Assembly: GCA_029261795.1 (NCBI GenBank)
Contig: JAJDAP010000095.1
Coordinates: 810 to 64,809, forward strand
Direction: 5' to 3'
Length of the DNA stretch: 64,000 nucleotides
Origin: Deltaproteobacteria bacterium
GTDB taxonomy: Bacteria > Myxococcota_A > UBA9160 > UBA6930
Position 1 is the stretch's first letter. Each line of letters starts with the position of its first letter. The translations under genes were made by a program, and so were the position numbers. A model generated the notes under the pieces. That model did not search any database. It saw only the letters and a program-made list of their open reading frames with translations, and was not told the origin of the DNA. Below are positions 1-64,000 of this stretch, piece after piece.

Positions 1-137
1 ATCACATCTCCGAAACATCGTTCGCTCCGCCCCACACCCGCTCGCACCCTCGGTCACGGCCCGATCTACGGGCCAGCCGCCGGGCGCCTCAGCCCCTCTG
101 CCCGGACTATGGACAGGGCTGCCTGTGTCGCGCTTTC

Positions 138-695
138 CTAGCTGGCGACGGGTGCGAAGCAGACGACGGTGACCGCCACGGCGGCGCGGCGGGCGTCGAG
201 GTTTCGATAGGTGTGTCGCTGGTCGCCGCGGAATACGAGTGAGTCGCCGGGACCGAGGGCCCAGCGCTCGCCTGAGGCCACCAGTTCGATCCGGCCGCGC
301 TCGCAGCTCAAGTACTCGCGCGTACCCGGTGTATGCGGAATGCCGCCCATCTGGCCACCGGGCGCGAGTTCCATTCGCGAGATGTCGAGGCCCGGGATCG
401 ATTCGGGAAGGAGCGGGCGAAGCCTGGCGCCCTGGCGCTTCTTCTCCCTGATCTCGCCCGCACGAAACAGCTTTGCAGCCGTGCGGGGTGCGCCGACCAG
501 CTCCTCGATGGACACCTGGAGGGCGGCGGCTGCGCCACTGAGGACCGTCAGCGTGGGATTGGCGGAGCCGGACTCGAGACTGGCCCAGGTGGGTCGGGGG
601 ATCCCCGAGAGTTCGGCCATGCGTTGTTGCGAGAGGCCTCGTGCCTCTCGCAGGCGTCGGGCATTGGCTGCCAGGTTCGCTCGTAGATCATCCAT
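138..695 (-). CDS. XRE-family HTH transcriptional regulator fused to a cupin domain
   Basis: 185-aa ORF with ATG at 695. The N-terminus 'LREARGLSQQRMAELSGIPRPTWASLESGSANPTLTVL' is a typical HTH_3 motif. The C-terminal 'GGIPHTPGTREYLSCERGRIELV...GDSLVFRGDQRHTYRN' resembles a cupin_2 barrel. Confidence 0.8.
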   Translation of the reverse strand: MDDLRANLAANARRLREARGLSQQRMAELSGIPRPTWASLESGSANPTLTVLSGAAAALQVSIEELVGAPRTAAKLFRAGEIREKKRQGARLRPLLPESIPGLDISRMELAPGGQMGGIPHTPGTREYLSCERGRIELVASGERWALGPGDSLVFRGDQRHTYRNLDARRAAVAVTVVCFAPVAS

Positions 696-797
696 ATGGA
701 TGTTGAGATATCATCCTGACGGTAAAGCAGCAACTTGGTTGGATTCGTAGCGAGTCCGACCGACCCTGGGTGAGTGCGCCAAGGGAGAACCGAAACG

Positions 798-1220
798 ATG
801 GTCAGACTCGAACACGCAAACCTCGTGGTCCGGGACGTCGATGAGACGATCCGCTTCTTGAAGACAGCTTTCCCCGAGTTCGCCGTCCGCCGGGAGGGCA
901 ACGGTTGGAACGGCCTGCGTTGGGCCCACGTCGGAACCGACGAGACCTACATCGCAGTGAACGAAAGTTCGGAAGCCCCCGCGGAGAAGTGGGTTCCCTA
1001 CGCCGGCAAGCCGGGCCTGAACCACCTGGGATACGAGGTGGAGGACGCCGAAGGCGTGCGCCAACGGCTGGCCGCCGCGGGCTACCGGGATTCCACGGTT
1101 CCGAACAACCACCCCCACCGCAAGCGCGTCTACTTCCACGACGCCGAGGGCAACGACTGGGAGTTCGTGCAGTATTTCTCCGACGATCATGCCGAGCGGA
1201 ACGACTACGAGATCGCTTGA
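798..1220 (+). CDS. VOC (glyoxalase/bleomycin-resistance/dioxygenase) family protein
   Basis: ATG at 798 is preceded by 'aagggaga' (781-788). 'MVRLEHANLVVRDVDETIRFL...GLNHLGYEVED...VYFHDAEGNDWEF' matches the VOC beta-alpha-beta-beta-beta pattern. The track ORF starts earlier, at GTG 774. Confidence 0.75.
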   Translation: MVRLEHANLVVRDVDETIRFLKTAFPEFAVRREGNGWNGLRWAHVGTDETYIAVNESSEAPAEKWVPYAGKPGLNHLGYEVEDAEGVRQRLAAAGYRDSTVPNNHPHRKRVYFHDAEGNDWEFVQYFSDDHAERNDYEIA

Positions 1221-1241
1221 TCAAGGCGGCGAGCCGCGGCC

Positions 1242-3251
1242 TCAGTCCACGTAGCCGAGTGCCCTCAATCGTTCGAGGGTCTCGTCGGATTCCGGTGCCA
1301 GTTCTCTCTCCGGCATCGAGACGTCCGAGAGGAGTCCCGTAGCGAGGGCATCGACTCGGTCCGGCTCGCTGCCGGCGAGATCACGAAGCTCGTCCGGGTC
1401 CGCTTCGATCTCGTACAACTCGATCTCGGTCCGAACCGGGCGACTGGCCTGGATCAACTTCCAGCCGTCTCGCTCGATCAGTTGAAGGTTGCGCGCGAAG
1501 CGATCGCTGAGCTTCAGGGTGGAGCGCCAGACGCCGGCCCAGGCGCGACTCGCTTCGCGGCCCTCGGCCCACGCCAGGCCGTCGACCTCGCTGTCGAGAC
1601 CCGCATGCGCGGCGATCGTGGCGAAGACATCGACGGACTGGAAGGGCCCCGGCCATCTCGCTGGTGCGATGAGTCCGGCTTGCGAAGCCGGCGGTTTCAG
1701 GATCAGGGGAACCCAGGTCTCGTCGTCGTAAAGGGTCAGCGCGTGGCCGACTGCGCGATGTTCGCCAAGCGACTCACCGTGGTCCGAGGTGACGATCACG
1801 AGCATCTCGTCCCAGTCCGGGTGTGCGCGCAGGCGCTCGAGCAGCCTCTCGAGATGGACGTCCAGGTACGCGAGCTCGGCATCGTAGAGGGCTCGGACGT
1901 CCGCGAACTCGGCTTCGGTTGCGGGTCGTTCTCCGCGGTTCATCGCCTCTTCGAAGGACTCGAAGGTTCCGGCGCCGATCCGGTTCGGGGGCCGATCTCG
2001 GTACGAAGCCGGTGGAAGCAGCGGCGCGTGGGGATCGAAGAAATTCAGGAACAGGAAGAAGGGCGCGTCACCGGCTCGATCGACCAGCCGAATGCCGTCA
2101 TCGACGATCTTCTCCGCGCGCCGGTAGGGTGGCCCTTCCTCGAAGAACTCGACCGAACGGAACGGCCAGATCGCGTCGAGGAAGCGCACGAAAGTGTCGG
2201 GCCTGGCGTCGGTCTTCTTGCGGATGAATGCGGCGTTCAAGAGCATGCGCCGCTTTGATGTGTCGGGTCCCGAAACGTCGAGTGAATCGAAACCACGATG
2301 GAGTCCCCACTGCGGGTCGAAGGTGCCGTAGTTCGCGGCGACCCCGACGGTCCAGTAGCCGTGCTCTTGCAAGCCTTCGGCAAGCGTCGGCGTCCCGGGT
2401 TTCAACGGATAGGCGACCGGTGGAGATTCGTGCTCGACGCTCGGGTAGTTGGCGCCGTGGTTGGGCGGGTAGAGGCCGGTGAAGAGCGACGCGTGCGTCG
2501 GGAGTGAGGCCGGTGCGTTCGAGAGCGCGCGATCGACGATGATCGCCTCGTGCTCGGCGAAGGTTTCGAGCGCGGGCATGGTCGTACGCGGATAGCCATG
2601 GATACCCAGATGATCGGCACGCAACGTGTCGAGCACGATCAGCACGACCGGGCTGCGGCCGGGTTCGCCCGTTCGCTCGGGAGCTAACGATCGATCGTCG
2701 GTGTTACCCAGGGGTAGAGACAATGACAAACCAACAAGTGCCGAAACGACACCAACGCGGCGGATGATGGGGCGTGATTCGCCTGCGCGACCCACAAGCA
2801 GGAATCCGCCCGCGAGTAGGAGGGTCAGTCCGAATCGGCCCGCCTGGATGGGTTCGGTATCGAGACCCGAATACCCGTGGGCGTGGAAGCGAAACAGCTC
2901 GTGGCCCGCGATCGCCCCGGCCAGGGTGGCGAGCCATCCGCTTCGGCAGCGAGCGAGTGCGACGAGCGCGCACCAGCCGGCCGCGATCACCAGGAACCCC
3001 TGCCCGCCAGCGCGCAACGAAACGACCGCGCCGAGGAGGAGCGGGGCCGTGGCAACGAAGCTTGCGACTGCAAGCCTGGATCGCAGCGCGAAGCCCGCGA
3101 GCGCGTAGCTCCCACACCACAAGATGGCTGTCGCCACCAGGAGATCCGTCGGCGGAGCTGGTCCGTCCAGGAACAGGAATACCAGCCCGACGCCATGGCA
3201 GAGGGCCCCGTAGCCCAGCCCCTCGGCGACCATCCGGTACCGTTCCCGCAT
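1242..3251 (-). CDS. membrane-anchored sulfatase-family (alkaline-phosphatase superfamily) protein
   Basis: 669 aa. The first ~190 aa are hydrophobic and polytopic. They are followed by 'VVLIVLDTLRADHLG...SNAPASLPTHASLFTGLYP...IVTSDHGESLGEH', the sulfatase-family metal and nucleophile motifs. The signature reads S-L-P-T-H rather than C/S-x-P-x-R. Confidence 0.75.
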   Translation of the reverse strand: MRERYRMVAEGLGYGALCHGVGLVFLFLDGPAPPTDLLVATAILWCGSYALAGFALRSRLAVASFVATAPLLLGAVVSLRAGGQGFLVIAAGWCALVALARCRSGWLATLAGAIAGHELFRFHAHGYSGLDTEPIQAGRFGLTLLLAGGFLLVGRAGESRPIIRRVGVVSALVGLSLSLPLGNTDDRSLAPERTGEPGRSPVVLIVLDTLRADHLGIHGYPRTTMPALETFAEHEAIIVDRALSNAPASLPTHASLFTGLYPPNHGANYPSVEHESPPVAYPLKPGTPTLAEGLQEHGYWTVGVAANYGTFDPQWGLHRGFDSLDVSGPDTSKRRMLLNAAFIRKKTDARPDTFVRFLDAIWPFRSVEFFEEGPPYRRAEKIVDDGIRLVDRAGDAPFFLFLNFFDPHAPLLPPASYRDRPPNRIGAGTFESFEEAMNRGERPATEAEFADVRALYDAELAYLDVHLERLLERLRAHPDWDEMLVIVTSDHGESLGEHRAVGHALTLYDDETWVPLILKPPASQAGLIAPARWPGPFQSVDVFATIAAHAGLDSEVDGLAWAEGREASRAWAGVWRSTLKLSDRFARNLQLIERDGWKLIQASRPVRTEIELYEIEADPDELRDLAGSEPDRVDALATGLLSDVSMPERELAPESDETLERLRALGYVD

Positions 3252-3399
3252 TGTTCCCCCCGGGTTTCGAGCTTAGGCCAGCGTGTTCGGCGTGCACTTC
3301 GGGCCGCAGGGTCGACGCCGCCGGATCGTGAGCGATATGCTCCCGCGTCGCGACGATCGCGCCGCGCCCAACCATCTACGACGCTGAGGAAATCGAACC

Positions 3400-4473
3400 G
3401 TGAAAGCAGCCATTCTTTGGGAACTCAACAAGGATCTCGAGATCCGCGACGACGTCAGCCTGACCGACCTCCAAGCGGGTGAGGTTCACGTCAAGATCGT
3501 TTCGAGTGGCGTGTGCCACTCCGACGTCTCGGTGCAGAACGGTACGATTCCTTCGCCGCCGCCTTGTGTGCTCGGCCACGAGGGCGCCGGAATCGTCCAG
3601 GAAGTGGGCCCGGGTGTGAGCGATGTCGCGGCCGGCGACCACGTGATCCTCTCCTTCACCCCGGCGTGCAAGAACTGCGTGCCGTGTCTGCGCGGCCAGT
3701 CCTACCTGTGCGCGTCGATGGGTCCGATGTACGTCCCGCACTTCGTCGTCGACGGCAACCCGATCATGGGCATGACCGGATGCGGGACCTTCGCCGAGGA
3801 GCTGATCGTTCCGTCGTCGGCACTGGTCAAGGTGGACCACGACATCCCGCTAGACATCGCATCGCTGATCGGCTGCGGCGTGACCACCGGTGTCGGCGCC
3901 GCGATCAACACCGCGGACATTCGTCCCGGCTCCTCGGTCGTCGTCTTCGGTGCCGGTGGCGTCGGGATCGCCGCGATCCAGGGCGCGCGCATCGCCGGTG
4001 CCGCCGAGATCCTGGCCGTCGATCTGGTCGAGTCCAAGCTCGAAATGGCCAAGCGCTTCGGCGCGACGCATGCCTGCACACCCGACGCCGTCGAGCAGAT
4101 GAAAACGGAGATCACGGCAGGGGAGGGCTTCGACTATGCGCTCGAGTGCATCGGCAACCCGACCACGATCCGGGCCACCTACGATGCTGCGCGTCGGGGC
4201 GGCACCGCCGTGATCGTGGGTGTCGGGCGCATGGAGCAGATGATCGAGTTCTCGGCCTTCGAGTTCTTCTTCGCCGACAAGACGCTGCGCGGCTCCATGT
4301 ACGGCAGCTCGAACGTTCGCACCTTCATGCCGAAGCTCTGCCGTCTCTGGAAGGCCGGGAAGCTGGATCTCGAGGGCATGATCAGCCGCCGGATCCAGAT
4401 CGAGGAGGTGAACGAGGCCTTCACCGCCATGAAGAACGGTGAGGTGATTCGCTCGGTCATCGATTTCGCCTGA
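3400..4473 (+). CDS. zinc-dependent alcohol dehydrogenase (MDR family)
   Basis: 357 aa with a GTG start. Motifs 'VSSGVCHSDVSV...GHEGAGIVQEVG' (catalytic Zn), 'CKNCVPCLRGQSYLC' (structural Zn) and 'VVVFGAGGVGIAA' (Rossmann fold). Confidence 0.85.
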   Translation: MKAAILWELNKDLEIRDDVSLTDLQAGEVHVKIVSSGVCHSDVSVQNGTIPSPPPCVLGHEGAGIVQEVGPGVSDVAAGDHVILSFTPACKNCVPCLRGQSYLCASMGPMYVPHFVVDGNPIMGMTGCGTFAEELIVPSSALVKVDHDIPLDIASLIGCGVTTGVGAAINTADIRPGSSVVVFGAGGVGIAAIQGARIAGAAEILAVDLVESKLEMAKRFGATHACTPDAVEQMKTEITAGEGFDYALECIGNPTTIRATYDAARRGGTAVIVGVGRMEQMIEFSAFEFFFADKTLRGSMYGSSNVRTFMPKLCRLWKAGKLDLEGMISRRIQIEEVNEAFTAMKNGEVIRSVIDFA

Positions 4474-4581
4474 CGCATGCCCCGGCGCTCGGCTCATCGC
4501 CGGCTGCAGGATGGTCTCGATCGCTGACGTGGTACCGAATTCGCGCCGTAGGCGTATCCTCTTCACCACAGGAGGCCCCCG

Positions 4582-5823
4582 TTGACCAGCGCGAACAACG
4601 AGACCTACGTCACGATCACGGCGGACACCCATGCGGGTGCCTCGATCGACGCCTATCGCGCCTACCTCGAGCCGAAGGATCGCGCCGCCTTCGACGAATG
4701 GCGTGGCGGCTATCGCAACCCGTCGAAGAAGCATATCGGTGGCAAGAAGACCAAGAACTGGGATTCAGCCGAGCGTCGCGCGGATCTCGAGTCCGACGGT
4801 GTCGCCGGAGAAGTGATCTTCCCGAACACGGTGCCACCGTTCTATGACGGTGCATTTCATGTGGCGCCGTGCCCGGCGCCCGAGCGATACCAGCAGCAAC
4901 TCGCCGGTACGCGCGCCCACAACCGCTGGCTCGCGGAGTTCTGTGCCGAGGAGCCGCTCCGGCGCGCAGGCATCGGACTGCTGCACGTCAACGATGTCGA
5001 CGAGGCGATCGCCGACGTCGAGTGGATCGCGCGCCATGACTTGCGGGGTGGTGTTCTGCTGCCGCTCCCGGCACCGTCGGATGTACACCTGAAGCCGCTC
5101 AACCATCCGGACTACGATCGGCTCTGGGCCGCGATCCAGGACCACGCACTCGTCATCAACCAACATTCGGGGCAGGGTTCGCCCGAGTACAGTGGCGGCC
5201 AGGGTTCGAAGGCGCTCTGGGCGATGGAGATGAGCTTCTTCGTCCAGCGGGGTTACACGCACCTGATCATGGGCGGCGTTTTCGAGCGCTTCCCAAAGCT
5301 CCGCTACATCCTGACCGAATCCGGCTGTGCCTGGGCGCCGGCTGTTATGCAGCACATGGACGGGATGTACCTGGCTTGGAAGGCCGGTGCGATCGGCGAG
5401 ATCGATACCTCGAACGACGCCCCGCTGAAGGAGCTGCCCAGCTTCTATGCCAAGCGCAATTGTTGGTACGGCGCGAGCTTCCCGTCGCCGGCGGATATCC
5501 GGGGTCGCGAGGTGGTCGGGGTCGACAAGATCTTGTGGGGCAACGACTACCCGCACTACGAGGGTTGCTACCCGTACTCCCGCGAGAACATGCGCTTCGC
5601 GTTCGCTGACATCGATGAACCGGAAGTGCGCATGATGCTCGGCGAGAATGCGGCCGCGCTCTATGGCTTCGATCTCGAGGCGCTCCGACCCGTCAGCGAG
5701 CCCCTCGGAATCACCCCGGCGCTCGTTCGAGAGCCGTTGCTCGAGATCCCGGCCGACTCGACCTGCATCACCTTCCAACGGGCGCGAATGCAGCAGGCGA
5801 TGAAGGGCGGCGAAGCGCGCTGA
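4582..5823 (+). CDS. amidohydrolase-2 (ACMSD-like) family metal-dependent hydrolase
   Basis: 413 aa. TTG start 6 nt after AGGAGG (4570-4575). Motifs 'ITADTHAG', 'INQHSG' and 'ILWGNDYPHYEG' resemble the Amidohydro_2 metal ligands. Confidence 0.7.
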   Translation: MTSANNETYVTITADTHAGASIDAYRAYLEPKDRAAFDEWRGGYRNPSKKHIGGKKTKNWDSAERRADLESDGVAGEVIFPNTVPPFYDGAFHVAPCPAPERYQQQLAGTRAHNRWLAEFCAEEPLRRAGIGLLHVNDVDEAIADVEWIARHDLRGGVLLPLPAPSDVHLKPLNHPDYDRLWAAIQDHALVINQHSGQGSPEYSGGQGSKALWAMEMSFFVQRGYTHLIMGGVFERFPKLRYILTESGCAWAPAVMQHMDGMYLAWKAGAIGEIDTSNDAPLKELPSFYAKRNCWYGASFPSPADIRGREVVGVDKILWGNDYPHYEGCYPYSRENMRFAFADIDEPEVRMMLGENAAALYGFDLEALRPVSEPLGITPALVREPLLEIPADSTCITFQRARMQQAMKGGEAR

Positions 5824-5859
5824 ACAGCCCCCTGGCGGCGGCTCAGTATCGGCGCCCGG

Positions 5860-7458
5860 ATGGCCGATTCAGCCCGAATGGGATGGATTGGGCGGCGACC
5901 AGCAAGTGTGTTCTGCGCGCTGGTCCTGGGCGTCGCGAGCGGTGCCTGGGCCGGTGATGCGGCGCCGGATCCGCGCGTCCCGAGGGCGCTCTTGCGTGCT
6001 GGCCAATTGGCCGAGCTCGAGGCCTGGGTCGAAGCGTTGCATGTCGCTGCAGAGGGCAACGTGCCGGCTCGGTCCTTCGCCGCGTTCCGGAGCCTGACCT
6101 CCGACGAAACCGCGTTGCTGCGCGCCTGGGTCACTTCCGCACCGAACTCGACCATTGCCAAGCTGGCCCTCGCCGAACGAGAGCTCGCGATTGGCTGGGA
6201 ACGACTGGGGCGGGGCCCCGTCGCTCATCTGGACGCCCGCGAGCGCGGGCTCGTCGCGAAGCAGGCGCGAACCGCAGCGCGGCTGGCTGAAGCCTCGCGC
6301 ATCGAGGACCCGCGCTGGCTCGACGTCCATCGGATCCAGCTCGACGCGGCGCGGCTGCTCGGGGACCCCGAACTGGCCGAACGTGCCTGGGCCCGCGGCT
6401 TTGCCGCCGAGCCAGCGAACCACGACCTCTGGAGCGCACTCCTCGATGGGCTCTCGAGGCGCTGGGGAGGCTCCTATCGTCAGCTCGAGCAAGGCGCCGC
6501 TTCGGCCCAGGCGCATGCTGGTGAGAATCCGAGGCTTCGTTTCCTGCTGGCACGGGCGGCGGCGGATCGAGCCCGGGATCTCCACGATGCGAACGAGTTC
6601 CGCGACGCCCTGGAGCAGTGGGAGCTTGCACTCGGCCACGGCGAGCAAGCCTGGCTCCTGCGCGAACGGGCCTGGACCCAGCATCACGGCGGCCAGGCCA
6701 CTGCCGCCCTCGCCGGTCTCGATCGCGCGATCGAACTCGAGCCGTACGACGCCGACGCACACCATCGCCGCGCCCATGTCTTGATGGCCCTCGAGCGCTT
6801 CGCCGAGGCTGCGGAAGCCGCAGGCTTCGCCGCCGATCTGGCGCCCTCGCGCGATCACTTCGCCTGGGTTCAGCAATCCGCGGCGGCCAAGCATCGCGAC
6901 GCGGCGGAGTGGGCCCGCCTCGTCGAAAGCCGAAGTGTCGCCGCAGCCGCGCTCCATAGCGTGGGCTGGTGGGCCAGCAACCTGACGGCGGGTCTGCTCG
7001 CTGTCGGTCTGATCTGGGCAGTGCGAAGGCTCACTCGCATGCGGCGAATCGTGCCGGACGCGCCGAGGGCCGCGCTGTTGCTGGTCCTTCGAGCCTACGC
7101 CTGGTTCATGCTAGGTAGACACATCGTCGTGTATGCGACGATCTGGGATCACGCGAGCGTGCTCGACCAGTTCGTTGGTGCCCCTGCCGGCGCCGTCTCG
7201 GTGCTGGGCGCCGTCGCCTTTGCGCAGGGCTGGCGGCTGGGTTCGAGTGATATCTGGCGCCTCTGCGCCTGCTTCTATCCGGTCTGGGTGCTCGCTCACT
7301 GGTTCGGCATCGAAGGCGCACGGCTCTCGGAACCCGCCGTATGGTCGCTGACCCTGATCACGCTGCTCCCGCTCTTCGCCATGGTCTTTGCCTACGGCTA
7401 CCGGAGCCAGGAGATCTGGGCACGCGAACGCGTGCTGCGGCATCCGCTGCACGCGTGA
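5860..7458 (+). CDS. signal-peptide protein with DUF4034/TPR-like domain and C-terminal polytopic membrane domain
   Basis: 532 aa. Signal-like 'VFCALVLGVASGAWAG'. An Ala/Leu/Arg-rich helical repeat region has DUF4034-like 'WVTSAPNS...LALAERELAIGWERLG'. The C-terminal ~170 aa contain several hydrophobic helices. Confidence 0.6.
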   Translation: MADSARMGWIGRRPASVFCALVLGVASGAWAGDAAPDPRVPRALLRAGQLAELEAWVEALHVAAEGNVPARSFAAFRSLTSDETALLRAWVTSAPNSTIAKLALAERELAIGWERLGRGPVAHLDARERGLVAKQARTAARLAEASRIEDPRWLDVHRIQLDAARLLGDPELAERAWARGFAAEPANHDLWSALLDGLSRRWGGSYRQLEQGAASAQAHAGENPRLRFLLARAAADRARDLHDANEFRDALEQWELALGHGEQAWLLRERAWTQHHGGQATAALAGLDRAIELEPYDADAHHRRAHVLMALERFAEAAEAAGFAADLAPSRDHFAWVQQSAAAKHRDAAEWARLVESRSVAAAALHSVGWWASNLTAGLLAVGLIWAVRRLTRMRRIVPDAPRAALLLVLRAYAWFMLGRHIVVYATIWDHASVLDQFVGAPAGAVSVLGAVAFAQGWRLGSSDIWRLCACFYPVWVLAHWFGIEGARLSEPAVWSLTLITLLPLFAMVFAYGYRSQEIWARERVLRHPLHA

Positions 7459-7502
7459 ACGTGGTTTCGGCAGCAGGCGAGCGCTCGCTATTCTCCGTCG
7501 CC

Positions 7503-7940
7503 ATGAACGCCCCGCGGATTCCGATCCTGCGTCGAACGCGCACCGTCACCGAGCGAGATTGCGACGTCCTGGGCCACGTGAACAACGTTCGTTGGGTTCG
7601 CTGGCTGGTCGAACTGGCGGAGGCCCACGCGGAAGCGCTGGGTCTGCCGTTCGAGACGTGTCGCGAGAGAGGCGGGGTCTGGGTGGTTCGCCATCAGGAT
7701 CTCGCCTATCAGCGAGGTGCACTGCCGGGCGAGGAGCTTCGCGAGTCCACCTGGATCTCTGAACTCCGCGGTGCGCGCTCGACCCGCCACGCCCGCTTCG
7801 AGGGTCCGGCTGGCGACATCCGCTTCGAAGCGACCACGCTCTGGGCGTTCGTCGATGTCGCGACGATGCGGCCGAAGCGCGTCCCGCCCGAGATGCGGGC
7901 GCTTTTCGACCTGCTTCCGCCCGAGGGCATCGAAGCCTGA
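7503..7940 (+). CDS. 4HBT/YbgC-type acyl-CoA thioesterase
   Basis: ATG at 7503. 'RTVTERDCDVLGHVNNVRWVRWLVE...GGVWVVRHQDLAYQR' is the hot-dog 4HBT pattern, with D-x-x-G-H-V-N-N. The track ORF is extended 5' to 7341. Confidence 0.75.
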   Translation: MNAPRIPILRRTRTVTERDCDVLGHVNNVRWVRWLVELAEAHAEALGLPFETCRERGGVWVVRHQDLAYQRGALPGEELRESTWISELRGARSTRHARFEGPAGDIRFEATTLWAFVDVATMRPKRVPPEMRALFDLLPPEGIEA

Positions 7941-7952
7941 CTCCAGACGATG

Positions 7953-8747
7953 CTAGGCGCCTTCGAAGGCCCGCGGCAGTTTCATGTTGAGGCCGACGAG
8001 GCCCCCGTTCACGCCGTAGATCTCTCCGGTGACGTAGCTTGCGGCGGGCGACGCCAGGTAGAGGGCACATGCCGAGATGTCCTCGACCTCGCCGATCCTG
8101 GCCATCGGTGTCAATGCCACCATGTCGGCTTCGATCTCCGGCGTCAGGACGGTGCCAAGGGCCTCGGTTCGGATCGAGCCGACGGCGATGGCATTCACCC
8201 GGACCCGCGGAGCGAAATCCTGGGCCAGCTCCTTCGTCATGAAGGAGAGTGCGGCCTTCGCGGTTCCGTAGGCGACGATGCCCGGAGCGTTCTCTCGCCC
8301 GGCGACCGAGGAGATGTTCACGACGGCACCGCCACCGGCAGTCTCGACCATCTTCGGGACGGAGAGCCGGGTCAGCAGGAAGGCCGTCGTCACATTGAAG
8401 CGGAAGGCGTTCTCGAATTCGCGCTCGCTGGTTCGCAGCGCGGGCTTGGGGGGAGAGCCGCCCGCGTTGTTCACCAGCACGTCGATCCTGCCGAACTCGG
8501 TAATCGTCGCCTCGACCAGGTTCTCGAGGTCGGCGCGTTCCATCACGTCACAGCGCACCGGGAGCGCGCGCCTGCCGAGGGCGCGAACCATTCGAGCGGT
8601 CTCTTCGATCTGGTCGACCGAACGCGCGCCGACGACGACGTCAGCACCGGCTTCGGCGTAGGCGAGGGCGATGGCGCGTCCGATGCCGCGTCCAGCGCCG
8701 GTGACGATGGCAACCTGGTCGGTGAGTCTGAAGCGATCGAGGATCAT
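7953..8747 (-). CDS. short-chain dehydrogenase/reductase (SDR)
   Basis: ATG at 8747. 'VAIVTGAGRGIGRAIAL' (TGxxxGxG), 'LVNNAG' and 'YGTAKAAL' (YxxxK). The 5' part of the 338-aa track ORF overlaps the next gene and was trimmed. Confidence 0.85.
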   Translation of the reverse strand: MILDRFRLTDQVAIVTGAGRGIGRAIALAYAEAGADVVVGARSVDQIEETARMVRALGRRALPVRCDVMERADLENLVEATITEFGRIDVLVNNAGGSPPKPALRTSEREFENAFRFNVTTAFLLTRLSVPKMVETAGGGAVVNISSVAGRENAPGIVAYGTAKAALSFMTKELAQDFAPRVRVNAIAVGSIRTEALGTVLTPEIEADMVALTPMARIGEVEDISACALYLASPAASYVTGEIYGVNGGLVGLNMKLPRAFEGA

Positions 8748-8758
8748 GACGCCGCAGC

Positions 8759-9532
8759 CTAGCCCGTCTTGGGTGGGCCCGGGAAGAACGCGTTGGTGCG
8801 GGCCTGGTACTCCGCGTAGCCGGGTCGGCGCTTGCCGATCGAGCGCTCGAGCAGGGCGACGCCGGAGACGCGGAGCAGCAGCACGGTCATGACGATGGGG
8901 CCGATGCTGCTGAGCCAACTCGCGGTGCCGACGAACGCGACGAGGAATAGACCCCAGTGCGCCACGCAATCTCCGAAGTAGTTCGGATGGCGCGTGTAGC
9001 GCCAGAGTCCGTGCGCCATGACCCGGCCGGCGTTCGCCGGATCTCTCCTGAACCGTGTGAGTTGCAGATCGCCGACCGTTTCGAATAGCAGGCCGCCGGC
9101 CACCACGGCGACACCGATCCAGCCGATCAGGCCCAGCTCACCACCGATCGCGATACCTATCTGGGTCGGCAACGAGACCGTCCATTGCAACACGCCCTGC
9201 AGCGCGAAGACCGTCACGGCGCTGATCCACGGGAAACGCGGTCCCCAGTTGCGGCGCATGGCCTGGTAGCGGGGGTCTTCGCCGTGCCCCGCGTTGCGAG
9301 CCAGCAGGTAGATGCCCAGACGCAACCCCCAGAGCGCCGTCAAGGCAACGAGCGCCGCGGTGCGTGAGCCCTCCGTTGCGGCAGTCTGCGCCGCGACCGC
9401 GGCGACCACCACGAAACCGGGCCCCCACCAGATGTCGACGATGCTGGCATCGCGCAATGCCAGGGAAAGCAGCCATAGCGCGGTCATGGCGAATAGCGTT
9501 GCGAGCGCCGTCGCGACCAGGACTTCGCTCAT
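8759..9532 (-). CDS. DUF1295 / steroid-5-alpha-reductase-like integral membrane protein
   Basis: ATG at 9532. Polytopic, with C-terminal 'GLWRYTRHPNYFGDCVAHWGLFLVA', characteristic of DUF1295/ICMT-like proteins. Confidence 0.7.
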   Translation of the reverse strand: MSEVLVATALATLFAMTALWLLSLALRDASIVDIWWGPGFVVVAAVAAQTAATEGSRTAALVALTALWGLRLGIYLLARNAGHGEDPRYQAMRRNWGPRFPWISAVTVFALQGVLQWTVSLPTQIGIAIGGELGLIGWIGVAVVAGGLLFETVGDLQLTRFRRDPANAGRVMAHGLWRYTRHPNYFGDCVAHWGLFLVAFVGTASWLSSIGPIVMTVLLLRVSGVALLERSIGKRRPGYAEYQARTNAFFPGPPKTG

Positions 9533-9560
9533 CCGGTGCCCAGGTGGTCGATCCGCCCCG

Positions 9561-12022
<2,462 letters not shown>

Positions 12023-15000
12023 TCAGTCGACCCAGCTTCGCGCATTGCGGAAGAGTCGCATCCAGGGCGCGTCTTCGCCCCAATCCTCGGGATGCCAGGA
12101 ATGCTGGACGGTTCGAAAGACGCGCTCGGGGTGAGGCATCATGATCGTGAAGCGTCCATCCGGAGTGGTCAGCCCCGTGACGCCTCCGACCGAACCGTTG
12201 GGATTGGCCGGGTAGCGCTCGGCGACGGCACCGCGACCATCCACATAACGAAGCACGGGTCGTAAGACGCCGAGCCCACCTTCGATCCGGCCTTCGCCGT
12301 GGGCGACGGCAATCGGGAGCCGCGCCCCCGCCATCCCCTCCAGCAGGATCGACGGGCTCTCGAGCACTTCGACGAGCGCGAGTCGGGCTTCGAATTGATC
12401 CGAACGATTGCGGACGAAGCGTGGCCAGGCGCCGGCGCCCGGAATGATCTCGCGCAGATTGGAGAGCGCCTGACATCCGTTGCAGACGCCGAGTGCGAAG
12501 GTGTCCGTACGAGCGAAGAAGGCGCTGAACTCGTCGCGAGCGCGGGGCTGGAACAGGATCGATTTCGCCCAGCCCTCGCCGGCACCGAGGACATCGCCAT
12601 AGGAGAAGCCGCCGCATGCCACCAGGCCGCGGAAGTCTGCCAGCGTGCGTCGCGCTTCCAGGATGTCGCTCATGTGCACGTCGACGCATTCGAAGCCGGC
12701 GCGATCGAAGGCCGCCGCCATTTCGACCTGGCCGTTCACGCCCTGCTCGCGAAGGATCGCCATGCGCGGCCGCGCGCCGACGGAAACGTTCGGCACCTGG
12801 CTCGGGTCGAAAGGCACGCGCACGGTCAGGCCGGGTTCGTTCGGGTCGCAACGCGAGGCGTGTTCTTCGTCGGCGCAGTCCGGATCATCGCGCAGGCGTT
12901 GCATGGCGTGCGTGGTGGCGGACCAGTGGGCTCGCAACTCGCGGCGCCGCGCCGCGAAGACCCGTTCGCCGCGCCGGAGGATCTCGATCTCGTCCGTGTC
13001 GGTCGGCGTACCGAGTTCGCTGACGCAGGCGCCGAGGCCGTGGCGCGCGAAGATCTGCGACACGAGTTCGACCGATGCCGCAGGTACTTGCAACAGCGCG
13101 CCCAGCTCCTCGGCAAAGAGCGCCCCGAGCAGGGCTTCCGGCGCGACGTCCAGATCGAGGGAGATTCCGGTGCCGCCGGCGAAGGCCATCTCCAAGGCCG
13201 TGACGAAGAGGCCGCCGTCCGAGCGATCATGATAGGCGAGCACGCAGCCGTGCTCGCGGAGTTCCGACAATGCGCTGGCGAAGCCACGAAGATCGGCGGC
13301 GTGATCGAGGTCCGGCGCGGTGTCGCCGACCTGCTCGAATACCTGGGCCAGCGCCGAGCCGCCGAGCCGTGCCTGGCCGCGCCCGAGGTCGACGAGCAGC
13401 AGCCGGGTCGCGCCGTGGTGGCTGACGAGTTCGGGTGTGAAGCTCGCCGCGGCATCTCGGACCGGCGCGAACGCGGTGACGATCACCGACATCGGAGAGG
13501 TCACGCTGCGCAGCGCACCGGCTTCTTCCCATACCGTGCGCATCGAGAGCGAATCCTTGCCCACCGGGATCGCGATTCCGAGCGCCGGACAGAGTTCTTC
13601 GCCGATCGTTCGTACCGCGTCGTAGAGGCCGGCGTCTTCGCCCGGGTGGCCGGCCGCGGCCATCCAGTTGGCCGAGAGCTTGACGTGGCCAAGGCCCGGG
13701 ACGTCTGCCGAGAGCAGATTGGTCAGCGCCTCTCCCACCGCCATGCGCGCCGAGGCGGCCGGATCCAGGAGCGCCAGCGGCGTGCGCTCGCCCAGCGCCA
13801 CCGCTTCGCCGGCGTAGCTGTCATAGCTGGCGCAGGTGACGGCAGCATCGGCCACGGGAACCTGCCAGGGGCCAACCATCTGGTCTCTTGCGACCAGGCC
13901 GGTCACCGTCCGGTCGCCGATCGAGATCAAGAACGTCTTGTCGCCCACCGTCGGAAGTCGCAGGACGCGCTTGATGGCTTCGGCCAGGGTGACACCGGAC
14001 AGATCGAGGGGCGGCAGCGAGACGCGCTCCCGCTTGACGTCGCGCACCATGCGCGGTGCCTTGCCCAGGATCAGCGACAGCGGCACATCGATGGGCGCGT
14101 TGCCGAAGTGTGGGTCCGTGACCGTCAGCTGGCCGTCGTCCGTGGCCTCTCCGAGTACCGCAAAGGGGCAGCGCTCGCGCTGGCAGATCGCCTCGAACTC
14201 GCTGAGTCGCGCCGGCTCGATGGCCAGCACATAACGTTCCTGGGATTCGTTGCACCAGACTTCGAGGGGGCTCATCCCCGGTTCATCGTTCGGGATCGCG
14301 CGCAGGTCGAAGCGCGCGCCGCGGTCACTGTCGTTCACGAGTTCCGGCAAGGCGTTCGAGAGGCCGCCGGCGCCGACATCGTGGATCGCCACGATCGGGT
14401 TCGTCGTGCCCTGGGCCCAGCAGCGATCGATGACCTCCTGCGCGCGGCGCTCCATTTCGGGGTTGCCGCGCTGGACCGAGGCGAAATCGAGATCCTCGTG
14501 GCTGGCGCCGGAATCCATCGAAGAGGCGGCGCCGCCTCCCAACCCGATCAGCATCGCGGGCCCGCCGAGCACGATGATCTTGGCGCCCGCCGCGATCTTC
14601 CCCTTCTCGACGTGCTCGCCGCGGATGTTGCCGTAGCCGCCGGCCAGCATGATGGGCTTGTGGTAGCCGCGCACCTCGTCGCCGCGCGGGCCGGCCACGC
14701 GCTCCTCGAAGCTGCGGAAGTAGCCGGCGAGGTTGGGCCGACCGAACTCGTTGTTGAAGGCGGCGCCGCCGAGCGGACCCGCTGTCATGATCTCGAGCGC
14801 GGAAGCGATCCGTGCCGGCCGGCCGAAATCCTTCTCCCAGGGCTCTTCCTGGCCAGGGATTCGCAGGTTCGACACCGAGAACCCGGTGAGCCCGGCTTTG
14901 GGCTTGGAGCCGCGCCCGGTGGCGCCTTCATCGCGGATCTCGCCGCCGGATCCGGTGGCGGCGCCGGGAAACGGCGAGATGGCCGTCGGATGATTGTGCG

Positions 15001-15895
15001 TCTCGACCTTCATCAGGATGTGGAGCGGCTCGTCGTGGGCCGCGTACACACCCCGTTCCGGGTCGGCAAAGAAACGCCCGGCGCGGCTCCCGGTGATGAC
15101 CGAGGAGTTGTCGTGATAGGCGGAGAGCACCCCATCGGGCGATTGCTCGGTGGTGTTGCGGATCATCCGGAACAGCGAGTGCTCCTGGGCCTCGCCGTCG
15201 ATGAACCACTCGGCATTGAAGATCTTGTGCCGGCAGTGTTCGGAGTTGGCCTGGGCGAACATCATCAGCTCGACGTCGGTCGGGTCGCGGCCGAGTTCCT
15301 CGAAGCTCGCCACCAGGTAGTCGATCTCGTCCTTCGCCAGGGCGAGTCCGAGCCGGCTATCGGCTTCGACCAGGGCGTCGCGGCCACGCGCCAGCAGATC
15401 GATGCTGGCCACCGGGCGCGGTTCGGCGCGTTCGAACAGACGGGCCGCCTGATCGGGGTCTGAGAGCACGCATTCGGTCATCCGATCGTGAACCAGATCG
15501 AGCAGGAGTTCCGGGTCGCCGCTGAGCCCCACGAAACCGTAGGCAACGCCGCGCTCGATGCGCCGCACGTGCCGGAGCCCACAGATTCGCGCGATGTCGG
15601 TCGCCTTCGAGGACCAGGGGGAGATCGTCCCCAAGCGCGGCACGACCCAGACCGTGGTTCCGGCAGCATCCGAGCCGCTGGCTTCCCGAGCACTGGCTTC
15701 CCCAGGGGAGGGCGTCCCCAGCAGTTGATCGAGCCGCGCACGCTCCTCGGCATCCAACGCTCCATCGGTCTCGACGAAGTGCACGATTTCGGTCGTCAGC
15801 GCGTCGAGCGTGGCTCGCCGGCTTCGAATCTGCGTCACGAGTCGGGCGAGCCGCGCATTCGAGTGCGCAGGACCGCCTCGCAGAATCAGCATCAA
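12023..15895 (-). CDS. purL: phosphoribosylformylglycinamidine (FGAM) synthase, single-chain large form
   Basis: 1290 aa. '[26 protein letters not shown]', duplicated AIR-synthase-like domains, and a C-terminal glutaminase domain with '[10 protein letters not shown]' and 'MMPHPER'. Confidence 0.95.
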
Positions 15896-15951
15896 GTCCT
15901 TGGCTACCTCGGAGAAAGGTTGCAGCCTGGGGGGAACAGGACGACCGCAGT

Positions 15952-16356
15952 CTAGCGGTTGGTCCTCCGCTCTTCATCGCGCCGGCTGTCATCGCTGGCG
16001 ATTCGATCCAACTGGTAGCCGAGCCATCCGCCGGCAACGGCGGCGACAGCGCGCATGACGCCGGCAGCGATGCCCATGGCCAGCGTCCGATGGCTGGAGA
16101 GACCCTCCGCGACCAACCCATAGGGAGCCGTGGTTGCCTCGAGCACTGGGCCTACCGCGGAAACGCCGATCCCGGCAAACAGGCAGACGACGAGGTTCCT
16201 GCGATCCGTCAGCGCTGCCACGATCCGGATGAGCTCGGCCCGGACGCGGTCGGCACGCTGGGGCTCGCGAGGTCCGGGAGTACGATTCCGAGCCGCCAGC
16301 CCAGCCACCCGACGATCAGACCGAGCCAGATGGATCCCAGCACAAGGCTCCCTGCC
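15952..16356 (-). pseudogene. possible frameshifted small polytopic membrane protein
   Basis: Two overlapping minus-strand frames each encode hydrophobic helices. One is 'MAGSLVLGSIWLGLIVGWLGWRLGIVLP'. After about 16250-16270, in another frame, comes 'LVVCLFAGIGVSAVGPVLE...LAMGIAAGVMRAVAAVAGGWLGY'. No family was recognised. Confidence 0.25.
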
Positions 16357-16540
16357 ATTGTTCCCTGAGGGAAGAACTCGTGCACCAGCCAGGCACCGAG
16401 GCGCGCGCCTAGGAGCCTGACCCAAGACTCGTCATGAATCACGAGTTCTGCTGGGACTGGTTGGAGTTTCTCACGAAGCTCGGGTGGCTCGACTGATGAA
16501 GCTGACGCTGAGGTTCCTATGGGTGGGTGCGGTCGGTTCT

Positions 16541-17041
16541 TCATGCGAGTGCTGCTCGGTAGAGCGTCAATGCATTCGCCGCCGCACAGACCAGATCCCA
16601 CTCGCCACGAATATTGGCTCGTCCTCGCGTCGCGAAGCGCCGGAAGCGCATCGTTTGTTTGATTTCAGCGAAGGGACGCTCGCCTTGGGTCTTGCGGGTT
16701 CGGTAGATCTTCTTCGCCCAAGGCAATCGAAGAAGTCGATGCATGCGTTGCGTCTTGGGACCGCGCGCCCATGCCGCCCGTCTTCTTCCACGGACCGCCA
16801 CCAAACAACGCTGATGTCTCTTCCTCAGGTCCTTCAGGTTCTTCTCGCTCAAATAGCCTGCGTCGGCCACCACCATCCCGGGCTTGCGATGGGTCGTCGC
16901 CTGGATCTCCTCCACCATCGGAACCAACTGTTGAACATCGAGTGGGGAAGTCGTCACCCCGTTCGCCACGATCACGCCGTCTTCGTTCGCTGCCACTTGG
17001 CCGTTGTAGCAGTACTGCAGCGACCCCTCGCTCGTCATCAT
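16541..17041 (-). mobile_element. C-terminal fragment of an IS1182/IS5-type DDE transposase (IS remnant)
   Basis: 166 aa. 'QYCYNGQVAANEDGVIVA...PGMVVADAGYLSEKNL...YRTRKTQGERPFAEIKQTMRFRRFATRG...EWDLVCAAANAL' carries the second D and the Y-x2-R-x3-E-x6-K region. The N-terminal ~300 aa expected for this family are absent. The fragment abuts the stop of the upstream lipoprotein gene at 17041/17042. Confidence 0.7.
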
Positions 17042-17566
17042 TCAACCGCCGACTATCTCGATCGTGACGAGCGCCCTCCCGTCGGGAACAAAGCAGCCGG
17101 CGGGTCGATTCCACATTGGGTCAAAGCCTTCAGATGCGGCCCGCGCCGAGCTCTGCTTGCTTCGTTCGCAGATGTCGCTCCAGCGTTCCACCCTAGACGG
17201 AGCCATCGCAAAGATTCTGAGTCCGTAGCGCTCGTTGCGAACTCCAGAGTATGCCCGACAGGTCTCCTCCCAGCGATCTTCCTCGGTGAGAGCTCCGAAC
17301 CGGCGCGCCAGGTCTGAGATTTCGGCGCATAGCGCACCATCCTTCCAATCGGCTTCGTACGATCTCTTCATCGACGGAGGTTGACTAGAGATTGCGGACG
17401 ACGTCCCAGAAACACTCTTGGCAACCAATTCGAAGCCCGGAGGCAACTCGAGCTCATCGAACCATTCCGACATCTCGTCCCACGGCTCCCTCACGAATAC
17501 GTCGCAGGACGACACACTCGCCATGCAGGCGAGCACCAGCAGCGCACGAGCCAATCGCGTGACCAC
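17042..17566 (-). CDS. putative lipoprotein, unknown function
   Basis: 174 aa with a GTG start 3 nt after the stop of the 893-aa gene. The N-terminus 'MVTRLARALLVLACMASVSSC' looks like a lipoprotein signal with lipobox V-S-S-C. Confidence 0.55.
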   Translation of the reverse strand: MVTRLARALLVLACMASVSSCDVFVREPWDEMSEWFDELELPPGFELVAKSVSGTSSAISSQPPSMKRSYEADWKDGALCAEISDLARRFGALTEEDRWEETCRAYSGVRNERYGLRIFAMAPSRVERWSDICERSKQSSARAASEGFDPMWNRPAGCFVPDGRALVTIEIVGG

Positions 17567-17569
17567 GGC

Positions 17570-20251
17570 CTAGCGTCGCCTCCGTCGCGATCGCCTAGCG
17601 ACGTAGAGCAAGCCGAGCGCGCCAGCGATCTCGGGTCCAAGCCCACACGTCGGCGGCGTTCCCGGCGGGTTGTATGGATCCGGATCGACATCAGCACAGA
17701 GACCGTCGCCGTCGAAATCATTCTCTGGGTCATCGGCGCAGGTATCGCAAGCGTCGCCGATTCGGTCACCGTCCCTGTCGACGTTGCTCGCGTCCGCGTC
17801 GTCAATGCATAGGTCGCAGAGATCGAGAACGCCGTCCGAGTCTTGATCAGTCGTGGCGCCCCCGACGATTCGCAGGAGGTCTGACACGAGAACCGTGCCG
17901 GCGCCACCTGCCCCAACTGGCGCCTCGGCAGCGAATGCACCCGGCTCATCGAAGGTCGACACAAGGGGCACGATTCCGAACTGGTCGACCAGCGCCCCGT
18001 TGGCGTCCGCCGTGAGCGTCAGGATCGGAATGTCCGGCGACCCGTTGGTCTGCCTAAAGTCAAGCTCGACGCTCTCCAACGGCGCAAAGCCTGTCCCCGA
18101 AACATAGACGAGCTGGAACTGGTGGAAGGTCAGATTGTCGAGACACGCGGGCGGCGGCGTTTGCGCTCGCACGTGAAGTCGCCCGACCGTAGGAGTCGCC
18201 GACGCCGCTTGGGCTGATGCAACGAGCGGAGCGGCTAGAGGCAATGGGGCAACCGGATTCTTCGGAAGACCATTGTCGTTCAGCGGTGCCCCTGACGCGC
18301 GCCATGCCGCAATGTAGTCGTCGATCGCAGCCGCATACTCGATGTGACCGCGCTCCTTGGGATGGAAGCTCCGCGACTTGAATCGATCACTGACTCCAAT
18401 GACGTCCAGCCCATAAAGCCATGCCGGTGGAGAATTGGTGCACACCTCGTGGCCCGTGAACCGATCAGCGACGGGCACGAAATGGACGCCGGCCGTTACT
18501 GCCTCTTCTGCCAGCATCGTGTTCACCTGGTCGGCGATTCCCTTGAGGAAGAGCTGTTCCGTTTGCGTCACTTTTACGGGGCCAGCTCCCAGCTCTAAAC
18601 ACTCGTTCCCACTAACGAGTCTCGGATACCCCGCCATGATGATCGTTGCAATCGGCGCGGCATTCTTGATTCGAGACAGGAGTGACCTGATTTCTAGCCG
18701 GACGTCGTCGATCTTGTCCGGGAGACTCTGCGATAGAGGCGGCGCGCCACTCGTGAGCGGATCATCCTTGCAGTTGCCAAAGAAGTTCGTGAAGCAATGC
18801 TGAAGGATCGGCGCGAAGCCAACGTCATTTCCTCCGATCGTGACAGTGACGAGGTCGGTGTCTCCGCTCACGACGAATCCTCCCCCGTCCATCCGATCCA
18901 GCTGTGTGACATTATCTGGAGCATCGTAGGGCGGATTGGGCGGGCTGCCCTCCGGGCCGGAGGGGACTCCGCCGTCAGAGATTTTTCTCACATTGATCGT
19001 TGTGGCTCCGCTACACGCTAGGAACTCGTATGAGAAGTTGGTCGGATCGTCTATCGCGAGCTGAGCGATCCTCTCGAGGGCCGGCGGGTCCATGATCAGG
19101 GCCGAATAAGCCTTCTGCGAGCGATGGCAGCCATTGTTGTCGGTAGCAGTACCGAGTTCGTACGGCCGCCCCCCCTCTCCCGAAGAGTAGGAGTCGCCGA
19201 GCGCCACCAGCTCGATCGCATCGCAAACGTCGCCGATCATGTCGCTGTCCGCATCCGCTTGACTACTATTGAAGGTAGTCGAGCAGTTGTCGCAAACGTC
19301 GCCGGCGTTGTCATTGTCTCCGTCGAGCTGCGAATCATTGTCCACCAACTGGCAGTTGTCGCACACGTCACCAACGGAATCGGTGTCGCTGTTCTCCTGG
19401 TTCGCGTTTGGATCCGACGGGCAGTTGTCCTCGCAATCATTCTTTCCGTCTCCATCCGAGTCAGGCGGCGGACCATTGCATTGCCCCTGATTGCAGACCG
19501 TGCATGTAGAGGAATTACAGAGATCTCCATCGGTTGATGCTGTTGCGTTGGTTCCGCCCCCGGAGTCGATGCAGGGGCAGTCAAAGACTGGGTTGGGGAA
19601 CGAGGGAGGAAGACGAGATGCTGAGCACGCGGCGCCAAACATCCTGATCGAGGATGTCGATGGCTCGAAAAAGACCGACCCTGTCGACACGGGGGCAAGT
19701 ACCATTCCGTTGAGGAATGCCGCGGCCAAGGCATGAACGGTCGCGAGCTGTTGGAAAGCAGCGGGAGAGCTTGCCAACACAGCCTTTGAGACAAGGACAG
19801 CGCGCGGGTTCTCAACGGCAATCCCGAGGAACACACCGGGCTGGCCGTTGCCATCGATCAGAATCCAGTCGACGTAACCGACGCCCCCCGATGCCACTGC
19901 TACGCAGGCGGCAAGCGTAGGCGCGTCGTCGACGATTGAGAGGCAATCGAGAGCTTGGGGCGCCTGGATGCTGATCGTACTGACACAGCACGCCTCGTCG
20001 AGTCCGCTGGCGTCATCGTCGCGCGACAGGTCGCTCCGCAGGAAGGCATCCGCGTTCGCACGCATCACAGTCGAAGGGAATGGTTCGATCCCTGTGTTGA
20101 ACAGGGTCAGGTTTCGCTGACGATGCGTATTGGCCTGAGCATCGGCCGACGTCGTGCTTCCGGTGATCAACAGAATGGCCATCACGAGGATTCGAGCAAT
20201 CAACACAGGCAACCTCCTGCCGCTACTCAGTCTCTTCTGGCTCCGGTTCAA
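17570..20251 (-). CDS. secreted multidomain protein: Cys-rich N-domain, thrombospondin type-3 Ca-binding repeats, SGNH/GDSL hydrolase, second TSP3 block, MYXO-CTERM-like tail
   Basis: 893 aa with a TTG start. Signal peptide 'RRLPVLIARILVMAILLITGSTTSADA'. TSP3 repeats 'DSDGDGKNDCEDNCP...DTDSVGDVCDNC...DGDNDNAGDVCDNC...DADSDMIGDVCD'. SGNH blocks 'LVALGDSYSSGEG', 'ACSGATT', 'VTIGGNDVGF' and 'SFHPKERGH'. The C-terminus is 'DRDGDRIGDACDTC...DFDGDGLCAD' followed by 'TCGLGPEIAGALGLLYVARRSRRRRR'. Confidence 0.8.
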   Translation of the reverse strand: MNRSQKRLSSGRRLPVLIARILVMAILLITGSTTSADAQANTHRQRNLTLFNTGIEPFPSTVMRANADAFLRSDLSRDDDASGLDEACCVSTISIQAPQALDCLSIVDDAPTLAACVAVASGGVGYVDWILIDGNGQPGVFLGIAVENPRAVLVSKAVLASSPAAFQQLATVHALAAAFLNGMVLAPVSTGSVFFEPSTSSIRMFGAACSASRLPPSFPNPVFDCPCIDSGGGTNATASTDGDLCNSSTCTVCNQGQCNGPPPDSDGDGKNDCEDNCPSDPNANQENSDTDSVGDVCDNCQLVDNDSQLDGDNDNAGDVCDNCSTTFNSSQADADSDMIGDVCDAIELVALGDSYSSGEGGRPYELGTATDNNGCHRSQKAYSALIMDPPALERIAQLAIDDPTNFSYEFLACSGATTINVRKISDGGVPSGPEGSPPNPPYDAPDNVTQLDRMDGGGFVVSGDTDLVTVTIGGNDVGFAPILQHCFTNFFGNCKDDPLTSGAPPLSQSLPDKIDDVRLEIRSLLSRIKNAAPIATIIMAGYPRLVSGNECLELGAGPVKVTQTEQLFLKGIADQVNTMLAEEAVTAGVHFVPVADRFTGHEVCTNSPPAWLYGLDVIGVSDRFKSRSFHPKERGHIEYAAAIDDYIAAWRASGAPLNDNGLPKNPVAPLPLAAPLVASAQAASATPTVGRLHVRAQTPPPACLDNLTFHQFQLVYVSGTGFAPLESVELDFRQTNGSPDIPILTLTADANGALVDQFGIVPLVSTFDEPGAFAAEAPVGAGGAGTVLVSDLLRIVGGATTDQDSDGVLDLCDLCIDDADASNVDRDGDRIGDACDTCADDPENDFDGDGLCADVDPDPYNPPGTPPTCGLGPEIAGALGLLYVARRSRRRRR

Positions 20252-20543
20252 TCGGGAAACCAGGTGCGCCCTTAAGGGCCCATGCGCGACCCCCGTTGAT
20301 CAGCAACTGATCGGGATGGTCTTCTTCCTCTTGACGGCGAATCACGTCCGTCAGAGATTCGTACCGTCCTTCCGGAACGATTCGGCCTGGAGGTAGTTCC
20401 GGGGTCAACTCGAGGTTCTCAGAGATGACGGCCGGCGTCTCGTGCGAGGAGTCCGTCTCGGAGCTCGGCCAGAGGTAGAGATACGCTGTCGTGCCAATTG
20501 CAACTAATGCAATGAGGACAATGCTAAGCCGAACGAGTGACAT
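20223..20543 (-). CDS. small N-terminally membrane-anchored protein, unknown function
   Basis: 106 aa with ATG at 20543. One hydrophobic helix, 'LSIVLIALVAIGTTAYLYLW', is followed by an acidic tail. Its 3' end overlaps the start of the 893-aa gene by 29 nt. No family was recognised. Confidence 0.4.
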   Translation of the reverse strand: MSLVRLSIVLIALVAIGTTAYLYLWPSSETDSSHETPAVISENLELTPELPPGRIVPEGRYESLTDVIRRQEEEDHPDQLLINGGRAWALKGAPGFPIEPEPEETE

Positions 20544-20796
20544 GAAGGAAATGTACGCTGCACGAACTCGAGATGTCCATCACTTTCTACTGACGGGTGT
20601 CCATGAGCCACCCCCAAATGGGTCGGTTATCGAAGCTAACAACGATCTGTAAGCGCATCCAAGGGTGAGCTTCCCTGATGAGTCACACACCCCCCGAAAA
20701 TTCGACGCTCTGGCTTCGCTTCTAGGTGCGGCGAGGGCGACTCCGCAGAAGAGTCGCTCGAATTCGCGGTCACAAACCGGAAGCGTCGTCTCGCGC

Positions 20797-21615
20797 CTAA
20801 CGTTCCTCGCGCACCAGGTCGCGGTAGGCACGGTAGTGCTGGATCGCTTCTGGCTCCCGACCGAGTTCTTCGTAGAGCCCGGCCAGGTTGAAGTGCGCGT
20901 CGGCGAAGCCCGGATCGATCTCGAGCGCGCGTTCATAGTGGGCGACCGCAGTCTTGGCGCTCGACGCATCCTCGAGTGCCAACGCGAGGTTGAAATGGAT
21001 CACCGGGTCGCTGGGGCTGCGCTCGAGGGCTGAGTGAAAGAGCTGTGCCGCATCTCGGACGTCGCCGGCTTCGAGGGCCAGACGTCCCAGGTTCACGTAG
21101 GCGTCGACATGATCCGGATCGAGTTCCAGGGCGCGACCGTAGGCCCGACAAGCAGCGACCGGGTCCGAGGCCTCCTGGGCGAGTCCTTCCTCGAAGGCCG
21201 CGCGCGCGTCGTTCGTGCCGGTAGCGCTGGTGCCGGGTAGCTCGGCCACCGCCTCTGCCAACGGTGCCACGGCAAAATCGAGGATCCCCTGGCCCGTGGT
21301 CGCGTCGAAACTTCCGGCGTCGTCTCGCACCGCAACACGGCGGCCATCGGCGAACACGCGAACCCCGGCCAGGTGCGCGTCCTCGGGCAAGGCCTTCGCG
21401 AGCGAGGCGAGAGCTTCACGGACCTGGGCGGCCGGCACCTGTTGGTCGAGCAGTTCACGCGCGGCGCGCAACACCACGAGATCCTGGAACGAGAAGGAGA
21501 GTCGCCGTCCCCGGCGTTCGGGCGCGCAGAAGCCGCGCTTCACCCACGCGCGCACCCTTGCCGCCGGAAGCCCCAGCACCCGGGCGACCTCGGCGGTTGC
21601 GAGTCGACGCTCCAT
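20797..21615 (-). CDS. MerR/excisionase-type HTH protein with C-terminal TPR repeats
   Basis: 272 aa. The N-terminal 'LATAEVARVLGLPAARVRAWVKRG' is an HTH. The C-terminal half has repeated 'A..Y.RALELDPDHVDAYVNLG / ...ALERSPSDPVIHFNLA / ...YERALEIDPGFADAHFNLA' TPR units. Confidence 0.7.
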   Translation of the reverse strand: MERRLATAEVARVLGLPAARVRAWVKRGFCAPERRGRRLSFSFQDLVVLRAARELLDQQVPAAQVREALASLAKALPEDAHLAGVRVFADGRRVAVRDDAGSFDATTGQGILDFAVAPLAEAVAELPGTSATGTNDARAAFEEGLAQEASDPVAACRAYGRALELDPDHVDAYVNLGRLALEAGDVRDAAQLFHSALERSPSDPVIHFNLALALEDASSAKTAVAHYERALEIDPGFADAHFNLAGLYEELGREPEAIQHYRAYRDLVREER

Positions 21616-21656
21616 CCCTGGAAGATGAGCCCGGCTGCGCGACCTGTCGACGGGTT

Positions 21657-22562
21657 CTAGGACGAAGCCTTCTTCCGGCTCGAGGGCGCCGAACCCTTGG
21701 CCTTGGCCGGCTTCCGGGTTCGCGCCTTGGCTGCGGTCACCTTCTTGGGCCCCGCCTTGCTGGCGGCGGGCTTCTTCGGCCCGCTGCTCTTGCGCTCACC
21801 GAGGCTCTTCTTCAGCGCGGCCATCAGATCGATGATCTGTTCGTTCGCCTCGGCCTTCGGCGCGATCACGACCTCTTCGCCGGCGACCTTCTGGTCGACC
21901 GCAGCCAGGACGGCCTGGCGGAAAGAATCCTCGTACTTCTCCGGAGCGAAGCGCTCGCTCGAAAGCTGTTCGATCAGTTGCTCGGCGAGATCGAGTTCGC
22001 CCTTCTTCGGCGAGACCGGATCGCCGAACTCGATATCGTCGAAGCTGCGCACTTCGTCGGCGTAGTGCAGACCATGCAGCGTCAGGCCACGACCCATCGG
22101 ACGCACCAGCACGAGTTGTTGCTTTCCACGCGTATTGAAGCGACCCACCGCGACCTTGCCCATCTTGAGCATGGCTTCGTTCAAGAGCTGGTAGGCCTTC
22201 TGGCCGCCCTTGTCGGGACCTAACAACTGGGACGTACCGAAGTAGACCGGGTCGACTCGCTCGATCGGAATGAACTCTTCGATCTCGATCGCCTTGTCGC
22301 TCTGGGTCTCGAGGGCCTTGATCTCCTCGTCGCTCATCACGACGTATTGATCGCGCGCGTACTCGTAGCCCTTCACCCGGTCGGCGGTCGGTACCACCTC
22401 GCCGCAGCTGGCGCACGTGTACTGCTGCTTGAGCCGGCTCTTGTCCGTCTTGTGCAACATGTTGAAGTGCACGCTCTTCGAGCGGGCGGCGGGATAGACC
22501 TTGACCGGGATCGAGACGAGGCCAAATGAGATCGTGCCGGACGAGGTCGCTCGGGCTGCCAT
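21657..22562 (-). CDS. ku: Ku DNA end-binding protein (NHEJ)
   Basis: 301 aa. 'GTISFGLVSIPVKVYPAA' and 'GYEYARDQYVVMSDEEI' match bacterial Ku. Lys-rich C-terminal tail. Confidence 0.9.
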   Translation of the reverse strand: MAARATSSGTISFGLVSIPVKVYPAARSKSVHFNMLHKTDKSRLKQQYTCASCGEVVPTADRVKGYEYARDQYVVMSDEEIKALETQSDKAIEIEEFIPIERVDPVYFGTSQLLGPDKGGQKAYQLLNEAMLKMGKVAVGRFNTRGKQQLVLVRPMGRGLTLHGLHYADEVRSFDDIEFGDPVSPKKGELDLAEQLIEQLSSERFAPEKYEDSFRQAVLAAVDQKVAGEEVVIAPKAEANEQIIDLMAALKKSLGERKSSGPKKPAASKAGPKKVTAAKARTRKPAKAKGSAPSSRKKASS

Positions 22563-22686
22563 GGAGATCCTTCAGCGGGGGGCAGGCTGGGTGCGATTCC
22601 CGCATTCTGGGGGCGCGAAGTAGAACACCCTAACCTGGGAACGGTCCAAAACCAAACTGAGTTTGAGCCATGCTCCGTGATTCGAC

Positions 22687-25206
22687 ATGAGAGACCTCCG
22701 GCTTTACCGCTCCAAGCGAGACCCGAACCAGACCCCGGAGCCGTTCGGTGAGACGTCCGAATCGCGGGTGCTTCCCCCCGGGTCGCCGGGCGAGTTCGTG
22801 GTGCAGCAACATGCGGCGAGGAATCTCCACTGGGACCTGCGGCTCGAGATCGACGGGGTGCTGGTTTCCTGGGCGGTGCCCCGTGGGCCGAGCCTCGACC
22901 CGGATGAGAAGCGGTTGGCGGTGCAAACCGAAGACCATCCGATGGCCTACGGCGATTTCGAGGGCGTGATTCCCGAGGGCAACTACGGCGCCGGTGCCAT
23001 GATCGTCTGGGATCGAGGCAGCTACCGGAGCGTCGATGGCCATTCGCCGGCGCAGGGCCTCGAGGTCGGCAAGATCGATCTGTGGCTCGAGGGGCACAAG
23101 CTGCGGGGCCGCTTCGCGCTGGTTCGCACCAAGCGCGGCAAGGGAAGGGACTGGCTGTTCTTCAAGAAAGGGCGGAAGCCGGAAGAAACCGAAGAGATCA
23201 TTGAACGCGCGCCAGAGTCGGTCTACTCGGGGCTCCGTGTGGGCGAGGTGGCCGAGTCGGTGTCTCTCGACGAATCACTCCGCGAGCGTGCACGAACCTC
23301 GGGCGCTCGCCCCGAGACGCTCGACGCTGCGAAACTGCGCCCGATGCTCGCGAAACCGGCGAAGGCGATTCCTCCGGGCGGCGATTGGCTCTTCGAGCTC
23401 AAGTACGATGGGGTGCGCGCGCTGATCGAAAAGGATGGCGCGCGGGTTCGGATCTTCTCGCGGACCGGCCGCGATCGCACCCACGTGTATCCCGAGATCG
23501 CGGCGGCCGCCGCTCACCTGCCGGTCTCGCAGTGTGTCCTCGACGGTGAACTCGTCTCCCTGGATGAGGAAGGCCGTAGCTCGTTCGAACGCCTGCAACG
23601 CCGCTTCACACAGACGGATGCGGACGCCATCGCGCGTGCGCGTCGGGAGCTGCCGGTCGTCCTCTACGCTTTCGATCTGCTTTCGATGGCCGGCCTCGAG
23701 CTTCGGGCCCTACCGATCGAAGAGCGGAAACGGCTGCTGGGCGAACTGCTTCCGCCGCTGGGCCCGCTCCGCTTGGCGGACCATCTGCTAGGTGACGGTT
23801 CCGGATTCCTCGATCTGGTGCGCGAGCAGGGGCTCGAGGGCATCGTCGCCAAGCGTTCGGGCTCGGCCTATCAAGCGAATCAGCGCTCGGACGATTGGTG
23901 CAAGATCAAGGTGCCACGAACGGCGTCGCTGGTGATCGTGGGCGTCGTGGCAGGCAAGGGCTCTCGCAAGGCGATGGGCTCGCTGATGGTTGCCGGCTAT
24001 CGCGAAGGCGAACTCGTCTACTGTGGAAACGTGGGTTCGGGTCTGGGCGAGGCCGTGACCGACTTCCTGATTGCAGCCCTGGCCGACAAGCGGCTCTCAG
24101 CGCCGGCCTTCACGAAAGCACCCGAGTCAGTGGCTCCGGGTTCCTACTTCGTGGTCCCCGAACAGGTCTGCGAAGTCCGCTTCACCGAGATGACCAGTGG
24201 AGGGCAGCTGAGACATCCGGTGTTCCTCGGCCTGCGAGACGACGTGGCCCTCGAGGCCTGCGTCGCGCCCGCCGCCAGATCTGCCATTCAGGAACCCGAC
24301 TCGGTGCCGCCGCCGGCGGCCGAAGCTGAACTGAAGCTCACGCGCCTCGACAAGATCTTCTGGCCGATCGAGGGCTACACGAAGGGCGATCTGCTGGCCT
24401 ATCACGAGGCGATCTGGCCCTGGTTGGCGCCGTACCTGAAGGATCGGCCGCTGGTGTTGACCCGCTATCCCGATGGCATCGAAGGCAAGAACTTCTACCA
24501 GAAGAATGCGCCCGAGTTCACGCCCGAGTGGGCCACCCGCACCAACATCGACGGCACCGATTACTTCGTCTGCAACGAACTCGACACGCTGCTCTATGTG
24601 ATCAACTCCGGCGCGATCCCGCTGCACGTCTGGTCGAGTCGCGTGACCGACATCGAACACCCGGACTGGCTGATCCTGGATCTCGATCCCAAGGAGGCGC
24701 CCTTCGAGGACGTGGTGACGATCGCGCGGCACATCCACAAATTGTTGGATTCGTTAGGGGCGGCACATTTCGTCAAGACCTCCGGGCAGGATGGGCTGCA
24801 CGTCTTCCTGCCGATGGCCGGCCAGCTGACGCACAAGGAGGTGCGGGCGTTGGCCGAGGTGCTGGCGCGCATCGTGGTCAGCGACCTGCCCGAGATCGCC
24901 ACCGTCGTGCGCCCGATCGCCAGCCGGGGTGGCAAGGTCTACGTGGACTTCGGCCAGAACGCGCGAGGGCAACTCATCGCCGCCCCGTTCTCGGTTCGCC
25001 CGCGCCCCGGCGCCCCGGTTTCGACACCGCTCCGCTGGCCCCAGGTCACCCGGCGCCTCGACCCGGTGCGCTGGAATCTCCGGACCACCCCGAAGCAGAT
25101 GGCTGGGAAGGGCGACCCCTTCGCCGGTGTACTCGGCCCGGGGATCGATGTCGCAGCGCTGTTCGCCGGGATCGAGGCGCGAATGCGGGCCGAGCCCACG
25201 GACTAG
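22687..25206 (+). CDS. ligD: ATP-dependent DNA ligase D (phosphoesterase-ligase-polymerase)
   Basis: 839 aa. The PE domain has 'FVVQQHAARNLHWDLRLE...HPMAYGDFEG'. The ligase has 'LFELKYDGVRAL' (KxDG). The polymerase/primase has 'LTRLDKIFWP...LTRYPDGIEGKNFYQKN...LILDLDP...VKTSGQDGLHVFLP'. It is divergent from ku with a 124-bp gap. Confidence 0.92.
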   Translation: MRDLRLYRSKRDPNQTPEPFGETSESRVLPPGSPGEFVVQQHAARNLHWDLRLEIDGVLVSWAVPRGPSLDPDEKRLAVQTEDHPMAYGDFEGVIPEGNYGAGAMIVWDRGSYRSVDGHSPAQGLEVGKIDLWLEGHKLRGRFALVRTKRGKGRDWLFFKKGRKPEETEEIIERAPESVYSGLRVGEVAESVSLDESLRERARTSGARPETLDAAKLRPMLAKPAKAIPPGGDWLFELKYDGVRALIEKDGARVRIFSRTGRDRTHVYPEIAAAAAHLPVSQCVLDGELVSLDEEGRSSFERLQRRFTQTDADAIARARRELPVVLYAFDLLSMAGLELRALPIEERKRLLGELLPPLGPLRLADHLLGDGSGFLDLVREQGLEGIVAKRSGSAYQANQRSDDWCKIKVPRTASLVIVGVVAGKGSRKAMGSLMVAGYREGELVYCGNVGSGLGEAVTDFLIAALADKRLSAPAFTKAPESVAPGSYFVVPEQVCEVRFTEMTSGGQLRHPVFLGLRDDVALEACVAPAARSAIQEPDSVPPPAAEAELKLTRLDKIFWPIEGYTKGDLLAYHEAIWPWLAPYLKDRPLVLTRYPDGIEGKNFYQKNAPEFTPEWATRTNIDGTDYFVCNELDTLLYVINSGAIPLHVWSSRVTDIEHPDWLILDLDPKEAPFEDVVTIARHIHKLLDSLGAAHFVKTSGQDGLHVFLPMAGQLTHKEVRALAEVLARIVVSDLPEIATVVRPIASRGGKVYVDFGQNARGQLIAAPFSVRPRPGAPVSTPLRWPQVTRRLDPVRWNLRTTPKQMAGKGDPFAGVLGPGIDVAALFAGIEARMRAEPTD

Positions 25207-25348
25207 CTGAAGCGAGATCGGTGTGGAAACGCCCCCGTCGCCAGTTCAGCTGAGGGAGTACGAGGGGCAGGCGTGCCTGCACAACGCTCCGTTCTGCCGA
25301 AGTTCATTCTGATACAGTGTTTGATCTCGACCTCCGGGGAGAACGCGC

Positions 25349-26122
25349 ATGCGACGATCCGTCGGCACTTCCGGGTATTCCTACAAGGAATGGAAGGGCC
25401 CGTTCTACCCCGAGAAGCTCGCGGCCAAGGACATGTTGGCCTGGTATGCCGAGGAGCTCCCGGCGGTCGAGATCAACAACACCTTCTATCGGATGCCGAA
25501 GCGTGAGGTGCTCGAGAGCTGGGCCGAGCAGGTGCCGGATGGTTTCCGGTTCTCGATCAAGGCCTCGCGGCGGATCACGCACCAGAAGCGGTTGAAGGAC
25601 GCGGACGAGCCGCTCGGGTTTCTCGTCGGAAATCTCGACGCGTTGGGCGACCGGCTCGGCGTGGTGCTGTTTCAGCTGCCGCCAAACCTGAAGCTGGATC
25701 TCGCGAGATTCGAAGCCTTCCAGGCGTTGCTGCCGACGGATCTTCCGGTGGCGTTCGAGTTCCGCCACGAGTCCTGGTCGGATGAGACGGTCTTCGCGGC
25801 GCTTCGGAACAGCGGCCACGGCATCGTGGTCAGCGACAGCATCGAGGCGCCGGCAGAGGGGTTGGCGGTGACCGCGCCCCACGCCTACCTCCGGTTGCGT
25901 CGACCCGACTACGAGCGTGCGGATCTGGCGAAGTGGGCGACGCGGCTGCGGCGGGCCAAACCGGACGAAGCCTTCGTCTTCTTCAAGCACGAGGACGAGG
26001 GCGCAGGCCCAAAGCTGGCAGCCGAGTTCCTCTCCGTCATGGAGCGCGCCAGCAAACGCCGAAGCGCGCGTGCGGCGAAGGGGGAGGCGAAGGCCGGAGC
26101 CCGCCGAAAGGCCGCCGGTTAA
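25349..26122 (+). CDS. DUF72 (YecE-like) family protein
   Basis: 257 aa. 'VGTSGYSYKEWKGPFYPEKL...LPAVEINNTFYRMP...FRFSIKASRRITH' is the characteristic DUF72 N-terminal pattern. Confidence 0.85.
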   Translation: MRRSVGTSGYSYKEWKGPFYPEKLAAKDMLAWYAEELPAVEINNTFYRMPKREVLESWAEQVPDGFRFSIKASRRITHQKRLKDADEPLGFLVGNLDALGDRLGVVLFQLPPNLKLDLARFEAFQALLPTDLPVAFEFRHESWSDETVFAALRNSGHGIVVSDSIEAPAEGLAVTAPHAYLRLRRPDYERADLAKWATRLRRAKPDEAFVFFKHEDEGAGPKLAAEFLSVMERASKRRSARAAKGEAKAGARRKAAG

Positions 26123-26173
26123 TTTCGGCTGCGGGCTTCTCGGCTCGAGTGTGCGGGTCGCGAGCCTGTATCG

Positions 26174-26779
26174 CTAGGCGCGGCGCTTTCGGCTGGCGCC
26201 GATGAGCAGGGCGCCGATGCCGAAGGCGAGGGCGGCGCTGGGTTCCGGGATGGCGCGGGTCGCGACGCCGAGGTCCATGCCCCAGCCTCCCGGCGGCGGG
26301 CCTACGCCGGCTGCCGTGGGTGCGAAGGTCTGGCCCCACAGGAAGAAGTTGCCGTTGCCGAGGCTCCCGGTCTGGCTCCAGGTGTTGGCGACCTGCGTGC
26401 CGTGGCGATCGTTGACGAAGGTGAAGATGCCGTAGTTCGAAACGCTCAACTGTCCGATCGTCTGGCCCGCGCCGACAGAGAAGTCGAGATGGCCGCTCAC
26501 GGTCTGCTCGATTCCGCCGACCCGCATGCTTCCGGTGATGCTGGTGAAGGCGCCGGCATTGAAGTCGGCCGTCAAATACAGGCCCGAACTCGCACTCGGC
26601 GTGATGCCGGAACGCTGGCCACAGCGCCAATAGCCGTTCAACGCGCAACCCGAGGCCTGGTGAATGGTGCTGAAGCCCATGCCACCCTGCCCGCCGCTCA
26701 GGAGCTCGAGCTGCACGGGTACGGCGAGCGCACTGGTCGGCAGCAGGAAAGCGAGGAATAGAATGACGGAACGCAACAT
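26174..26779 (-). CDS. PEP-CTERM sorting-domain secreted protein
   Basis: 201 aa. Signal peptide 'VILFLAFLLPTSALA'. The C-terminus 'IPEPSAALAFGIGALLIGASRKRRA' shows the PEP motif, a TM helix and a basic cluster. Confidence 0.8.
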   Translation of the reverse strand: MLRSVILFLAFLLPTSALAVPVQLELLSGGQGGMGFSTIHQASGCALNGYWRCGQRSGITPSASSGLYLTADFNAGAFTSITGSMRVGGIEQTVSGHLDFSVGAGQTIGQLSVSNYGIFTFVNDRHGTQVANTWSQTGSLGNGNFFLWGQTFAPTAAGVGPPPGGWGMDLGVATRAIPEPSAALAFGIGALLIGASRKRRA

Positions 26780-26953
26780 AGGGGTCTCCCCTCGATGACG
26801 AGGATTCTGCCCCGTGAGTGTCCGTTGCCGGGTTGGAGGTTGCGCCGGATTTCACGAATTCGGCAGCAAATTCGGCTGGACATCTCTCGGCGGTGCAAGG
26901 GATGTGCAGCTGCAACGCAACTTCAGCTCAAGGGGCTTCTCGAGCGACCAGAC

Positions 26954-28654
26954 CTAACGTTTTCGCGGCGGGGGAAGATCCGTGGCGGTTCCCTCGGCGA
27001 CTTCGGCCGCGAAGGCCACCGTCTCCGCAAGGGTCGGGTGTGCATGAACGGTGAGCCCGAGGTCGGCCGCGTCCGCGCCCATCTCGATGCCCAGGGTGGG
27101 TTCGGCGATCAGTTCGCCGGCATGGACGCCGACGATGCCGGCGCCCAGCAGGCGTCCGTCCTCGACCGAGAAGAGCAGCTTGGTCAAGCCGTCGGTTCGC
27201 CCGACGCCGATGGCGCGGCCGCTGGCCGCCCAGGGGAAGACACCCTTGCGGATTTCGATGCCCTGGCGCGCTGCGTCCTCTTCGGTGAGGCCAGCCCAGG
27301 CCACCTCGGGGTCCGTGTAGGCGACGGACGGGATCGTGCGCGCGTCGAACGCGCTCTTCTGGCCGGCCGCAACCTCGGCGGCGACCTTGCCCTGATGCGT
27401 CGCGCGGTGGGCGAGCTGGGGTTGCCCGGTGAGGTCGCCGATCGCGAAGATGTGAGAGGCCGAGGTTCGCTGCTGCGCGTCGATGGCAACGACGCCCTGT
27501 TCATCGGGCTGGATGCCGAGCAGGTCCAAGCCGATGCCCTCGTGATTCGTGCGTCGGCCGACGGCGACCAGCACGCGGTCGAACTCGGCTTCCGGCGGTG
27601 CGTCGTCGCCTTGATAGGTGACGCGCAGACCGGCATCGTCGGCCTCGATCCCGCCGAGGCCCACACCGAGGTGGATCGCCGTGCAACGTTTGCGGAGATC
27701 CTTCTCGAGGGGCCGCACCAGATCGCGATCGACGCCGACCATCAGTCGGTCCAGCAATTCGACGACGGTTACCTGCCAGCCGAACGAGAGGTAGACCGTG
27801 GCCATCTCGAGGCCGATGATGCCGCCGCCGACCACGAGCATGCGGCCTGGAGGGCCGTCGAGCTCGAGGGCGCCGGTCGAATCGATGATGCGGGGGTCGT
27901 CGGGCAGTCCGGGGATCACGACGGGTCGCGAGCCGGTCGCGAGAATCGCGTTCTCGAAGCCCAGCACGCGCGGACCGTCAGCGGTCTCGACCGTCAGCTC
28001 GTGGCTGCCGGTGAAGCGGCCGGTTCCGTGGATGACGCTGACGCCCCGCGCCTTCGCGAGGCCGTCGAGCCCGCGCGTCAAGGTGCCGACGACCTCGTCC
28101 TTGCGGGCGCGGATGCGCGCCCAATCGAAACTCGGCTCGGAGAAGCCGATGCCATGGGCACCGAGCGCCTTGGCCTCTTCGAGAACGCCCGCCATGTGGA
28201 GCAGCGCTTTGGACGGGATGCAGCCGACGTTGAGGCATACCCCGCCTAGCGTTGCGTCGCGCTCGACGAGGATGACCGACAGCCCGAGGTCGGCCGCGCG
28301 AAACGCCGCGGTGTAGCCGCCAGGCCCTGCGCCCAACACGATCAGGTCCGCGCGTCCGGGCGCCGAAGCCGTCGGCGCCTTCGTGTCGGTTTCGGCAGGC
28401 GCGGCCTCGCTGGCTTCCACGGACAACACGCAGAGTTCGCTGCCCTCTCCAACCTGGCTCCCCTCGCTGACCGTCAGCGAAAGCACGATACCGGCTGCCG
28501 GCGAAGGAACTTCCATCGAAGCCTTGTCGCTTTCGAGCACCAGCAGGGATTGCTCGACTTCCACGCGGTCGCCCACGCGAACCAATAACTCGACGACGTC
28601 GACGAGATCGAACTCGCCGATATCGGGCACACAGACCGACAGGGTTTCCGGCAT
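26954..28654 (-). CDS. lpdA: dihydrolipoyl dehydrogenase (E3) with N-terminal lipoyl domain
   Basis: 566 aa. Lipoyl motif 'LLVLESDKASMEVPSP'. FAD motif 'LIVLGAGPGGYTAA'. Redox disulfide 'GGVCLNVGCIPSK'. C-terminal 'HAHPTLAE'. Confidence 0.92.
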   Translation of the reverse strand: MPETLSVCVPDIGEFDLVDVVELLVRVGDRVEVEQSLLVLESDKASMEVPSPAAGIVLSLTVSEGSQVGEGSELCVLSVEASEAAPAETDTKAPTASAPGRADLIVLGAGPGGYTAAFRAADLGLSVILVERDATLGGVCLNVGCIPSKALLHMAGVLEEAKALGAHGIGFSEPSFDWARIRARKDEVVGTLTRGLDGLAKARGVSVIHGTGRFTGSHELTVETADGPRVLGFENAILATGSRPVVIPGLPDDPRIIDSTGALELDGPPGRMLVVGGGIIGLEMATVYLSFGWQVTVVELLDRLMVGVDRDLVRPLEKDLRKRCTAIHLGVGLGGIEADDAGLRVTYQGDDAPPEAEFDRVLVAVGRRTNHEGIGLDLLGIQPDEQGVVAIDAQQRTSASHIFAIGDLTGQPQLAHRATHQGKVAAEVAAGQKSAFDARTIPSVAYTDPEVAWAGLTEEDAARQGIEIRKGVFPWAASGRAIGVGRTDGLTKLLFSVEDGRLLGAGIVGVHAGELIAEPTLGIEMGADAADLGLTVHAHPTLAETVAFAAEVAEGTATDLPPPRKR

Positions 28655-28656
28655 GG

Positions 28657-29961
28657 CTAGAGCAACAGCCTTCGCAGATCCGAGAGCAACAGCGTGAGGC
28701 GGCTGGTGAAGCGCACGGCGTCGGCGCCATCGATCACCCGGTGATCGTAGGAGAGCGACAACGGCAGGATCAGCCGCGGTACGAATTCACCCTCTCGGAG
28801 GACGGGTTTCCATTCCATGCGCGAGACGCCGAGGATGGCGACTTCCGGATGGTTCACGATGGGCGTGAAGAACGTGCCGCCGATGCCACCGAGGCTCGAG
28901 ATGCTGAAGCTCCCGCCCTGGAGGTCCTGCGGCCGGAGCTTCCGATCGCGGGCGCGCAGCGACAGATCTTCCAGTGCCCCGGCGAGTTCGAAGAGTCCCT
29001 TCGAATCCGCGCCTCGAATTACCGGCACGACCAGACCGTTTTCCGTATCGACGGCGACGCCGACGTTCAGGTAGCGCTTCAGGATCAGGTTCTCGCCGGT
29101 CGGGTCGAGCGAGGCATTGAAGTGGGGGAACTCCCGGAGGGCCGCCGTCACCGCCTTGACCACGAAGGGCAGGAAGGTCAGCTTCACACCCGCGGCCTCG
29201 GCTTCTCCCTTGTGCGCCTTTCGGAAGGCGTCGAGTTCCGTGATGTCGGCTTCGTCGAACTGGGTGACGTGGGGGACGGTGACCCAGCTGCGGTGCAGGT
29301 TGGCCGCCGAGAGCCGGCGAATCCGATTGAGTGGCGTGGTCTCTATTTCACCGAACTTCGTGAAGTCGATCGCGAGCGGCGCCGCCACGGCGACGCCCGC
29401 GATCGGAACGCCGCCGCCGCTCCCGGCCGCGAGCGAGGCCTTCACGAAGCGCTGCACGTCTTCGCGCGTCACGCGCGCCTTGCGGCCGGTTCCGGGAACC
29501 AGGTCCAGGGCGACGCCGAGTTCGCGAGCCAGCTGGCGCACCGAGGGGCTCGCGTGGGCTGCCACCGGCTTGTGGAGCTTGGGCGGCTCGGCGCCAATGG
29601 TTTCCGTGGCCGGTGCCAGGGCGTTCGGTGTGCCCACGATCGGCGTGTCGTCTGGGAGCGGTGCCGGCGCTGCAGCCGCTGTTGGCTTCGGTTCCGTCGG
29701 AGGCGCCGCTGCGGCTCCTTCGTCGAGGCGAATCACCGCGAGTCGCGCGCCTTCGCCGACGGCGTCGCCGACCGCGACCACGATCTCCTCGATCACGCCG
29801 GCGACCGGGGCCGGCACTTCCATCGAGGCCTTGTCGCTCTCGAGCACCAGGATCGATTGCTCGACGGCGACGTGTTCGCCCGGCCGGACCAGGATCTCGA
29901 CGACATCGGCGCTCTCGGTGTCGCCGATGTCGGGAAGGATGACGTCGTGGAGTTCGCTCAT
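28657..29961 (-). CDS. aceF: dihydrolipoyllysine-residue acetyltransferase (PDH E2)
   Basis: 434 aa. Lipoyl motif 'ILVLESDKASMEVPAP', E3-binding 'ASPSVRQLARELGV', and catalytic 'SLSYDHRVIDGA'. Confidence 0.92.
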   Translation of the reverse strand: MSELHDVILPDIGDTESADVVEILVRPGEHVAVEQSILVLESDKASMEVPAPVAGVIEEIVVAVGDAVGEGARLAVIRLDEGAAAAPPTEPKPTAAAAPAPLPDDTPIVGTPNALAPATETIGAEPPKLHKPVAAHASPSVRQLARELGVALDLVPGTGRKARVTREDVQRFVKASLAAGSGGGVPIAGVAVAAPLAIDFTKFGEIETTPLNRIRRLSAANLHRSWVTVPHVTQFDEADITELDAFRKAHKGEAEAAGVKLTFLPFVVKAVTAALREFPHFNASLDPTGENLILKRYLNVGVAVDTENGLVVPVIRGADSKGLFELAGALEDLSLRARDRKLRPQDLQGGSFSISSLGGIGGTFFTPIVNHPEVAILGVSRMEWKPVLREGEFVPRLILPLSLSYDHRVIDGADAVRFTSRLTLLLSDLRRLLL

Positions 29962-29970
29962 GCGGAGCGC

Positions 29971-32628
29971 CTAGGCCCGGACCGGGTCGAGCTTGCCAGC
30001 GTCGATGCCGTACTTCTCGATGGCCTGCTGCACGACCGCGGGCGGCAGGCTGCCGTCGTCACTCAAGGCCTTGAGTGCCGAGATTGCGATGTAGTAGCGA
30101 TCGATCTCGAAGTGGTGGCGCAAACGTTCGCGCATGTCCGAGCGGCCGAAGCCGTCCGTTCCGAGCGTGCGGTAGCGCGCTGGGACGAACGCACGGATCA
30201 GTTCCGGGAGCGCGCGCACGTAGTCGGTGGCCGCGATCACGGGCCCCAGGCGCCCAGACAGCTGCTCTTCGACATAGCATTGGCGTTGGGGTTCGCCGGG
30301 GTGCAGGCCGTTCCAACGCTCGACGGATTGACCGTCTCGCACGAGTTCGCCGAAGGACGTCACGCTCCACACGTCGGATTCGATCTGGAAATCGTCTCGC
30401 AGCAGGTCCGCCGCGGCCAGGGCTTCGCGCAGGATGGTGCCGCTGCCGAGGAGCTGGACGCGCTCGCCGTCGCCGCTTCCCTCCCGGATCGGGTACATCC
30501 CGCGCAGGATGCCCTCCTTCGCGCCTTCGGGCATGGCCGGATGCACGTAGTTCTCGTTCATCACCGTCACGTAGTAGAAGACGGCTTCGTCTTCCTGGTA
30601 CATGCGGCGGATGCCGTCGTGCAGGATCACGGCCAGTTCGTAGGCGTAGCTGGGATCGTAGGTCACGCAGTTCGGCACCGAGGAGAACCAGAGATGGCTG
30701 TGGCCGTCCTGGTGTTGCAGGCCTTCGCCAGCCAACGTGGTGCGTCCGCTGGTCCCGCCTAGCAAGAAGCCGCGTGTGCGGGAATCCGCGGCGGCCCAGA
30801 TCAGGTCGCCCACGCGCTGGATGCCGAACATCGAGTAGAAGATGTAGAACGGGATCATCGGCAGGTCGTGGGTGGCGTAGGAGGTCCCCGCGGCAATGAA
30901 CGAACAGAGCGCGCCGGCCTCGTTGATGCCTTCCTGGAGGATCTGCCCGTCCCTGTCTTCCCGGTAGTAGGCGATCGTGTCCGAATCGACCGGCTCGTAG
31001 AGCTGGCCCGTCGAGGCGTAGATGCCGAGCTGGCGGAACAAGCCCTCCATCCCGAAGGTGCGGGATTCGTCGGGAACGATCGGTACGATTCGCGGACCGA
31101 GTTCCTTGTCGCGAAGCAGCGTCGAGAGGATTCGCACGAAGGCCATCGTGGTCGACATCTCGCGCTCGCCGGAGCCCTTGAGCACGCTCTCGAACTTCTC
31201 GAGCGCCGGTAGCGGCAGCCGCGAGGCGCCGCGGCTCCGTTCGGGCAGGTAGCCGCCGAGTTCCTGTCGGCGCTCGTGGAGGTAGCGGATCTCGGGACTG
31301 TCCGGCTCCGGCTTGTAGAACGGCGCCTCCTGGATCTGATCGTCCGGGATCGGAATCCGGTAGCGATCGCGGAAGCGCCGCAGCGCGTCCTCGCCCAGCT
31401 TCTTCTGTTGGTGGGTGAAGTTCTGCCCTTCGCCGGCTTCACCCATCCCGTAGCCCTTGACCGTCTTGGCGAGGATGACCGTGGGCTGCCCTTCGTGGTG
31501 CACGGCCGCATGATAGGCGGCGTGGATCTTGCCCGGGTCGTGGCCACCGCGGTTCAGCTGCCAGATGTCGTCGTCGGTCATGTTGGCGACCAGGGCCTGC
31601 AGCTCTGGATGCGCGCCGAAGAAGTGCTCGCGCACGTAGGCGCCGCCCTTGGCCTTGTACGCTTGATAGTCGCCGTCGACGGCGCGTTCCATGCGCTCGA
31701 GCAGCCGGCCGCTCTTGTCCTTGGCGATCAGCGGGTCCCAGCGATCGCCCCAGATCACCTTCAACACGTTCCAGCCAGCGCCGCGGAAGGTGCCTTCGAG
31801 TTCCTGGATGATCTTGCCGTTGCCGCGCACCGGTCCATCGAGGCGCTGCAGGTTGCAGTTCACCACGAAGATCAGGTTGTCGAGCCCTTCGCGAGCGGCC
31901 AGGCCGATGGCACCCAATGATTCCGGTTCGTCCATTTCGCCGTCGCCCATGAAGGCCCAGACCTTGCGGCCCTTCATCTCCTGCAGGCCCCGGTGTTCCA
32001 GGTACTTCATGAAGCGCGCCTGGTAGATCGCCTGGATCGGGCCGAGGCCCATCGAGACCGTGGGGAACTGCCAGAATGCGGGCATCAACCACGGGTGCGG
32101 GTAGGAGCTGAGGCCACCGCCGTCGACCTCCTGACGGAAGCGGTTGAGCTGCTCTTCGCTGATGCGGTCTTCGAGGAAGGCGCGGGCGTAGATTCCCGGC
32201 GAGCAGTGGCCCTGGATGAAGAGCAGGTCCGGGCCGTCGACGTGGCCCTTGCCCTTGAAGAAGTGATTGAAGCCGACGTCGTACAGGGTCGCCGCGCTCT
32301 GGAAACTCGCGATGTGGCCGCCGAGTTCAGTCGAGTGTCGGTTCGCCTGGATCACCATGGCCAGCGCATTCCAGCGGATGATCGAGCGGATGCGGTGCTC
32401 GAGGCCGGGTTCCCCCGGCATCGAGGGTTCTTCCGAAACGTGGATGGTGTTGAGGTACGCCGTCGTTGCTGAGTAGGGCAGGTGGGCGCCCGAGCGCCGG
32501 GCCTGGTCGATCAGACGCTCGATCAGGTAGTGGCCGCGCTCGGCGCCTTCGGTCCGGAACACCGACTCGAGTGCTTCGAGCCACTCCTCTGTCTCGACAG
32601 AATCCGAATCCGCCAGGCGATCGACCAT
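29971..32628 (-). CDS. aceE: pyruvate dehydrogenase E1 component (homodimeric type)
   Basis: 885 aa. 'GGHIASFQSAATLYDVGFNHFF', 'GDGEMDEPES' and the overall AceE-length architecture. GGAGG sits upstream of ATG 32628. Confidence 0.95.
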   Translation of the reverse strand: MVDRLADSDSVETEEWLEALESVFRTEGAERGHYLIERLIDQARRSGAHLPYSATTAYLNTIHVSEEPSMPGEPGLEHRIRSIIRWNALAMVIQANRHSTELGGHIASFQSAATLYDVGFNHFFKGKGHVDGPDLLFIQGHCSPGIYARAFLEDRISEEQLNRFRQEVDGGGLSSYPHPWLMPAFWQFPTVSMGLGPIQAIYQARFMKYLEHRGLQEMKGRKVWAFMGDGEMDEPESLGAIGLAAREGLDNLIFVVNCNLQRLDGPVRGNGKIIQELEGTFRGAGWNVLKVIWGDRWDPLIAKDKSGRLLERMERAVDGDYQAYKAKGGAYVREHFFGAHPELQALVANMTDDDIWQLNRGGHDPGKIHAAYHAAVHHEGQPTVILAKTVKGYGMGEAGEGQNFTHQQKKLGEDALRRFRDRYRIPIPDDQIQEAPFYKPEPDSPEIRYLHERRQELGGYLPERSRGASRLPLPALEKFESVLKGSGEREMSTTMAFVRILSTLLRDKELGPRIVPIVPDESRTFGMEGLFRQLGIYASTGQLYEPVDSDTIAYYREDRDGQILQEGINEAGALCSFIAAGTSYATHDLPMIPFYIFYSMFGIQRVGDLIWAAADSRTRGFLLGGTSGRTTLAGEGLQHQDGHSHLWFSSVPNCVTYDPSYAYELAVILHDGIRRMYQEDEAVFYYVTVMNENYVHPAMPEGAKEGILRGMYPIREGSGDGERVQLLGSGTILREALAAADLLRDDFQIESDVWSVTSFGELVRDGQSVERWNGLHPGEPQRQCYVEEQLSGRLGPVIAATDYVRALPELIRAFVPARYRTLGTDGFGRSDMRERLRHHFEIDRYYIAISALKALSDDGSLPPAVVQQAIEKYGIDAGKLDPVRA

Positions 32629-32711
32629 TCGAGCCTCCTCCTACCCTTTGGCGAGTACGATGCTCGAGATAGTCAATCGGTTGCGTGTCGGCGATCCCTT
32701 AGCCCATACGA

Positions 32712-32723
32712 TCAATCGATTGA
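32712..32723. promoter_or_regulatory. 12-bp perfect palindrome TCAATCGATTGA in the aceE upstream region (candidate operator)
   Basis: Read directly from the sequence, ~85-95 bp upstream of the aceE start. An extra half-site, TCAATCG, lies at about 32674-32680. No known regulator consensus was recognised. Confidence 0.25.
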
Positions 32724-32778
32724 AGGGGAAATGCCCCAAAATTGCCTTAGTACGGCGAACAAAGGCGAAATCAGTCTG

Positions 32779-33630
32779 TCACCCTGTAGACAAGAAGCTC
32801 GTCACGGCCTCGGTGAAGGCATCGTTGCGGTCGCCGGCCACCATGTGGCCCGCACCGGAGACATCCACGTATTCGGCGTGCGGGACCAGCTCGAGAAACT
32901 CCTGGGCGTGGGCTTCCTCGACCAGTTCGCTCATGCGGCCGCGTACCAGCAGGGTCGGCACGGTCAGGCCGCGCGCTGCCTGCTTAAGGGCGTCAGGTTC
33001 GATCGGCGAGCCTTCGGGGCCTTCTCGTCGCATGAAGCCCGGGTCCCAATGCCAGCGCCAGCGGCCATCCTCGCGCAGTCGCAAGTTCTTCTCGAGGCCC
33101 GAAACGTCCTTTGGCCGCGGCCGATGCGGTAGGTAGCGGGCCACCGCATCCGCGGCTTCTTCGAGGCTTCCGAAGCCCTCGTCGATCCGGTCGGCCATGA
33201 ACGACTTGATCGTGTCGACGCCGGCCGCGTTCATGCTAGGCGTGACGTCGACGAGTACGAGATGCGAACCCGGAGGCGCGGGCGCTATGGCGTTGGCCAG
33301 CAGCCCTGCAAGACCGCCTAACGATGCACCCACCAGCGCGGGCGGTCGTGTCAGCTGCGCCGCGACCTCGACGGTGTCCTGGCCGAAGCGCTGAAAAGCG
33401 TAGTCGCCGGCACTCGACCAATCGCTGTCGCCGTGGCCGCGAAGGTCGAGGGCAATGCCGAACCAGCCCGCGTCGGCCAACGCTCGAGCGGTGCCACCCC
33501 ACGCATGTCGGGTCTGGCCACCGCCGTGCTGCAACAACACCGGCGGCGCCGTCGGATCGCCGAAGCCATCCGCTCGGAGCGTCAGGCCGTCGCTGGTCTG
33601 GAACTCGAGGAGCTGCGGCGCTTCGCTCAC
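32779..33630 (-). CDS. alpha/beta-fold hydrolase
   Basis: 283 aa with a GTG start overlapping the upstream stop (GTGA). 'PVLLQHGGGQTRHAW', nucleophile elbow 'LVGASLGG', and C-terminal 'SGAGHMVAGD'. Confidence 0.8.
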   Translation of the reverse strand: MSEAPQLLEFQTSDGLTLRADGFGDPTAPPVLLQHGGGQTRHAWGGTARALADAGWFGIALDLRGHGDSDWSSAGDYAFQRFGQDTVEVAAQLTRPPALVGASLGGLAGLLANAIAPAPPGSHLVLVDVTPSMNAAGVDTIKSFMADRIDEGFGSLEEAADAVARYLPHRPRPKDVSGLEKNLRLREDGRWRWHWDPGFMRREGPEGSPIEPDALKQAARGLTVPTLLVRGRMSELVEEAHAQEFLELVPHAEYVDVSGAGHMVAGDRNDAFTEAVTSFLSTG

Positions 33631-34691
33631 GCGGCCGCTTCGGCCTCGCGGTCTGCCAGGGCATTGAACGCCGCCAGGATGCGCTCACCGTCCGGGGCCC
33701 CAAGGATGCGCTGGCTCATCAGCTCGCGCTCCTGGGCTGCCGCCAGGCGCGGCCGCTCGACGGTGGCCCAACGCACCAGCCCCGCCCAGACGGAATCGAC
33801 GAGTTCGCTGCCGGGGATCTCGGCGCCGTCCTTGCCGCGGAAGTGGACACTCCGGATCTCGCCGAGGTAGAGCCGCAACGAACGCACATGGATCTCTTCG
33901 TCGGCGCGGATTCGGCCGACGATCTCGGCGGCGTGTTCCGCCTCCGGGCGTCGGCCCTTGAACAGGTCGGGGTCGCGCAACAGGGTCTCGCTCAGCTGGA
34001 AGCCGAGTTCGGCGCGGAACTCGATCAACAGCAGGTTCAGCAGGAAGGAAACCAGCCGCTGGTGTCCCTCGCTGATGTCCGGGTGCAGCGACAACTCTCC
34101 CTCTGGGCGCCCGATGTTCTCGGGAATCACCGGTTCCTCGAATTTCGTCTCGCCGAAGGCCAGGTCTCGCAGCGCGAACCACATCAAATCGTGGCCGCCG
34201 ATGCCCTGTTCGGGTTCGCCCCCCTCGTCGAGGCCGTGGGCCTTCAAGAGGCCGCCGTTCAGGTGGCCGATGGCCATCTCCGAGATGTCCTCGACGACGG
34301 CGTCGGCGAAGTTCGGCAACTCCATCGTCGCGAGCACGCGTCCGCGGGCCTCGATGTGCCCGGTGATGGTGAGCATGTTCCAGAAGGTCAGGCCCTGGCC
34401 TTCCTGGAGCAGCAATTTCATCTGCGCCGCGTTCGGATAGCGAATGCCCGAGAGGAGCGAGGCGTCGGCCTCCAGCCACTCCCCGCCCCGTTCGCGGAGT
34501 GCCGCGGTCCACGCCCCGAGGGCGGGTTCACGGAGCAGTGCCCGCGGCGGCTGATACGCGCCGTTTTCGAGGAATCCGCCGTGGATCCGGTGCCCGGCCT
34601 CGATCTGCGGTTTGGCGAACTCGTGAGAGCTGAGTAGTTCGTCCTCGGAATAGCGGAGCTTGCGTGCCATGGGGCCTCCAATGCGCGCCAA
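33627..34691 (-). CDS. conserved-looking all-alpha hypothetical protein (possible carboxylate/His metal site)
   Basis: 354 aa with coding-like composition. It is translationally coupled to the hydrolase. Motifs 'ITGHIEARG', 'ISEMAIGH', 'LLIEFRAE' and 'RADEEIHVRSL' (E-x-x-H). No family was recognised with confidence. Confidence 0.55.
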   Translation of the reverse strand: MARIGGPMARKLRYSEDELLSSHEFAKPQIEAGHRIHGGFLENGAYQPPRALLREPALGAWTAALRERGGEWLEADASLLSGIRYPNAAQMKLLLQEGQGLTFWNMLTITGHIEARGRVLATMELPNFADAVVEDISEMAIGHLNGGLLKAHGLDEGGEPEQGIGGHDLMWFALRDLAFGETKFEEPVIPENIGRPEGELSLHPDISEGHQRLVSFLLNLLLIEFRAELGFQLSETLLRDPDLFKGRRPEAEHAAEIVGRIRADEEIHVRSLRLYLGEIRSVHFRGKDGAEIPGSELVDSVWAGLVRWATVERPRLAAAQERELMSQRILGAPDGERILAAFNALADREAEAAA

Positions 34692-34876
34692 CCTTAGAAC
34701 GGCTCGCGCGCGCCCGCCTGTGACCGCGGTAGGACTGCACCCGTCGGCGCCTCGTCGGGCGGCAAGCGGCGTCGCCAGTTCCCCGAACGCTCACGGCATT
34801 TCCGGTTCGCCCGAAAAGGCGAGGCGTCTCCTCCGGGTGCGGATCTGGCACACTCCTTCGTGGCCGGAGGTGCCCC

Positions 34877-36037
34877 GTGGCCAGCGACAGCCCCGAAGTC
34901 TCGTTCGTTCTGCCCTGCCTCGATGAGGCCGAGACCCTCGAGCCTTGCATTCGCACCATCCAGCAATGCATCACCGACGCGAACCTCGACGCGGAGATCA
35001 TCGTCGCAGACAACGGCAGCAGCGACGGTTCCCGGGAGATCGCGACACGGCTGGGGGCACGTCTGGTCGAGGTCTCCGACCGCGGCTACGGCAACGCCTT
35101 GATGGGTGGTTTCGACGCGGCCCGGGGCCGCTTCCTGATCATGGGCGACGCCGACGAGTCCTACGACTTCGCCGAGGCGTTCCCGATGATCGAGGGGCTG
35201 CGCGCCGGCGCGGATCTCGTGATGGGTTCGCGCATGCAGGGTCGGATCGAGCCCGGCGCCATGCCGTGGCTGCATCGCTGGCTCGGCAATCCGGTGCTTT
35301 CCTTCGTGGGTCGCCTGCTATTCAGGACACCGGTTTCGGATTTCCACTGCGGGCTGCGCGGCCTGACGAAGAAGGCCTATCGACAACTCGGGCTTCGGAC
35401 CTCCGGAATGGAGTTCGCAAGCGAGATGGTCGTGAAGGCCGCGGCCCGGGGACTCCAGATCGGGGAAGTGCCGATCACGCTGCGTCCGGATGGCCGTTCC
35501 CGCGCTCCGCACCTGCAGACCTGGCGCGATGGTTGGCGCCATCTGCGTTTCATGATGGTGCTCTCGCCCCGCTGGACGCTATTCGCGCCGGGCCTGGTCC
35601 TGACCGCCCTCGGTGTGGCGGCGCTGGGCGCCCTTTCGCTCGGCCCGGTCGTGATCGGCAGCGTGAGCTTCGATGTCCACACGATGGTGGTTGCAAGCCT
35701 GCTCGTGATCGTCGGCTATCAGGCCGTGGGAATCGGGATCGCCGCGCGCATCTTCGCCGTCGAGGAGGAGATCGGACCGGCTGCGCCCTGGATGCGGAAC
35801 CTCTTCGATATCTTCACCCTCGAGCGTGGCATCGTGGCCGGCGCCCTGTTGACGCTGCTCGGCGTCGGCTTGATCGGAACCGCGGCGGCCGGTTGGGCGG
35901 ACGCCGGGTTCGGCCCCCTCGATCCTCGCGTCACGCTTCGTCCCGTGATCGTCGGGGCGACGCTGGCGGGAACCGGCGTGCAGACGCTGGCACTCTCCTT
36001 CGTCTACAGCATGCTCGGGATTCGTCGGAAACGTTAG
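34877..36037 (+). CDS. family-2 glycosyltransferase with C-terminal TM helices (polyprenol-phosphate sugar synthase-like)
   Basis: 386 aa. GTG start 6 nt after GGAGG. 'VSFVLPCLDEAETL...EIIVADNGSSDGSREIA...RGYGNALMGGF...LIMGDADESYDF' followed by ~4 hydrophobic helices. Confidence 0.85.
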   Translation: MASDSPEVSFVLPCLDEAETLEPCIRTIQQCITDANLDAEIIVADNGSSDGSREIATRLGARLVEVSDRGYGNALMGGFDAARGRFLIMGDADESYDFAEAFPMIEGLRAGADLVMGSRMQGRIEPGAMPWLHRWLGNPVLSFVGRLLFRTPVSDFHCGLRGLTKKAYRQLGLRTSGMEFASEMVVKAAARGLQIGEVPITLRPDGRSRAPHLQTWRDGWRHLRFMMVLSPRWTLFAPGLVLTALGVAALGALSLGPVVIGSVSFDVHTMVVASLLVIVGYQAVGIGIAARIFAVEEEIGPAAPWMRNLFDIFTLERGIVAGALLTLLGVGLIGTAAAGWADAGFGPLDPRVTLRPVIVGATLAGTGVQTLALSFVYSMLGIRRKR

Positions 36038-36580
36038 GTGCGCACGCTCGACCGTTGGCTCCAACGCTGGCGCGCCGCCAAGGCGCTGCCGTTCATTCGC
36101 GAAGGCGATCGGCTGCTCGATATCGGCTGCTATGACCGCGTGCTGATGGAGCGCGCGGCCGGCCGGGTGGCGAGCGCCCTGGGGGTCGATCCGTTGATCG
36201 AGGCCGGCCAACGGGGCCGGCTCCGTTGGCAGCGCGGGACCTTTCCCCAGGAGGTCGATTTCGAGGCCGGTGCTTTCGATTGCATCACGATGTTGGCGGT
36301 ACTCGAGCACGTCCCGCGCCCGTCGGAACTCGCCGCGGCCTGCGAACGGGTGCTGGCGCCGGGCGGTCGTGTCGTCCTCACGGTGCCGCACCCATTCGTC
36401 GACACCCTGCTCGACGTCCTGATCCGAAGCGGATTGGCCGACGGCATGTCCGAGGAGGAGCACCACGGCTTCGATGTCCGCAGCACCGGGTCGCTATTCG
36501 AAGCTGCGGGCCTGCGCCTGGTCTCGGTGCGCTCGTTCCAGCTCGGCTTGAATCGTCTGTTCGTCTTCGAGAAGGATTGA
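36038..36580 (+). CDS. class I SAM-dependent methyltransferase
   Basis: 180 aa. The GTG start immediately follows the GT2 stop. 'RLLDIGCYDRVL' (motif I-like), 'FDCITMLAVLEHVPRP' and 'GGRVVLTVP'. Confidence 0.7.
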   Translation: MRTLDRWLQRWRAAKALPFIREGDRLLDIGCYDRVLMERAAGRVASALGVDPLIEAGQRGRLRWQRGTFPQEVDFEAGAFDCITMLAVLEHVPRPSELAAACERVLAPGGRVVLTVPHPFVDTLLDVLIRSGLADGMSEEEHHGFDVRSTGSLFEAAGLRLVSVRSFQLGLNRLFVFEKD

Positions 36581-36598
36581 ACCGGCTCGCAGCGGCGA

Positions 36599-38863
36599 TC
36601 AACGAATCGCGGGCGTTGGTTCGGTGAGGCGCCGAAGATCCGGGCCCGGAATCGATTCGCCGCGACGAACCGCGGCCTCGGAAACGGCGACCTCGCCACC
36701 GCCGCCACTTCCGATCAGGCGGTAGCGGTCGCCGCTCTGGATGGCCGTGCTGCGGTCGCCGGTCGGGTAGGGGACGGTCAGGCGGTAGCGGCCGCTGCCG
36801 TTGCTGCGAGCGCGCACCTCGTAGCGCAGGGCTTCGCCGCGGGGGCTCTCGAGCGCGATCCGGGCCGTCACCGTCGAGCCGGGTTCGGCGCTGCCCTCGA
36901 TGCGCGCGCCCGCGACGATCTCGAACCAGCGGTAGGCGGCCGCGGCCCGGGTCAGCGGGTCGAGCCCGGCTTCATCGATGCCGGGCTTCCACGCAGCTTC
37001 GTGGATCAGCCGATGACGGGAGAGGGCGGCCACCTCGATGGTGCGGCCGTCGGAGCCGGTGTCGCGGGATTGGAAGCCGCGATGGAGGGCCGTGCGCCGT
37101 GCCATCGTCAACGGCTCGTAGGCCCGCCCATGCCCGGAGCCCCCGGGTGCGGCAAGCACATAGCGAACGCCTAGCGTCTCGAGCAGTTCGATGGCGCGTG
37201 TCTCATCGGATTCGCCGTAATAGCGTTCGGCGGCTTCGTAGCTGGCGCGGCCCCCGTAGACGCCGAAATTGTCCTGGACCATGGCGCGCCGCGCGTAGTA
37301 TCGCACCAGGTGTCCCTGGCCCCAGGGTGTGAGGACGGCGTATCCAGGGCCCGCCTCGGCAGCCAGCCAGCCCGGGCTCTCCGGGCTGTTTTCCCCCAGC
37401 CAGCGCGCCAGCGGAACCAGCGTGGCGATCCGCTCGTCCAGGCCGAGTTTGCGGGGCGCTTCGTTCCGCATCGCCCGCAGCACATCCCCCGAAGGCTCGG
37501 CGTACACCATGAGCGAGGTTCCGGTCGCGGCGAAGGCGAGGGCGGCGGCGGCCAGGCGCGGTTGATAGGCGCGCTCGACGAAGGCACCGGCCAGCAGGGC
37601 GACCGGAACGGCCAGTTCATTGGAGAATCGGATCTGGTTCGATGAGGCTGCAAAGAACGCGATGCTCCAGGCGATCAGCAACCAGACGCCACTTCCTTCG
37701 CCGGCGCGCACAGCACGCAAGCCCAGCCAGAACGCGACCGGCAGCACCAGCGCGATAGCCTGGGTGAAGAGCAACCGCGGCACGTTGACATCGAAGACGC
37801 CGCCCGCGGTCCACATGGAGCGGAGTTCGAGGACGTGGCTCTGGAAGTCCTCGGCCTCCTGGAACCAACCGGCGCCCACCAGCAACGCCTGGCCGAGTTC
37901 CGGCGCCGCGAGCACGGTCGCTCCGAGGCCGACGGCTCCGAGTCCGAGCGCGCTGCCAATCCTCTGGCCGCGCCTTCCGCCGAGGGGTGTGCGCGCCCAG
38001 AGCTCGGCGGACGAGCCGAGCACGGCGGCTCCGGCCGCGAACAGGACAGGCTGGAACGAGGACAGGACCAGCGGTGAGAAGCCGCCATACTCGAGCCAGA
38101 CGACGCCTAACGAAAAGGGTGCGATGGCCAGCGCGGCGACGCCACAGGCCAGCGCCAGCTCCCGGCCGCGCGCGATGGCGACCGATCGATCGCCGGCAGC
38201 GAGAACCGTGACAGAGGCGACGACGAGCGTGATCCCAACATGCAGGAGTGCGCCGGTCCAGATCAGCAGCACCGTCGCCATCGCGAGGCCGAGCTCGATG
38301 GCGACCCGCAGGCGGCGGCGTCCGACGGGCCCGTCCAGCCAGCGCATTCCGACGAATAGCAGCCAGCTGGTGGCCAGCACCGCGCCGACGTGGTGGTCGC
38401 TCTTTGCAATGCGCGAGGAGAGTTGGTGCGCGGGCAAGACCGCGAGAAGGAGTGCACAGGTGGCCGCCGCTCGATCCCCGAACTGGCGCCGCGCCATCGC
38501 GAAGACGAGCACGATCGTGGCGAGACCGATCAGGGGTGGGACGCCAGCGACCACGGCTTCGAGCCGCTCGCGATCCCCCGCTGCGCCGAAAGGCAGCGCC
38601 AGCGCCGCGATGCCGAGATCCCAGAGGGGCGGCCACACGATCTCGCCGCCATTCGGCGCGTTCACATAGGCGTCGCGGGAAAGCACGGCCGGGAAGTTCT
38701 CGACCGAGTACTCGATGCGGCGCAGGTGATAGAACTCATCGGCCCCACCCGGCGGCAGGATCCCTTGTTCGCTCACCACGGCGGGCCAGGGCACCACCAC
38801 GCGGACCACCGCACCCAGCACGAGTGCCGCAAGAAGGGCGAGTCCTGCACCTCCGCCGGGCAT
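36599..38863 (-). CDS. GT-C fold glycosyltransferase, STT3/AglB-like oligosaccharyltransferase homologue
   Basis: ATG at 38863; the track ORF extends to 39286 over the MarR gene and was trimmed. About 13 TM helices. The first loop, 'GGADEFYHLRRIEYSVENFPAVLSRDAYVNAPNGGEIVWPPLWD', resembles STT3/AglB 'DP.YH.R..E....FP...D....YP.G....W.PL'. After the last TM, 'LTPWGQGHLVRYYARRAMVQDNFGV' aligns with 'WWDYGY....A.R....DN'. Confidence 0.6.
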   Translation of the reverse strand: MPGGGAGLALLAALVLGAVVRVVVPWPAVVSEQGILPPGGADEFYHLRRIEYSVENFPAVLSRDAYVNAPNGGEIVWPPLWDLGIAALALPFGAAGDRERLEAVVAGVPPLIGLATIVLVFAMARRQFGDRAAATCALLLAVLPAHQLSSRIAKSDHHVGAVLATSWLLFVGMRWLDGPVGRRRLRVAIELGLAMATVLLIWTGALLHVGITLVVASVTVLAAGDRSVAIARGRELALACGVAALAIAPFSLGVVWLEYGGFSPLVLSSFQPVLFAAGAAVLGSSAELWARTPLGGRRGQRIGSALGLGAVGLGATVLAAPELGQALLVGAGWFQEAEDFQSHVLELRSMWTAGGVFDVNVPRLLFTQAIALVLPVAFWLGLRAVRAGEGSGVWLLIAWSIAFFAASSNQIRFSNELAVPVALLAGAFVERAYQPRLAAAALAFAATGTSLMVYAEPSGDVLRAMRNEAPRKLGLDERIATLVPLARWLGENSPESPGWLAAEAGPGYAVLTPWGQGHLVRYYARRAMVQDNFGVYGGRASYEAAERYYGESDETRAIELLETLGVRYVLAAPGGSGHGRAYEPLTMARRTALHRGFQSRDTGSDGRTIEVAALSRHRLIHEAAWKPGIDEAGLDPLTRAAAAYRWFEIVAGARIEGSAEPGSTVTARIALESPRGEALRYEVRARSNGSGRYRLTVPYPTGDRSTAIQSGDRYRLIGSGGGGEVAVSEAAVRRGESIPGPDLRRLTEPTPAIR

Positions 38864-38953
38864 GGCGTCGGAGCATGGCGGCTCCCGGGCCCGCCGCAAG
38901 CCGTTCGCGTCGCCCGTGTTTGAGCGGGCCTGCGGGACGGGTACCGTTCGAAG

Positions 38954-39418
38954 GTGGGATCCAGTCGAGACACGCGGCGCGGTGCCGCTCGCTATAGCGA
39001 GGCGGGTGCGGCGGTCTTCCAACTGCTCCAGGAACTCGATCGCAGTGGCGAGATCTGGGGCGACGAGGATGTGTCCCGCGGTCGGCTCTCGATCTTGCGG
39101 ATCCTGGCGACCCTGGGGCCGATGACGATCAGCGATGTCGCTCGAGCCCGGCGCAGCAGCCGTCAGGGCGCGCATCGCCTGAGTTCCGCGCTCGTCGATG
39201 AGGGCTGGATCTCGGCCCAGGAGAGTCCGGAAGATCGGCGCACCACTCGGCTCGAGCTCACCGCAGCCGGACTGGCCGCCTATCAAGCGCTGGCGGCCGC
39301 CGAAGCGGAGCGCTTGAACGCACTGGCCCGTGGCATCTCGGTCGCCGAGGTCCGGACCGCCTTGAAGGTGCTGAAGACCTTGCGACTCGGCGTCGCCGCG
39401 ATAGAGAGCAAGAAGTGA
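38954..39418 (+). CDS. MarR-family transcriptional regulator
   Basis: 154 aa with a GTG start. Winged HTH 'LSILRILATLGPMTISDVARARRSSRQGAHRLSSALVDEGWISAQESPEDRRTTRLELTAAG'. It is divergent from the GT-C gene with a 90-bp gap. Confidence 0.75.
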   Translation: MGSSRDTRRGAARYSEAGAAVFQLLQELDRSGEIWGDEDVSRGRLSILRILATLGPMTISDVARARRSSRQGAHRLSSALVDEGWISAQESPEDRRTTRLELTAAGLAAYQALAAAEAERLNALARGISVAEVRTALKVLKTLRLGVAAIESKK

Positions 39419-39446
39419 TCCTGCCGACGGGCACCGATCGCAGAGA

Positions 39447-40331
39447 TCAGGTCGTCAGGTCAGGTGTCGTTCTCGGGGCACGGATCAACCCTTCCTGGGC
39501 CACCGACGCCAGCAGCACGCCCTCGCGAGAGTAGAGGGAACCGCGCGCGAAACCCCTGCCGGCCGAGGCCGAAGGGCTGTCCTGGGCATAGAGCACCCAG
39601 TCGTCGACACGAATCGGGCGGTGGAACCAGACGGCATGGTCGAGGCTCGCCGCCATCGAGATCGTACCGGCACGGGTTCGTTTGGCGTGATGTCGCGCAA
39701 TCGTGTCGATCAGTGACATATCGGTCGCGTAAGTGAGCAGACACTCATGGAGCAGCGGATCGTGCGCCTCGGGAACGCCGCCCGCGCGCAGCCAGATCAG
39801 GTTCGGATCTCGCCCTCCCTCGCCTCCCAGATAGGTCGGCAGGTTCACGAAGCGGAAGTCGAAGGGCGGCTCGCCACGCGCCTCGCGGCTCTCGAAATCG
39901 GGAACACGATCGCTGTGTTCGCGAAGCTGTTCGAGCCAGGTCGGCAGACTCTCGGGCTCGGGTGCCTCGGGCATGTCGGACTGATGCTCGTAACCCGACT
40001 CCGGCGCGTGAAAGGACGTGGCGAGGTTGAAGATCGCCCGGCCATGTTGGATCGCGACCACCCGACGCGTCGTGAACGAGCGGCCGTCGCGAATGCGATC
40101 CACCGTGTAGAGCACCGGAATCTTCGGATCGCCCGGGCGCAGGAAGTAGCCGTGGAGAGAGTGGGGCACCAGGTTCTCGACCGTGCGCCCCGCGGCCATC
40201 AACGCCTGTGCCAGGACCTGGCCGCCAAACAAGCGATGCACCTGGCCCCGCTCATTCGCGCCCCGGAAGATGTTGAGATCGATCTCCTCCAGGTCGAGGA
40301 TCTCGCAGAGCTCATCGAAACGTTTTCCCAT
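39447..40331 (-). CDS. tesB: acyl-CoA thioesterase II
   Basis: 294 aa. 'LDLEEIDLNIFRGANE...RLFGGQVLAQALMAA' and double hot-dog length, with 'SLDHAVWFHRP' in the second half. Confidence 0.88.
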   Translation of the reverse strand: MGKRFDELCEILDLEEIDLNIFRGANERGQVHRLFGGQVLAQALMAAGRTVENLVPHSLHGYFLRPGDPKIPVLYTVDRIRDGRSFTTRRVVAIQHGRAIFNLATSFHAPESGYEHQSDMPEAPEPESLPTWLEQLREHSDRVPDFESREARGEPPFDFRFVNLPTYLGGEGGRDPNLIWLRAGGVPEAHDPLLHECLLTYATDMSLIDTIARHHAKRTRAGTISMAASLDHAVWFHRPIRVDDWVLYAQDSPSASAGRGFARGSLYSREGVLLASVAQEGLIRAPRTTPDLTT

Positions 40332-40392
40332 CGCTCGGCTTTAGCACACGCTCCGAGCGCCGCGTTATGATGCCCGTCCCCACCGAGAGAGG

Positions 40393-41508
<1,116 letters not shown>

Positions 41509-41915
41509 GCAAAGGCTAGCGTGTAGTCCTCCAGCAGCGATCGGTGTCAGTCTTGCCCCCACTGGTGCCAGTGGCTGGTCGGTGATCGCGGGAGCATCCT
41601 GTTTCTGCGGCGCGATCTTTGCCTGGAGCGTGGGAAGGGCAGCCGAGTACGGGGGATTCGTCAGGATTTCGGTCGCTGCTTGGCTACTGCTCGTCGCTGG
41701 TTCCTCGCCACTCTTTGCTTCCCACCTCAGTCCCATGCCAATCTACGTGTTCTGGGCAGCGCTTGGTGCGAATCTCGCTTGTTTGGCGGTCTCACTCCCG
41801 TCGAAGCGCGATTTAGCGGCCCATCAGCGGGAGCGTTCTTCCCGCGATCCGAAGCTACGCCGGTGCAGTCTTCTGACCTGGGGGCAGCCTTCGGTGGGGC
41901 CGGCGCGTATGGCTG

Positions 41916-41975
41916 GAGGATAGGAAGAACAGGCTGCGTTATCTCCCAATGTCCGGGTAAGGACGTTATGTCAAG
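41916..41975. repeat. 60-bp direct repeat, copy 1
   Basis: GAGGATAGGAAGAAcAGGCTGCGTTATCTCCCAATGTCCGGGTAaGGACGTTATGTCAAG. It matches 43676-43735 at 58 of 60 positions, with mismatches at 41930 and 41960. Weaker similarity continues ~25 nt downstream. Confidence 0.9.
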
Positions 41976-42127
41976 TAGCCGCAGCGGGCCCGAGACGGGC
42001 GCATCTCGCTGGCGGAGGCGGCGCGCGCCTTCGAGTCATACGACCGGGGCGAATGGATCAGGGTTCTGGTCGAGCCCTTTCGCGATTAGCAGAGAGAGCG
42101 CTTCGCGCTAGTCGCCGCAAGAGCGGT

Positions 42128-42265
42128 TCACGGATCACCGCGGTTCATCCGGTGATTGTAGCTCTCGGAGACGATCCACGTCTCGAAGATCGCCCCGCGA
42201 AGCGGATGCACCCGCAGCTGCTCGGCCGGGCGAATCCCGTAGCGCCCTCGGCTCGCAGGATCTCG
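42128..42265 (-). pseudogene. remnant of a second DUF4143-type ATPase gene
   Basis: The 45 codons after the TAG of the intact ATPase read 'RDPASRGRYGIRPAEQLRVHPLRGAIFETWIVSESYNHRMNRGDP*'. 'hP.rGaiFE.wvvsE' resembles the conserved DUF4143 segment, which the intact gene already has elsewhere. Confidence 0.4.
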
Positions 42266-43474
42266 CTACAGAAGCTGAGACAAGAAGGTCTTCGCTGGAA
42301 CGACTAGCGGCCGCCGACCCTCCGCAAAGCAATCCGCGCCCACGTACTCCGAATCGAGAACGACCTGAAAGGCATGCGGAGCATCGAGCTGCCTTTGAAA
42401 GTACTCGAGGGCTCTGCCGATCTCCTCGTCCCGCTGCTTGACTTCGACGAGGAACCAGGGCTTTCCATCTCGTGCGACCAGAAAATCAACTTCACGCTTT
42501 TCCTTGTCGCGAAGATACCCGAGCTCGAACTTACCGAGACCCAGGTCGTTCCAGCCGTCCACAGCTTTGAGCAGGTGGCATGCGACGAAGGTCTCGGCCT
42601 TGTCTCCTGGGTCTTCGATGGAAGCCCAGTCTCGCAGGAACCACTTGGGCTCCTTTCGGAGCGAGCGGCTGACGTTCTTGAACCATGGCCTGACGAGGAA
42701 GCCGAGGTGAAGGCTTTGCAGGACCTCGACCCATCGGCGGATCGTATCGACAGTGACTCGCACCTCCTTTGCGAGGTTTCCGTAGATGAGCTGGTGAGCC
42801 GACCGACCGGATAGAAGCTTGACCAGAATCTGGAGCTGATCGATTTGTTGAATCTGCGTGAGGTCGCGGATGTCTTCGCGAACGAGCTGCTCCAATCGCA
42901 GCGATTGCCACCTTCGGCTGAAGCGCGAATCGCGCTTGAGGTAAGGCTCCGGATACCCGCCGTGCGTCCAGAGCGCCTCGTAGTTCGCAGCCTTGGGCTT
43001 CCTGGGTGCGCGAACGATTTGCTCAGGATCGGGAAGCGCCTTGGAAAGGCTCTCGGCGACTGAGAAGGGATGCATGCGGTAAGGGAAATAGCGCCCCATC
43101 AAGCTGTCACCGCCGCGTCGATAGACCTCCAGGCGGCTGCTACCCGTCACGATGACTCGCACTCGATCACCGTACACATCGAAGAATCCCTTCAGGAACT
43201 GCTTCCAGCGGGGGTACTTGTGCAGTTCGTCGAAGAGCACCGCTGGATTCCCAGCAGACAGCCGATTCAACCCCAAGGTCTCGACCAGAGCCGCGGATCC
43301 TGCCAGCAGTCGCTCGCGATCATCCTCGTTGTCCCAGTTGACGTAGAAGTCAGCGTGCCCTCGACACGTGGTCGTCTTCCCGACCTGACGGGGCCCGCTC
43401 ACGAAGGCCATCTGGCGATTGTGCGAGAAGTGCTCGGCCAGGAAGGCGTCGTAGATGCGCTTTGAGCGAGCCAT
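42266..43474 (-). CDS. AAA+ ATPase with DUF4143 domain (AAA_14 family)
   Basis: 402 aa. Walker A 'VSGPRQVGKTT' and Walker B 'AVLFDELH'. C-terminal 'KREVDFLVARDGKPWFLVEVK' is a restriction-endonuclease-like/DUF4143 region. Confidence 0.85.
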   Translation of the reverse strand: MARSKRIYDAFLAEHFSHNRQMAFVSGPRQVGKTTTCRGHADFYVNWDNEDDRERLLAGSAALVETLGLNRLSAGNPAVLFDELHKYPRWKQFLKGFFDVYGDRVRVIVTGSSRLEVYRRGGDSLMGRYFPYRMHPFSVAESLSKALPDPEQIVRAPRKPKAANYEALWTHGGYPEPYLKRDSRFSRRWQSLRLEQLVREDIRDLTQIQQIDQLQILVKLLSGRSAHQLIYGNLAKEVRVTVDTIRRWVEVLQSLHLGFLVRPWFKNVSRSLRKEPKWFLRDWASIEDPGDKAETFVACHLLKAVDGWNDLGLGKFELGYLRDKEKREVDFLVARDGKPWFLVEVKQRDEEIGRALEYFQRQLDAPHAFQVVLDSEYVGADCFAEGRRPLVVPAKTFLSQLL

Positions 43475-43517
43475 GATCGCCTATTTTCTGCAAGATCGTA
43501 GAATAGTCAAGACCAAT

Positions 43518-43533
43518 ATACGATATATCGTAT
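43518..43533. promoter_or_regulatory. 16-bp perfect palindrome ATACGATATATCGTAT upstream of the ATPase gene (candidate operator)
   Basis: Read directly from the sequence, 44-59 bp upstream of ATG 43474. It sits in the most AT-rich stretch seen, 43481-43560, with 32 of 80 G+C by hand count. Confidence 0.35.
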
Positions 43534-43675
43534 TTTGGTCAGGTACTCTGCACCAGCCTGGAGCCAATGGATCGGCTCATCGCGCCACAGTGCTTCACGG
43601 AGACCGCGACCCGAACGCACCGCCGCCCATCGCCGTTCCCCCGTTCCATCGCCGTCAAGACGACCCCTCTATGCC

Positions 43676-43735
43676 GAGGATAGGAAGAAAAGGCTGCGTT
43701 ATCTCCCAATGTCCGGGTATGGACGTTATGTCAAG
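43676..43735. repeat. 60-bp direct repeat, copy 2
   Basis: Same orientation as copy 1 (41916-41975), 58 of 60 positions identical, offset 1760 bp. Confidence 0.9.
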
Positions 43736-43902
43736 GCCCTGCGGGGAGCTCGAGAGGCGGGCTCCAAAGGTTCTTCTGCCACGGGGGATCCTTTTGACCC
43801 ACCCTTGCACCTACTTTGCTGCGAACCCGGGGCAGTTAGGTCAGCTGGCCGCTCTCGTCGCGGTCGCTCGGCCGAAAACTCATGAAGCGTTCTTCGTCGT
43901 CT

Positions 43903-44391
43903 CTACCGATTTTCGAGCAGCGTTGGTAGCCACGTTCGTTCGCGGAAGGTTCCGGTAACCCAGCCGGCCTCGTTCGACAGCTCACGCTCCAATTCGGAAA
44001 GCACTCGCGACGCCAACTGGACGTGATTGGCGAGTCGTAGCACGACTGCAGCGGTCGGCTTCTCCAGCTCGCGAAGCGCTTGGTCGGCCTGTCGGTAAAA
44101 CCCTGGAGAGCTGGGAAGCCATACCGGCCATCGTGGCTGTTCGTCATGGGACGCGGACTCGACCAGTCGGTCGAAGAGATCGTGGTCCGCCGGAGTCGAC
44201 GAGAACACGCGGGCAGATTGGTCGTCATCCCAGTCAATCATTTCCAGTGCGAACACCCTGTTGCAATGACGGCACTCCACGAGACAGCGAGTGGGCCCGT
44301 CGTAGTAGTCGACTGCGAGCACCTTGCCGAAGGGTGACATGATCTCGTCGGAAGAATTGACATGGACGCACGTGTCCAATTGGTCCTTCAT
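43903..44391 (-). CDS. hypothetical protein
   Basis: 162-aa ORF in the lower-GC patch. It contains 'CLVECRHCNRVF'. No family was recognised and the start is uncertain, with alternative Met codons inside. Confidence 0.35.
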   Translation of the reverse strand: MKDQLDTCVHVNSSDEIMSPFGKVLAVDYYDGPTRCLVECRHCNRVFALEMIDWDDDQSARVFSSTPADHDLFDRLVESASHDEQPRWPVWLPSSPGFYRQADQALRELEKPTAAVVLRLANHVQLASRVLSELERELSNEAGWVTGTFRERTWLPTLLENR

Positions 44392-44461
44392 AGGTCGCCG
44401 TGGAACAAGTTGTTGAATCTACAGCATCAACCCGGGTCACAGGCTTCGGCAGCGCCACCGT

Positions 44462-44638
44462 GAAGTGGTTCGGATCAGCTCCAGTCTCTACTACGTTGAA
44501 GGGCAGAACCGTCGCGTTGGCAAGAAGGTGGACGGCACGCTCGTCCAGGGTTGGCTCTACCAGGACCGGCTGAACCCGGTTGCCCAGATCGACGAGAGCG
44601 ACGGTCTGGGGGTCGCAGCCTCGCCACCGATTCGGTGA
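44462..44638 (+). pseudogene. short remnant of an RHS/YD-repeat protein gene
   Basis: The frame reads '...EVVRISSSLYYVEGQNRRVGKKVDGTLVQGWLYQDRLNPVAQIDESDGLGVAASPPIR*'. The 'GQNRR.GKKV.GTLVQG.LYQD.LNPVA..D' stretch matches, from memory, a conserved block in bacterial RHS/teneurin-like YD proteins. There is no start codon and no surrounding RHS body. Confidence 0.45.
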
Positions 44639-44679
44639 CGCGCTTCTTCCCGAGGCGTTTCCGTAGAAGACCTGGCTCG

Positions 44680-45633
44680 TCAGGCGTAGCGCTTGCCGAG
44701 GTCGGCGATCGCTTCATGGAACTCGGCCACGATGCTGCGCAGGATCTCGTCGACGGGTCGCACGCCGTCGATGCGGCCGGCGACCTGGCCGGTCAGTGCG
44801 ATCGACGCGTTCATGTCGCCGCCGAAATAGAGATCCATGGCCTTGCCCATTTCGCCCATCACATTGTGGTCGGCGTACTCGAGGGCTTCGCTGTTCTCGG
44901 TTCGTAGCGCGCGAAGGCCCGGGCCGAACTTGCGATTCAGGAAGACCGTGTCGGTCTCTTCCGCCGCCACGATGGCTTGCTTCCAGTTCTCGTGGACCGG
45001 CGATTCTGCTGCCGAAACCATGCGGGTGCCCATCTGGACGCCTTCAGCGCCGAGCGCGATGGCGGCCGCCATGGTTCGCCCACAAACGATGCCGCCGGCG
45101 GCGATGATCGGGACCTGCACGCGCGATGCGACCAGGGGCAACAGGACCATGCTGGCCACGTCCCGCGGGTTCTTGAAGCCGCCGCCCTCGCCACCTTCGA
45201 CGATCAAACCGTCGACGCCGGCAGCCACGGCTTTCAGTGCGCCCTTCAGGGTCGGCACGACGTGGAACACGGTCAGGCCGCCGGCCTTGAGTTGGGCCGT
45301 GTACTTTGTCGGACTGCCTGCAGAGGTCGTCACGAATCGGATGCCCTGGTCGACGACGAAATCGGCGATGCTCGGGTCGCGCACGAAGGCCTGGGCGATG
45401 TTCACGCCGAAGGGCTTGTCGGTGAGGTCGCGCATCTTGCGAATCTCGTCGCGGATCGCGTCGAGTTCCCCGGATGAGGTCTCGATGATCCCCATCCCAC
45501 CCGCATTGGAGACGGCCGAGGCCAGCGTGGAGCGGGCGATCCACCCCATCGGTGCTTGGACGATCGGGGATTCGACACCCAACATCTCGGTGACACGGTT
45601 TCGGATCGGCGAGGGATTCGTCATGGGGGGCAC
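44680..45633 (-). CDS. nitronate monooxygenase (NMO / 2-nitropropane dioxygenase family)
   Basis: 317 aa. 'VESPIVQAPMGWIARSTLASAVSNAGGMGII' and 'VPIIAAGGIVCGRTMAAAIALGAEGVQMGTR'. The start is GTG 45633 or ATG 45624. Confidence 0.88.
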   Translation of the reverse strand: MPPMTNPSPIRNRVTEMLGVESPIVQAPMGWIARSTLASAVSNAGGMGIIETSSGELDAIRDEIRKMRDLTDKPFGVNIAQAFVRDPSIADFVVDQGIRFVTTSAGSPTKYTAQLKAGGLTVFHVVPTLKGALKAVAAGVDGLIVEGGEGGGFKNPRDVASMVLLPLVASRVQVPIIAAGGIVCGRTMAAAIALGAEGVQMGTRMVSAAESPVHENWKQAIVAAEETDTVFLNRKFGPGLRALRTENSEALEYADHNVMGEMGKAMDLYFGGDMNASIALTGQVAGRIDGVRPVDEILRSIVAEFHEAIADLGKRYA

Positions 45634-45818
45634 TCTAGGCCAACCGGACGCCGTGTCGCGCGATATGATGCACGGCCGCCGCGCTCGGGATCCGGCAAGT
45701 CCTGTGCAGTTCCCGGCAGCAGACGGTCACGAAGGCGGCTCCGCGCGGCACTCATGAAAACCGGATCGGCATCCACGGCCTGCGCGCCGCGGGGAACAGG
45801 CAGGAGCCTTGTCGCCAC

Positions 45819-48650
45819 ATGAACGCGGTCATCTGCGCGATCTTCTTCCTGTCCGGTGCCTCCGCCCTGATCTTCGAAAGCCTCTGGTTCCATCAGGCCG
45901 GGCTCGTGTTCGGAAACGGGGTCTGGGCCTCGAGCCTCGTGTTGGCGTCGTTCATGGCCGGACTCGCCCTGGGCAATGCCGCGGCGGCGCGCTTCGGCGC
46001 CCGGGTCGCGCGGCCGGTGCGCACCTACGCGCTACTCGAACTCGGAATCGGCGTCAGCGGCGTGGCCCTGGTCTTCGGGCTGCCGTTCCTGGTCCCGTTG
46101 TTGGCACCCATCCTGCGGCCGGCCCTGGAAGAACCGCTGCTGGCGAATCTGCTGCGAACCGTCGCCGGCTTCAGCCTGATGCTGCTGCCCTCGATCGCCA
46201 TGGGCGCGACCTTGCCGCTGCTCGTCAAGGCACTCCTGGCGCGCGACGTTAGTTTCGGCTCGGTCCTCGGGCGCCTCTATGGCTGGAACACCCTCGGCGC
46301 CGTGGCCGGCGCACTTGCCACCGAGGCGGTCCTGCTGGGCCACCTCGGCGTGCGCGGCAGCGCGTTCTTCGCGATGGGCCTGAACCTGGTGGTGGCCGCC
46401 GCGGGCGTGATGCTCTCGGGTCGTTGGGTTGCCGCGATGCGCGAGACCGAAGCGCGCGAAACCGAAGCGCTGCCGATCCCGGCTCGCGCCCGTTGGCTGT
46501 TGGCGGCCGCCTTCCTGTCGGGGTTCTCGCTGCTGGCCCTCGAGGTGGTCTGGTTCCGGTTCCTGCAACTCTGGATTCATGCGAGCAGTCTGGTCTTCGC
46601 CGTGCTGCTGGCCGTTGTGCTCAGTGGCATCGCGCTCGGAAGCCTGCTCGGGGGTGCCATCCTTCGCCGGCGCAGCGAGGCCTACCGCCACGCTCCCTGG
46701 GTCTCGCTGCTCTCGGGAATGGCGGCGGCCGCCCTCTACGCCTTGCAGGGCGCTCTCCCGACGCCGGAAACCTATGTGGCCAGCATGGGCACGGCGACCC
46801 TGCGGGCAGCGCTGCTGATGGGTCCCGTCTGTCTGCTCTCCGGGGTCGTGTTCACCTGGCTCGGAGCCGCGATCGAACGAGCCGTCTCACCGGCTTCGCG
46901 TGCCGCAGGCTGGATGACCTTCTGGAACACGCTGGGCTCCGGCGTCGGCCCGCTCGTCGGAGGCTTCCTGCTGCTGCCCTGGCTGGGAATGGAAACCTCC
47001 CTGGCGGTGCTCGCGCTCGGCTACGGCGGCGTCGCGATTCTCGCCGTGCTCGGAATGGAGGAAGGGACGGCGCGGCTTCGTGGCCTCGGTATCACCGTGG
47101 CGGCGACGCTAGGCGTCGGGATCCTCTTCCCCCATGGCCAGATGCTCGAAGACTTCGTTCCCCGCGCCGTCGATCGTTATGTGCAGAGAGGCGGCGGACA
47201 GATCGTCGAGATCCAGGAAGGTCGGACCGAGACGATCGTGCTGCTCGAGCGCAGTGCTTTCGGCGTGCCGGTCTCGCGCACGCTCCTGACCAACGGCCAC
47301 AAGATGACGGGCAACGAGCCCGGCGCGCGACGCTACATGAACCTCTACGCCTATCTTCCTGCCGCCTTCCATCCGAAGCTCGAGCGCTCGTTGCTGATCA
47401 GCTATGGCCTCGGGAACACGGCGCGGGCGCTGCTCGATTCGCCGGATGCGACGCAGATGACCGTGGTCGACATCTCCCGCGAGATCCTCGGCATCGCCGA
47501 CCGCATCTTCCCGCCCGAGCGCAATCCGCTCGTCGATCCGCGCACCCGGATCCACGTCGAAGACGGCCGCTATTTCCTGCAGGTGAGCGACGCCCGCTTC
47601 GATCTCATCACCGGCGAGCCGCCGCCACCGAAGAACGCCGGTGTCGTGAACCTGTACACGCGCGAATACTTCCAGCTCACCCACGATCGCCTGGCACCGG
47701 GTGGGATGCACACCTACTGGCTGCCGATCCACAACCTGAGCGTCGCGGATTCGCGCGCCATCGTTCGCGCCTACTGCGACGTCTTCGTGGACTGCACGCT
47801 GTGGCTCGGTACCTCCGCCGACTGGATGTTGGTCGGGACGCGCGGACACGATTGGGCCGCCGGTGCGGCGCGCTTCGAGCGGATCTTCGAGGATCCGGTG
47901 GTCGGGCCGGACCTGCGCGAAATCGGCTTCGAAGAGCCCGCGCTGATGGCGACCACGTTCTTGATGGATACGGCCCAGATCGAGGATTGGCTCGGCGACG
48001 CGCTCCCGCTGGTCGACGACCATCCGAAGCGCCTGGCGAACGAGACACCGCTGCCGCGGGATGTCTTGCCGGACTACCAGGGGGTGAACGATGCTGTCGC
48101 TGCCCGGGAGCGCTTCCGGACCAGTCCCTTTACCCGACAGATCTTCACGCCCGAGATCTTCTCCCGCGCCCTCGAACTCTACGAGGTCCAGGCCAAGGTC
48201 AACGCGCTCTCGGCGTTGGGGGGCGAGATCGCGGGTCTCGAAGCGCGCATGCGCGATCTGCACCAGCTGCTGGACGAGACGCCTTACAAGACCCTGCCGC
48301 TCTGGGTCCTCGGGACGGACGCCCGGGTGACGGAAGCGGCGGCAAGGGCGGATTCCTTGACGATTTCATCGGCCGAGCAGGTGGCCTACGGCGCGCTTGC
48401 CGAGCGAGACTACGATCGGGCCGCCGACCATTTCAGGCTCGTGACCGCGCGTGCGCCGAAACGCTTGCACGGCTATCGGCTTCGGATCTTCTCCCTCTGC
48501 ATGGCCGGCCGAACCGACGAGGCCGAACCGCTGATCCGTTCGCTGCTCGGCAACGTCCCGGGAGACAGCGACGAGCGCGGATTCTGGCGTTTCCTGAGCG
48601 AGCGCTTCGGCGTCTCCGAGCCCTACGCCTCGGACGTTTCCGAAGGCTGA
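45819..48650 (+). CDS. fused polytopic-membrane / spermidine-synthase-like protein with C-terminal helical (TPR-like) region
   Basis: 943 aa. The N-terminal ~430 aa have ~12 TM helices. The middle region, 'LLISYGLGNTA...VVDISREIL...HVEDGRYFL...FDLITGEPPPP...YTREYF', is aminopropyltransferase-like. Confidence 0.8.
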   Translation: MNAVICAIFFLSGASALIFESLWFHQAGLVFGNGVWASSLVLASFMAGLALGNAAAARFGARVARPVRTYALLELGIGVSGVALVFGLPFLVPLLAPILRPALEEPLLANLLRTVAGFSLMLLPSIAMGATLPLLVKALLARDVSFGSVLGRLYGWNTLGAVAGALATEAVLLGHLGVRGSAFFAMGLNLVVAAAGVMLSGRWVAAMRETEARETEALPIPARARWLLAAAFLSGFSLLALEVVWFRFLQLWIHASSLVFAVLLAVVLSGIALGSLLGGAILRRRSEAYRHAPWVSLLSGMAAAALYALQGALPTPETYVASMGTATLRAALLMGPVCLLSGVVFTWLGAAIERAVSPASRAAGWMTFWNTLGSGVGPLVGGFLLLPWLGMETSLAVLALGYGGVAILAVLGMEEGTARLRGLGITVAATLGVGILFPHGQMLEDFVPRAVDRYVQRGGGQIVEIQEGRTETIVLLERSAFGVPVSRTLLTNGHKMTGNEPGARRYMNLYAYLPAAFHPKLERSLLISYGLGNTARALLDSPDATQMTVVDISREILGIADRIFPPERNPLVDPRTRIHVEDGRYFLQVSDARFDLITGEPPPPKNAGVVNLYTREYFQLTHDRLAPGGMHTYWLPIHNLSVADSRAIVRAYCDVFVDCTLWLGTSADWMLVGTRGHDWAAGAARFERIFEDPVVGPDLREIGFEEPALMATTFLMDTAQIEDWLGDALPLVDDHPKRLANETPLPRDVLPDYQGVNDAVAARERFRTSPFTRQIFTPEIFSRALELYEVQAKVNALSALGGEIAGLEARMRDLHQLLDETPYKTLPLWVLGTDARVTEAAARADSLTISSAEQVAYGALAERDYDRAADHFRLVTARAPKRLHGYRLRIFSLCMAGRTDEAEPLIRSLLGNVPGDSDERGFWRFLSERFGVSEPYASDVSEG

Positions 48651-49342
48651 AGCGGTGGCAGCTCGTCGAGACGCCAGCGTCCTCGGCGCGTCGGCGCCCG
48701 GCCCGAGATCTCGAGCATGTCCTGGAAGGAGCGCCGCGGAATCTCCTTCGCCCCGAATCGCCCCAGGTGATCGGTGTGGAGCTGACAATCGAACAGTTCG
48801 AATCCCCAGCGCTCGAGCTGACGGACCAGTGTGACGAGCGCGGTCTTCGAAGCGTCTCGCCGCAGGTGGAACATCGACTCCGCGAAGAATCCCCCACCCA
48901 GCGAGACGCCGTAGATGCCGCCGACCAGACGGCCTTCGTGCCAGGTCTCGCAGGAGTGGGCGAAGCCGAGTTCGTGTAGCGCGCAGTAGGCATCGATCAT
49001 CTCGGGATTGATCCAGGTTCCGAGGCCGTCACCGCGGTCTGCCTCGGCGCAGGCCCGGATCACCGCGGGGAAGTCGCGGTCCAGGGTCTGCTCGAAGCCG
49101 CCCTGGCGCAGGGTGCGCGCGAGGCGCCGGGCAACGTGGAGCGAGCCGGGCTGCAGGACCATCCGCGGGTCCGGGGAAAACCACAGGATCGGCGGCTCGT
49201 CGTACCAGGGGAAGATGCCGTAGCGGTAGGCAAGCAGCAGCCGCTCCGGAGACAGATCGCCGCCCACGGCGAGCAGGCCCGAGGGCTCGGCTTCCGACGG
49301 AGCGGGGAAGACGACGTCCTCGTTCAATCGATAGACCGTCAC
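48623..49342 (-). CDS. aat: leucyl/phenylalanyl-tRNA--protein transferase
   Basis: GTG at 49342 gives 239 aa. 'LLAVGGDLSPERLLLAYRYGIFPWY....PILWFSPDPRMVL' and 'GGIYGVSLGGGFFAESMFH' are canonical Aat motifs. The remainder of the 762-aa track ORF is antisense to the ACAD genes. Confidence 0.88.
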   Translation of the reverse strand: MTVYRLNEDVVFPAPSEAEPSGLLAVGGDLSPERLLLAYRYGIFPWYDEPPILWFSPDPRMVLQPGSLHVARRLARTLRQGGFEQTLDRDFPAVIRACAEADRGDGLGTWINPEMIDAYCALHELGFAHSCETWHEGRLVGGIYGVSLGGGFFAESMFHLRRDASKTALVTLVRQLERWGFELFDCQLHTDHLGRFGAKEIPRRSFQDMLEISGRAPTRRGRWRLDELPPLQPSETSEA

Positions 49343-49420
49343 TGCCCACCCCCGGCAAGGCGCGCGCCAGCGGGGTATGCTGCTCGGCCGATTGACACAC
49401 GAATCAATGGGGACCCCCGC

Positions 49421-50527
49421 ATGAATCTCGAGTTCTCTGACGACCAGAAGTTCGTCCAACAGACCGCGCGAGACTACCTCGATGAGCATTGCCAGCTCGA
49501 GGTCTGTCGCTCGGTCCTGGAATCCGACCAGACCTACGCACCCGACCTGTGGAAGGGTGTCGCAGAAATGGGCTGGCTCGGCACGGCCATTCCCGAGGAG
49601 TACGGGGGCGCCGGTCTGGGCCACCTCGAACTCGCCCTGATCGGCATGGAACTCGGCCGCGCCTTGGCGCCGATTCCGTTCTCGTCTTCCGTCTACCTGG
49701 CGAGCGAGGCGATCGTCCGCGCCGGTAGCGACGATCAGAAGAAGAAGTGGTTGCCGCTGCTCGCTTCCGGCGAAGCCATCGGAACGCTCGCATTGGCGGA
49801 AGGCCTGGGAGACTTCGATCCGCGCAACGCCGAAGCCAGCTTCGATGGGAGCAAGCTCAGCGGAACCAAGGTTCCCGTGAGCGATGGCTCGGCCGCTACC
49901 GTGGCCGTCGTCGTCGCCAAGGAGGGCGCGGGCCATTCCCTGGTGCTCGTCGATCTCGCGGCATCGGGCGTGAACTGCGAAGCGGTCGAGAGTTTCGACC
50001 CGAGCCGGCCGCTGGCGCGCATCGAATTCAAGGGTGTCGCCGGCGAGCGGCTCGGTGCGGCCGGCGAAGCCGACAGCATCGTGCGCGACGTCCTCGACCG
50101 CGCCGCCGTGCTGCTTGCCTACGAGCAGATCGGTGGCGCCGAGCGCGCGCTCGACATCACCCGGGAGCAGACGATGGGGCGCTTCGCCTTCGGTCGTCCG
50201 GTAGCGAGCTTCCAAGCGCTCAAGCACCGCATGGCCGACGTGTACGGCAAGATCCAGATCGCGCTCTCGAACGGGTACTGGGCCGCATGGGCTCTCGAGA
50301 ACGACGAGCCGGAGCTCGCGCAGGCTGCAGCCGCGACGCGGGTCGCAGCCAGCGATGCCTTCGTGCTCGCCAGCGAGGAGATGATCCAGATGCACGGCGG
50401 CGTCGGCTTCACCTGGGAGTACGACTGCCACCTGTTCTATCGCCGCGCCAAGGGCACCGCCCACGCGCTCGGCACCCCCAACGAGTGGCGCGAAAAGCTC
50501 GTGCAGCAGATCGAAGCCACCCTCTAA
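49421..50527 (+). CDS. acyl-CoA dehydrogenase family protein
   Basis: ATG at 49421 gives 368 aa. 'MNLEFSDDQKFVQQTARDYLDEH', 'GWLGTAIPEEYGGAGLG' and 'QMHGGVGFTWEYDCHLFYRRAK'. Confidence 0.88.
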   Translation: MNLEFSDDQKFVQQTARDYLDEHCQLEVCRSVLESDQTYAPDLWKGVAEMGWLGTAIPEEYGGAGLGHLELALIGMELGRALAPIPFSSSVYLASEAIVRAGSDDQKKKWLPLLASGEAIGTLALAEGLGDFDPRNAEASFDGSKLSGTKVPVSDGSAATVAVVVAKEGAGHSLVLVDLAASGVNCEAVESFDPSRPLARIEFKGVAGERLGAAGEADSIVRDVLDRAAVLLAYEQIGGAERALDITREQTMGRFAFGRPVASFQALKHRMADVYGKIQIALSNGYWAAWALENDEPELAQAAAATRVAASDAFVLASEEMIQMHGGVGFTWEYDCHLFYRRAKGTAHALGTPNEWREKLVQQIEATL

Positions 50528-50611
50528 GAAAGAATCCGAACGGCAGACCCGCCTGCGCAAGGCCCGTCCGGGCCGCGCAGCGAGGCAAAGCCGAGCGAAG
50601 GACCAAAAAAG

Positions 50612-51847
50612 ATGGATTTCAACGATTCCCCCGAAGAAGTCGCCTTCCGCAAGAAGGCCCGGGCTTTTCTCGAACAGCATCTGACCGAACTCGGGCCCGA
50701 CGAGGCGCCGACCGGCCTCAGCGAGCGTGAGGATGGCGACGCCATCCAGCGGGCCAAGGACTGGCAGGCCACCAAGTTCGACAACGGTTGGGGCGTGCTG
50801 ACCTGGCCCAAGGAGTTCGGCGGACAGGGCATGGGCAGGCTCGAGGCCAGCGTCTTCGCCCAGGAAGAAGCCAAGTTCCGGACGCCGCCCAACGTCTATG
50901 GCATCGGTCACGGCATGCTAGGCCCAACGCTCATGACCCACGGGACCAAGGAACAGCAGGAGCGCTTCATCGCCGAGATGGCGCGTGGTCAGGAGATCTG
51001 GTGCCAGCTCTTCAGCGAGCCGGCCGCCGGCTCGGACCTCGCAGGCCTTCGCTCCACCGCCGTCAAGGACGGCGACGAGTGGGTGATCAACGGCCAGAAG
51101 ATCTGGTCCACCGGCGCGCACTTCTGCGACTGGGGCATGATCGTCACGCGCACCGACCCCGAACTTCCCAAGCACGACGGTCTGACCTACTTCATCGTGG
51201 ACATGCGCGGCCCGGGCATCGAATGCCGACCGATCAAGCAGATCAACGGCGGTTCCGGTTTCAACGAAGTGTTCTTCAGCGACGTCCGCGTGCCGGACTC
51301 GCAACGCGTCGGCGGCGTGGGCGAGGGCTGGAAGGTCGCGATCACCACGTTGATGAACGAGCGCGTCTCGATCGGCGCTGGTGGTGGTGGCGGCCGAACC
51401 AAGGACCTCTTCCGACTCGCCAGCGAGTGCAAGCGCAACGGCAAGCCCGCCATCGAAGACTCCGGCGTGCGCGCACGACTCGCCGACATCTTCATCACGG
51501 GGAAGGGGCTCCAGTACACGGGCTACCGGATCCAGTCCGCACTCTCCCGCGGTGGCACGCCCGGGCCGGAGGGTTCGATCTCGAAGGCGATCGGTGCGCC
51601 GCACAGCCAGCAGGTCGCGTCCTTCGCGATGGAGCTGCAGGGCGCCATGGGTGCGGTCACCCAGGAAGGGCTCACGCCGGGCGATGCCATCTGGCAGGAA
51701 ACCTACCTCGGTTCACCGGGTCTTCGGATCGCTGGCGGGACCGACGAGGTGCTCAAGAACATCATCGCTGAGCGGGTCCTGGGGCTCCCGTCGGAGCATC
51801 GCGCCGACAAGGGCATTCCCTTCCGCGACGTCCCGACAGGCTCGTAG
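50612..51847 (+). CDS. acyl-CoA dehydrogenase family protein
   Basis: 411 aa. 'WCQLFSEPAAGSDLAGL.STAVKDGDEWVINGQKIWSTGA' and 'RIAGGTDEVLKNIIAERVLGLP'. Confidence 0.9.
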   Translation: MDFNDSPEEVAFRKKARAFLEQHLTELGPDEAPTGLSEREDGDAIQRAKDWQATKFDNGWGVLTWPKEFGGQGMGRLEASVFAQEEAKFRTPPNVYGIGHGMLGPTLMTHGTKEQQERFIAEMARGQEIWCQLFSEPAAGSDLAGLRSTAVKDGDEWVINGQKIWSTGAHFCDWGMIVTRTDPELPKHDGLTYFIVDMRGPGIECRPIKQINGGSGFNEVFFSDVRVPDSQRVGGVGEGWKVAITTLMNERVSIGAGGGGGRTKDLFRLASECKRNGKPAIEDSGVRARLADIFITGKGLQYTGYRIQSALSRGGTPGPEGSISKAIGAPHSQQVASFAMELQGAMGAVTQEGLTPGDAIWQETYLGSPGLRIAGGTDEVLKNIIAERVLGLPSEHRADKGIPFRDVPTGS

Positions 51848-52076
51848 CGGCCCCGGGGCGGCAAGCCCCCGAAGCCATCGACGGACCAGGCACGAGGCAT
51901 CTGCGGGCGCCTCGTGCCTGGTCATGTCGGGTTCTTGCCAGCTATGGCGCCACCGCTTCGCTCGGGATAGGTTCGGCAGGACCGATGCCCTCATCGCCTC
52001 CAAAGACCGAAGCCGAAAGCGAACCGAGCCAACCGGGCCGACCCTGCGAGCCCGGCCGACCGGTGGCGCAGGCCCG

Positions 52077-53405
52077 ATGCCAGGCCATCCGCGCTTGGCA
52101 TCCGCAAGGAGTCCTCTCTTGGACGTCGTGACGCTCCTGGCCATCGTCGGGGTTTGTCTTGTCCTTTCGGCATTCTTCTCGGGGAGTGAGACCGCATTGC
52201 TGCGGCTCTCGACCCACGACGTGGAGGAAGAGGTCCGCGAGTTGCGCGGCCCCCAGGCGATCGCGGCCCGCGATCTGCTCAGCCACACCTCGCGGCTGCT
52301 CGTCACGATCCTGCTGGGCAACAACCTGGTGAACATCCTCGCCGCGTCGGCTGCCTCGGCGTTGGCGATGCACCTGCTCGGCGAGCAGACCGGTCTGATC
52401 GTTTCGACCGGGGTCATGACCCTGCTCGTGCTGATCTTCTGCGAGGTCTTGCCGAAGGCGGTGGCGGCGCGAAACCCGCGCCGGATCGCCTTCAGCGTGG
52501 CGCTCCCCATCTACGTACTGCACCAGTTGCTGCGCCCGGTGCACATCCTGTTCGACCGACTGGTCGAGCCGGCGGTGCGCCGGATCGGTCCGGCCGACGA
52601 CGGCGAATCCCAGGCCGCGACGGAAACGATCCTGCGGCTGGCACGCGCAAGCCAGGCACAGGCGGGCAACGGCAGCGGCAACAGCGAACACGAGGCGACG
52701 CCGCTGGCGATCATCGGTGCCACGGCGGGTGCCGCCGAGATGACCGTCGAAGAAATCATGGTCCCGCGCGCCGAAATCGTGGCGTTCGAAACCACGATGG
52801 AGCCCGCCGAGTTGCTCGAGCGGGTCCTCGAAGAGCGCTACACGCGGGTTCCGATCTACGACGAATCGATCGACGATGTGCTCGGCGTCTGTCATTTGAA
52901 GGATCTGATCGAACTGGTGCGGGGCGGCACCAACGGGCGACTGGCGGACATCTTGAAGCCCGTGTTGCGGGTGCCGGAGCGCAAACCGATTCTCGAGATT
53001 CTCACCGAGATGCAGCGCACCTTCGTGCACATGGCCATCGTCAAGGACGAATTCGGTTTGACGTTGGGTCTGTGTACCCAGGAAGACGTGCTCGAAGAAA
53101 TCGTTGGCGAGATTCGCGACGAATTCGATCGCGAGGAGTTGCAGACGATCCGCCCGGTCGGCGACGCCTACGAGGTGCTCGGCCGCATCAAGGTGCTCGA
53201 TTTCAATCGGGCTTCCGGCTGGGAGGTCCCGGCCGAGCGCGGCGATACCCTCGGCGGCCTGGTCTTCAATACGCTCGGCCGCGCGCCGCAACAGGGCGAA
53301 AGCGTGGAGATCCCGGGCTTCCGGGTCAACGTCACCGGCGTTTCCGGCAGTCGCATCACCCGCGTCAGAGTCATGCGCCAGGAGGGCGAGGAGGCGACTG
53401 GATGA
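52077..53405 (+). CDS. CNNM/hemolysin-type protein (DUF21 - CBS pair - CorC_HlyC)
   Basis: ATG at 52077. 'LSAFFSGSETALLRL', 'LLGNNLVNI', a CBS region, and the C-terminal 'GDTLGGLVFNTLGRAPQQGESVEIPGFRVNV'. The 5' 696 nt of the track ORF overlap the ACAD gene and were trimmed. Confidence 0.85.
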   Translation: MPGHPRLASARSPLLDVVTLLAIVGVCLVLSAFFSGSETALLRLSTHDVEEEVRELRGPQAIAARDLLSHTSRLLVTILLGNNLVNILAASAASALAMHLLGEQTGLIVSTGVMTLLVLIFCEVLPKAVAARNPRRIAFSVALPIYVLHQLLRPVHILFDRLVEPAVRRIGPADDGESQAATETILRLARASQAQAGNGSGNSEHEATPLAIIGATAGAAEMTVEEIMVPRAEIVAFETTMEPAELLERVLEERYTRVPIYDESIDDVLGVCHLKDLIELVRGGTNGRLADILKPVLRVPERKPILEILTEMQRTFVHMAIVKDEFGLTLGLCTQEDVLEEIVGEIRDEFDREELQTIRPVGDAYEVLGRIKVLDFNRASGWEVPAERGDTLGGLVFNTLGRAPQQGESVEIPGFRVNVTGVSGSRITRVRVMRQEGEEATG

Positions 53406-54178
53406 CCGTTCGAGTCGAGCGCGAAGACGGCATCACGACCGTCATCATGTCCCGACCGGAGCGCCGCAACGCGGTGGATCGCGAACAGGCGAGGCGTCTC
53501 GCCGAGGTCTTTCGCGACTTCGACGCGGACGAGAGCGCCAAGGCCGCCGTGCTCTACGGCGAGGGCGGCACCTTCTGTGCCGGTGCCGACTTGAAGGCCG
53601 TGGCCGAGGACGGTCGCGGCGCGCCGACCGCCCGGCCGGAAGGGGACGGGCCGCTCGGCTGCTCGCGCATGTTGTTGTCGAAGCCCGTCATCGCCGCCGT
53701 CGAGGGACACGCGGTGGCAGGCGGCCTCGAACTCGCCCTCTGGTGCGATCTTCGCGTGGCGGATCCGAGCGCGATCTTCGGTGTGTTCTGCCGTCGCTTC
53801 GGCGTGCCGCTGGTCGACGGCGGCACCGTGCGTCTGCCGCGCATCATCGGCCAGGGCCAGGCCCTCGACATGATCCTCACCGGCCGCGGCGTCGGGGCCG
53901 AGGAGGCACAGCGGATGGGCCTCGCGAACCGGCTATGCGCGCCGGGCGAGGCGCGGGCCAGCGCCGAGGAACTCGCTCGCGAGATCGCCCGGTGGCCCGA
54001 GCGCTGCATGCGCGCCGATCGACTCTCGGCCTACACCCAATGGGACAAGGACTTGGAGGCCGCCCTCGGCGCCGAGTACGAGCGCGGTTGGAAGGTGGTG
54101 GAAAGCGGTGAGACGCTCGAAGGCGCCAAGCGCTTCAGCGCCGGCAAGGGTCGCCACGGAAGCTTCGACGGATCCTGA
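53402..54178 (+). CDS. enoyl-CoA hydratase/isomerase (crotonase) family
   Basis: The ATG overlaps the upstream stop (ATGA). 'ITTVIMSRPERRNAVD', 'GTFCAGADLK', 'KPVIAAVEGHAVAGGLELALWCDLRVA'. Confidence 0.88.
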   Translation: MTVRVEREDGITTVIMSRPERRNAVDREQARRLAEVFRDFDADESAKAAVLYGEGGTFCAGADLKAVAEDGRGAPTARPEGDGPLGCSRMLLSKPVIAAVEGHAVAGGLELALWCDLRVADPSAIFGVFCRRFGVPLVDGGTVRLPRIIGQGQALDMILTGRGVGAEEAQRMGLANRLCAPGEARASAEELAREIARWPERCMRADRLSAYTQWDKDLEAALGAEYERGWKVVESGETLEGAKRFSAGKGRHGSFDGS

Positions 54179-54184
54179 GCAGCA

Positions 54185-54910
54185 TTGCCCGCCCTCGAAA
54201 GACGCCTCGACTCGATTCGGTCGCGCCTCGAAGCGAGCTACCCTTGTCGCGTGAGTGAACCGCGTACGCGCCGCCCTCTGCTCCTCGTCGCGCTGGACAT
54301 TCTGTCGGTCCTCATCTTCGGGCTGACGCTCGCTTGGCTGGTTTCGCGTCTGGCCGGTGTGCCATCGCCGGAGGCGTGGCCGTTCATGCTCGGCGCCGCG
54401 CTCGCCGGGATCGCGCTCGCCGATTTCGGAACCGGGCTGATTCATTGGGCCGGCGACACCTTCGGCTCGGAGGGAACGCCGCTGTTGGGCCCCGCGGTCA
54501 TCGCTCCGTTTCGGGAACATCATCGGGATCCGTTCGACATCGTTCGCCACGGGTTCCTCGAAGTCACCGGCAACAACGCCTTGTTGATGAGCCCACTGCT
54601 CTTCGTCATGGCCGGCTTCGCGCCGCAGCTCGGCGCCTCGCCTTTCGCCGCGGCCGCCATTGCGGGCGGCCTCGCGTTCGTTGCGACCGCGGTCATCAGC
54701 AACCAGCTGCACCGTTGGGCGCACATGGCGCGGGTTCCGCGCCTCGTGGCCTGGCTCCAGCGCCACCACGTCATCCTGTCTCGGGTGGAACATTCGCGAC
54801 ATCATCGCGGCGCCCATGATCGCGGCTATTGCGTTGCCAACGGTTGGATGAATCCGCTGCTCGATCGTCTGGCGGCGTCGGGCGAGCGGCCCCGAGCCCA
54901 CCGCGCTTGA
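54185..54910 (+). CDS. CarF/TMEM189 (PEDS1, Kua-domain)-like membrane fatty-acid desaturase
   Basis: 241 aa with a TTG start as tracked. His boxes 'LIHWAGDTFG', 'FREHHRDPFDI', 'NQLHRWAHM' and 'RVEHSRHHRGAHDRGYCVANGWMNPLLD' match the TMEM189/CarF pattern. Confidence 0.72.
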   Translation: MPALERRLDSIRSRLEASYPCRVSEPRTRRPLLLVALDILSVLIFGLTLAWLVSRLAGVPSPEAWPFMLGAALAGIALADFGTGLIHWAGDTFGSEGTPLLGPAVIAPFREHHRDPFDIVRHGFLEVTGNNALLMSPLLFVMAGFAPQLGASPFAAAAIAGGLAFVATAVISNQLHRWAHMARVPRLVAWLQRHHVILSRVEHSRHHRGAHDRGYCVANGWMNPLLDRLAASGERPRAHRA

Positions 54911-55629
54911 GTTTCGAGAGCTGGCACGCGTTCTACTACGCCGATTGGCAGTGGCCCTGGGCGCTGCTCGTGGTGCCGGTATTCTGGAGCGTCGCGCGGC
55001 GGGTCGGTGCGCCTCGCCAGCGGGACGCAACGGCGCGCTTCGTGTCGATCTGGGCGAGCGTCTTCCTGTTCGAAACGATGCTCGATCCGATTGCCGGCGT
55101 GGTCGCGAAGGATGCGTCCGAGGCCGTGCAGACCGCGGTCTCGCTCTTTTTCGTGTTGGCGGGGGATTTCCGGGTCTACAGCCTGGTATTCGTGCTTGCG
55201 CTCGGGGTCGGTTCGTTGGGTCGCGGGCTGGGTCTTGCCGCCGGCGCGACGGCGGTCGTTCCCATCGTTGCTTGGCTCGTCAACCAAGGACTCGCCGCCG
55301 GCCTCGATGAGGTTCCAGGCCAGGTCCTCTGGCTGGTCCATGAAACGCTATTCGTGCTGGCCTGCTTCGGGCTGGCCCGGCTCTGGTTGCCGGGCCATGG
55401 CGATGTCTCCGAGCGCCCGTACCTGTTCCGGGTCCTCGGCTATGCGGCCGGGTACTACGCGCTCTGGGCGTCGGCCGACGTGTTGATCCTGGCGAATGTC
55501 GATGCGGGATGGTTGTTGCGCGGCGTTCCGAACCAGCTCTACTACGCGTTCACCGTTCCGGTCTTCGAAGTGCTCTACTGGGCCTCGGCGAAGGCCGAGA
55601 GCAATAGCTCCGACCAGAGCGCCAGGTAG
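54907..55629 (+). CDS. polytopic membrane protein, unknown function
   Basis: The candidate TTG start at 54907 overlaps the CarF-like stop (TTGA). About 6 hydrophobic helices. No family was recognised. The 3' end overlaps the convergent SIS-creatininase gene by 55 nt. Confidence 0.5.
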   Translation: MSFESWHAFYYADWQWPWALLVVPVFWSVARRVGAPRQRDATARFVSIWASVFLFETMLDPIAGVVAKDASEAVQTAVSLFFVLAGDFRVYSLVFVLALGVGSLGRGLGLAAGATAVVPIVAWLVNQGLAAGLDEVPGQVLWLVHETLFVLACFGLARLWLPGHGDVSERPYLFRVLGYAAGYYALWASADVLILANVDAGWLLRGVPNQLYYAFTVPVFEVLYWASAKAESNSSDQSAR

Positions 55630-57371
55630 CGCTCGCCGCGCTCGCGAGAGGCCGAGCGCGGGTCGCCGACCACGCCGTTGACCGCGTGCTCGCGCAGGCT
55701 CGGGTAGAAGAGTTCCTTGCCGGCGAATTCCGATGCGATCAGCCCGCCCTCGAGCCGCTGGCGGCGATTGGCACCGGGACGGATGGCGTCGAGAATCGAG
55801 GCCTCGAGTTCTCCGGCGTGTTGTCCGGCCGCGTCGGCGGCAACGCCTCCCGCTTCGGACAGCGCGAAGAGTGCGGCGTTGAGTCGCTTGTGGTCGGTGT
55901 ACGCGAACCAGCGGGCCGGTGCTGCTGCTTCCGCCAGTCGGGCTTCGGCTTGACGCAGGGCGCCGAGATTCCCGCCGTGTGCCGAGAAGCAGAAGATCTT
56001 CTCGAAGCCATGGTGGGCCAGGGAGCCGGCGACGTCTGCCAGGATCGCGATCAGTGTTTCCGGTGCGAGGCTCAGCGTTCCCGGGAACGCGAGATGTTCC
56101 GATGCGGCGCCTAACGTCAATGCCGGAAGGCGAATCGCGTCGGGGAGTGCGTGGGCGAGTCGCTCGGCCAGCGCCTCTGCGATCCAGCTGTCGGTGGCGA
56201 AGGGGAGCGCCGGGCCGTGTTGCTCGGTCGAGCCGAGTGGCAGCAGGGCGGTTCTCTTTCCGCTCGCGAGGGCCGCTTCGATCTCCGGCCAGGTCGCGGG
56301 CTCGAGGCTGCGGCCCGTCGGCGCCAGCGGGCTCACCACGATGTCGGAACCGATCTCGTAGAGGGGCGCGTCGCTGCCCCGCCCGGGCCAGTCCGCCGGA
56401 TCGGTCCCGGTGCTGGCCAGGGCCGCCAGCACGAGTTCGTTCGCCGCGGCTTCGAACTCGATCACCGAGAGCGGGTGCGCGAGCGTCGCTTCGAGGGCGA
56501 TGTGGTGGTGTCTTTCCGGTACCAGCAAGCGGTCGAGTCGCGCCAGGCGTTCCCGCGCCCGTGCGTCGTCGGCCGCCGACAGCGAGACGATGATCGCCTC
56601 GCGGCCATGGAAGGCCTGAAAGGGTCCATGAGCGAAATCCAGCACGTCACTGACCGGGGCGACATCGCGGAGCAGGGCCTCAGTCCACTTGAGGCGCAAG
56701 TTGTCTGCAGCCTCGTGGCCGTGGCCGGCCCCTACGAATAACAACGGTAGGTGCCCCAGTTCGGCTGAGAGTGGCTGCGCTAGCTGTCGTGCGTGAGCGC
56801 TAGCGCGTTCTACCGCGGCAGCGACGTCTGCCGCACCCGGCCCGGGTTCGGCACCGAAAGCGCGAGCGATGCACCACGCCGCGAAGAAGGTGGTGGCCGG
56901 GCCGACCAGGCGCACCAGCGTTCCGTACTCGTCGGGCGCCCCGGAATCGAGCAACGTCACGCCTGCGCGCTCGAGCTGCGCTGCGAATCGTCCGCGGCCG
57001 TCGCGATCCGAAGGTCGGGTCGAGGTCACGACGATGACCTGGCGCCAGGCGTCGGGTTGGCCGAGCGCGAGGCGCGCGTTCGGAGAAAGGCCCTGACTGA
57101 AGCCGACCAGCAGGTCGCCGCGATGGGAGCGCTCGTGTTCGTCCGGGAACGCGCCGGGTGGCACGAAACGCGCGTCGGTTCCGAGCCCCGAGAGCCATTC
57201 GGCCAGGGCGCGGGCATGGGCGCCGGAGCTGCCAACGCCGGTGGTGCGAACCGCGCGGAAGCCATCAGGATGAAGATCGATCGAACCGCCGTCGCCGAGC
57301 AGGCGAATGCGGTCGGGAATGCTCGCGGCGCGCTCGCCCAGGAGCGTGAGGGCCGCGGCCGGCTGGCTCAT
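55575..57371 (-). CDS. fusion protein: double SIS (GlmS/FrlB-like sugar-phosphate isomerase/binding) domain + creatininase-family metal amidohydrolase
   Basis: ATG at 57371 overlaps the upstream stop (ATGA), giving 598 aa. SIS motifs 'VRTTGVGSSGAHARALAEWL' and 'LLFVGAGHGHEAADNLRLKWTE'. The creatininase half has 'LLPLGSTEQHGPALPFATD', 'FSAHGGN' and 'QHAGELEAS'. The track ORF's extra 5' region overlaps the GCH II gene. Confidence 0.75.
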   Translation of the reverse strand: MSQPAAALTLLGERAASIPDRIRLLGDGGSIDLHPDGFRAVRTTGVGSSGAHARALAEWLSGLGTDARFVPPGAFPDEHERSHRGDLLVGFSQGLSPNARLALGQPDAWRQVIVVTSTRPSDRDGRGRFAAQLERAGVTLLDSGAPDEYGTLVRLVGPATTFFAAWCIARAFGAEPGPGAADVAAAVERASAHARQLAQPLSAELGHLPLLFVGAGHGHEAADNLRLKWTEALLRDVAPVSDVLDFAHGPFQAFHGREAIIVSLSAADDARARERLARLDRLLVPERHHHIALEATLAHPLSVIEFEAAANELVLAALASTGTDPADWPGRGSDAPLYEIGSDIVVSPLAPTGRSLEPATWPEIEAALASGKRTALLPLGSTEQHGPALPFATDSWIAEALAERLAHALPDAIRLPALTLGAASEHLAFPGTLSLAPETLIAILADVAGSLAHHGFEKIFCFSAHGGNLGALRQAEARLAEAAAPARWFAYTDHKRLNAALFALSEAGGVAADAAGQHAGELEASILDAIRPGANRRQRLEGGLIASEFAGKELFYPSLREHAVNGVVGDPRSASRERGERYLALWSELLLSAFAEAQ

Positions 57372-58390
57372 TCGTCGCGCGCCTCTTGATCGAGCAGGCG
57401 AAGCGTGGCCGGGTCCGGAGGCGCGTTCTCGTCCGGCGCGATGAACAGTACGCGGCCGCTGCCGAGGGATTCGATCTTCTCGCGTGTCTCGTGCCATTCG
57501 GCGAGTCGCTCGCCGCGCCTGGCCAACGGGAAGCGCTCGATCGCGCGTTGGCGTTGGACGTGCTGAACGCCGCCACCCTCGCCGTGTTCGAGCACGACGC
57601 GTTCGATCCCACGGAGCAGGTCGTAGTAGACGTGACAGCGGTACCAGACCGGCGCTGGTCCGGCGGCGCGCAGGGGCAGCAGGTAGGTCGCCACCTGGGC
57701 AAAATTCGGGAGGTCTGGAACCATTCGCGGTTCCCGCCACACGACCGGCTCCGGTAGCGGCGCGCTGCCGAGTGCGTCCGGGGCGTGTAGCTCGTGGCCG
57801 GAGTCGTACTTCGCCGTGAGGTAGTGCTGGTTCCAGGGCGAGGCGCGATGCCGCAACCGCTTCGTCCCCGCGACCGCCACCTTGACGCGCTCGAGGCCAA
57901 GGACCTTGTCGGGATTGTTGGTCAGCAACAGCAAGGGCGCTTTTACGCCGAGAACGGCGACGGCGTCGGCGACCTCGCGGTAGCTACGCGCGTCGTGGGG
58001 TAGCCCCATTCGCTCGTAGGCTTCGAAGGTGTGGATCCGGTCACGACTCGCCTGGACCATCATCCGGTCGCGCGCCTTGGCGACGAAGCCGGCGCCGCGA
58101 CCTTCCTGCATCAGGTAGAAGAGGATGCCGCGGCCGCGCAAGGCGATCGCTTCGAGGGCGGAGTCGAGCTGTTCCGCGCAGTCGCAATCGCAGGCGCCGA
58201 AGACTTCGCTGGTCACGCAGGATGAGTGGACCCGTGCCAACACGGGCTCTCCGGTGGTCGGGTCGCCACAGTGAAGTGTCCAGACCGGTTGGCCTCGCTT
58301 CAGGTCGAGAAAGCGTACGGCCTCGAAATCGCCGAAACGTGTTTCGAGGGGAAGCCGCCCGGTTTCGAGCAGTGAGCCGTGGAGGGGCAT
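57368..58390 (-). CDS. GTP cyclohydrolase II-like protein with ~150-aa C-terminal extension
   Basis: 340 aa. '[27 protein letters not shown]', '[16 protein letters not shown]' and '[10 protein letters not shown]' align with E. coli RibA '[27 protein letters not shown] / GRGILLYHRQEGRNIG / RLLTNNPKKV'. The segment aligning to RibA 'NKIRAYALQ' reads '[10 protein letters not shown]', with no Tyr. Confidence 0.85.
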   Translation of the reverse strand: [340 protein letters not shown]

Positions 58391-58401
58391 GATTCGGCCG
58401 C

Positions 58402-59202
58402 CTACTCCGGGTCCGTGAAGTTCGGCGGGCGTTTCTCCATGTTGGCCTTCACCGCCTCGAGCTGGTTGGGCTTTCCCATGATCGATCGCTGCAGCGATTC
58501 CTCGAGCGCAAGACCCTCGGCATGGCTGCCGACGACGGCGTTGTTCCAGAGCCTCTTGGCGGCCCGGATCGCATCGGGGCTCCGCTGCGCGATCTCGCCG
58601 GCCAATGCCATCGCGTCCGCGTGCGGGTCGTCGCTCAGGTGTGTGGCGAGTCCGATCTCCTTGGCCTCGGTCCCCGAGACTACGCGCGCCGTGAATGTCA
58701 GTTCCTTGGCGTGATCGAGCCCGACCAGGTGGCGCAGGCTCTGGGTTCCCGCGACATCCGGGATCAAGCCCCAGTGACTCTCGCGAATCGAGAGTCTGGC
58801 GTCCGGTGCCACGAAGCGGATGTCGGCCCCGAGCGCGATCTGGATGCCGGCTCCGTAGGCCACGCCGTGGACGGCCGCGATCACCGGCACCGGCACTTCC
58901 TGCCAGACCCAGGCCGAGCGCTGGGCGTAGTTGGCCGGGCTCTCGTCGTTGCGCTCCATCATGTTCGGGCCCTCGCGCTTGCCCGTATTCGCCATCAATC
59001 CGGGAATGTCGAGGCCGCTACAGAACGCGCGTCCCTCGCCGGACAGGACGACGGCACGCAGGCTCCGGTCCCGGGCCAGTTCGGCGCCGGTTTCCACCAG
59101 GGCAACGAACATGTCCATGTCGACCGCATTCATCTTGTCGACGCGCACCATACGCACGTCGGCAATGCCGTCCTTCTTCTCCACTCGCACACGCTCGGAC
59201 AT
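58402..59202 (-). CDS. enoyl-CoA hydratase/isomerase (crotonase) family
   Basis: 266 aa. GGAGG lies upstream of ATG 59202. 'IADVRMVRVDKMNAVD', 'RAFCSGLD', 'VPVIAAVHGVAYGAGIQIALGADIRF'. Confidence 0.88.
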   Translation of the reverse strand: MSERVRVEKKDGIADVRMVRVDKMNAVDMDMFVALVETGAELARDRSLRAVVLSGEGRAFCSGLDIPGLMANTGKREGPNMMERNDESPANYAQRSAWVWQEVPVPVIAAVHGVAYGAGIQIALGADIRFVAPDARLSIRESHWGLIPDVAGTQSLRHLVGLDHAKELTFTARVVSGTEAKEIGLATHLSDDPHADAMALAGEIAQRSPDAIRAAKRLWNNAVVGSHAEGLALEESLQRSIMGKPNQLEAVKANMEKRPPNFTDPE

Positions 59203-59636
59203 CAGACCTCCTTCGGTGGCGGCATCCTAGCTCCCCTGGGCAGCCGCGGCCTGCGGAGGGAACCGCGCAAAAAATGTCTCCAAGGGCAGGCGGAGCCACC
59301 ACCCGCCTCCCTGGGCAACCCATTTAGCCGGAGGAGGTTGTCGAGGACCTGGCGGGAAGAGCTCTCCATCGGTCGATTCCGCCTGATCAGGGTGCCGGGG
59401 GCTGTCGAGGGGAGGGGTCCCCCTTGGTGTGGGCGCTCGGGTCACGGTGGAGGCGCGGACGGGCGTGGGGCGGATCGAGAGGCCGCGATGTCGGTCCCCT
59501 TCGAGCGGAGTTGGGTCCCGGAGGGGCTGTTGAGGGGGTGGTTTGCGTAGATGTTAGGTGTTCGGGTCAGGGTCGACCGCGCCAGCGGGCGTGGGGCGAC
59601 TGGAACGATGTTTCGGGGATGCGATGTCGATTCCTC

Positions 59637-59664
59637 TTGATTGAATTCATAACCTCGCTATAGT
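59637..59664 (+). promoter_or_regulatory. sigma70-like promoter candidate (TTGATT - 16 nt - TATAGT)
   Basis: Read directly from the sequence: -35 at 59637-59642 and -10 at 59659-59664. Only 7 nt lie before ATG 59672 of the transposase fragment, which implies a near-leaderless transcript if it is used. Confidence 0.25.
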
Positions 59665-59671
59665 CAACACC

Positions 59672-60016
59672 ATGCGACGTAAGGCATCCGGAATACAGCT
59701 CGAACTGCGACACTCCGGGTGGGGCGGGAAACGGGTCGGTGCCGGGCGAAAGCCGCAGCCGGGTTCCGGCATCCCGCATCTCCGACGAACCGGACTGGCC
59801 GCCCGGTTTCCCTGCCACGTCACCTTGAAGGTGCGCGATGGCGTGCCTTCCCTTCGAACCGTGAAGCTGGTGCGAGAGCTCGAACGCTCCTGGGCGAAGG
59901 CCTGTGATCGCGGGGACTTCCGGCTCGCGCACTACTCGATCCAGGCCAATCACGTCCACCTGCTGGTGGAGGCGAAGGATGCGGACTCGCTGGGGACTTG
60001 CGAGCCCTCCTCATAG
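59672..60016 (+). pseudogene. truncated IS200/RAYT-type (Y1, HUH) transposase
   Basis: 114 aa. 'GWGGKRVGAGRKP...FPCHVTLKVRDG...FRLAHYSIQANHVHLLVEA' carries the HUH motif (H-V-H). It stops before the catalytic Tyr region expected in full-length (~200 aa or more) proteins. Confidence 0.6.
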
Positions 60017-60095
60017 AGTCGAGAGCCACCCCATCCCTCGAGACCTTCCGCCCGGCCAGGCGCCGCCACGCGCCAAGGGTTGAAAAGGCCTGCCC

Positions 60096-61436
60096 TCAGT
60101 ACGCGGCGGCCGGAAGCCAGCTCACGATCTCGGGCCAGGCGAAGAGGGCGGCCAGGCCCACGAGCTGGAGGACCACGAAGGGCGCGATGCCGCGGTAGAG
60201 GTGCGGTAGCTCGATCCCGGGTGGTGCGACGCCTTTCAGGTAGAAGAGTGCGAAGCCGACGGGCGGTGTCAGGAAGGAGGTCTGCAGGCAGACGGCGACG
60301 AGCACGGTGAACCAGAGCTTGTCGATGCCGAGCGAGACCGTGATCGGCTCGACCAGGGGCAGCACGATCAGGGTGATCTCGATCCAGTCGAGGAAGAAGC
60401 CGAGGAAGAACACCAGGGCCAGCAGGCAGGCGACCACGCCCATCGGTCCGAAGGGCAGGCCCGTGATGGCGGCCTCGATCACTTCGTCGCCGCCGAGGCC
60501 GCGCAAGACCACCGAGAAGCAGGTGGCGCCGAGGAAGATCGCGAAGATGAACGACGTGGTGCGCGCCGTGGCGTTCGAGACCTCGCGCAGGGTCGGGAGG
60601 TTCAAGCCACCTCGTGCCAGGGCGAGCAGGGTGGCACCGGCGGCGCCGACACCGGCGGCTTCCGAGGGCGACACGATGCCGAAGAAGATCGAGCCGAGGA
60701 CGGCCCCGATCAGGCCGAGTGGCGGAATCAGCGCCCGGGTCACCGCGACCCAGGCACCCCGATCGAGGGCGCCGGTACTCGGCGGCGCCAGCGAGGGGCG
60801 AAGCCCGCAGATGACGAGCAGGTAGGTCAGGTAGAGGCTGGCCAGCAGCAGGCCCGGGAATACGGCGCCGAGGAAGAGATCGCCCACCGAGAGCTGCATG
60901 GGCTCGCTCATCAGCACGAGCATGATGCTAGGCGGAATCAGGATTCCCAGGCAGCCGGCGGCCGCCACGGTGCCGACGGCGAGTTCCGGCTGGTAGCCAT
61001 CGTCGAGCATCGCGGGCAGCGCCAGGGTTCCGAGCAGTGCCACCGACGCCCCGATGATTCCCGTCGAGGCGGCGAGGACGACACCCAGCAACAGCACCGC
61101 GATGGCGAGTCCGCCGGAAAGCCGGCCCAGGGCCGCTTGCATTGCGCGCAGCAGATCACCGGCGATGCCGCTGCGATCGAGCATGTGGCCCATGAAGATG
61201 AACAGGGGCAGTGGAACCAACCCGTAACTCGACATGGTGCCGTAGATGCGGTCGACCACGAGCGTCAGCGTGGTCAGGTCCGCGTCGACCGGGATGCCCT
61301 GGGCATTCAGGATTTCGCCGAGGATCGCGAACCAGACACCGACGCCGGCCAGCACCCAGGCCACCGGGTAGCCGCTGAATAGCAACGCGATGAAGCTCAC
61401 GAACATGAGCGCGACGAACAGGACGTTCCAGTCCAC
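60096..61436 (-). CDS. dctM: TRAP transporter large permease subunit
   Basis: 446 aa, polytopic. 'TLTLVVDRIYGTMSSYGLVPLPLFIFMG' and 'IPPSIMLVL' are typical DctM regions. Confidence 0.92.
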   Translation of the reverse strand: MDWNVLFVALMFVSFIALLFSGYPVAWVLAGVGVWFAILGEILNAQGIPVDADLTTLTLVVDRIYGTMSSYGLVPLPLFIFMGHMLDRSGIAGDLLRAMQAALGRLSGGLAIAVLLLGVVLAASTGIIGASVALLGTLALPAMLDDGYQPELAVGTVAAAGCLGILIPPSIMLVLMSEPMQLSVGDLFLGAVFPGLLLASLYLTYLLVICGLRPSLAPPSTGALDRGAWVAVTRALIPPLGLIGAVLGSIFFGIVSPSEAAGVGAAGATLLALARGGLNLPTLREVSNATARTTSFIFAIFLGATCFSVVLRGLGGDEVIEAAITGLPFGPMGVVACLLALVFFLGFFLDWIEITLIVLPLVEPITVSLGIDKLWFTVLVAVCLQTSFLTPPVGFALFYLKGVAPPGIELPHLYRGIAPFVVLQLVGLAALFAWPEIVSWLPAAAY

Positions 61437-61437
61437 G

Positions 61438-61986
61438 TCAGGTCACGACGTCAGAAGTATCGGGGCGGGCATCGCTCTCGGCGCCGAACAGGATCGCGAG
61501 GTTTCTCGCGGCGGTTCCGAGCGCCTGGATGGCGAGCAGACAGAGTGCGAAGAACAACACGAACTTGATCACCCAGCGCGCCGGCAGCCCGCTCGGCATC
61601 GAGGAGCTTTCGTTCATGGCCCAGGACTGGACGACGAAATCCCAAGCGGAAACGCCCATGATCACGGCGAACGGGAGCAGCAGGAGCAGGGTCCCGGCCA
61701 GTTCGACCGCGGCCTTCGGCCTCGGCGAGAAGCGCGCGTGGAAAAGATCCACCCGCACGTGGTCGTCGTTGACCATCGCGTAGGCGTAGGCGAGCAGGAA
61801 GCCCGCGGCGAAGAGGTGCCACTGGAGTTCTTCGAGTTCGATGAAGCCCCGACCCAGGCCGTAGCGAAGCGTCACGTTCACGATCAGGACGAGCATCAGT
61901 AGCGGGTAGAGCCAGGCGGCAGCTTCCCCGACGCGCGTCGAGAGCGTGGCCGTCCGCTGCGAGAACCGGAGGAGGGCGTCCTTCAA
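61438..61986 (-). CDS. dctQ: TRAP transporter small permease subunit
   Basis: The candidate TTG at 61986 overlaps the dctP stop (TTGA), giving 182 aa with 4 TM helices. 'WLYPLLMLVLIVNVTLRYGLG...LEELQWHLFAAGFLL...DDHVRVDLF'. The rest of the 387-aa track ORF overlaps dctP out of frame. Confidence 0.8.
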   Translation of the reverse strand: MKDALLRFSQRTATLSTRVGEAAAWLYPLLMLVLIVNVTLRYGLGRGFIELEELQWHLFAAGFLLAYAYAMVNDDHVRVDLFHARFSPRPKAAVELAGTLLLLLPFAVIMGVSAWDFVVQSWAMNESSSMPSGLPARWVIKFVLFFALCLLAIQALGTAARNLAILFGAESDARPDTSDVVT

Positions 61987-63068
61987 TCGGCCGTCGGCGG
62001 GTAGGCGATCGAGGACCAGGGTTCTTGCGCGGCCAGGAATGCGCGCTGGGATTCGAGGGCGCGCGCGAAGTCGGCGTCGCCGGCACTCATCTCGACCAGC
62101 AACGCTTCCGTGGCCGAGCGCAGGGCGGCGAGGACTTCGGGCGGCCAGCTGTGGATCGTGACGCCCTCGCTCTCGAAGAACGAAAGCGCTTCGGCCTGGA
62201 CCGAAAGTGCGGTGGTCCACTCGTGCAGCACCGTCGAGGCGCAGGCGGCCTCGATGCTGGCCTGCTGGTGGGGCGCCAGGGCATCCCAGGTCGGCTTGTG
62301 GAAGATCAGTTCCATGACCGACGAGGGCTGATGCCAGCCGGGAAAGTAGTAGTGCTTGGCCACCTTGTAGAAACCCAGGTTCCGGTCGACCACGGGCATC
62401 GAGTACTCGGTGGCATCGATCACGCCGCGCTCGATGGAGACGAAGATGTCGCCGGCGGGTATCTGTGTCGCCGAGGCGCCGAGCTTTTCCAGGACCTTGC
62501 CGCCGAGCCCCGCATAACGAATCTTGAGCCCCCGCAGATCCTCGACGCTTTCGATCGGCTTGCTGAACCAGCCCGACGCCTCGGGCGGCAGCGCGCCGCA
62601 CGGGATCGGCACCAGATTCACCTTGGCGTAGATCTCGCGCCAGAGCTCGAGCCCGCCGCCCCGCTTCAACCAGGCGAGGCTCTCTCGCGCGCCGGGTCCG
62701 AATGGCACGGCGCCGAAGACGGCGGCCGCCGGCACCTTTCCGAGCCAGTAGCCCGGGAACGCGAAACCGGCGTCGATCTTGCCGGCCGAAACCGCATCGA
62801 AGATGCCGAGGGTTCCAACCAGCTTGTTGGCGTCGTAGACCTTGGCGTCGATGCCGTGGCCTTTCATTGCGGCCATCGTGTCGCGCCAGTGCGCGACCGA
62901 TTCGCCCAGAACCGGCATCGAGAGCGGATAGCCGCTCTGGATCTTCAGTCGCACGCGCGGTGCCGCCGGAACGCCAGCAGTGTCGTCAGCACCGCTCGAT
63001 TCGCCGGCCGGTGCGCCGCAGCCGAGCCAGAGGAGCGCCAGTACCGCGGCGCCAACGCGCCTTGCCAT
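61983..63068 (-). CDS. dctP: TRAP transporter substrate-binding protein (DctP family)
   Basis: 361 aa. Lipoprotein-like signal 'AAVLALLWLGCG'. 'LKIRYAGLGGKVLEKLGASATQIPAGDIFVSIERGVIDATEY' is DctP-like. Confidence 0.88.
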   Translation of the reverse strand: MARRVGAAVLALLWLGCGAPAGESSGADDTAGVPAAPRVRLKIQSGYPLSMPVLGESVAHWRDTMAAMKGHGIDAKVYDANKLVGTLGIFDAVSAGKIDAGFAFPGYWLGKVPAAAVFGAVPFGPGARESLAWLKRGGGLELWREIYAKVNLVPIPCGALPPEASGWFSKPIESVEDLRGLKIRYAGLGGKVLEKLGASATQIPAGDIFVSIERGVIDATEYSMPVVDRNLGFYKVAKHYYFPGWHQPSSVMELIFHKPTWDALAPHQQASIEAACASTVLHEWTTALSVQAEALSFFESEGVTIHSWPPEVLAALRSATEALLVEMSAGDADFARALESQRAFLAAQEPWSSIAYPPTAD

Positions 63069-64000
63069 CTACTTCACCTGTCGCAGGAACTCGGAGAGGC
63101 CATGGCCGACCTTGTCGCCGATGCGCCACTCGGTCATGCCCTCGCCGATGTAGGTCTCGAGTTCGCTGCGCCGGTTCCGCAGCGGGATGAAGTTCTTCAC
63201 GGTTCCCGTGATCGTGTGTTCCTCGCCGCTCTCGGTCTTCACGCGGGCCGTCACGCTCTTGTGGAACACGCCGTTGTCCTCGTACTCGGCCTCGATCTCG
63301 GCTTCGACGATCCGGTCCATCTCGCCGTCGCGAATCATCACGCCGCCGGCACTTCGTTGCTTGCCTTCGGCGTCGCGCTGCACGATCGACACCATGGCGC
63401 CGAGTTCGGCGCCGAAGTTGAGCGTCAGCCACTCGTACTGGTGGATCGCCTGCCAGTGGCGCGGGCCCCAGCTGTGGTCGCGGAGTCCGTAGCCATCGAC
63501 GGCGAAGACATCGTCGCCGATGCGGACGTTGCCGGTCACGTGCATGTGTTGTTCGAAGTGGGCCTTCGCGAACGATTCTTCCGAATCCTCACCATCGTTG
63601 TTTTCGCTCTTGTGTCCGTAGAGCGGCCCCGCGGCACGGTGATCGAGATCGAATGCGACCTGCACCTTCGGGTTGTTCTTGAACGCCTTGCTCGGGTCCT
63701 TCATGTCGCGCGGCTCGTCCATCAGCACGCAGCGGCCCTCGAACGTGGTGCGGTGCTGTTCGGTCGGGTTCAGCACCTCGAACTTCAGACCGCCGGCATC
63801 GTGGGCGTCGTTGTCGTCGATGCGCGGCCGCCCGAACGTGAAGGCCACGCGACCGTCGGGCAGGTAGAGGCACACGGTCATCTCGGCCTGGCCCTCGTTC
63901 GCGCGGTTGCCCATGCGGAACCAACCGCCGAGCGACTCCTTGGTATCGAAGAAGTTGTAGTAGGCGCTTTCGTTGAAGTTCGGCTCCGGGCCGAGTTCGT
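63069..64000 (-). CDS. hypothetical protein, 5'-truncated by the window edge
   Basis: The frame stays open upstream of Met 63914 to the window end ('...ELGPEPNFNESAYYNFFDTKESLGGWFRMGNRANEG...'). Composition is coding-like. The stop abuts the dctP start with no intergenic gap. No family was assigned. Confidence 0.6.
   Translation of the reverse strand, partial: ELGPEPNFNESAYYNFFDTKESLGGWFRMGNRANEGQAEMTVCLYLPDGRVAFTFGRPRIDDNDAHDAGGLKFEVLNPTEQHRTTFEGRCVLMDEPRDMKDPSKAFKNNPKVQVAFDLDHRAAGPLYGHKSENNDGEDSEESFAKAHFEQHMHVTGNVRIGDDVFAVDGYGLRDHSWGPRHWQAIHQYEWLTLNFGAELGAMVSIVQRDAEGKQRSAGGVMIRDGEMDRIVEAEIEAEYEDNGVFHKSVTARVKTESGEEHTITGTVKNFIPLRNRRSELETYIGEGMTEWRIGDKVGHGLSEFLRQVK

Follow-up and report, generated by a model that had tools for sequence, protein, structure and literature searches.

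Descriptions of bacterial N-glycosylation by way of a lipid carrier usually concern PglB and the epsilon- and delta-proteobacteria (PMC4973528), and PglB enzymes keep WWD[YW]G together with an MI or NL motif (PMC12229607). PglB, as found in Campylobacter and Desulfovibrio, is a single-subunit STT3-family enzyme with a GT-C fold and catalytic Asp and Glu residues, and it uses an Und-PP-linked oligosaccharide supplied by the pgl cluster. In Euryarchaeota, the sugar donors of AglB are Dol-P-linked (PMC5131992). The AglB-L of Archaeoglobus fulgidus (AfAglB-L; 3WAJ/3WAK/5GMY/7E9S) has a 13-TM GT-C core followed by periplasmic domains that include AglB_L1, and in the AglJ/AglP/AglB system of Haloferax volcanii the AglB-type transferase acts last, with AglP being a precedent for a cytoplasmic SAM methyltransferase in an N-glycosylation pathway. 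In oligosaccharyltransferases (OSTs), two carboxylates activate the Asn amide, the EL5 motif pairs with the backbone of the acceptor peptide, and the WWD hydrogen-bonding triad reads the +2 Ser/Thr; to our knowledge, protein is the acceptor of every GT66 enzyme characterised so far. The DK or MI motif, located on the helix that follows the central strand, forms the second wall of the Ser/Thr pocket. The WWDXG motif has been described as a universal and essential or necessary OST signature (PMC12229607, PMC5131992).

Two further groups of systems resemble the locus described here. In GtrB/GtrC, ArnC/ArnT, CsbB/YfhO and DPM/PMT, the polyprenyl-P-monosaccharide made by a GT2 serves as donor for a GT-C enzyme across the membrane, and three-component glycoconjugate modification follows this GT2 and GT-C pairing as a rule. 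The C-mannosyltransferase DPY19 has an STT3-like fold, uses Dol-P-Man and modifies an acceptor that is neither Asn nor part of a sequon, which makes it a precedent for other acceptors. We analysed a window of 64 kb (the whole stretch of DNA), from a host formerly classed in the Deltaproteobacteria, which encodes a GT2, a methyltransferase, an AglB-like GT-C protein and a MarR-family regulator side by side (Table 1).

Table 1 Genes and sequence motifs of the locus, with positions in the window
Feature	Position	Strand	Remarks
GT2 polyprenyl-phosphate hexose synthase-like glycosyltransferase	34877-36037	+	386 aa; N-terminal GT-A domain with D91-A-D93, C-terminal TM x4
Class I SAM-dependent methyltransferase, small, cytoplasmic	36038-36580	+	180 aa; Methyltransf_23
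AglB/STT3-family GT-C glycosyltransferase (GT66-like)	36599-38863	-	754 aa; 13 TM helices, periplasmic domain including AglB_L1
MarR-family regulator	38954-39418	+	PF01047, PF12802; divergent from the AglB-like gene
First external loop motif D42-E-F-Y-H-L-R-R	38717-38740	-	D42 = catalytic Asp47 of AfAglB-L (HMMER); translation checked
D156-H157-H158 metal/phosphate site	38390-38398	-	D161-H162-H163 of AfAglB-L (alignment); translation checked
EL5 motif H-V-L-E346, TIXE/SVSE counterpart with the catalytic Glu	37826-37837	-	Aligns with TIAE360 of AfAglB-L; translation checked
P513-W-G-Q-G517, degenerate WWDYG Ser/Thr-pocket motif	37313-37327	-	Aligns with W550-W-D-Y-G554 of AfAglB-L; translation checked

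Gene layout and family of the AglB-like protein

An earlier note on this DNA had made five statements about the sequence, and all of them hold when checked by HMM, alignment, translation and gap length. The methyltransferase begins, as the note had observed, at the codon right after the GT2 stop, with a GTG start following TAG (...CGT TAG GTG...), and it is apparently translationally coupled to the GT2. The AglB-like gene is convergent with the methyltransferase gene, and the gap of 18 bp that had been read between their 3' ends is exactly 18 nt (36581–36598). On its other side, the start codons of the AglB-like gene and the divergent MarR gene are separated by 90 nt. The GT2, methyltransferase and AglB-like genes have GC3 values of 0.81–0.83 and conserved homologues exist for each, indicating that they are not chance open reading frames.

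The 754-aa GT-C protein is a member of the STT3/AglB family, more precisely of the euryarchaeal AglB type. The models AglB_L1 (PF18079, 57.9 bits, gathering 23.6), AglB_core-like (PF22627, 30.6, gathering 27) and STT3 (PF02516, 28.9, gathering 24.5) all match above their gathering thresholds, whereas PMT_2 reaches only 17.6 bits against a threshold of 26.1. The sole OST model matched is TIGR04154, which describes euryarchaeal AglB (the archaeosortase A system-associated OST); the score of 257.6 bits lies under the cut-off of 450, and those of four further clade members range from 145 to 303 bits, so that this model marks the nearest subfamily and not a membership. A family profile of the clade matches AfAglB-L with 250 bits (E 5e-73) over nearly its full length. 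The AF2 model (pLDDT 89.7) has 13 membrane-length helices, the approximate number given in the earlier note, and these are followed by a periplasmic domain of 280 aa. In Foldseek, this model superimposes best on AfAglB-L (7E9S, TM 0.80), followed by human and yeast STT3 (0.5–0.6) and DPY19 (7ZLH, TM 0.57, E 7e-9), with PglB ranked below these (0.43–0.47) and ArnT at 0.28. The ArnT/PMT_2 identity that the note had weighed against STT3 is thus ruled out both by the PMT_2 score and by the structural comparison. In sequence, the three-component systems and DPY19 are only remotely related to the AglB-like protein, whose catalytic residues are of the OST type. A PglB lineage is ruled out as well, because no PglB chain matched the clade profile at E ≤1 and the Foldseek TM remains at 0.43–0.47. 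A lipid-monophosphate donor, unlike the Und-PP-oligosaccharide of PglB, is expected for the AglB-like enzyme, as in Euryarchaeota (PMC5131992). A protein identical to the 754-aa product is called on two other assemblies.

Catalytic residues and the acceptor-site motif

The clade comprises at least 150 clusters at 50% identity from Myxococcota MAGs, and motifs were counted on 171 sequences; a literature search found no paper on it. The by-eye alignment to STT3/AglB given in the earlier note proved correct in the HMMER alignment to AfAglB-L, which pairs DEFYHLRR with DPWYYYRL and TPWGQGHLVRYYARRAMVQDNF with SWWDYGHWIEAVAHRMPIANPF. Residues D42, D156-H-H158, W202, E346 and R412 thereby correspond to D47, D161-H-H163, W215, E360 and R426 of AfAglB-L. 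Except for W202, these residues are near-invariant in the clade: D42 is found in 166 of the 171 sequences, with gaps in the remaining members, the DHH site in 168 and the EL5 Glu in 169. V344 is present in 152 of 171, and the EL5 motif is strongly conserved in the form E-x-F-Q-x-x-V-x-E-S-x-P-L.

The acceptor-site motif differs from that of AfAglB-L, in which WWDYG takes the place of the PWGQG found here. The replacement of the WWD triad by P-W-G, which the earlier note had pointed out, lies at residues 513–515. Across the clade, the first Trp is present in 4/171 sequences, the second in 154/171, the Asp in 31/171 and the Gly in 169/171. The clade motif therefore takes the form x-W-x-x-G-H, in which positions 1, 3 and 4 drift and W514, G517 and H518 are conserved. 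Degeneration of the WWD motif is a property of the whole clade and not of one protein. The earlier note had suggested that a divergent STT3 clade with altered specificity would be novel; the clade is large, and its members are already automatically annotated as STT3 or OST in databases. Since the second Trp, the Gly and the His are conserved and the Asp occurs in 18% of the members, some reading of Ser/Thr is possible. Further downstream, the HMMER and hhalign alignments end or gap after the R-Y-V-V strand, before the DK/MI region; the DK segment of AfAglB-L (ETGKYYAM) has no alignable counterpart in the clade, and the ~30-residue insertion of AfAglB-L is absent here. By eye, a conserved S-M-x-x-R-L....G helix (residues 586–596) might be the DK/MI counterpart, with M/L at the Lys position.

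Among the relatives found, the nearest with a WWDYG motif is an AglB-like group from Acidobacteriota (P0029 set, 'STT3 domain-containing protein [Thermoanaerobaculia bacterium]'), which aligns with the clade at an hhalign probability of 100 over 546 columns and shares with it the EL1 D-x-x-Y-H-x-R, LFD, DHH and Q-N-R-F motifs. Unlike the clade, this sister group has WWD in 11/11 members and a DK-type G-K-F...W-A-G segment. Its TIGR04154 score is 408 bits, and its genes lie next to an Asparaginase_2 gene, without the GT2/methyltransferase pair.

Putative donor synthase, methyltransferase and gene neighbourhoods

Judged from its sequence, the GT2 is a polyprenyl-phosphate glycosyltransferase of the DPMS/GtrB/ArnC/AglJ type. 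The polyprenol-phosphate sugar synthase architecture proposed in the earlier note agrees with PF00535 (76.9 bits, gathering 23.3), with PF26629 (GT2_TM_C), which is on record for an identical protein, and with four hydrophobic or TM segments within residues 235–375. The D91-A-D93 (DxD) motif is invariant among the orthologues. The top PDB relatives are the Pyrococcus Dol-P-Man synthase (5MLZ, E 1e-11), GtrB (5EKP) and ArnC; the single-sequence AF2 model, at a pLDDT of 45.8, was of no use for judging the fold. Among NCBIfam models, the best matches are AglJ (TIGR04182, 117 bits across the whole model) and haloarchaeal Dol-P hexose transferase, both under curated cut-offs. The GT2 falls under the cut-off for all of the equivalog models AglJ, PpgS and ArnC, and the sugar is therefore not assigned.

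The methyltransferase matches Methyltransf_23 (76.3 bits), and no TM segment was found in it. Quinones and lipids are the substrates of its nearest solved relatives, which are UbiG, MitM and a phosphatidylethanolamine N-methyltransferase, and no specific similarity to AglP was detected. Of 23 metagenome loci whose GT2 is at least 62% identical, 16 have the methyltransferase gene directly 3' of the GT2 orthologue.

The GT2 and the AglB-like protein are encoded together in the window and at loci L001, L002, L007, L011, L015, L027, L030–L034, L036, L044, L045, L047, L111 and L112. The genes are convergent in the window, L001, L030 and L047, co-directional in the order GT2, methyltransferase and AglB-like in L031, L032, L033, L034, L044 and L045, and arranged with the AglB-like gene before the GT2 in L015, L036 and L112; L111, a member only 33% identical, has the order methyltransferase, GT2, GDSL and AglB-like. 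The synteny of the three genes considered in the earlier note is thus borne out in relatives, in several gene orders, but only for part of the clade. When the AglB-like gene is taken as the starting point, only 6 of 24 species genomes have a GT2 within 8 kb, so that the linkage is not universal, and GT2 homologues below 58% identity never adjoin an AglB-like gene. ORF clustering, which was swamped by GC-rich shadow ORFs, found no universal neighbour across the loci; the neighbourhoods were read from annotated contexts and by targeted tblastn.

No phosphoglycosyl transferase, further glycosyltransferase or flippase gene was found in the window, nor were polysaccharide or LPS genes. In the three-component systems flippase genes are a point of difference: no GtrA- or ArnE/F-type gene adjoins the cassette, and no small flippase (GtrA, ArnE/F, GtcA) was found between 32.7 and 41.5 kb or elsewhere in the window. 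The inspected neighbourhoods contain no oligosaccharide assembly genes except a Bac_transf gene in L072, a locus without an AglB-like gene. The cassette differs in this way from archaeal AglB systems, having a bacterial host and a single linked GT2 in place of an oligosaccharide assembly cluster. Sulfatase-family genes of the alkaline-phosphatase superfamily recur in the same clusters. This superfamily includes the periplasmic modifiers LtaS, OpgB and EptA, and a true sulfatase role of the recurrent neighbour is doubtful, given that it lacks the C/S-x-P-x-R motif. Other GT-C genes also adjoin clade members, namely YfhO in L110 and PMT_2 in L004.

Proposed pathway and alternative explanations

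Those checks proposed in the earlier note that were run, by HMMs, structure prediction and synteny, came out in favour of its reading as a periplasmic glycosylation module. We give an even chance to a reading in which the locus is a self-contained periplasmic glycosylation cassette of archaeal (Agl) ancestry, carried by an uncultured member of the Myxococcota, with an Und-P-(methyl)hexose donor and an acceptor picked without the N-x-S/T rule. From its family and architecture, the membrane-anchored GT2 would use an active site on the cytoplasmic side to convert NDP-hexose into a polyprenyl-monophosphate hexose. The gene linkage suggests that the methyltransferase would methylate either the nucleotide sugar or the lipid-linked sugar, a step placed in the cytoplasm because SAM is available only there. 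The lipid-linked sugar would then be flipped across the membrane, and the AglB-type GT-C enzyme would transfer it on the periplasmic face by means of Asp42, D156-H-H158, Glu346 and Arg412. The sugar, a single and possibly O-methylated hexose, would go to an Asn of a protein or to some other nucleophile of an extended peptide. The lack of a phosphoglycosyl transferase, further glycosyltransferase or flippase in the 64 kb fits a monophosphate-linked monosaccharide donor. The cassette resembles the H. volcanii system in its AglJ-like GT2, SAM methyltransferase and final AglB-type transferase, but all of its scores fall under the equivalog cut-offs and its acceptor motif is altered. As no elongating glycosyltransferases (AglG/I/E equivalents) lie beside the cassette, unlike in H. 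volcanii, the glycan would be a monosaccharide.

We infer both an altered acceptor and a methylated sugar. With the amide-activating carboxylates kept and the WWD triad cut to a single Trp, the acceptor is most likely chosen without N-x-S/T, and because the catalytic residues are intact while the motif that reads N-x-S/T is missing, the AglB-like enzyme probably has another target. More tentatively, with slightly less than even confidence, we propose that the Myxococcota clade is the first GT66 branch with a non-sequon acceptor, transferring a single O-methylated hexose, carried on undecaprenyl phosphate, to proteins of the periplasm (at Asn or some other residue) or to a molecule of the envelope. 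In this view, the enzyme would have come from Euryarchaeota along with the AglJ-like synthase, and a non-sulfatase protein of the alkaline-phosphatase superfamily would often work beside it.

An unlikely alternative is that the enzyme, recruited from an OST ancestor, glycosylates a non-protein acceptor such as LPS/lipid A, a periplasmic glucan, an exopolysaccharide or a membrane lipid, in the manner of ArnC/ArnT, GtrB/GtrC and CsbB/YfhO. The GT2 and GT-C pairing would be expected of such a system, the peptide Ser/Thr pocket is lost in the clade, the recurrent sulfatase-family genes would suit a locus for envelope-polymer modification, and YfhO and PMT_2 genes stand beside clade members. However, the clade has a strongly conserved EL5 motif, the part of OSTs that pairs with the peptide backbone, and retains the amide-activating D42 and E346; the window holds no polysaccharide or LPS genes, and the characterised GT66 enzymes act on protein.

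It is less probable still that the protein is an ordinary N-oligosaccharyltransferase that still reads N-x-S/T and transfers an oligosaccharide whose assembly genes lie at another place in the genome, the GT2 and methyltransferase either supplying a decorating sugar or being unrelated neighbours. Two of the three WWD hydrogen-bonding residues are gone and their positions evolve freely, although the motif is called essential (PMC12229607, PMC5131992), and linkage to the GT2 and methyltransferase recurs in three independent gene orders, with oligosaccharide assembly genes missing from the inspected neighbourhoods apart from the one in L072. Family membership and the intact catalytic centre agree with an ordinary OST, as do the conserved W514, G517 and H518, the minority of members with the Asp, and the fact that the GT2 is not adjacent in most clade genomes; by eye, a hydrophobic residue may also sit at the DK-motif Lys position (S-M-x-x-R-L...G compared with G-K-F-R-x-L..W-A-G). 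A loss of transferase function, giving a pseudoenzyme or a hydrolase that frees sugar from the lipid carrier, would explain the degenerate signature and recalls the release of free oligosaccharide known for PglB, but it is very improbable and was set aside, because the clade, with at least 150 clusters at 50% identity, hardly varies at D42, DHH, E346 and R412, the gene encodes a full-length protein with a confident conserved fold, its linkage to a donor-making GT2 is conserved, and nothing would be gained by hydrolysing a monosaccharide carrier.

The AglB-like clade, which is large and uncharacterised, is a bacterial lineage derived from archaeal AglB and not from PglB. It has kept the catalytic centre while the sequon-reading motif drifts, and it is linked at the gene level with a lipid-monophosphate monosaccharide synthase and with methyltransferases; it would be a further case in which an Agl-type mini-pathway passed from archaea to bacteria. 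If the acceptor rule of the periplasmic cassette does differ, known GT66 chemistry would be extended, and the clade would be a natural experiment in which sequon recognition is uncoupled from catalysis and a possible source of relaxed-specificity enzymes for glycoengineering.

An Rfam search of the window gave no matches. The intergenic regions contain a single weak imperfect inverted repeat (38879–38939) and GC-rich palindromes, and we therefore claim no operator. The regulator itself matches PF01047 with 37.6 bits (gathering 24.6) and PF12802 with 35.2 bits. A MarR gene occupies the same position at L001, L027 and L030 and is absent there from more distant loci, and it is probably a local regulator of the cassette in this lineage, kept only in the nearest relatives.

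The GT2-methyltransferase pair and its surroundings

The start codon (GTG) of the methyltransferase abuts the TAG stop of the GT2 with no gap, the stops of the convergent methyltransferase and AglB-like membrane-protein genes are 18 nt apart, both as the earlier note had read them, and 90 nt separate the MarR start from that of the membrane protein. GC content at third codon positions is 0.81–0.83 in the GT2, methyltransferase and AglB-like genes, the three for which it was computed, and identical gene calls were obtained on two independently assembled metagenome contigs. All four genes of the cassette region are genuine, and the earlier note's sequence observations hold throughout. Between the GT2 and an alpha/beta hydrolase lies the gene of a 354-aa protein that has no match in Pfam or NCBIfam and no signal peptide; counterparts with 67–72% identity occupy the equivalent position in the related loci L001, L027 and L030.

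Features of the window and of related loci (L-numbers)
Feature	Locus	Coordinates	Strand	Remarks
GT2	window	34877-36037	+	386 aa
Methyltransferase	window	36038-36580	+	180 aa
AglB-like membrane protein	window	36599-38863	-	754 aa
MarR	window	38954-39418	+	154 aa
354-aa protein	window	33627-34691	-	
Sulfatase-family homologue	window	~1236-2648	-	
GDSL-lipase-like protein	window	17570-20251	-	893 aa; in lower-GC segment 16000-21000
Ku	window	21657-22562	-	divergent from LigD
LigD	window	22687-25206	+	full length
PDH E1/E2/E3	window	26954-32628		
AAA_14/DUF4143 ATPase	window	42266-43474	-	in lower-GC segment 42000-44600
943-aa protein	window	45819-48650	+	
Lipid_desat protein	window	54185-54910	+	PF10520
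Sulfatase-family gene	L027	10298-11860		PF00884
Sulfatase-family gene	L028	10377-11849		PF00884
Sulfatase-family gene	L002	10372-11694		PF00884
Sulfatase-family gene	L011	10244-11545		PF00884
Sulfatase-family gene	L111	10552-12981		PF00884
Sulfatase-family gene	L072	7277-8872		PF00884
Methyltransferases, AglB-like gene upstream region	L028	4963-8004		three genes
PMT_2 protein	L004	1610-3268	+	
YfhO	L110	9139-11496	-	
Asparaginase_2 and AglB-like genes	L113	5718-6908 and 7001-9265	- and +	PF01112; divergently adjacent

The GT2 matches PF00535 with 76.9 bits, has PF26629 GT2_TM_C on record and carries four hydrophobic C-terminal helices and an invariant D-A-D motif. Among solved structures it comes closest to the Pyrococcus dolichyl-phosphate mannose synthase 5MLZ, to GtrB 5EKP and to ArnC, and its top NCBIfam matches (haloarchaeal AglJ, Dol-P hexose transferase) all lie under the equivalog cut-offs. 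Together, these features identify the GT2 as a predicted polyprenyl-phosphate monosaccharide synthase, the architecture first recognised by eye, of unassigned sugar. The methyltransferase is an ordinary class I SAM enzyme that lacks TM segments; the substrates of its closest solved relatives (UbiG, MitM and a PE N-methyltransferase) are lipidic or small and say little about its own.

An AglB-type enzyme with a degenerate WWDXG motif

The 754-aa protein scored above threshold in three STT3/AglB Pfam models and did not do so for PMT_2, and its sole NCBIfam OST match was the euryarchaeal TIGR04154 (257.6 bits versus a cut-off of 450). The profile of its clade of Myxococcota AglB-like relatives matched Archaeoglobus fulgidus AglB-L (AfAglB-L) over nearly its full length, including the C-terminal AglB_L1 domain (250 bits, E 5e-73), versus 30–49 bits for eukaryotic STT3, and no PglB chain was found at E <= 1. 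The AF2 model (pLDDT 89.7, pTM 0.89) has 13 membrane helices, in agreement with the ~13 first counted, and Foldseek ranked AfAglB-L (TM 0.80) ahead of STT3 (0.5–0.6) and the C-mannosyltransferase DPY19 (0.57), then PglB (0.43–0.47) and lastly ArnT (0.28). An ArnT/PMT_2 identity, which the earlier note had named as a refuting result, is therefore rejected. The enzyme is a GT66 member of the AglB type, not the PglB type.

In the HMMER alignment with AfAglB-L, residues D42, D156-H-H158, W202, E346 and R412 correspond to D47, D161-H-H163, W215, E360 (the TIXE Glu) and R426, respectively, while P513-W-G-Q-G517 aligns with W550-W-D-Y-G554, so that the WWD triad reads P-W-G as the earlier note had proposed. 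An alignment of 171 relatives revealed nearly invariant catalytic positions (D42 in 166, DHH in 168, E346 in 169 and R412 in all 171) and a strongly conserved EL5 segment, E-x-F-Q-x-x-V-x-E-S-x-P-L. At the first position of the WWDXG motif, which forms part of the Ser/Thr pocket of oligosaccharyltransferases, Trp occurs in 4/171 and Pro in 66/171; at the third, Asp occurs in 31/171 and Gly in 58/171, and the fourth is unconstrained. Retained around the motif are the second Trp (154/171), the Gly (169/171) and the next His (163/171). Published accounts describe WWDXG as essential or necessary for OSTs to function and assign the DK/MI segment to the Ser/Thr pocket as well (PMC12229607, PMC5131992). 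Neither HMMER nor hhalign gave an alignment in the DK/MI region of the clade, for which a conserved S-M-x-x-R-L....G helix may be the counterpart.

In a rough NJ tree, members with [W/F/Y]-W-D-[L/I]-G-H lie near the root, beside a canonical WWDYG outgroup, and motif positions 1 and 3 drift throughout the remaining members. The closest canonical group found, annotated 'STT3 domain-containing protein [Thermoanaerobaculia bacterium]', has WWD in 11/11 and a DK-type G-K-F...W-A-G segment. The degenerate WWDXG motif is a defining trait of a large Myxococcota clade.

A word-indexed search returned just 29 relatives of the 754-aa protein, and an exhaustive profile search gave 7681 matches at E <= 1e-3, the best 150 of which (50%-identity cluster representatives) are all full-length clade members scoring >520 bits. 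One-genome-per-species data yielded 24 loci. Two are in MAGs with the label Spirochaetales/Spirochaetaceae, and all the others are in MAGs labelled as Myxococcota, Myxococcales or Deltaproteobacteria. The closest, L001, has 61% identity and the entire neighbourhood in common with the window: AdhC, TesB, MarR, cassette, orf354 and AceE. Database labels for clade proteins are generic (STT3/OST), and our literature searches found no published work on the clade. Lombard (2016) noted only that a few STT3 homologues from bacteria are placed inside Euryarchaeota, which would require two transfers or more (PMC4973528).

Gene linkage in relatives

The expected synteny of the three genes holds in part: linkage is recurrent and occurs in three gene orders, but a GT2 lies within 8 kb of the AglB-like gene in just 6 of the 24 species genomes (L001, L002, L007, L011, L013 and L015), and in L027, L111 and L112 as well. 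Surveyed from the GT2 side, 23 metagenome loci (GT2 identity >= 62%) have a methyltransferase directly after the GT2 in 16 cases and an adjacent AglB-like gene in nine, arranged convergently as in the window (L030, L047), co-directionally as GT2>MT>AglB-like (L031, L032, L033, L034, L044, L045) or as AglB-like>GT2>MT (L036). Most of the rest are contigs ending near the GT2-methyltransferase pair; the AglB-like gene is clearly missing within 9 kb in L038 and L048, and was never seen beside GT2 homologues of <58% identity. An AglB-like member of just 33% identity belongs to an MT>GT2>GDSL-like>AglB-like operon (L111). In L028, three different class I methyltransferase genes directly precede the AglB-like gene, with a 4-nt overlap between the third and the AglB-like start, and no GT2 lies within 8 kb. 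The three different orders argue for a functional tie rather than an inherited arrangement, in a linkage that characterises part of the clade and is not universal.

Beside the L028 set are a fatty-acid desaturase and an APH kinase-like gene. Other GT-C genes also neighbour clade members: a convergent YfhO gene overlaps the AglB-like one (L110/L014), and in L004 a PMT_2 protein is encoded ~2 kb upstream.

Genes of the sulfatase family (PF00884) are repeatedly found together with the AglB-like gene, the GT2-methyltransferase pair or both (L002, L004, L011, L017, L023, L027, L028, L043, L050 and L111), and L072 has overlapping Sulf>GT2>MT genes without an AglB-like gene. The two proteins inspected in full have W-T-K in place of the C/S-x-P-x-R formylglycine motif, and one has a lipobox; judged by this motif, the companions are probably not true sulfatases and may serve as acceptor, co-modifier or in donor recycling. 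The window cassette has no such gene, and the homologue elsewhere in the window is only 27% identical.

Proposed pathway and genomic setting

The analysis directly supports the family and fold of the enzyme, its conserved catalytic residues and degenerate WWD, the gene linkage and the lack of other pathway genes, and we infer the donor and acceptor; the earlier interpretation as a periplasmic glycosylation module survives all tests that could be run. No phosphoglycosyl transferase, further glycosyltransferase or flippase is encoded within the 64-kb window, which favours a monophosphate-linked monosaccharide from the single GT2 as donor. As a rule, euryarchaeal AglB uses lipid-monophosphate donors (PMC5131992). 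In the proposed pathway, the GT2 would make Und-P-hexose at the cytoplasmic face and the coupled methyltransferase would O-methylate the sugar, a step placed before flipping because SAM is cytoplasmic. The lipid-linked sugar would then be exposed by a flippase, or perhaps by the TM domain of the GT2, and the AglB-like enzyme would transfer it through OST chemistry.

Because the enzyme retains both of the carboxylates that activate the amide, as well as the EL5 motif that pairs with the peptide, we favour a protein acceptor (Asn) chosen without the +2 Ser/Thr rule, a reading to which we give about an even chance. Set against the same retained features, transfer to a non-protein envelope molecule, of the kind carried out by ArnT, GtrC or YfhO, appears unlikely. 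A canonical sequon OST would share the catalytic residues and is less probable still, given how rarely the first Trp and the Asp of WWDXG occur. Loss of function is very improbable beside the near-invariant catalytic positions.

On an Acidobacteriota-type contig (L113), a canonical WWDYG AglB-like protein (TIGR04154, 408 bits) is encoded beside an Asparaginase_2 gene. The Asparaginase_2 family includes glycosylasparaginases, and the two genes side by side suggest attachment and turnover of N-glycans.

The window cassette is surrounded by housekeeping genes, including those for PDH, Ku, LigD, TesB, AdhC, PurL and PurB. Ku and LigD (21657-25206) form a bacterial NHEJ module. The PF10520 protein, which we take to belong to the CarF/TMEM189 plasmanylethanolamine desaturase family, is in keeping with a Myxococcota origin. 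Two segments of lower GC (0.60 versus ~0.67) may be acquired islands. The 943-aa protein, whose sole Pfam match is a spermine/spermidine synthase domain (residues 506–631), looks like a large fusion.
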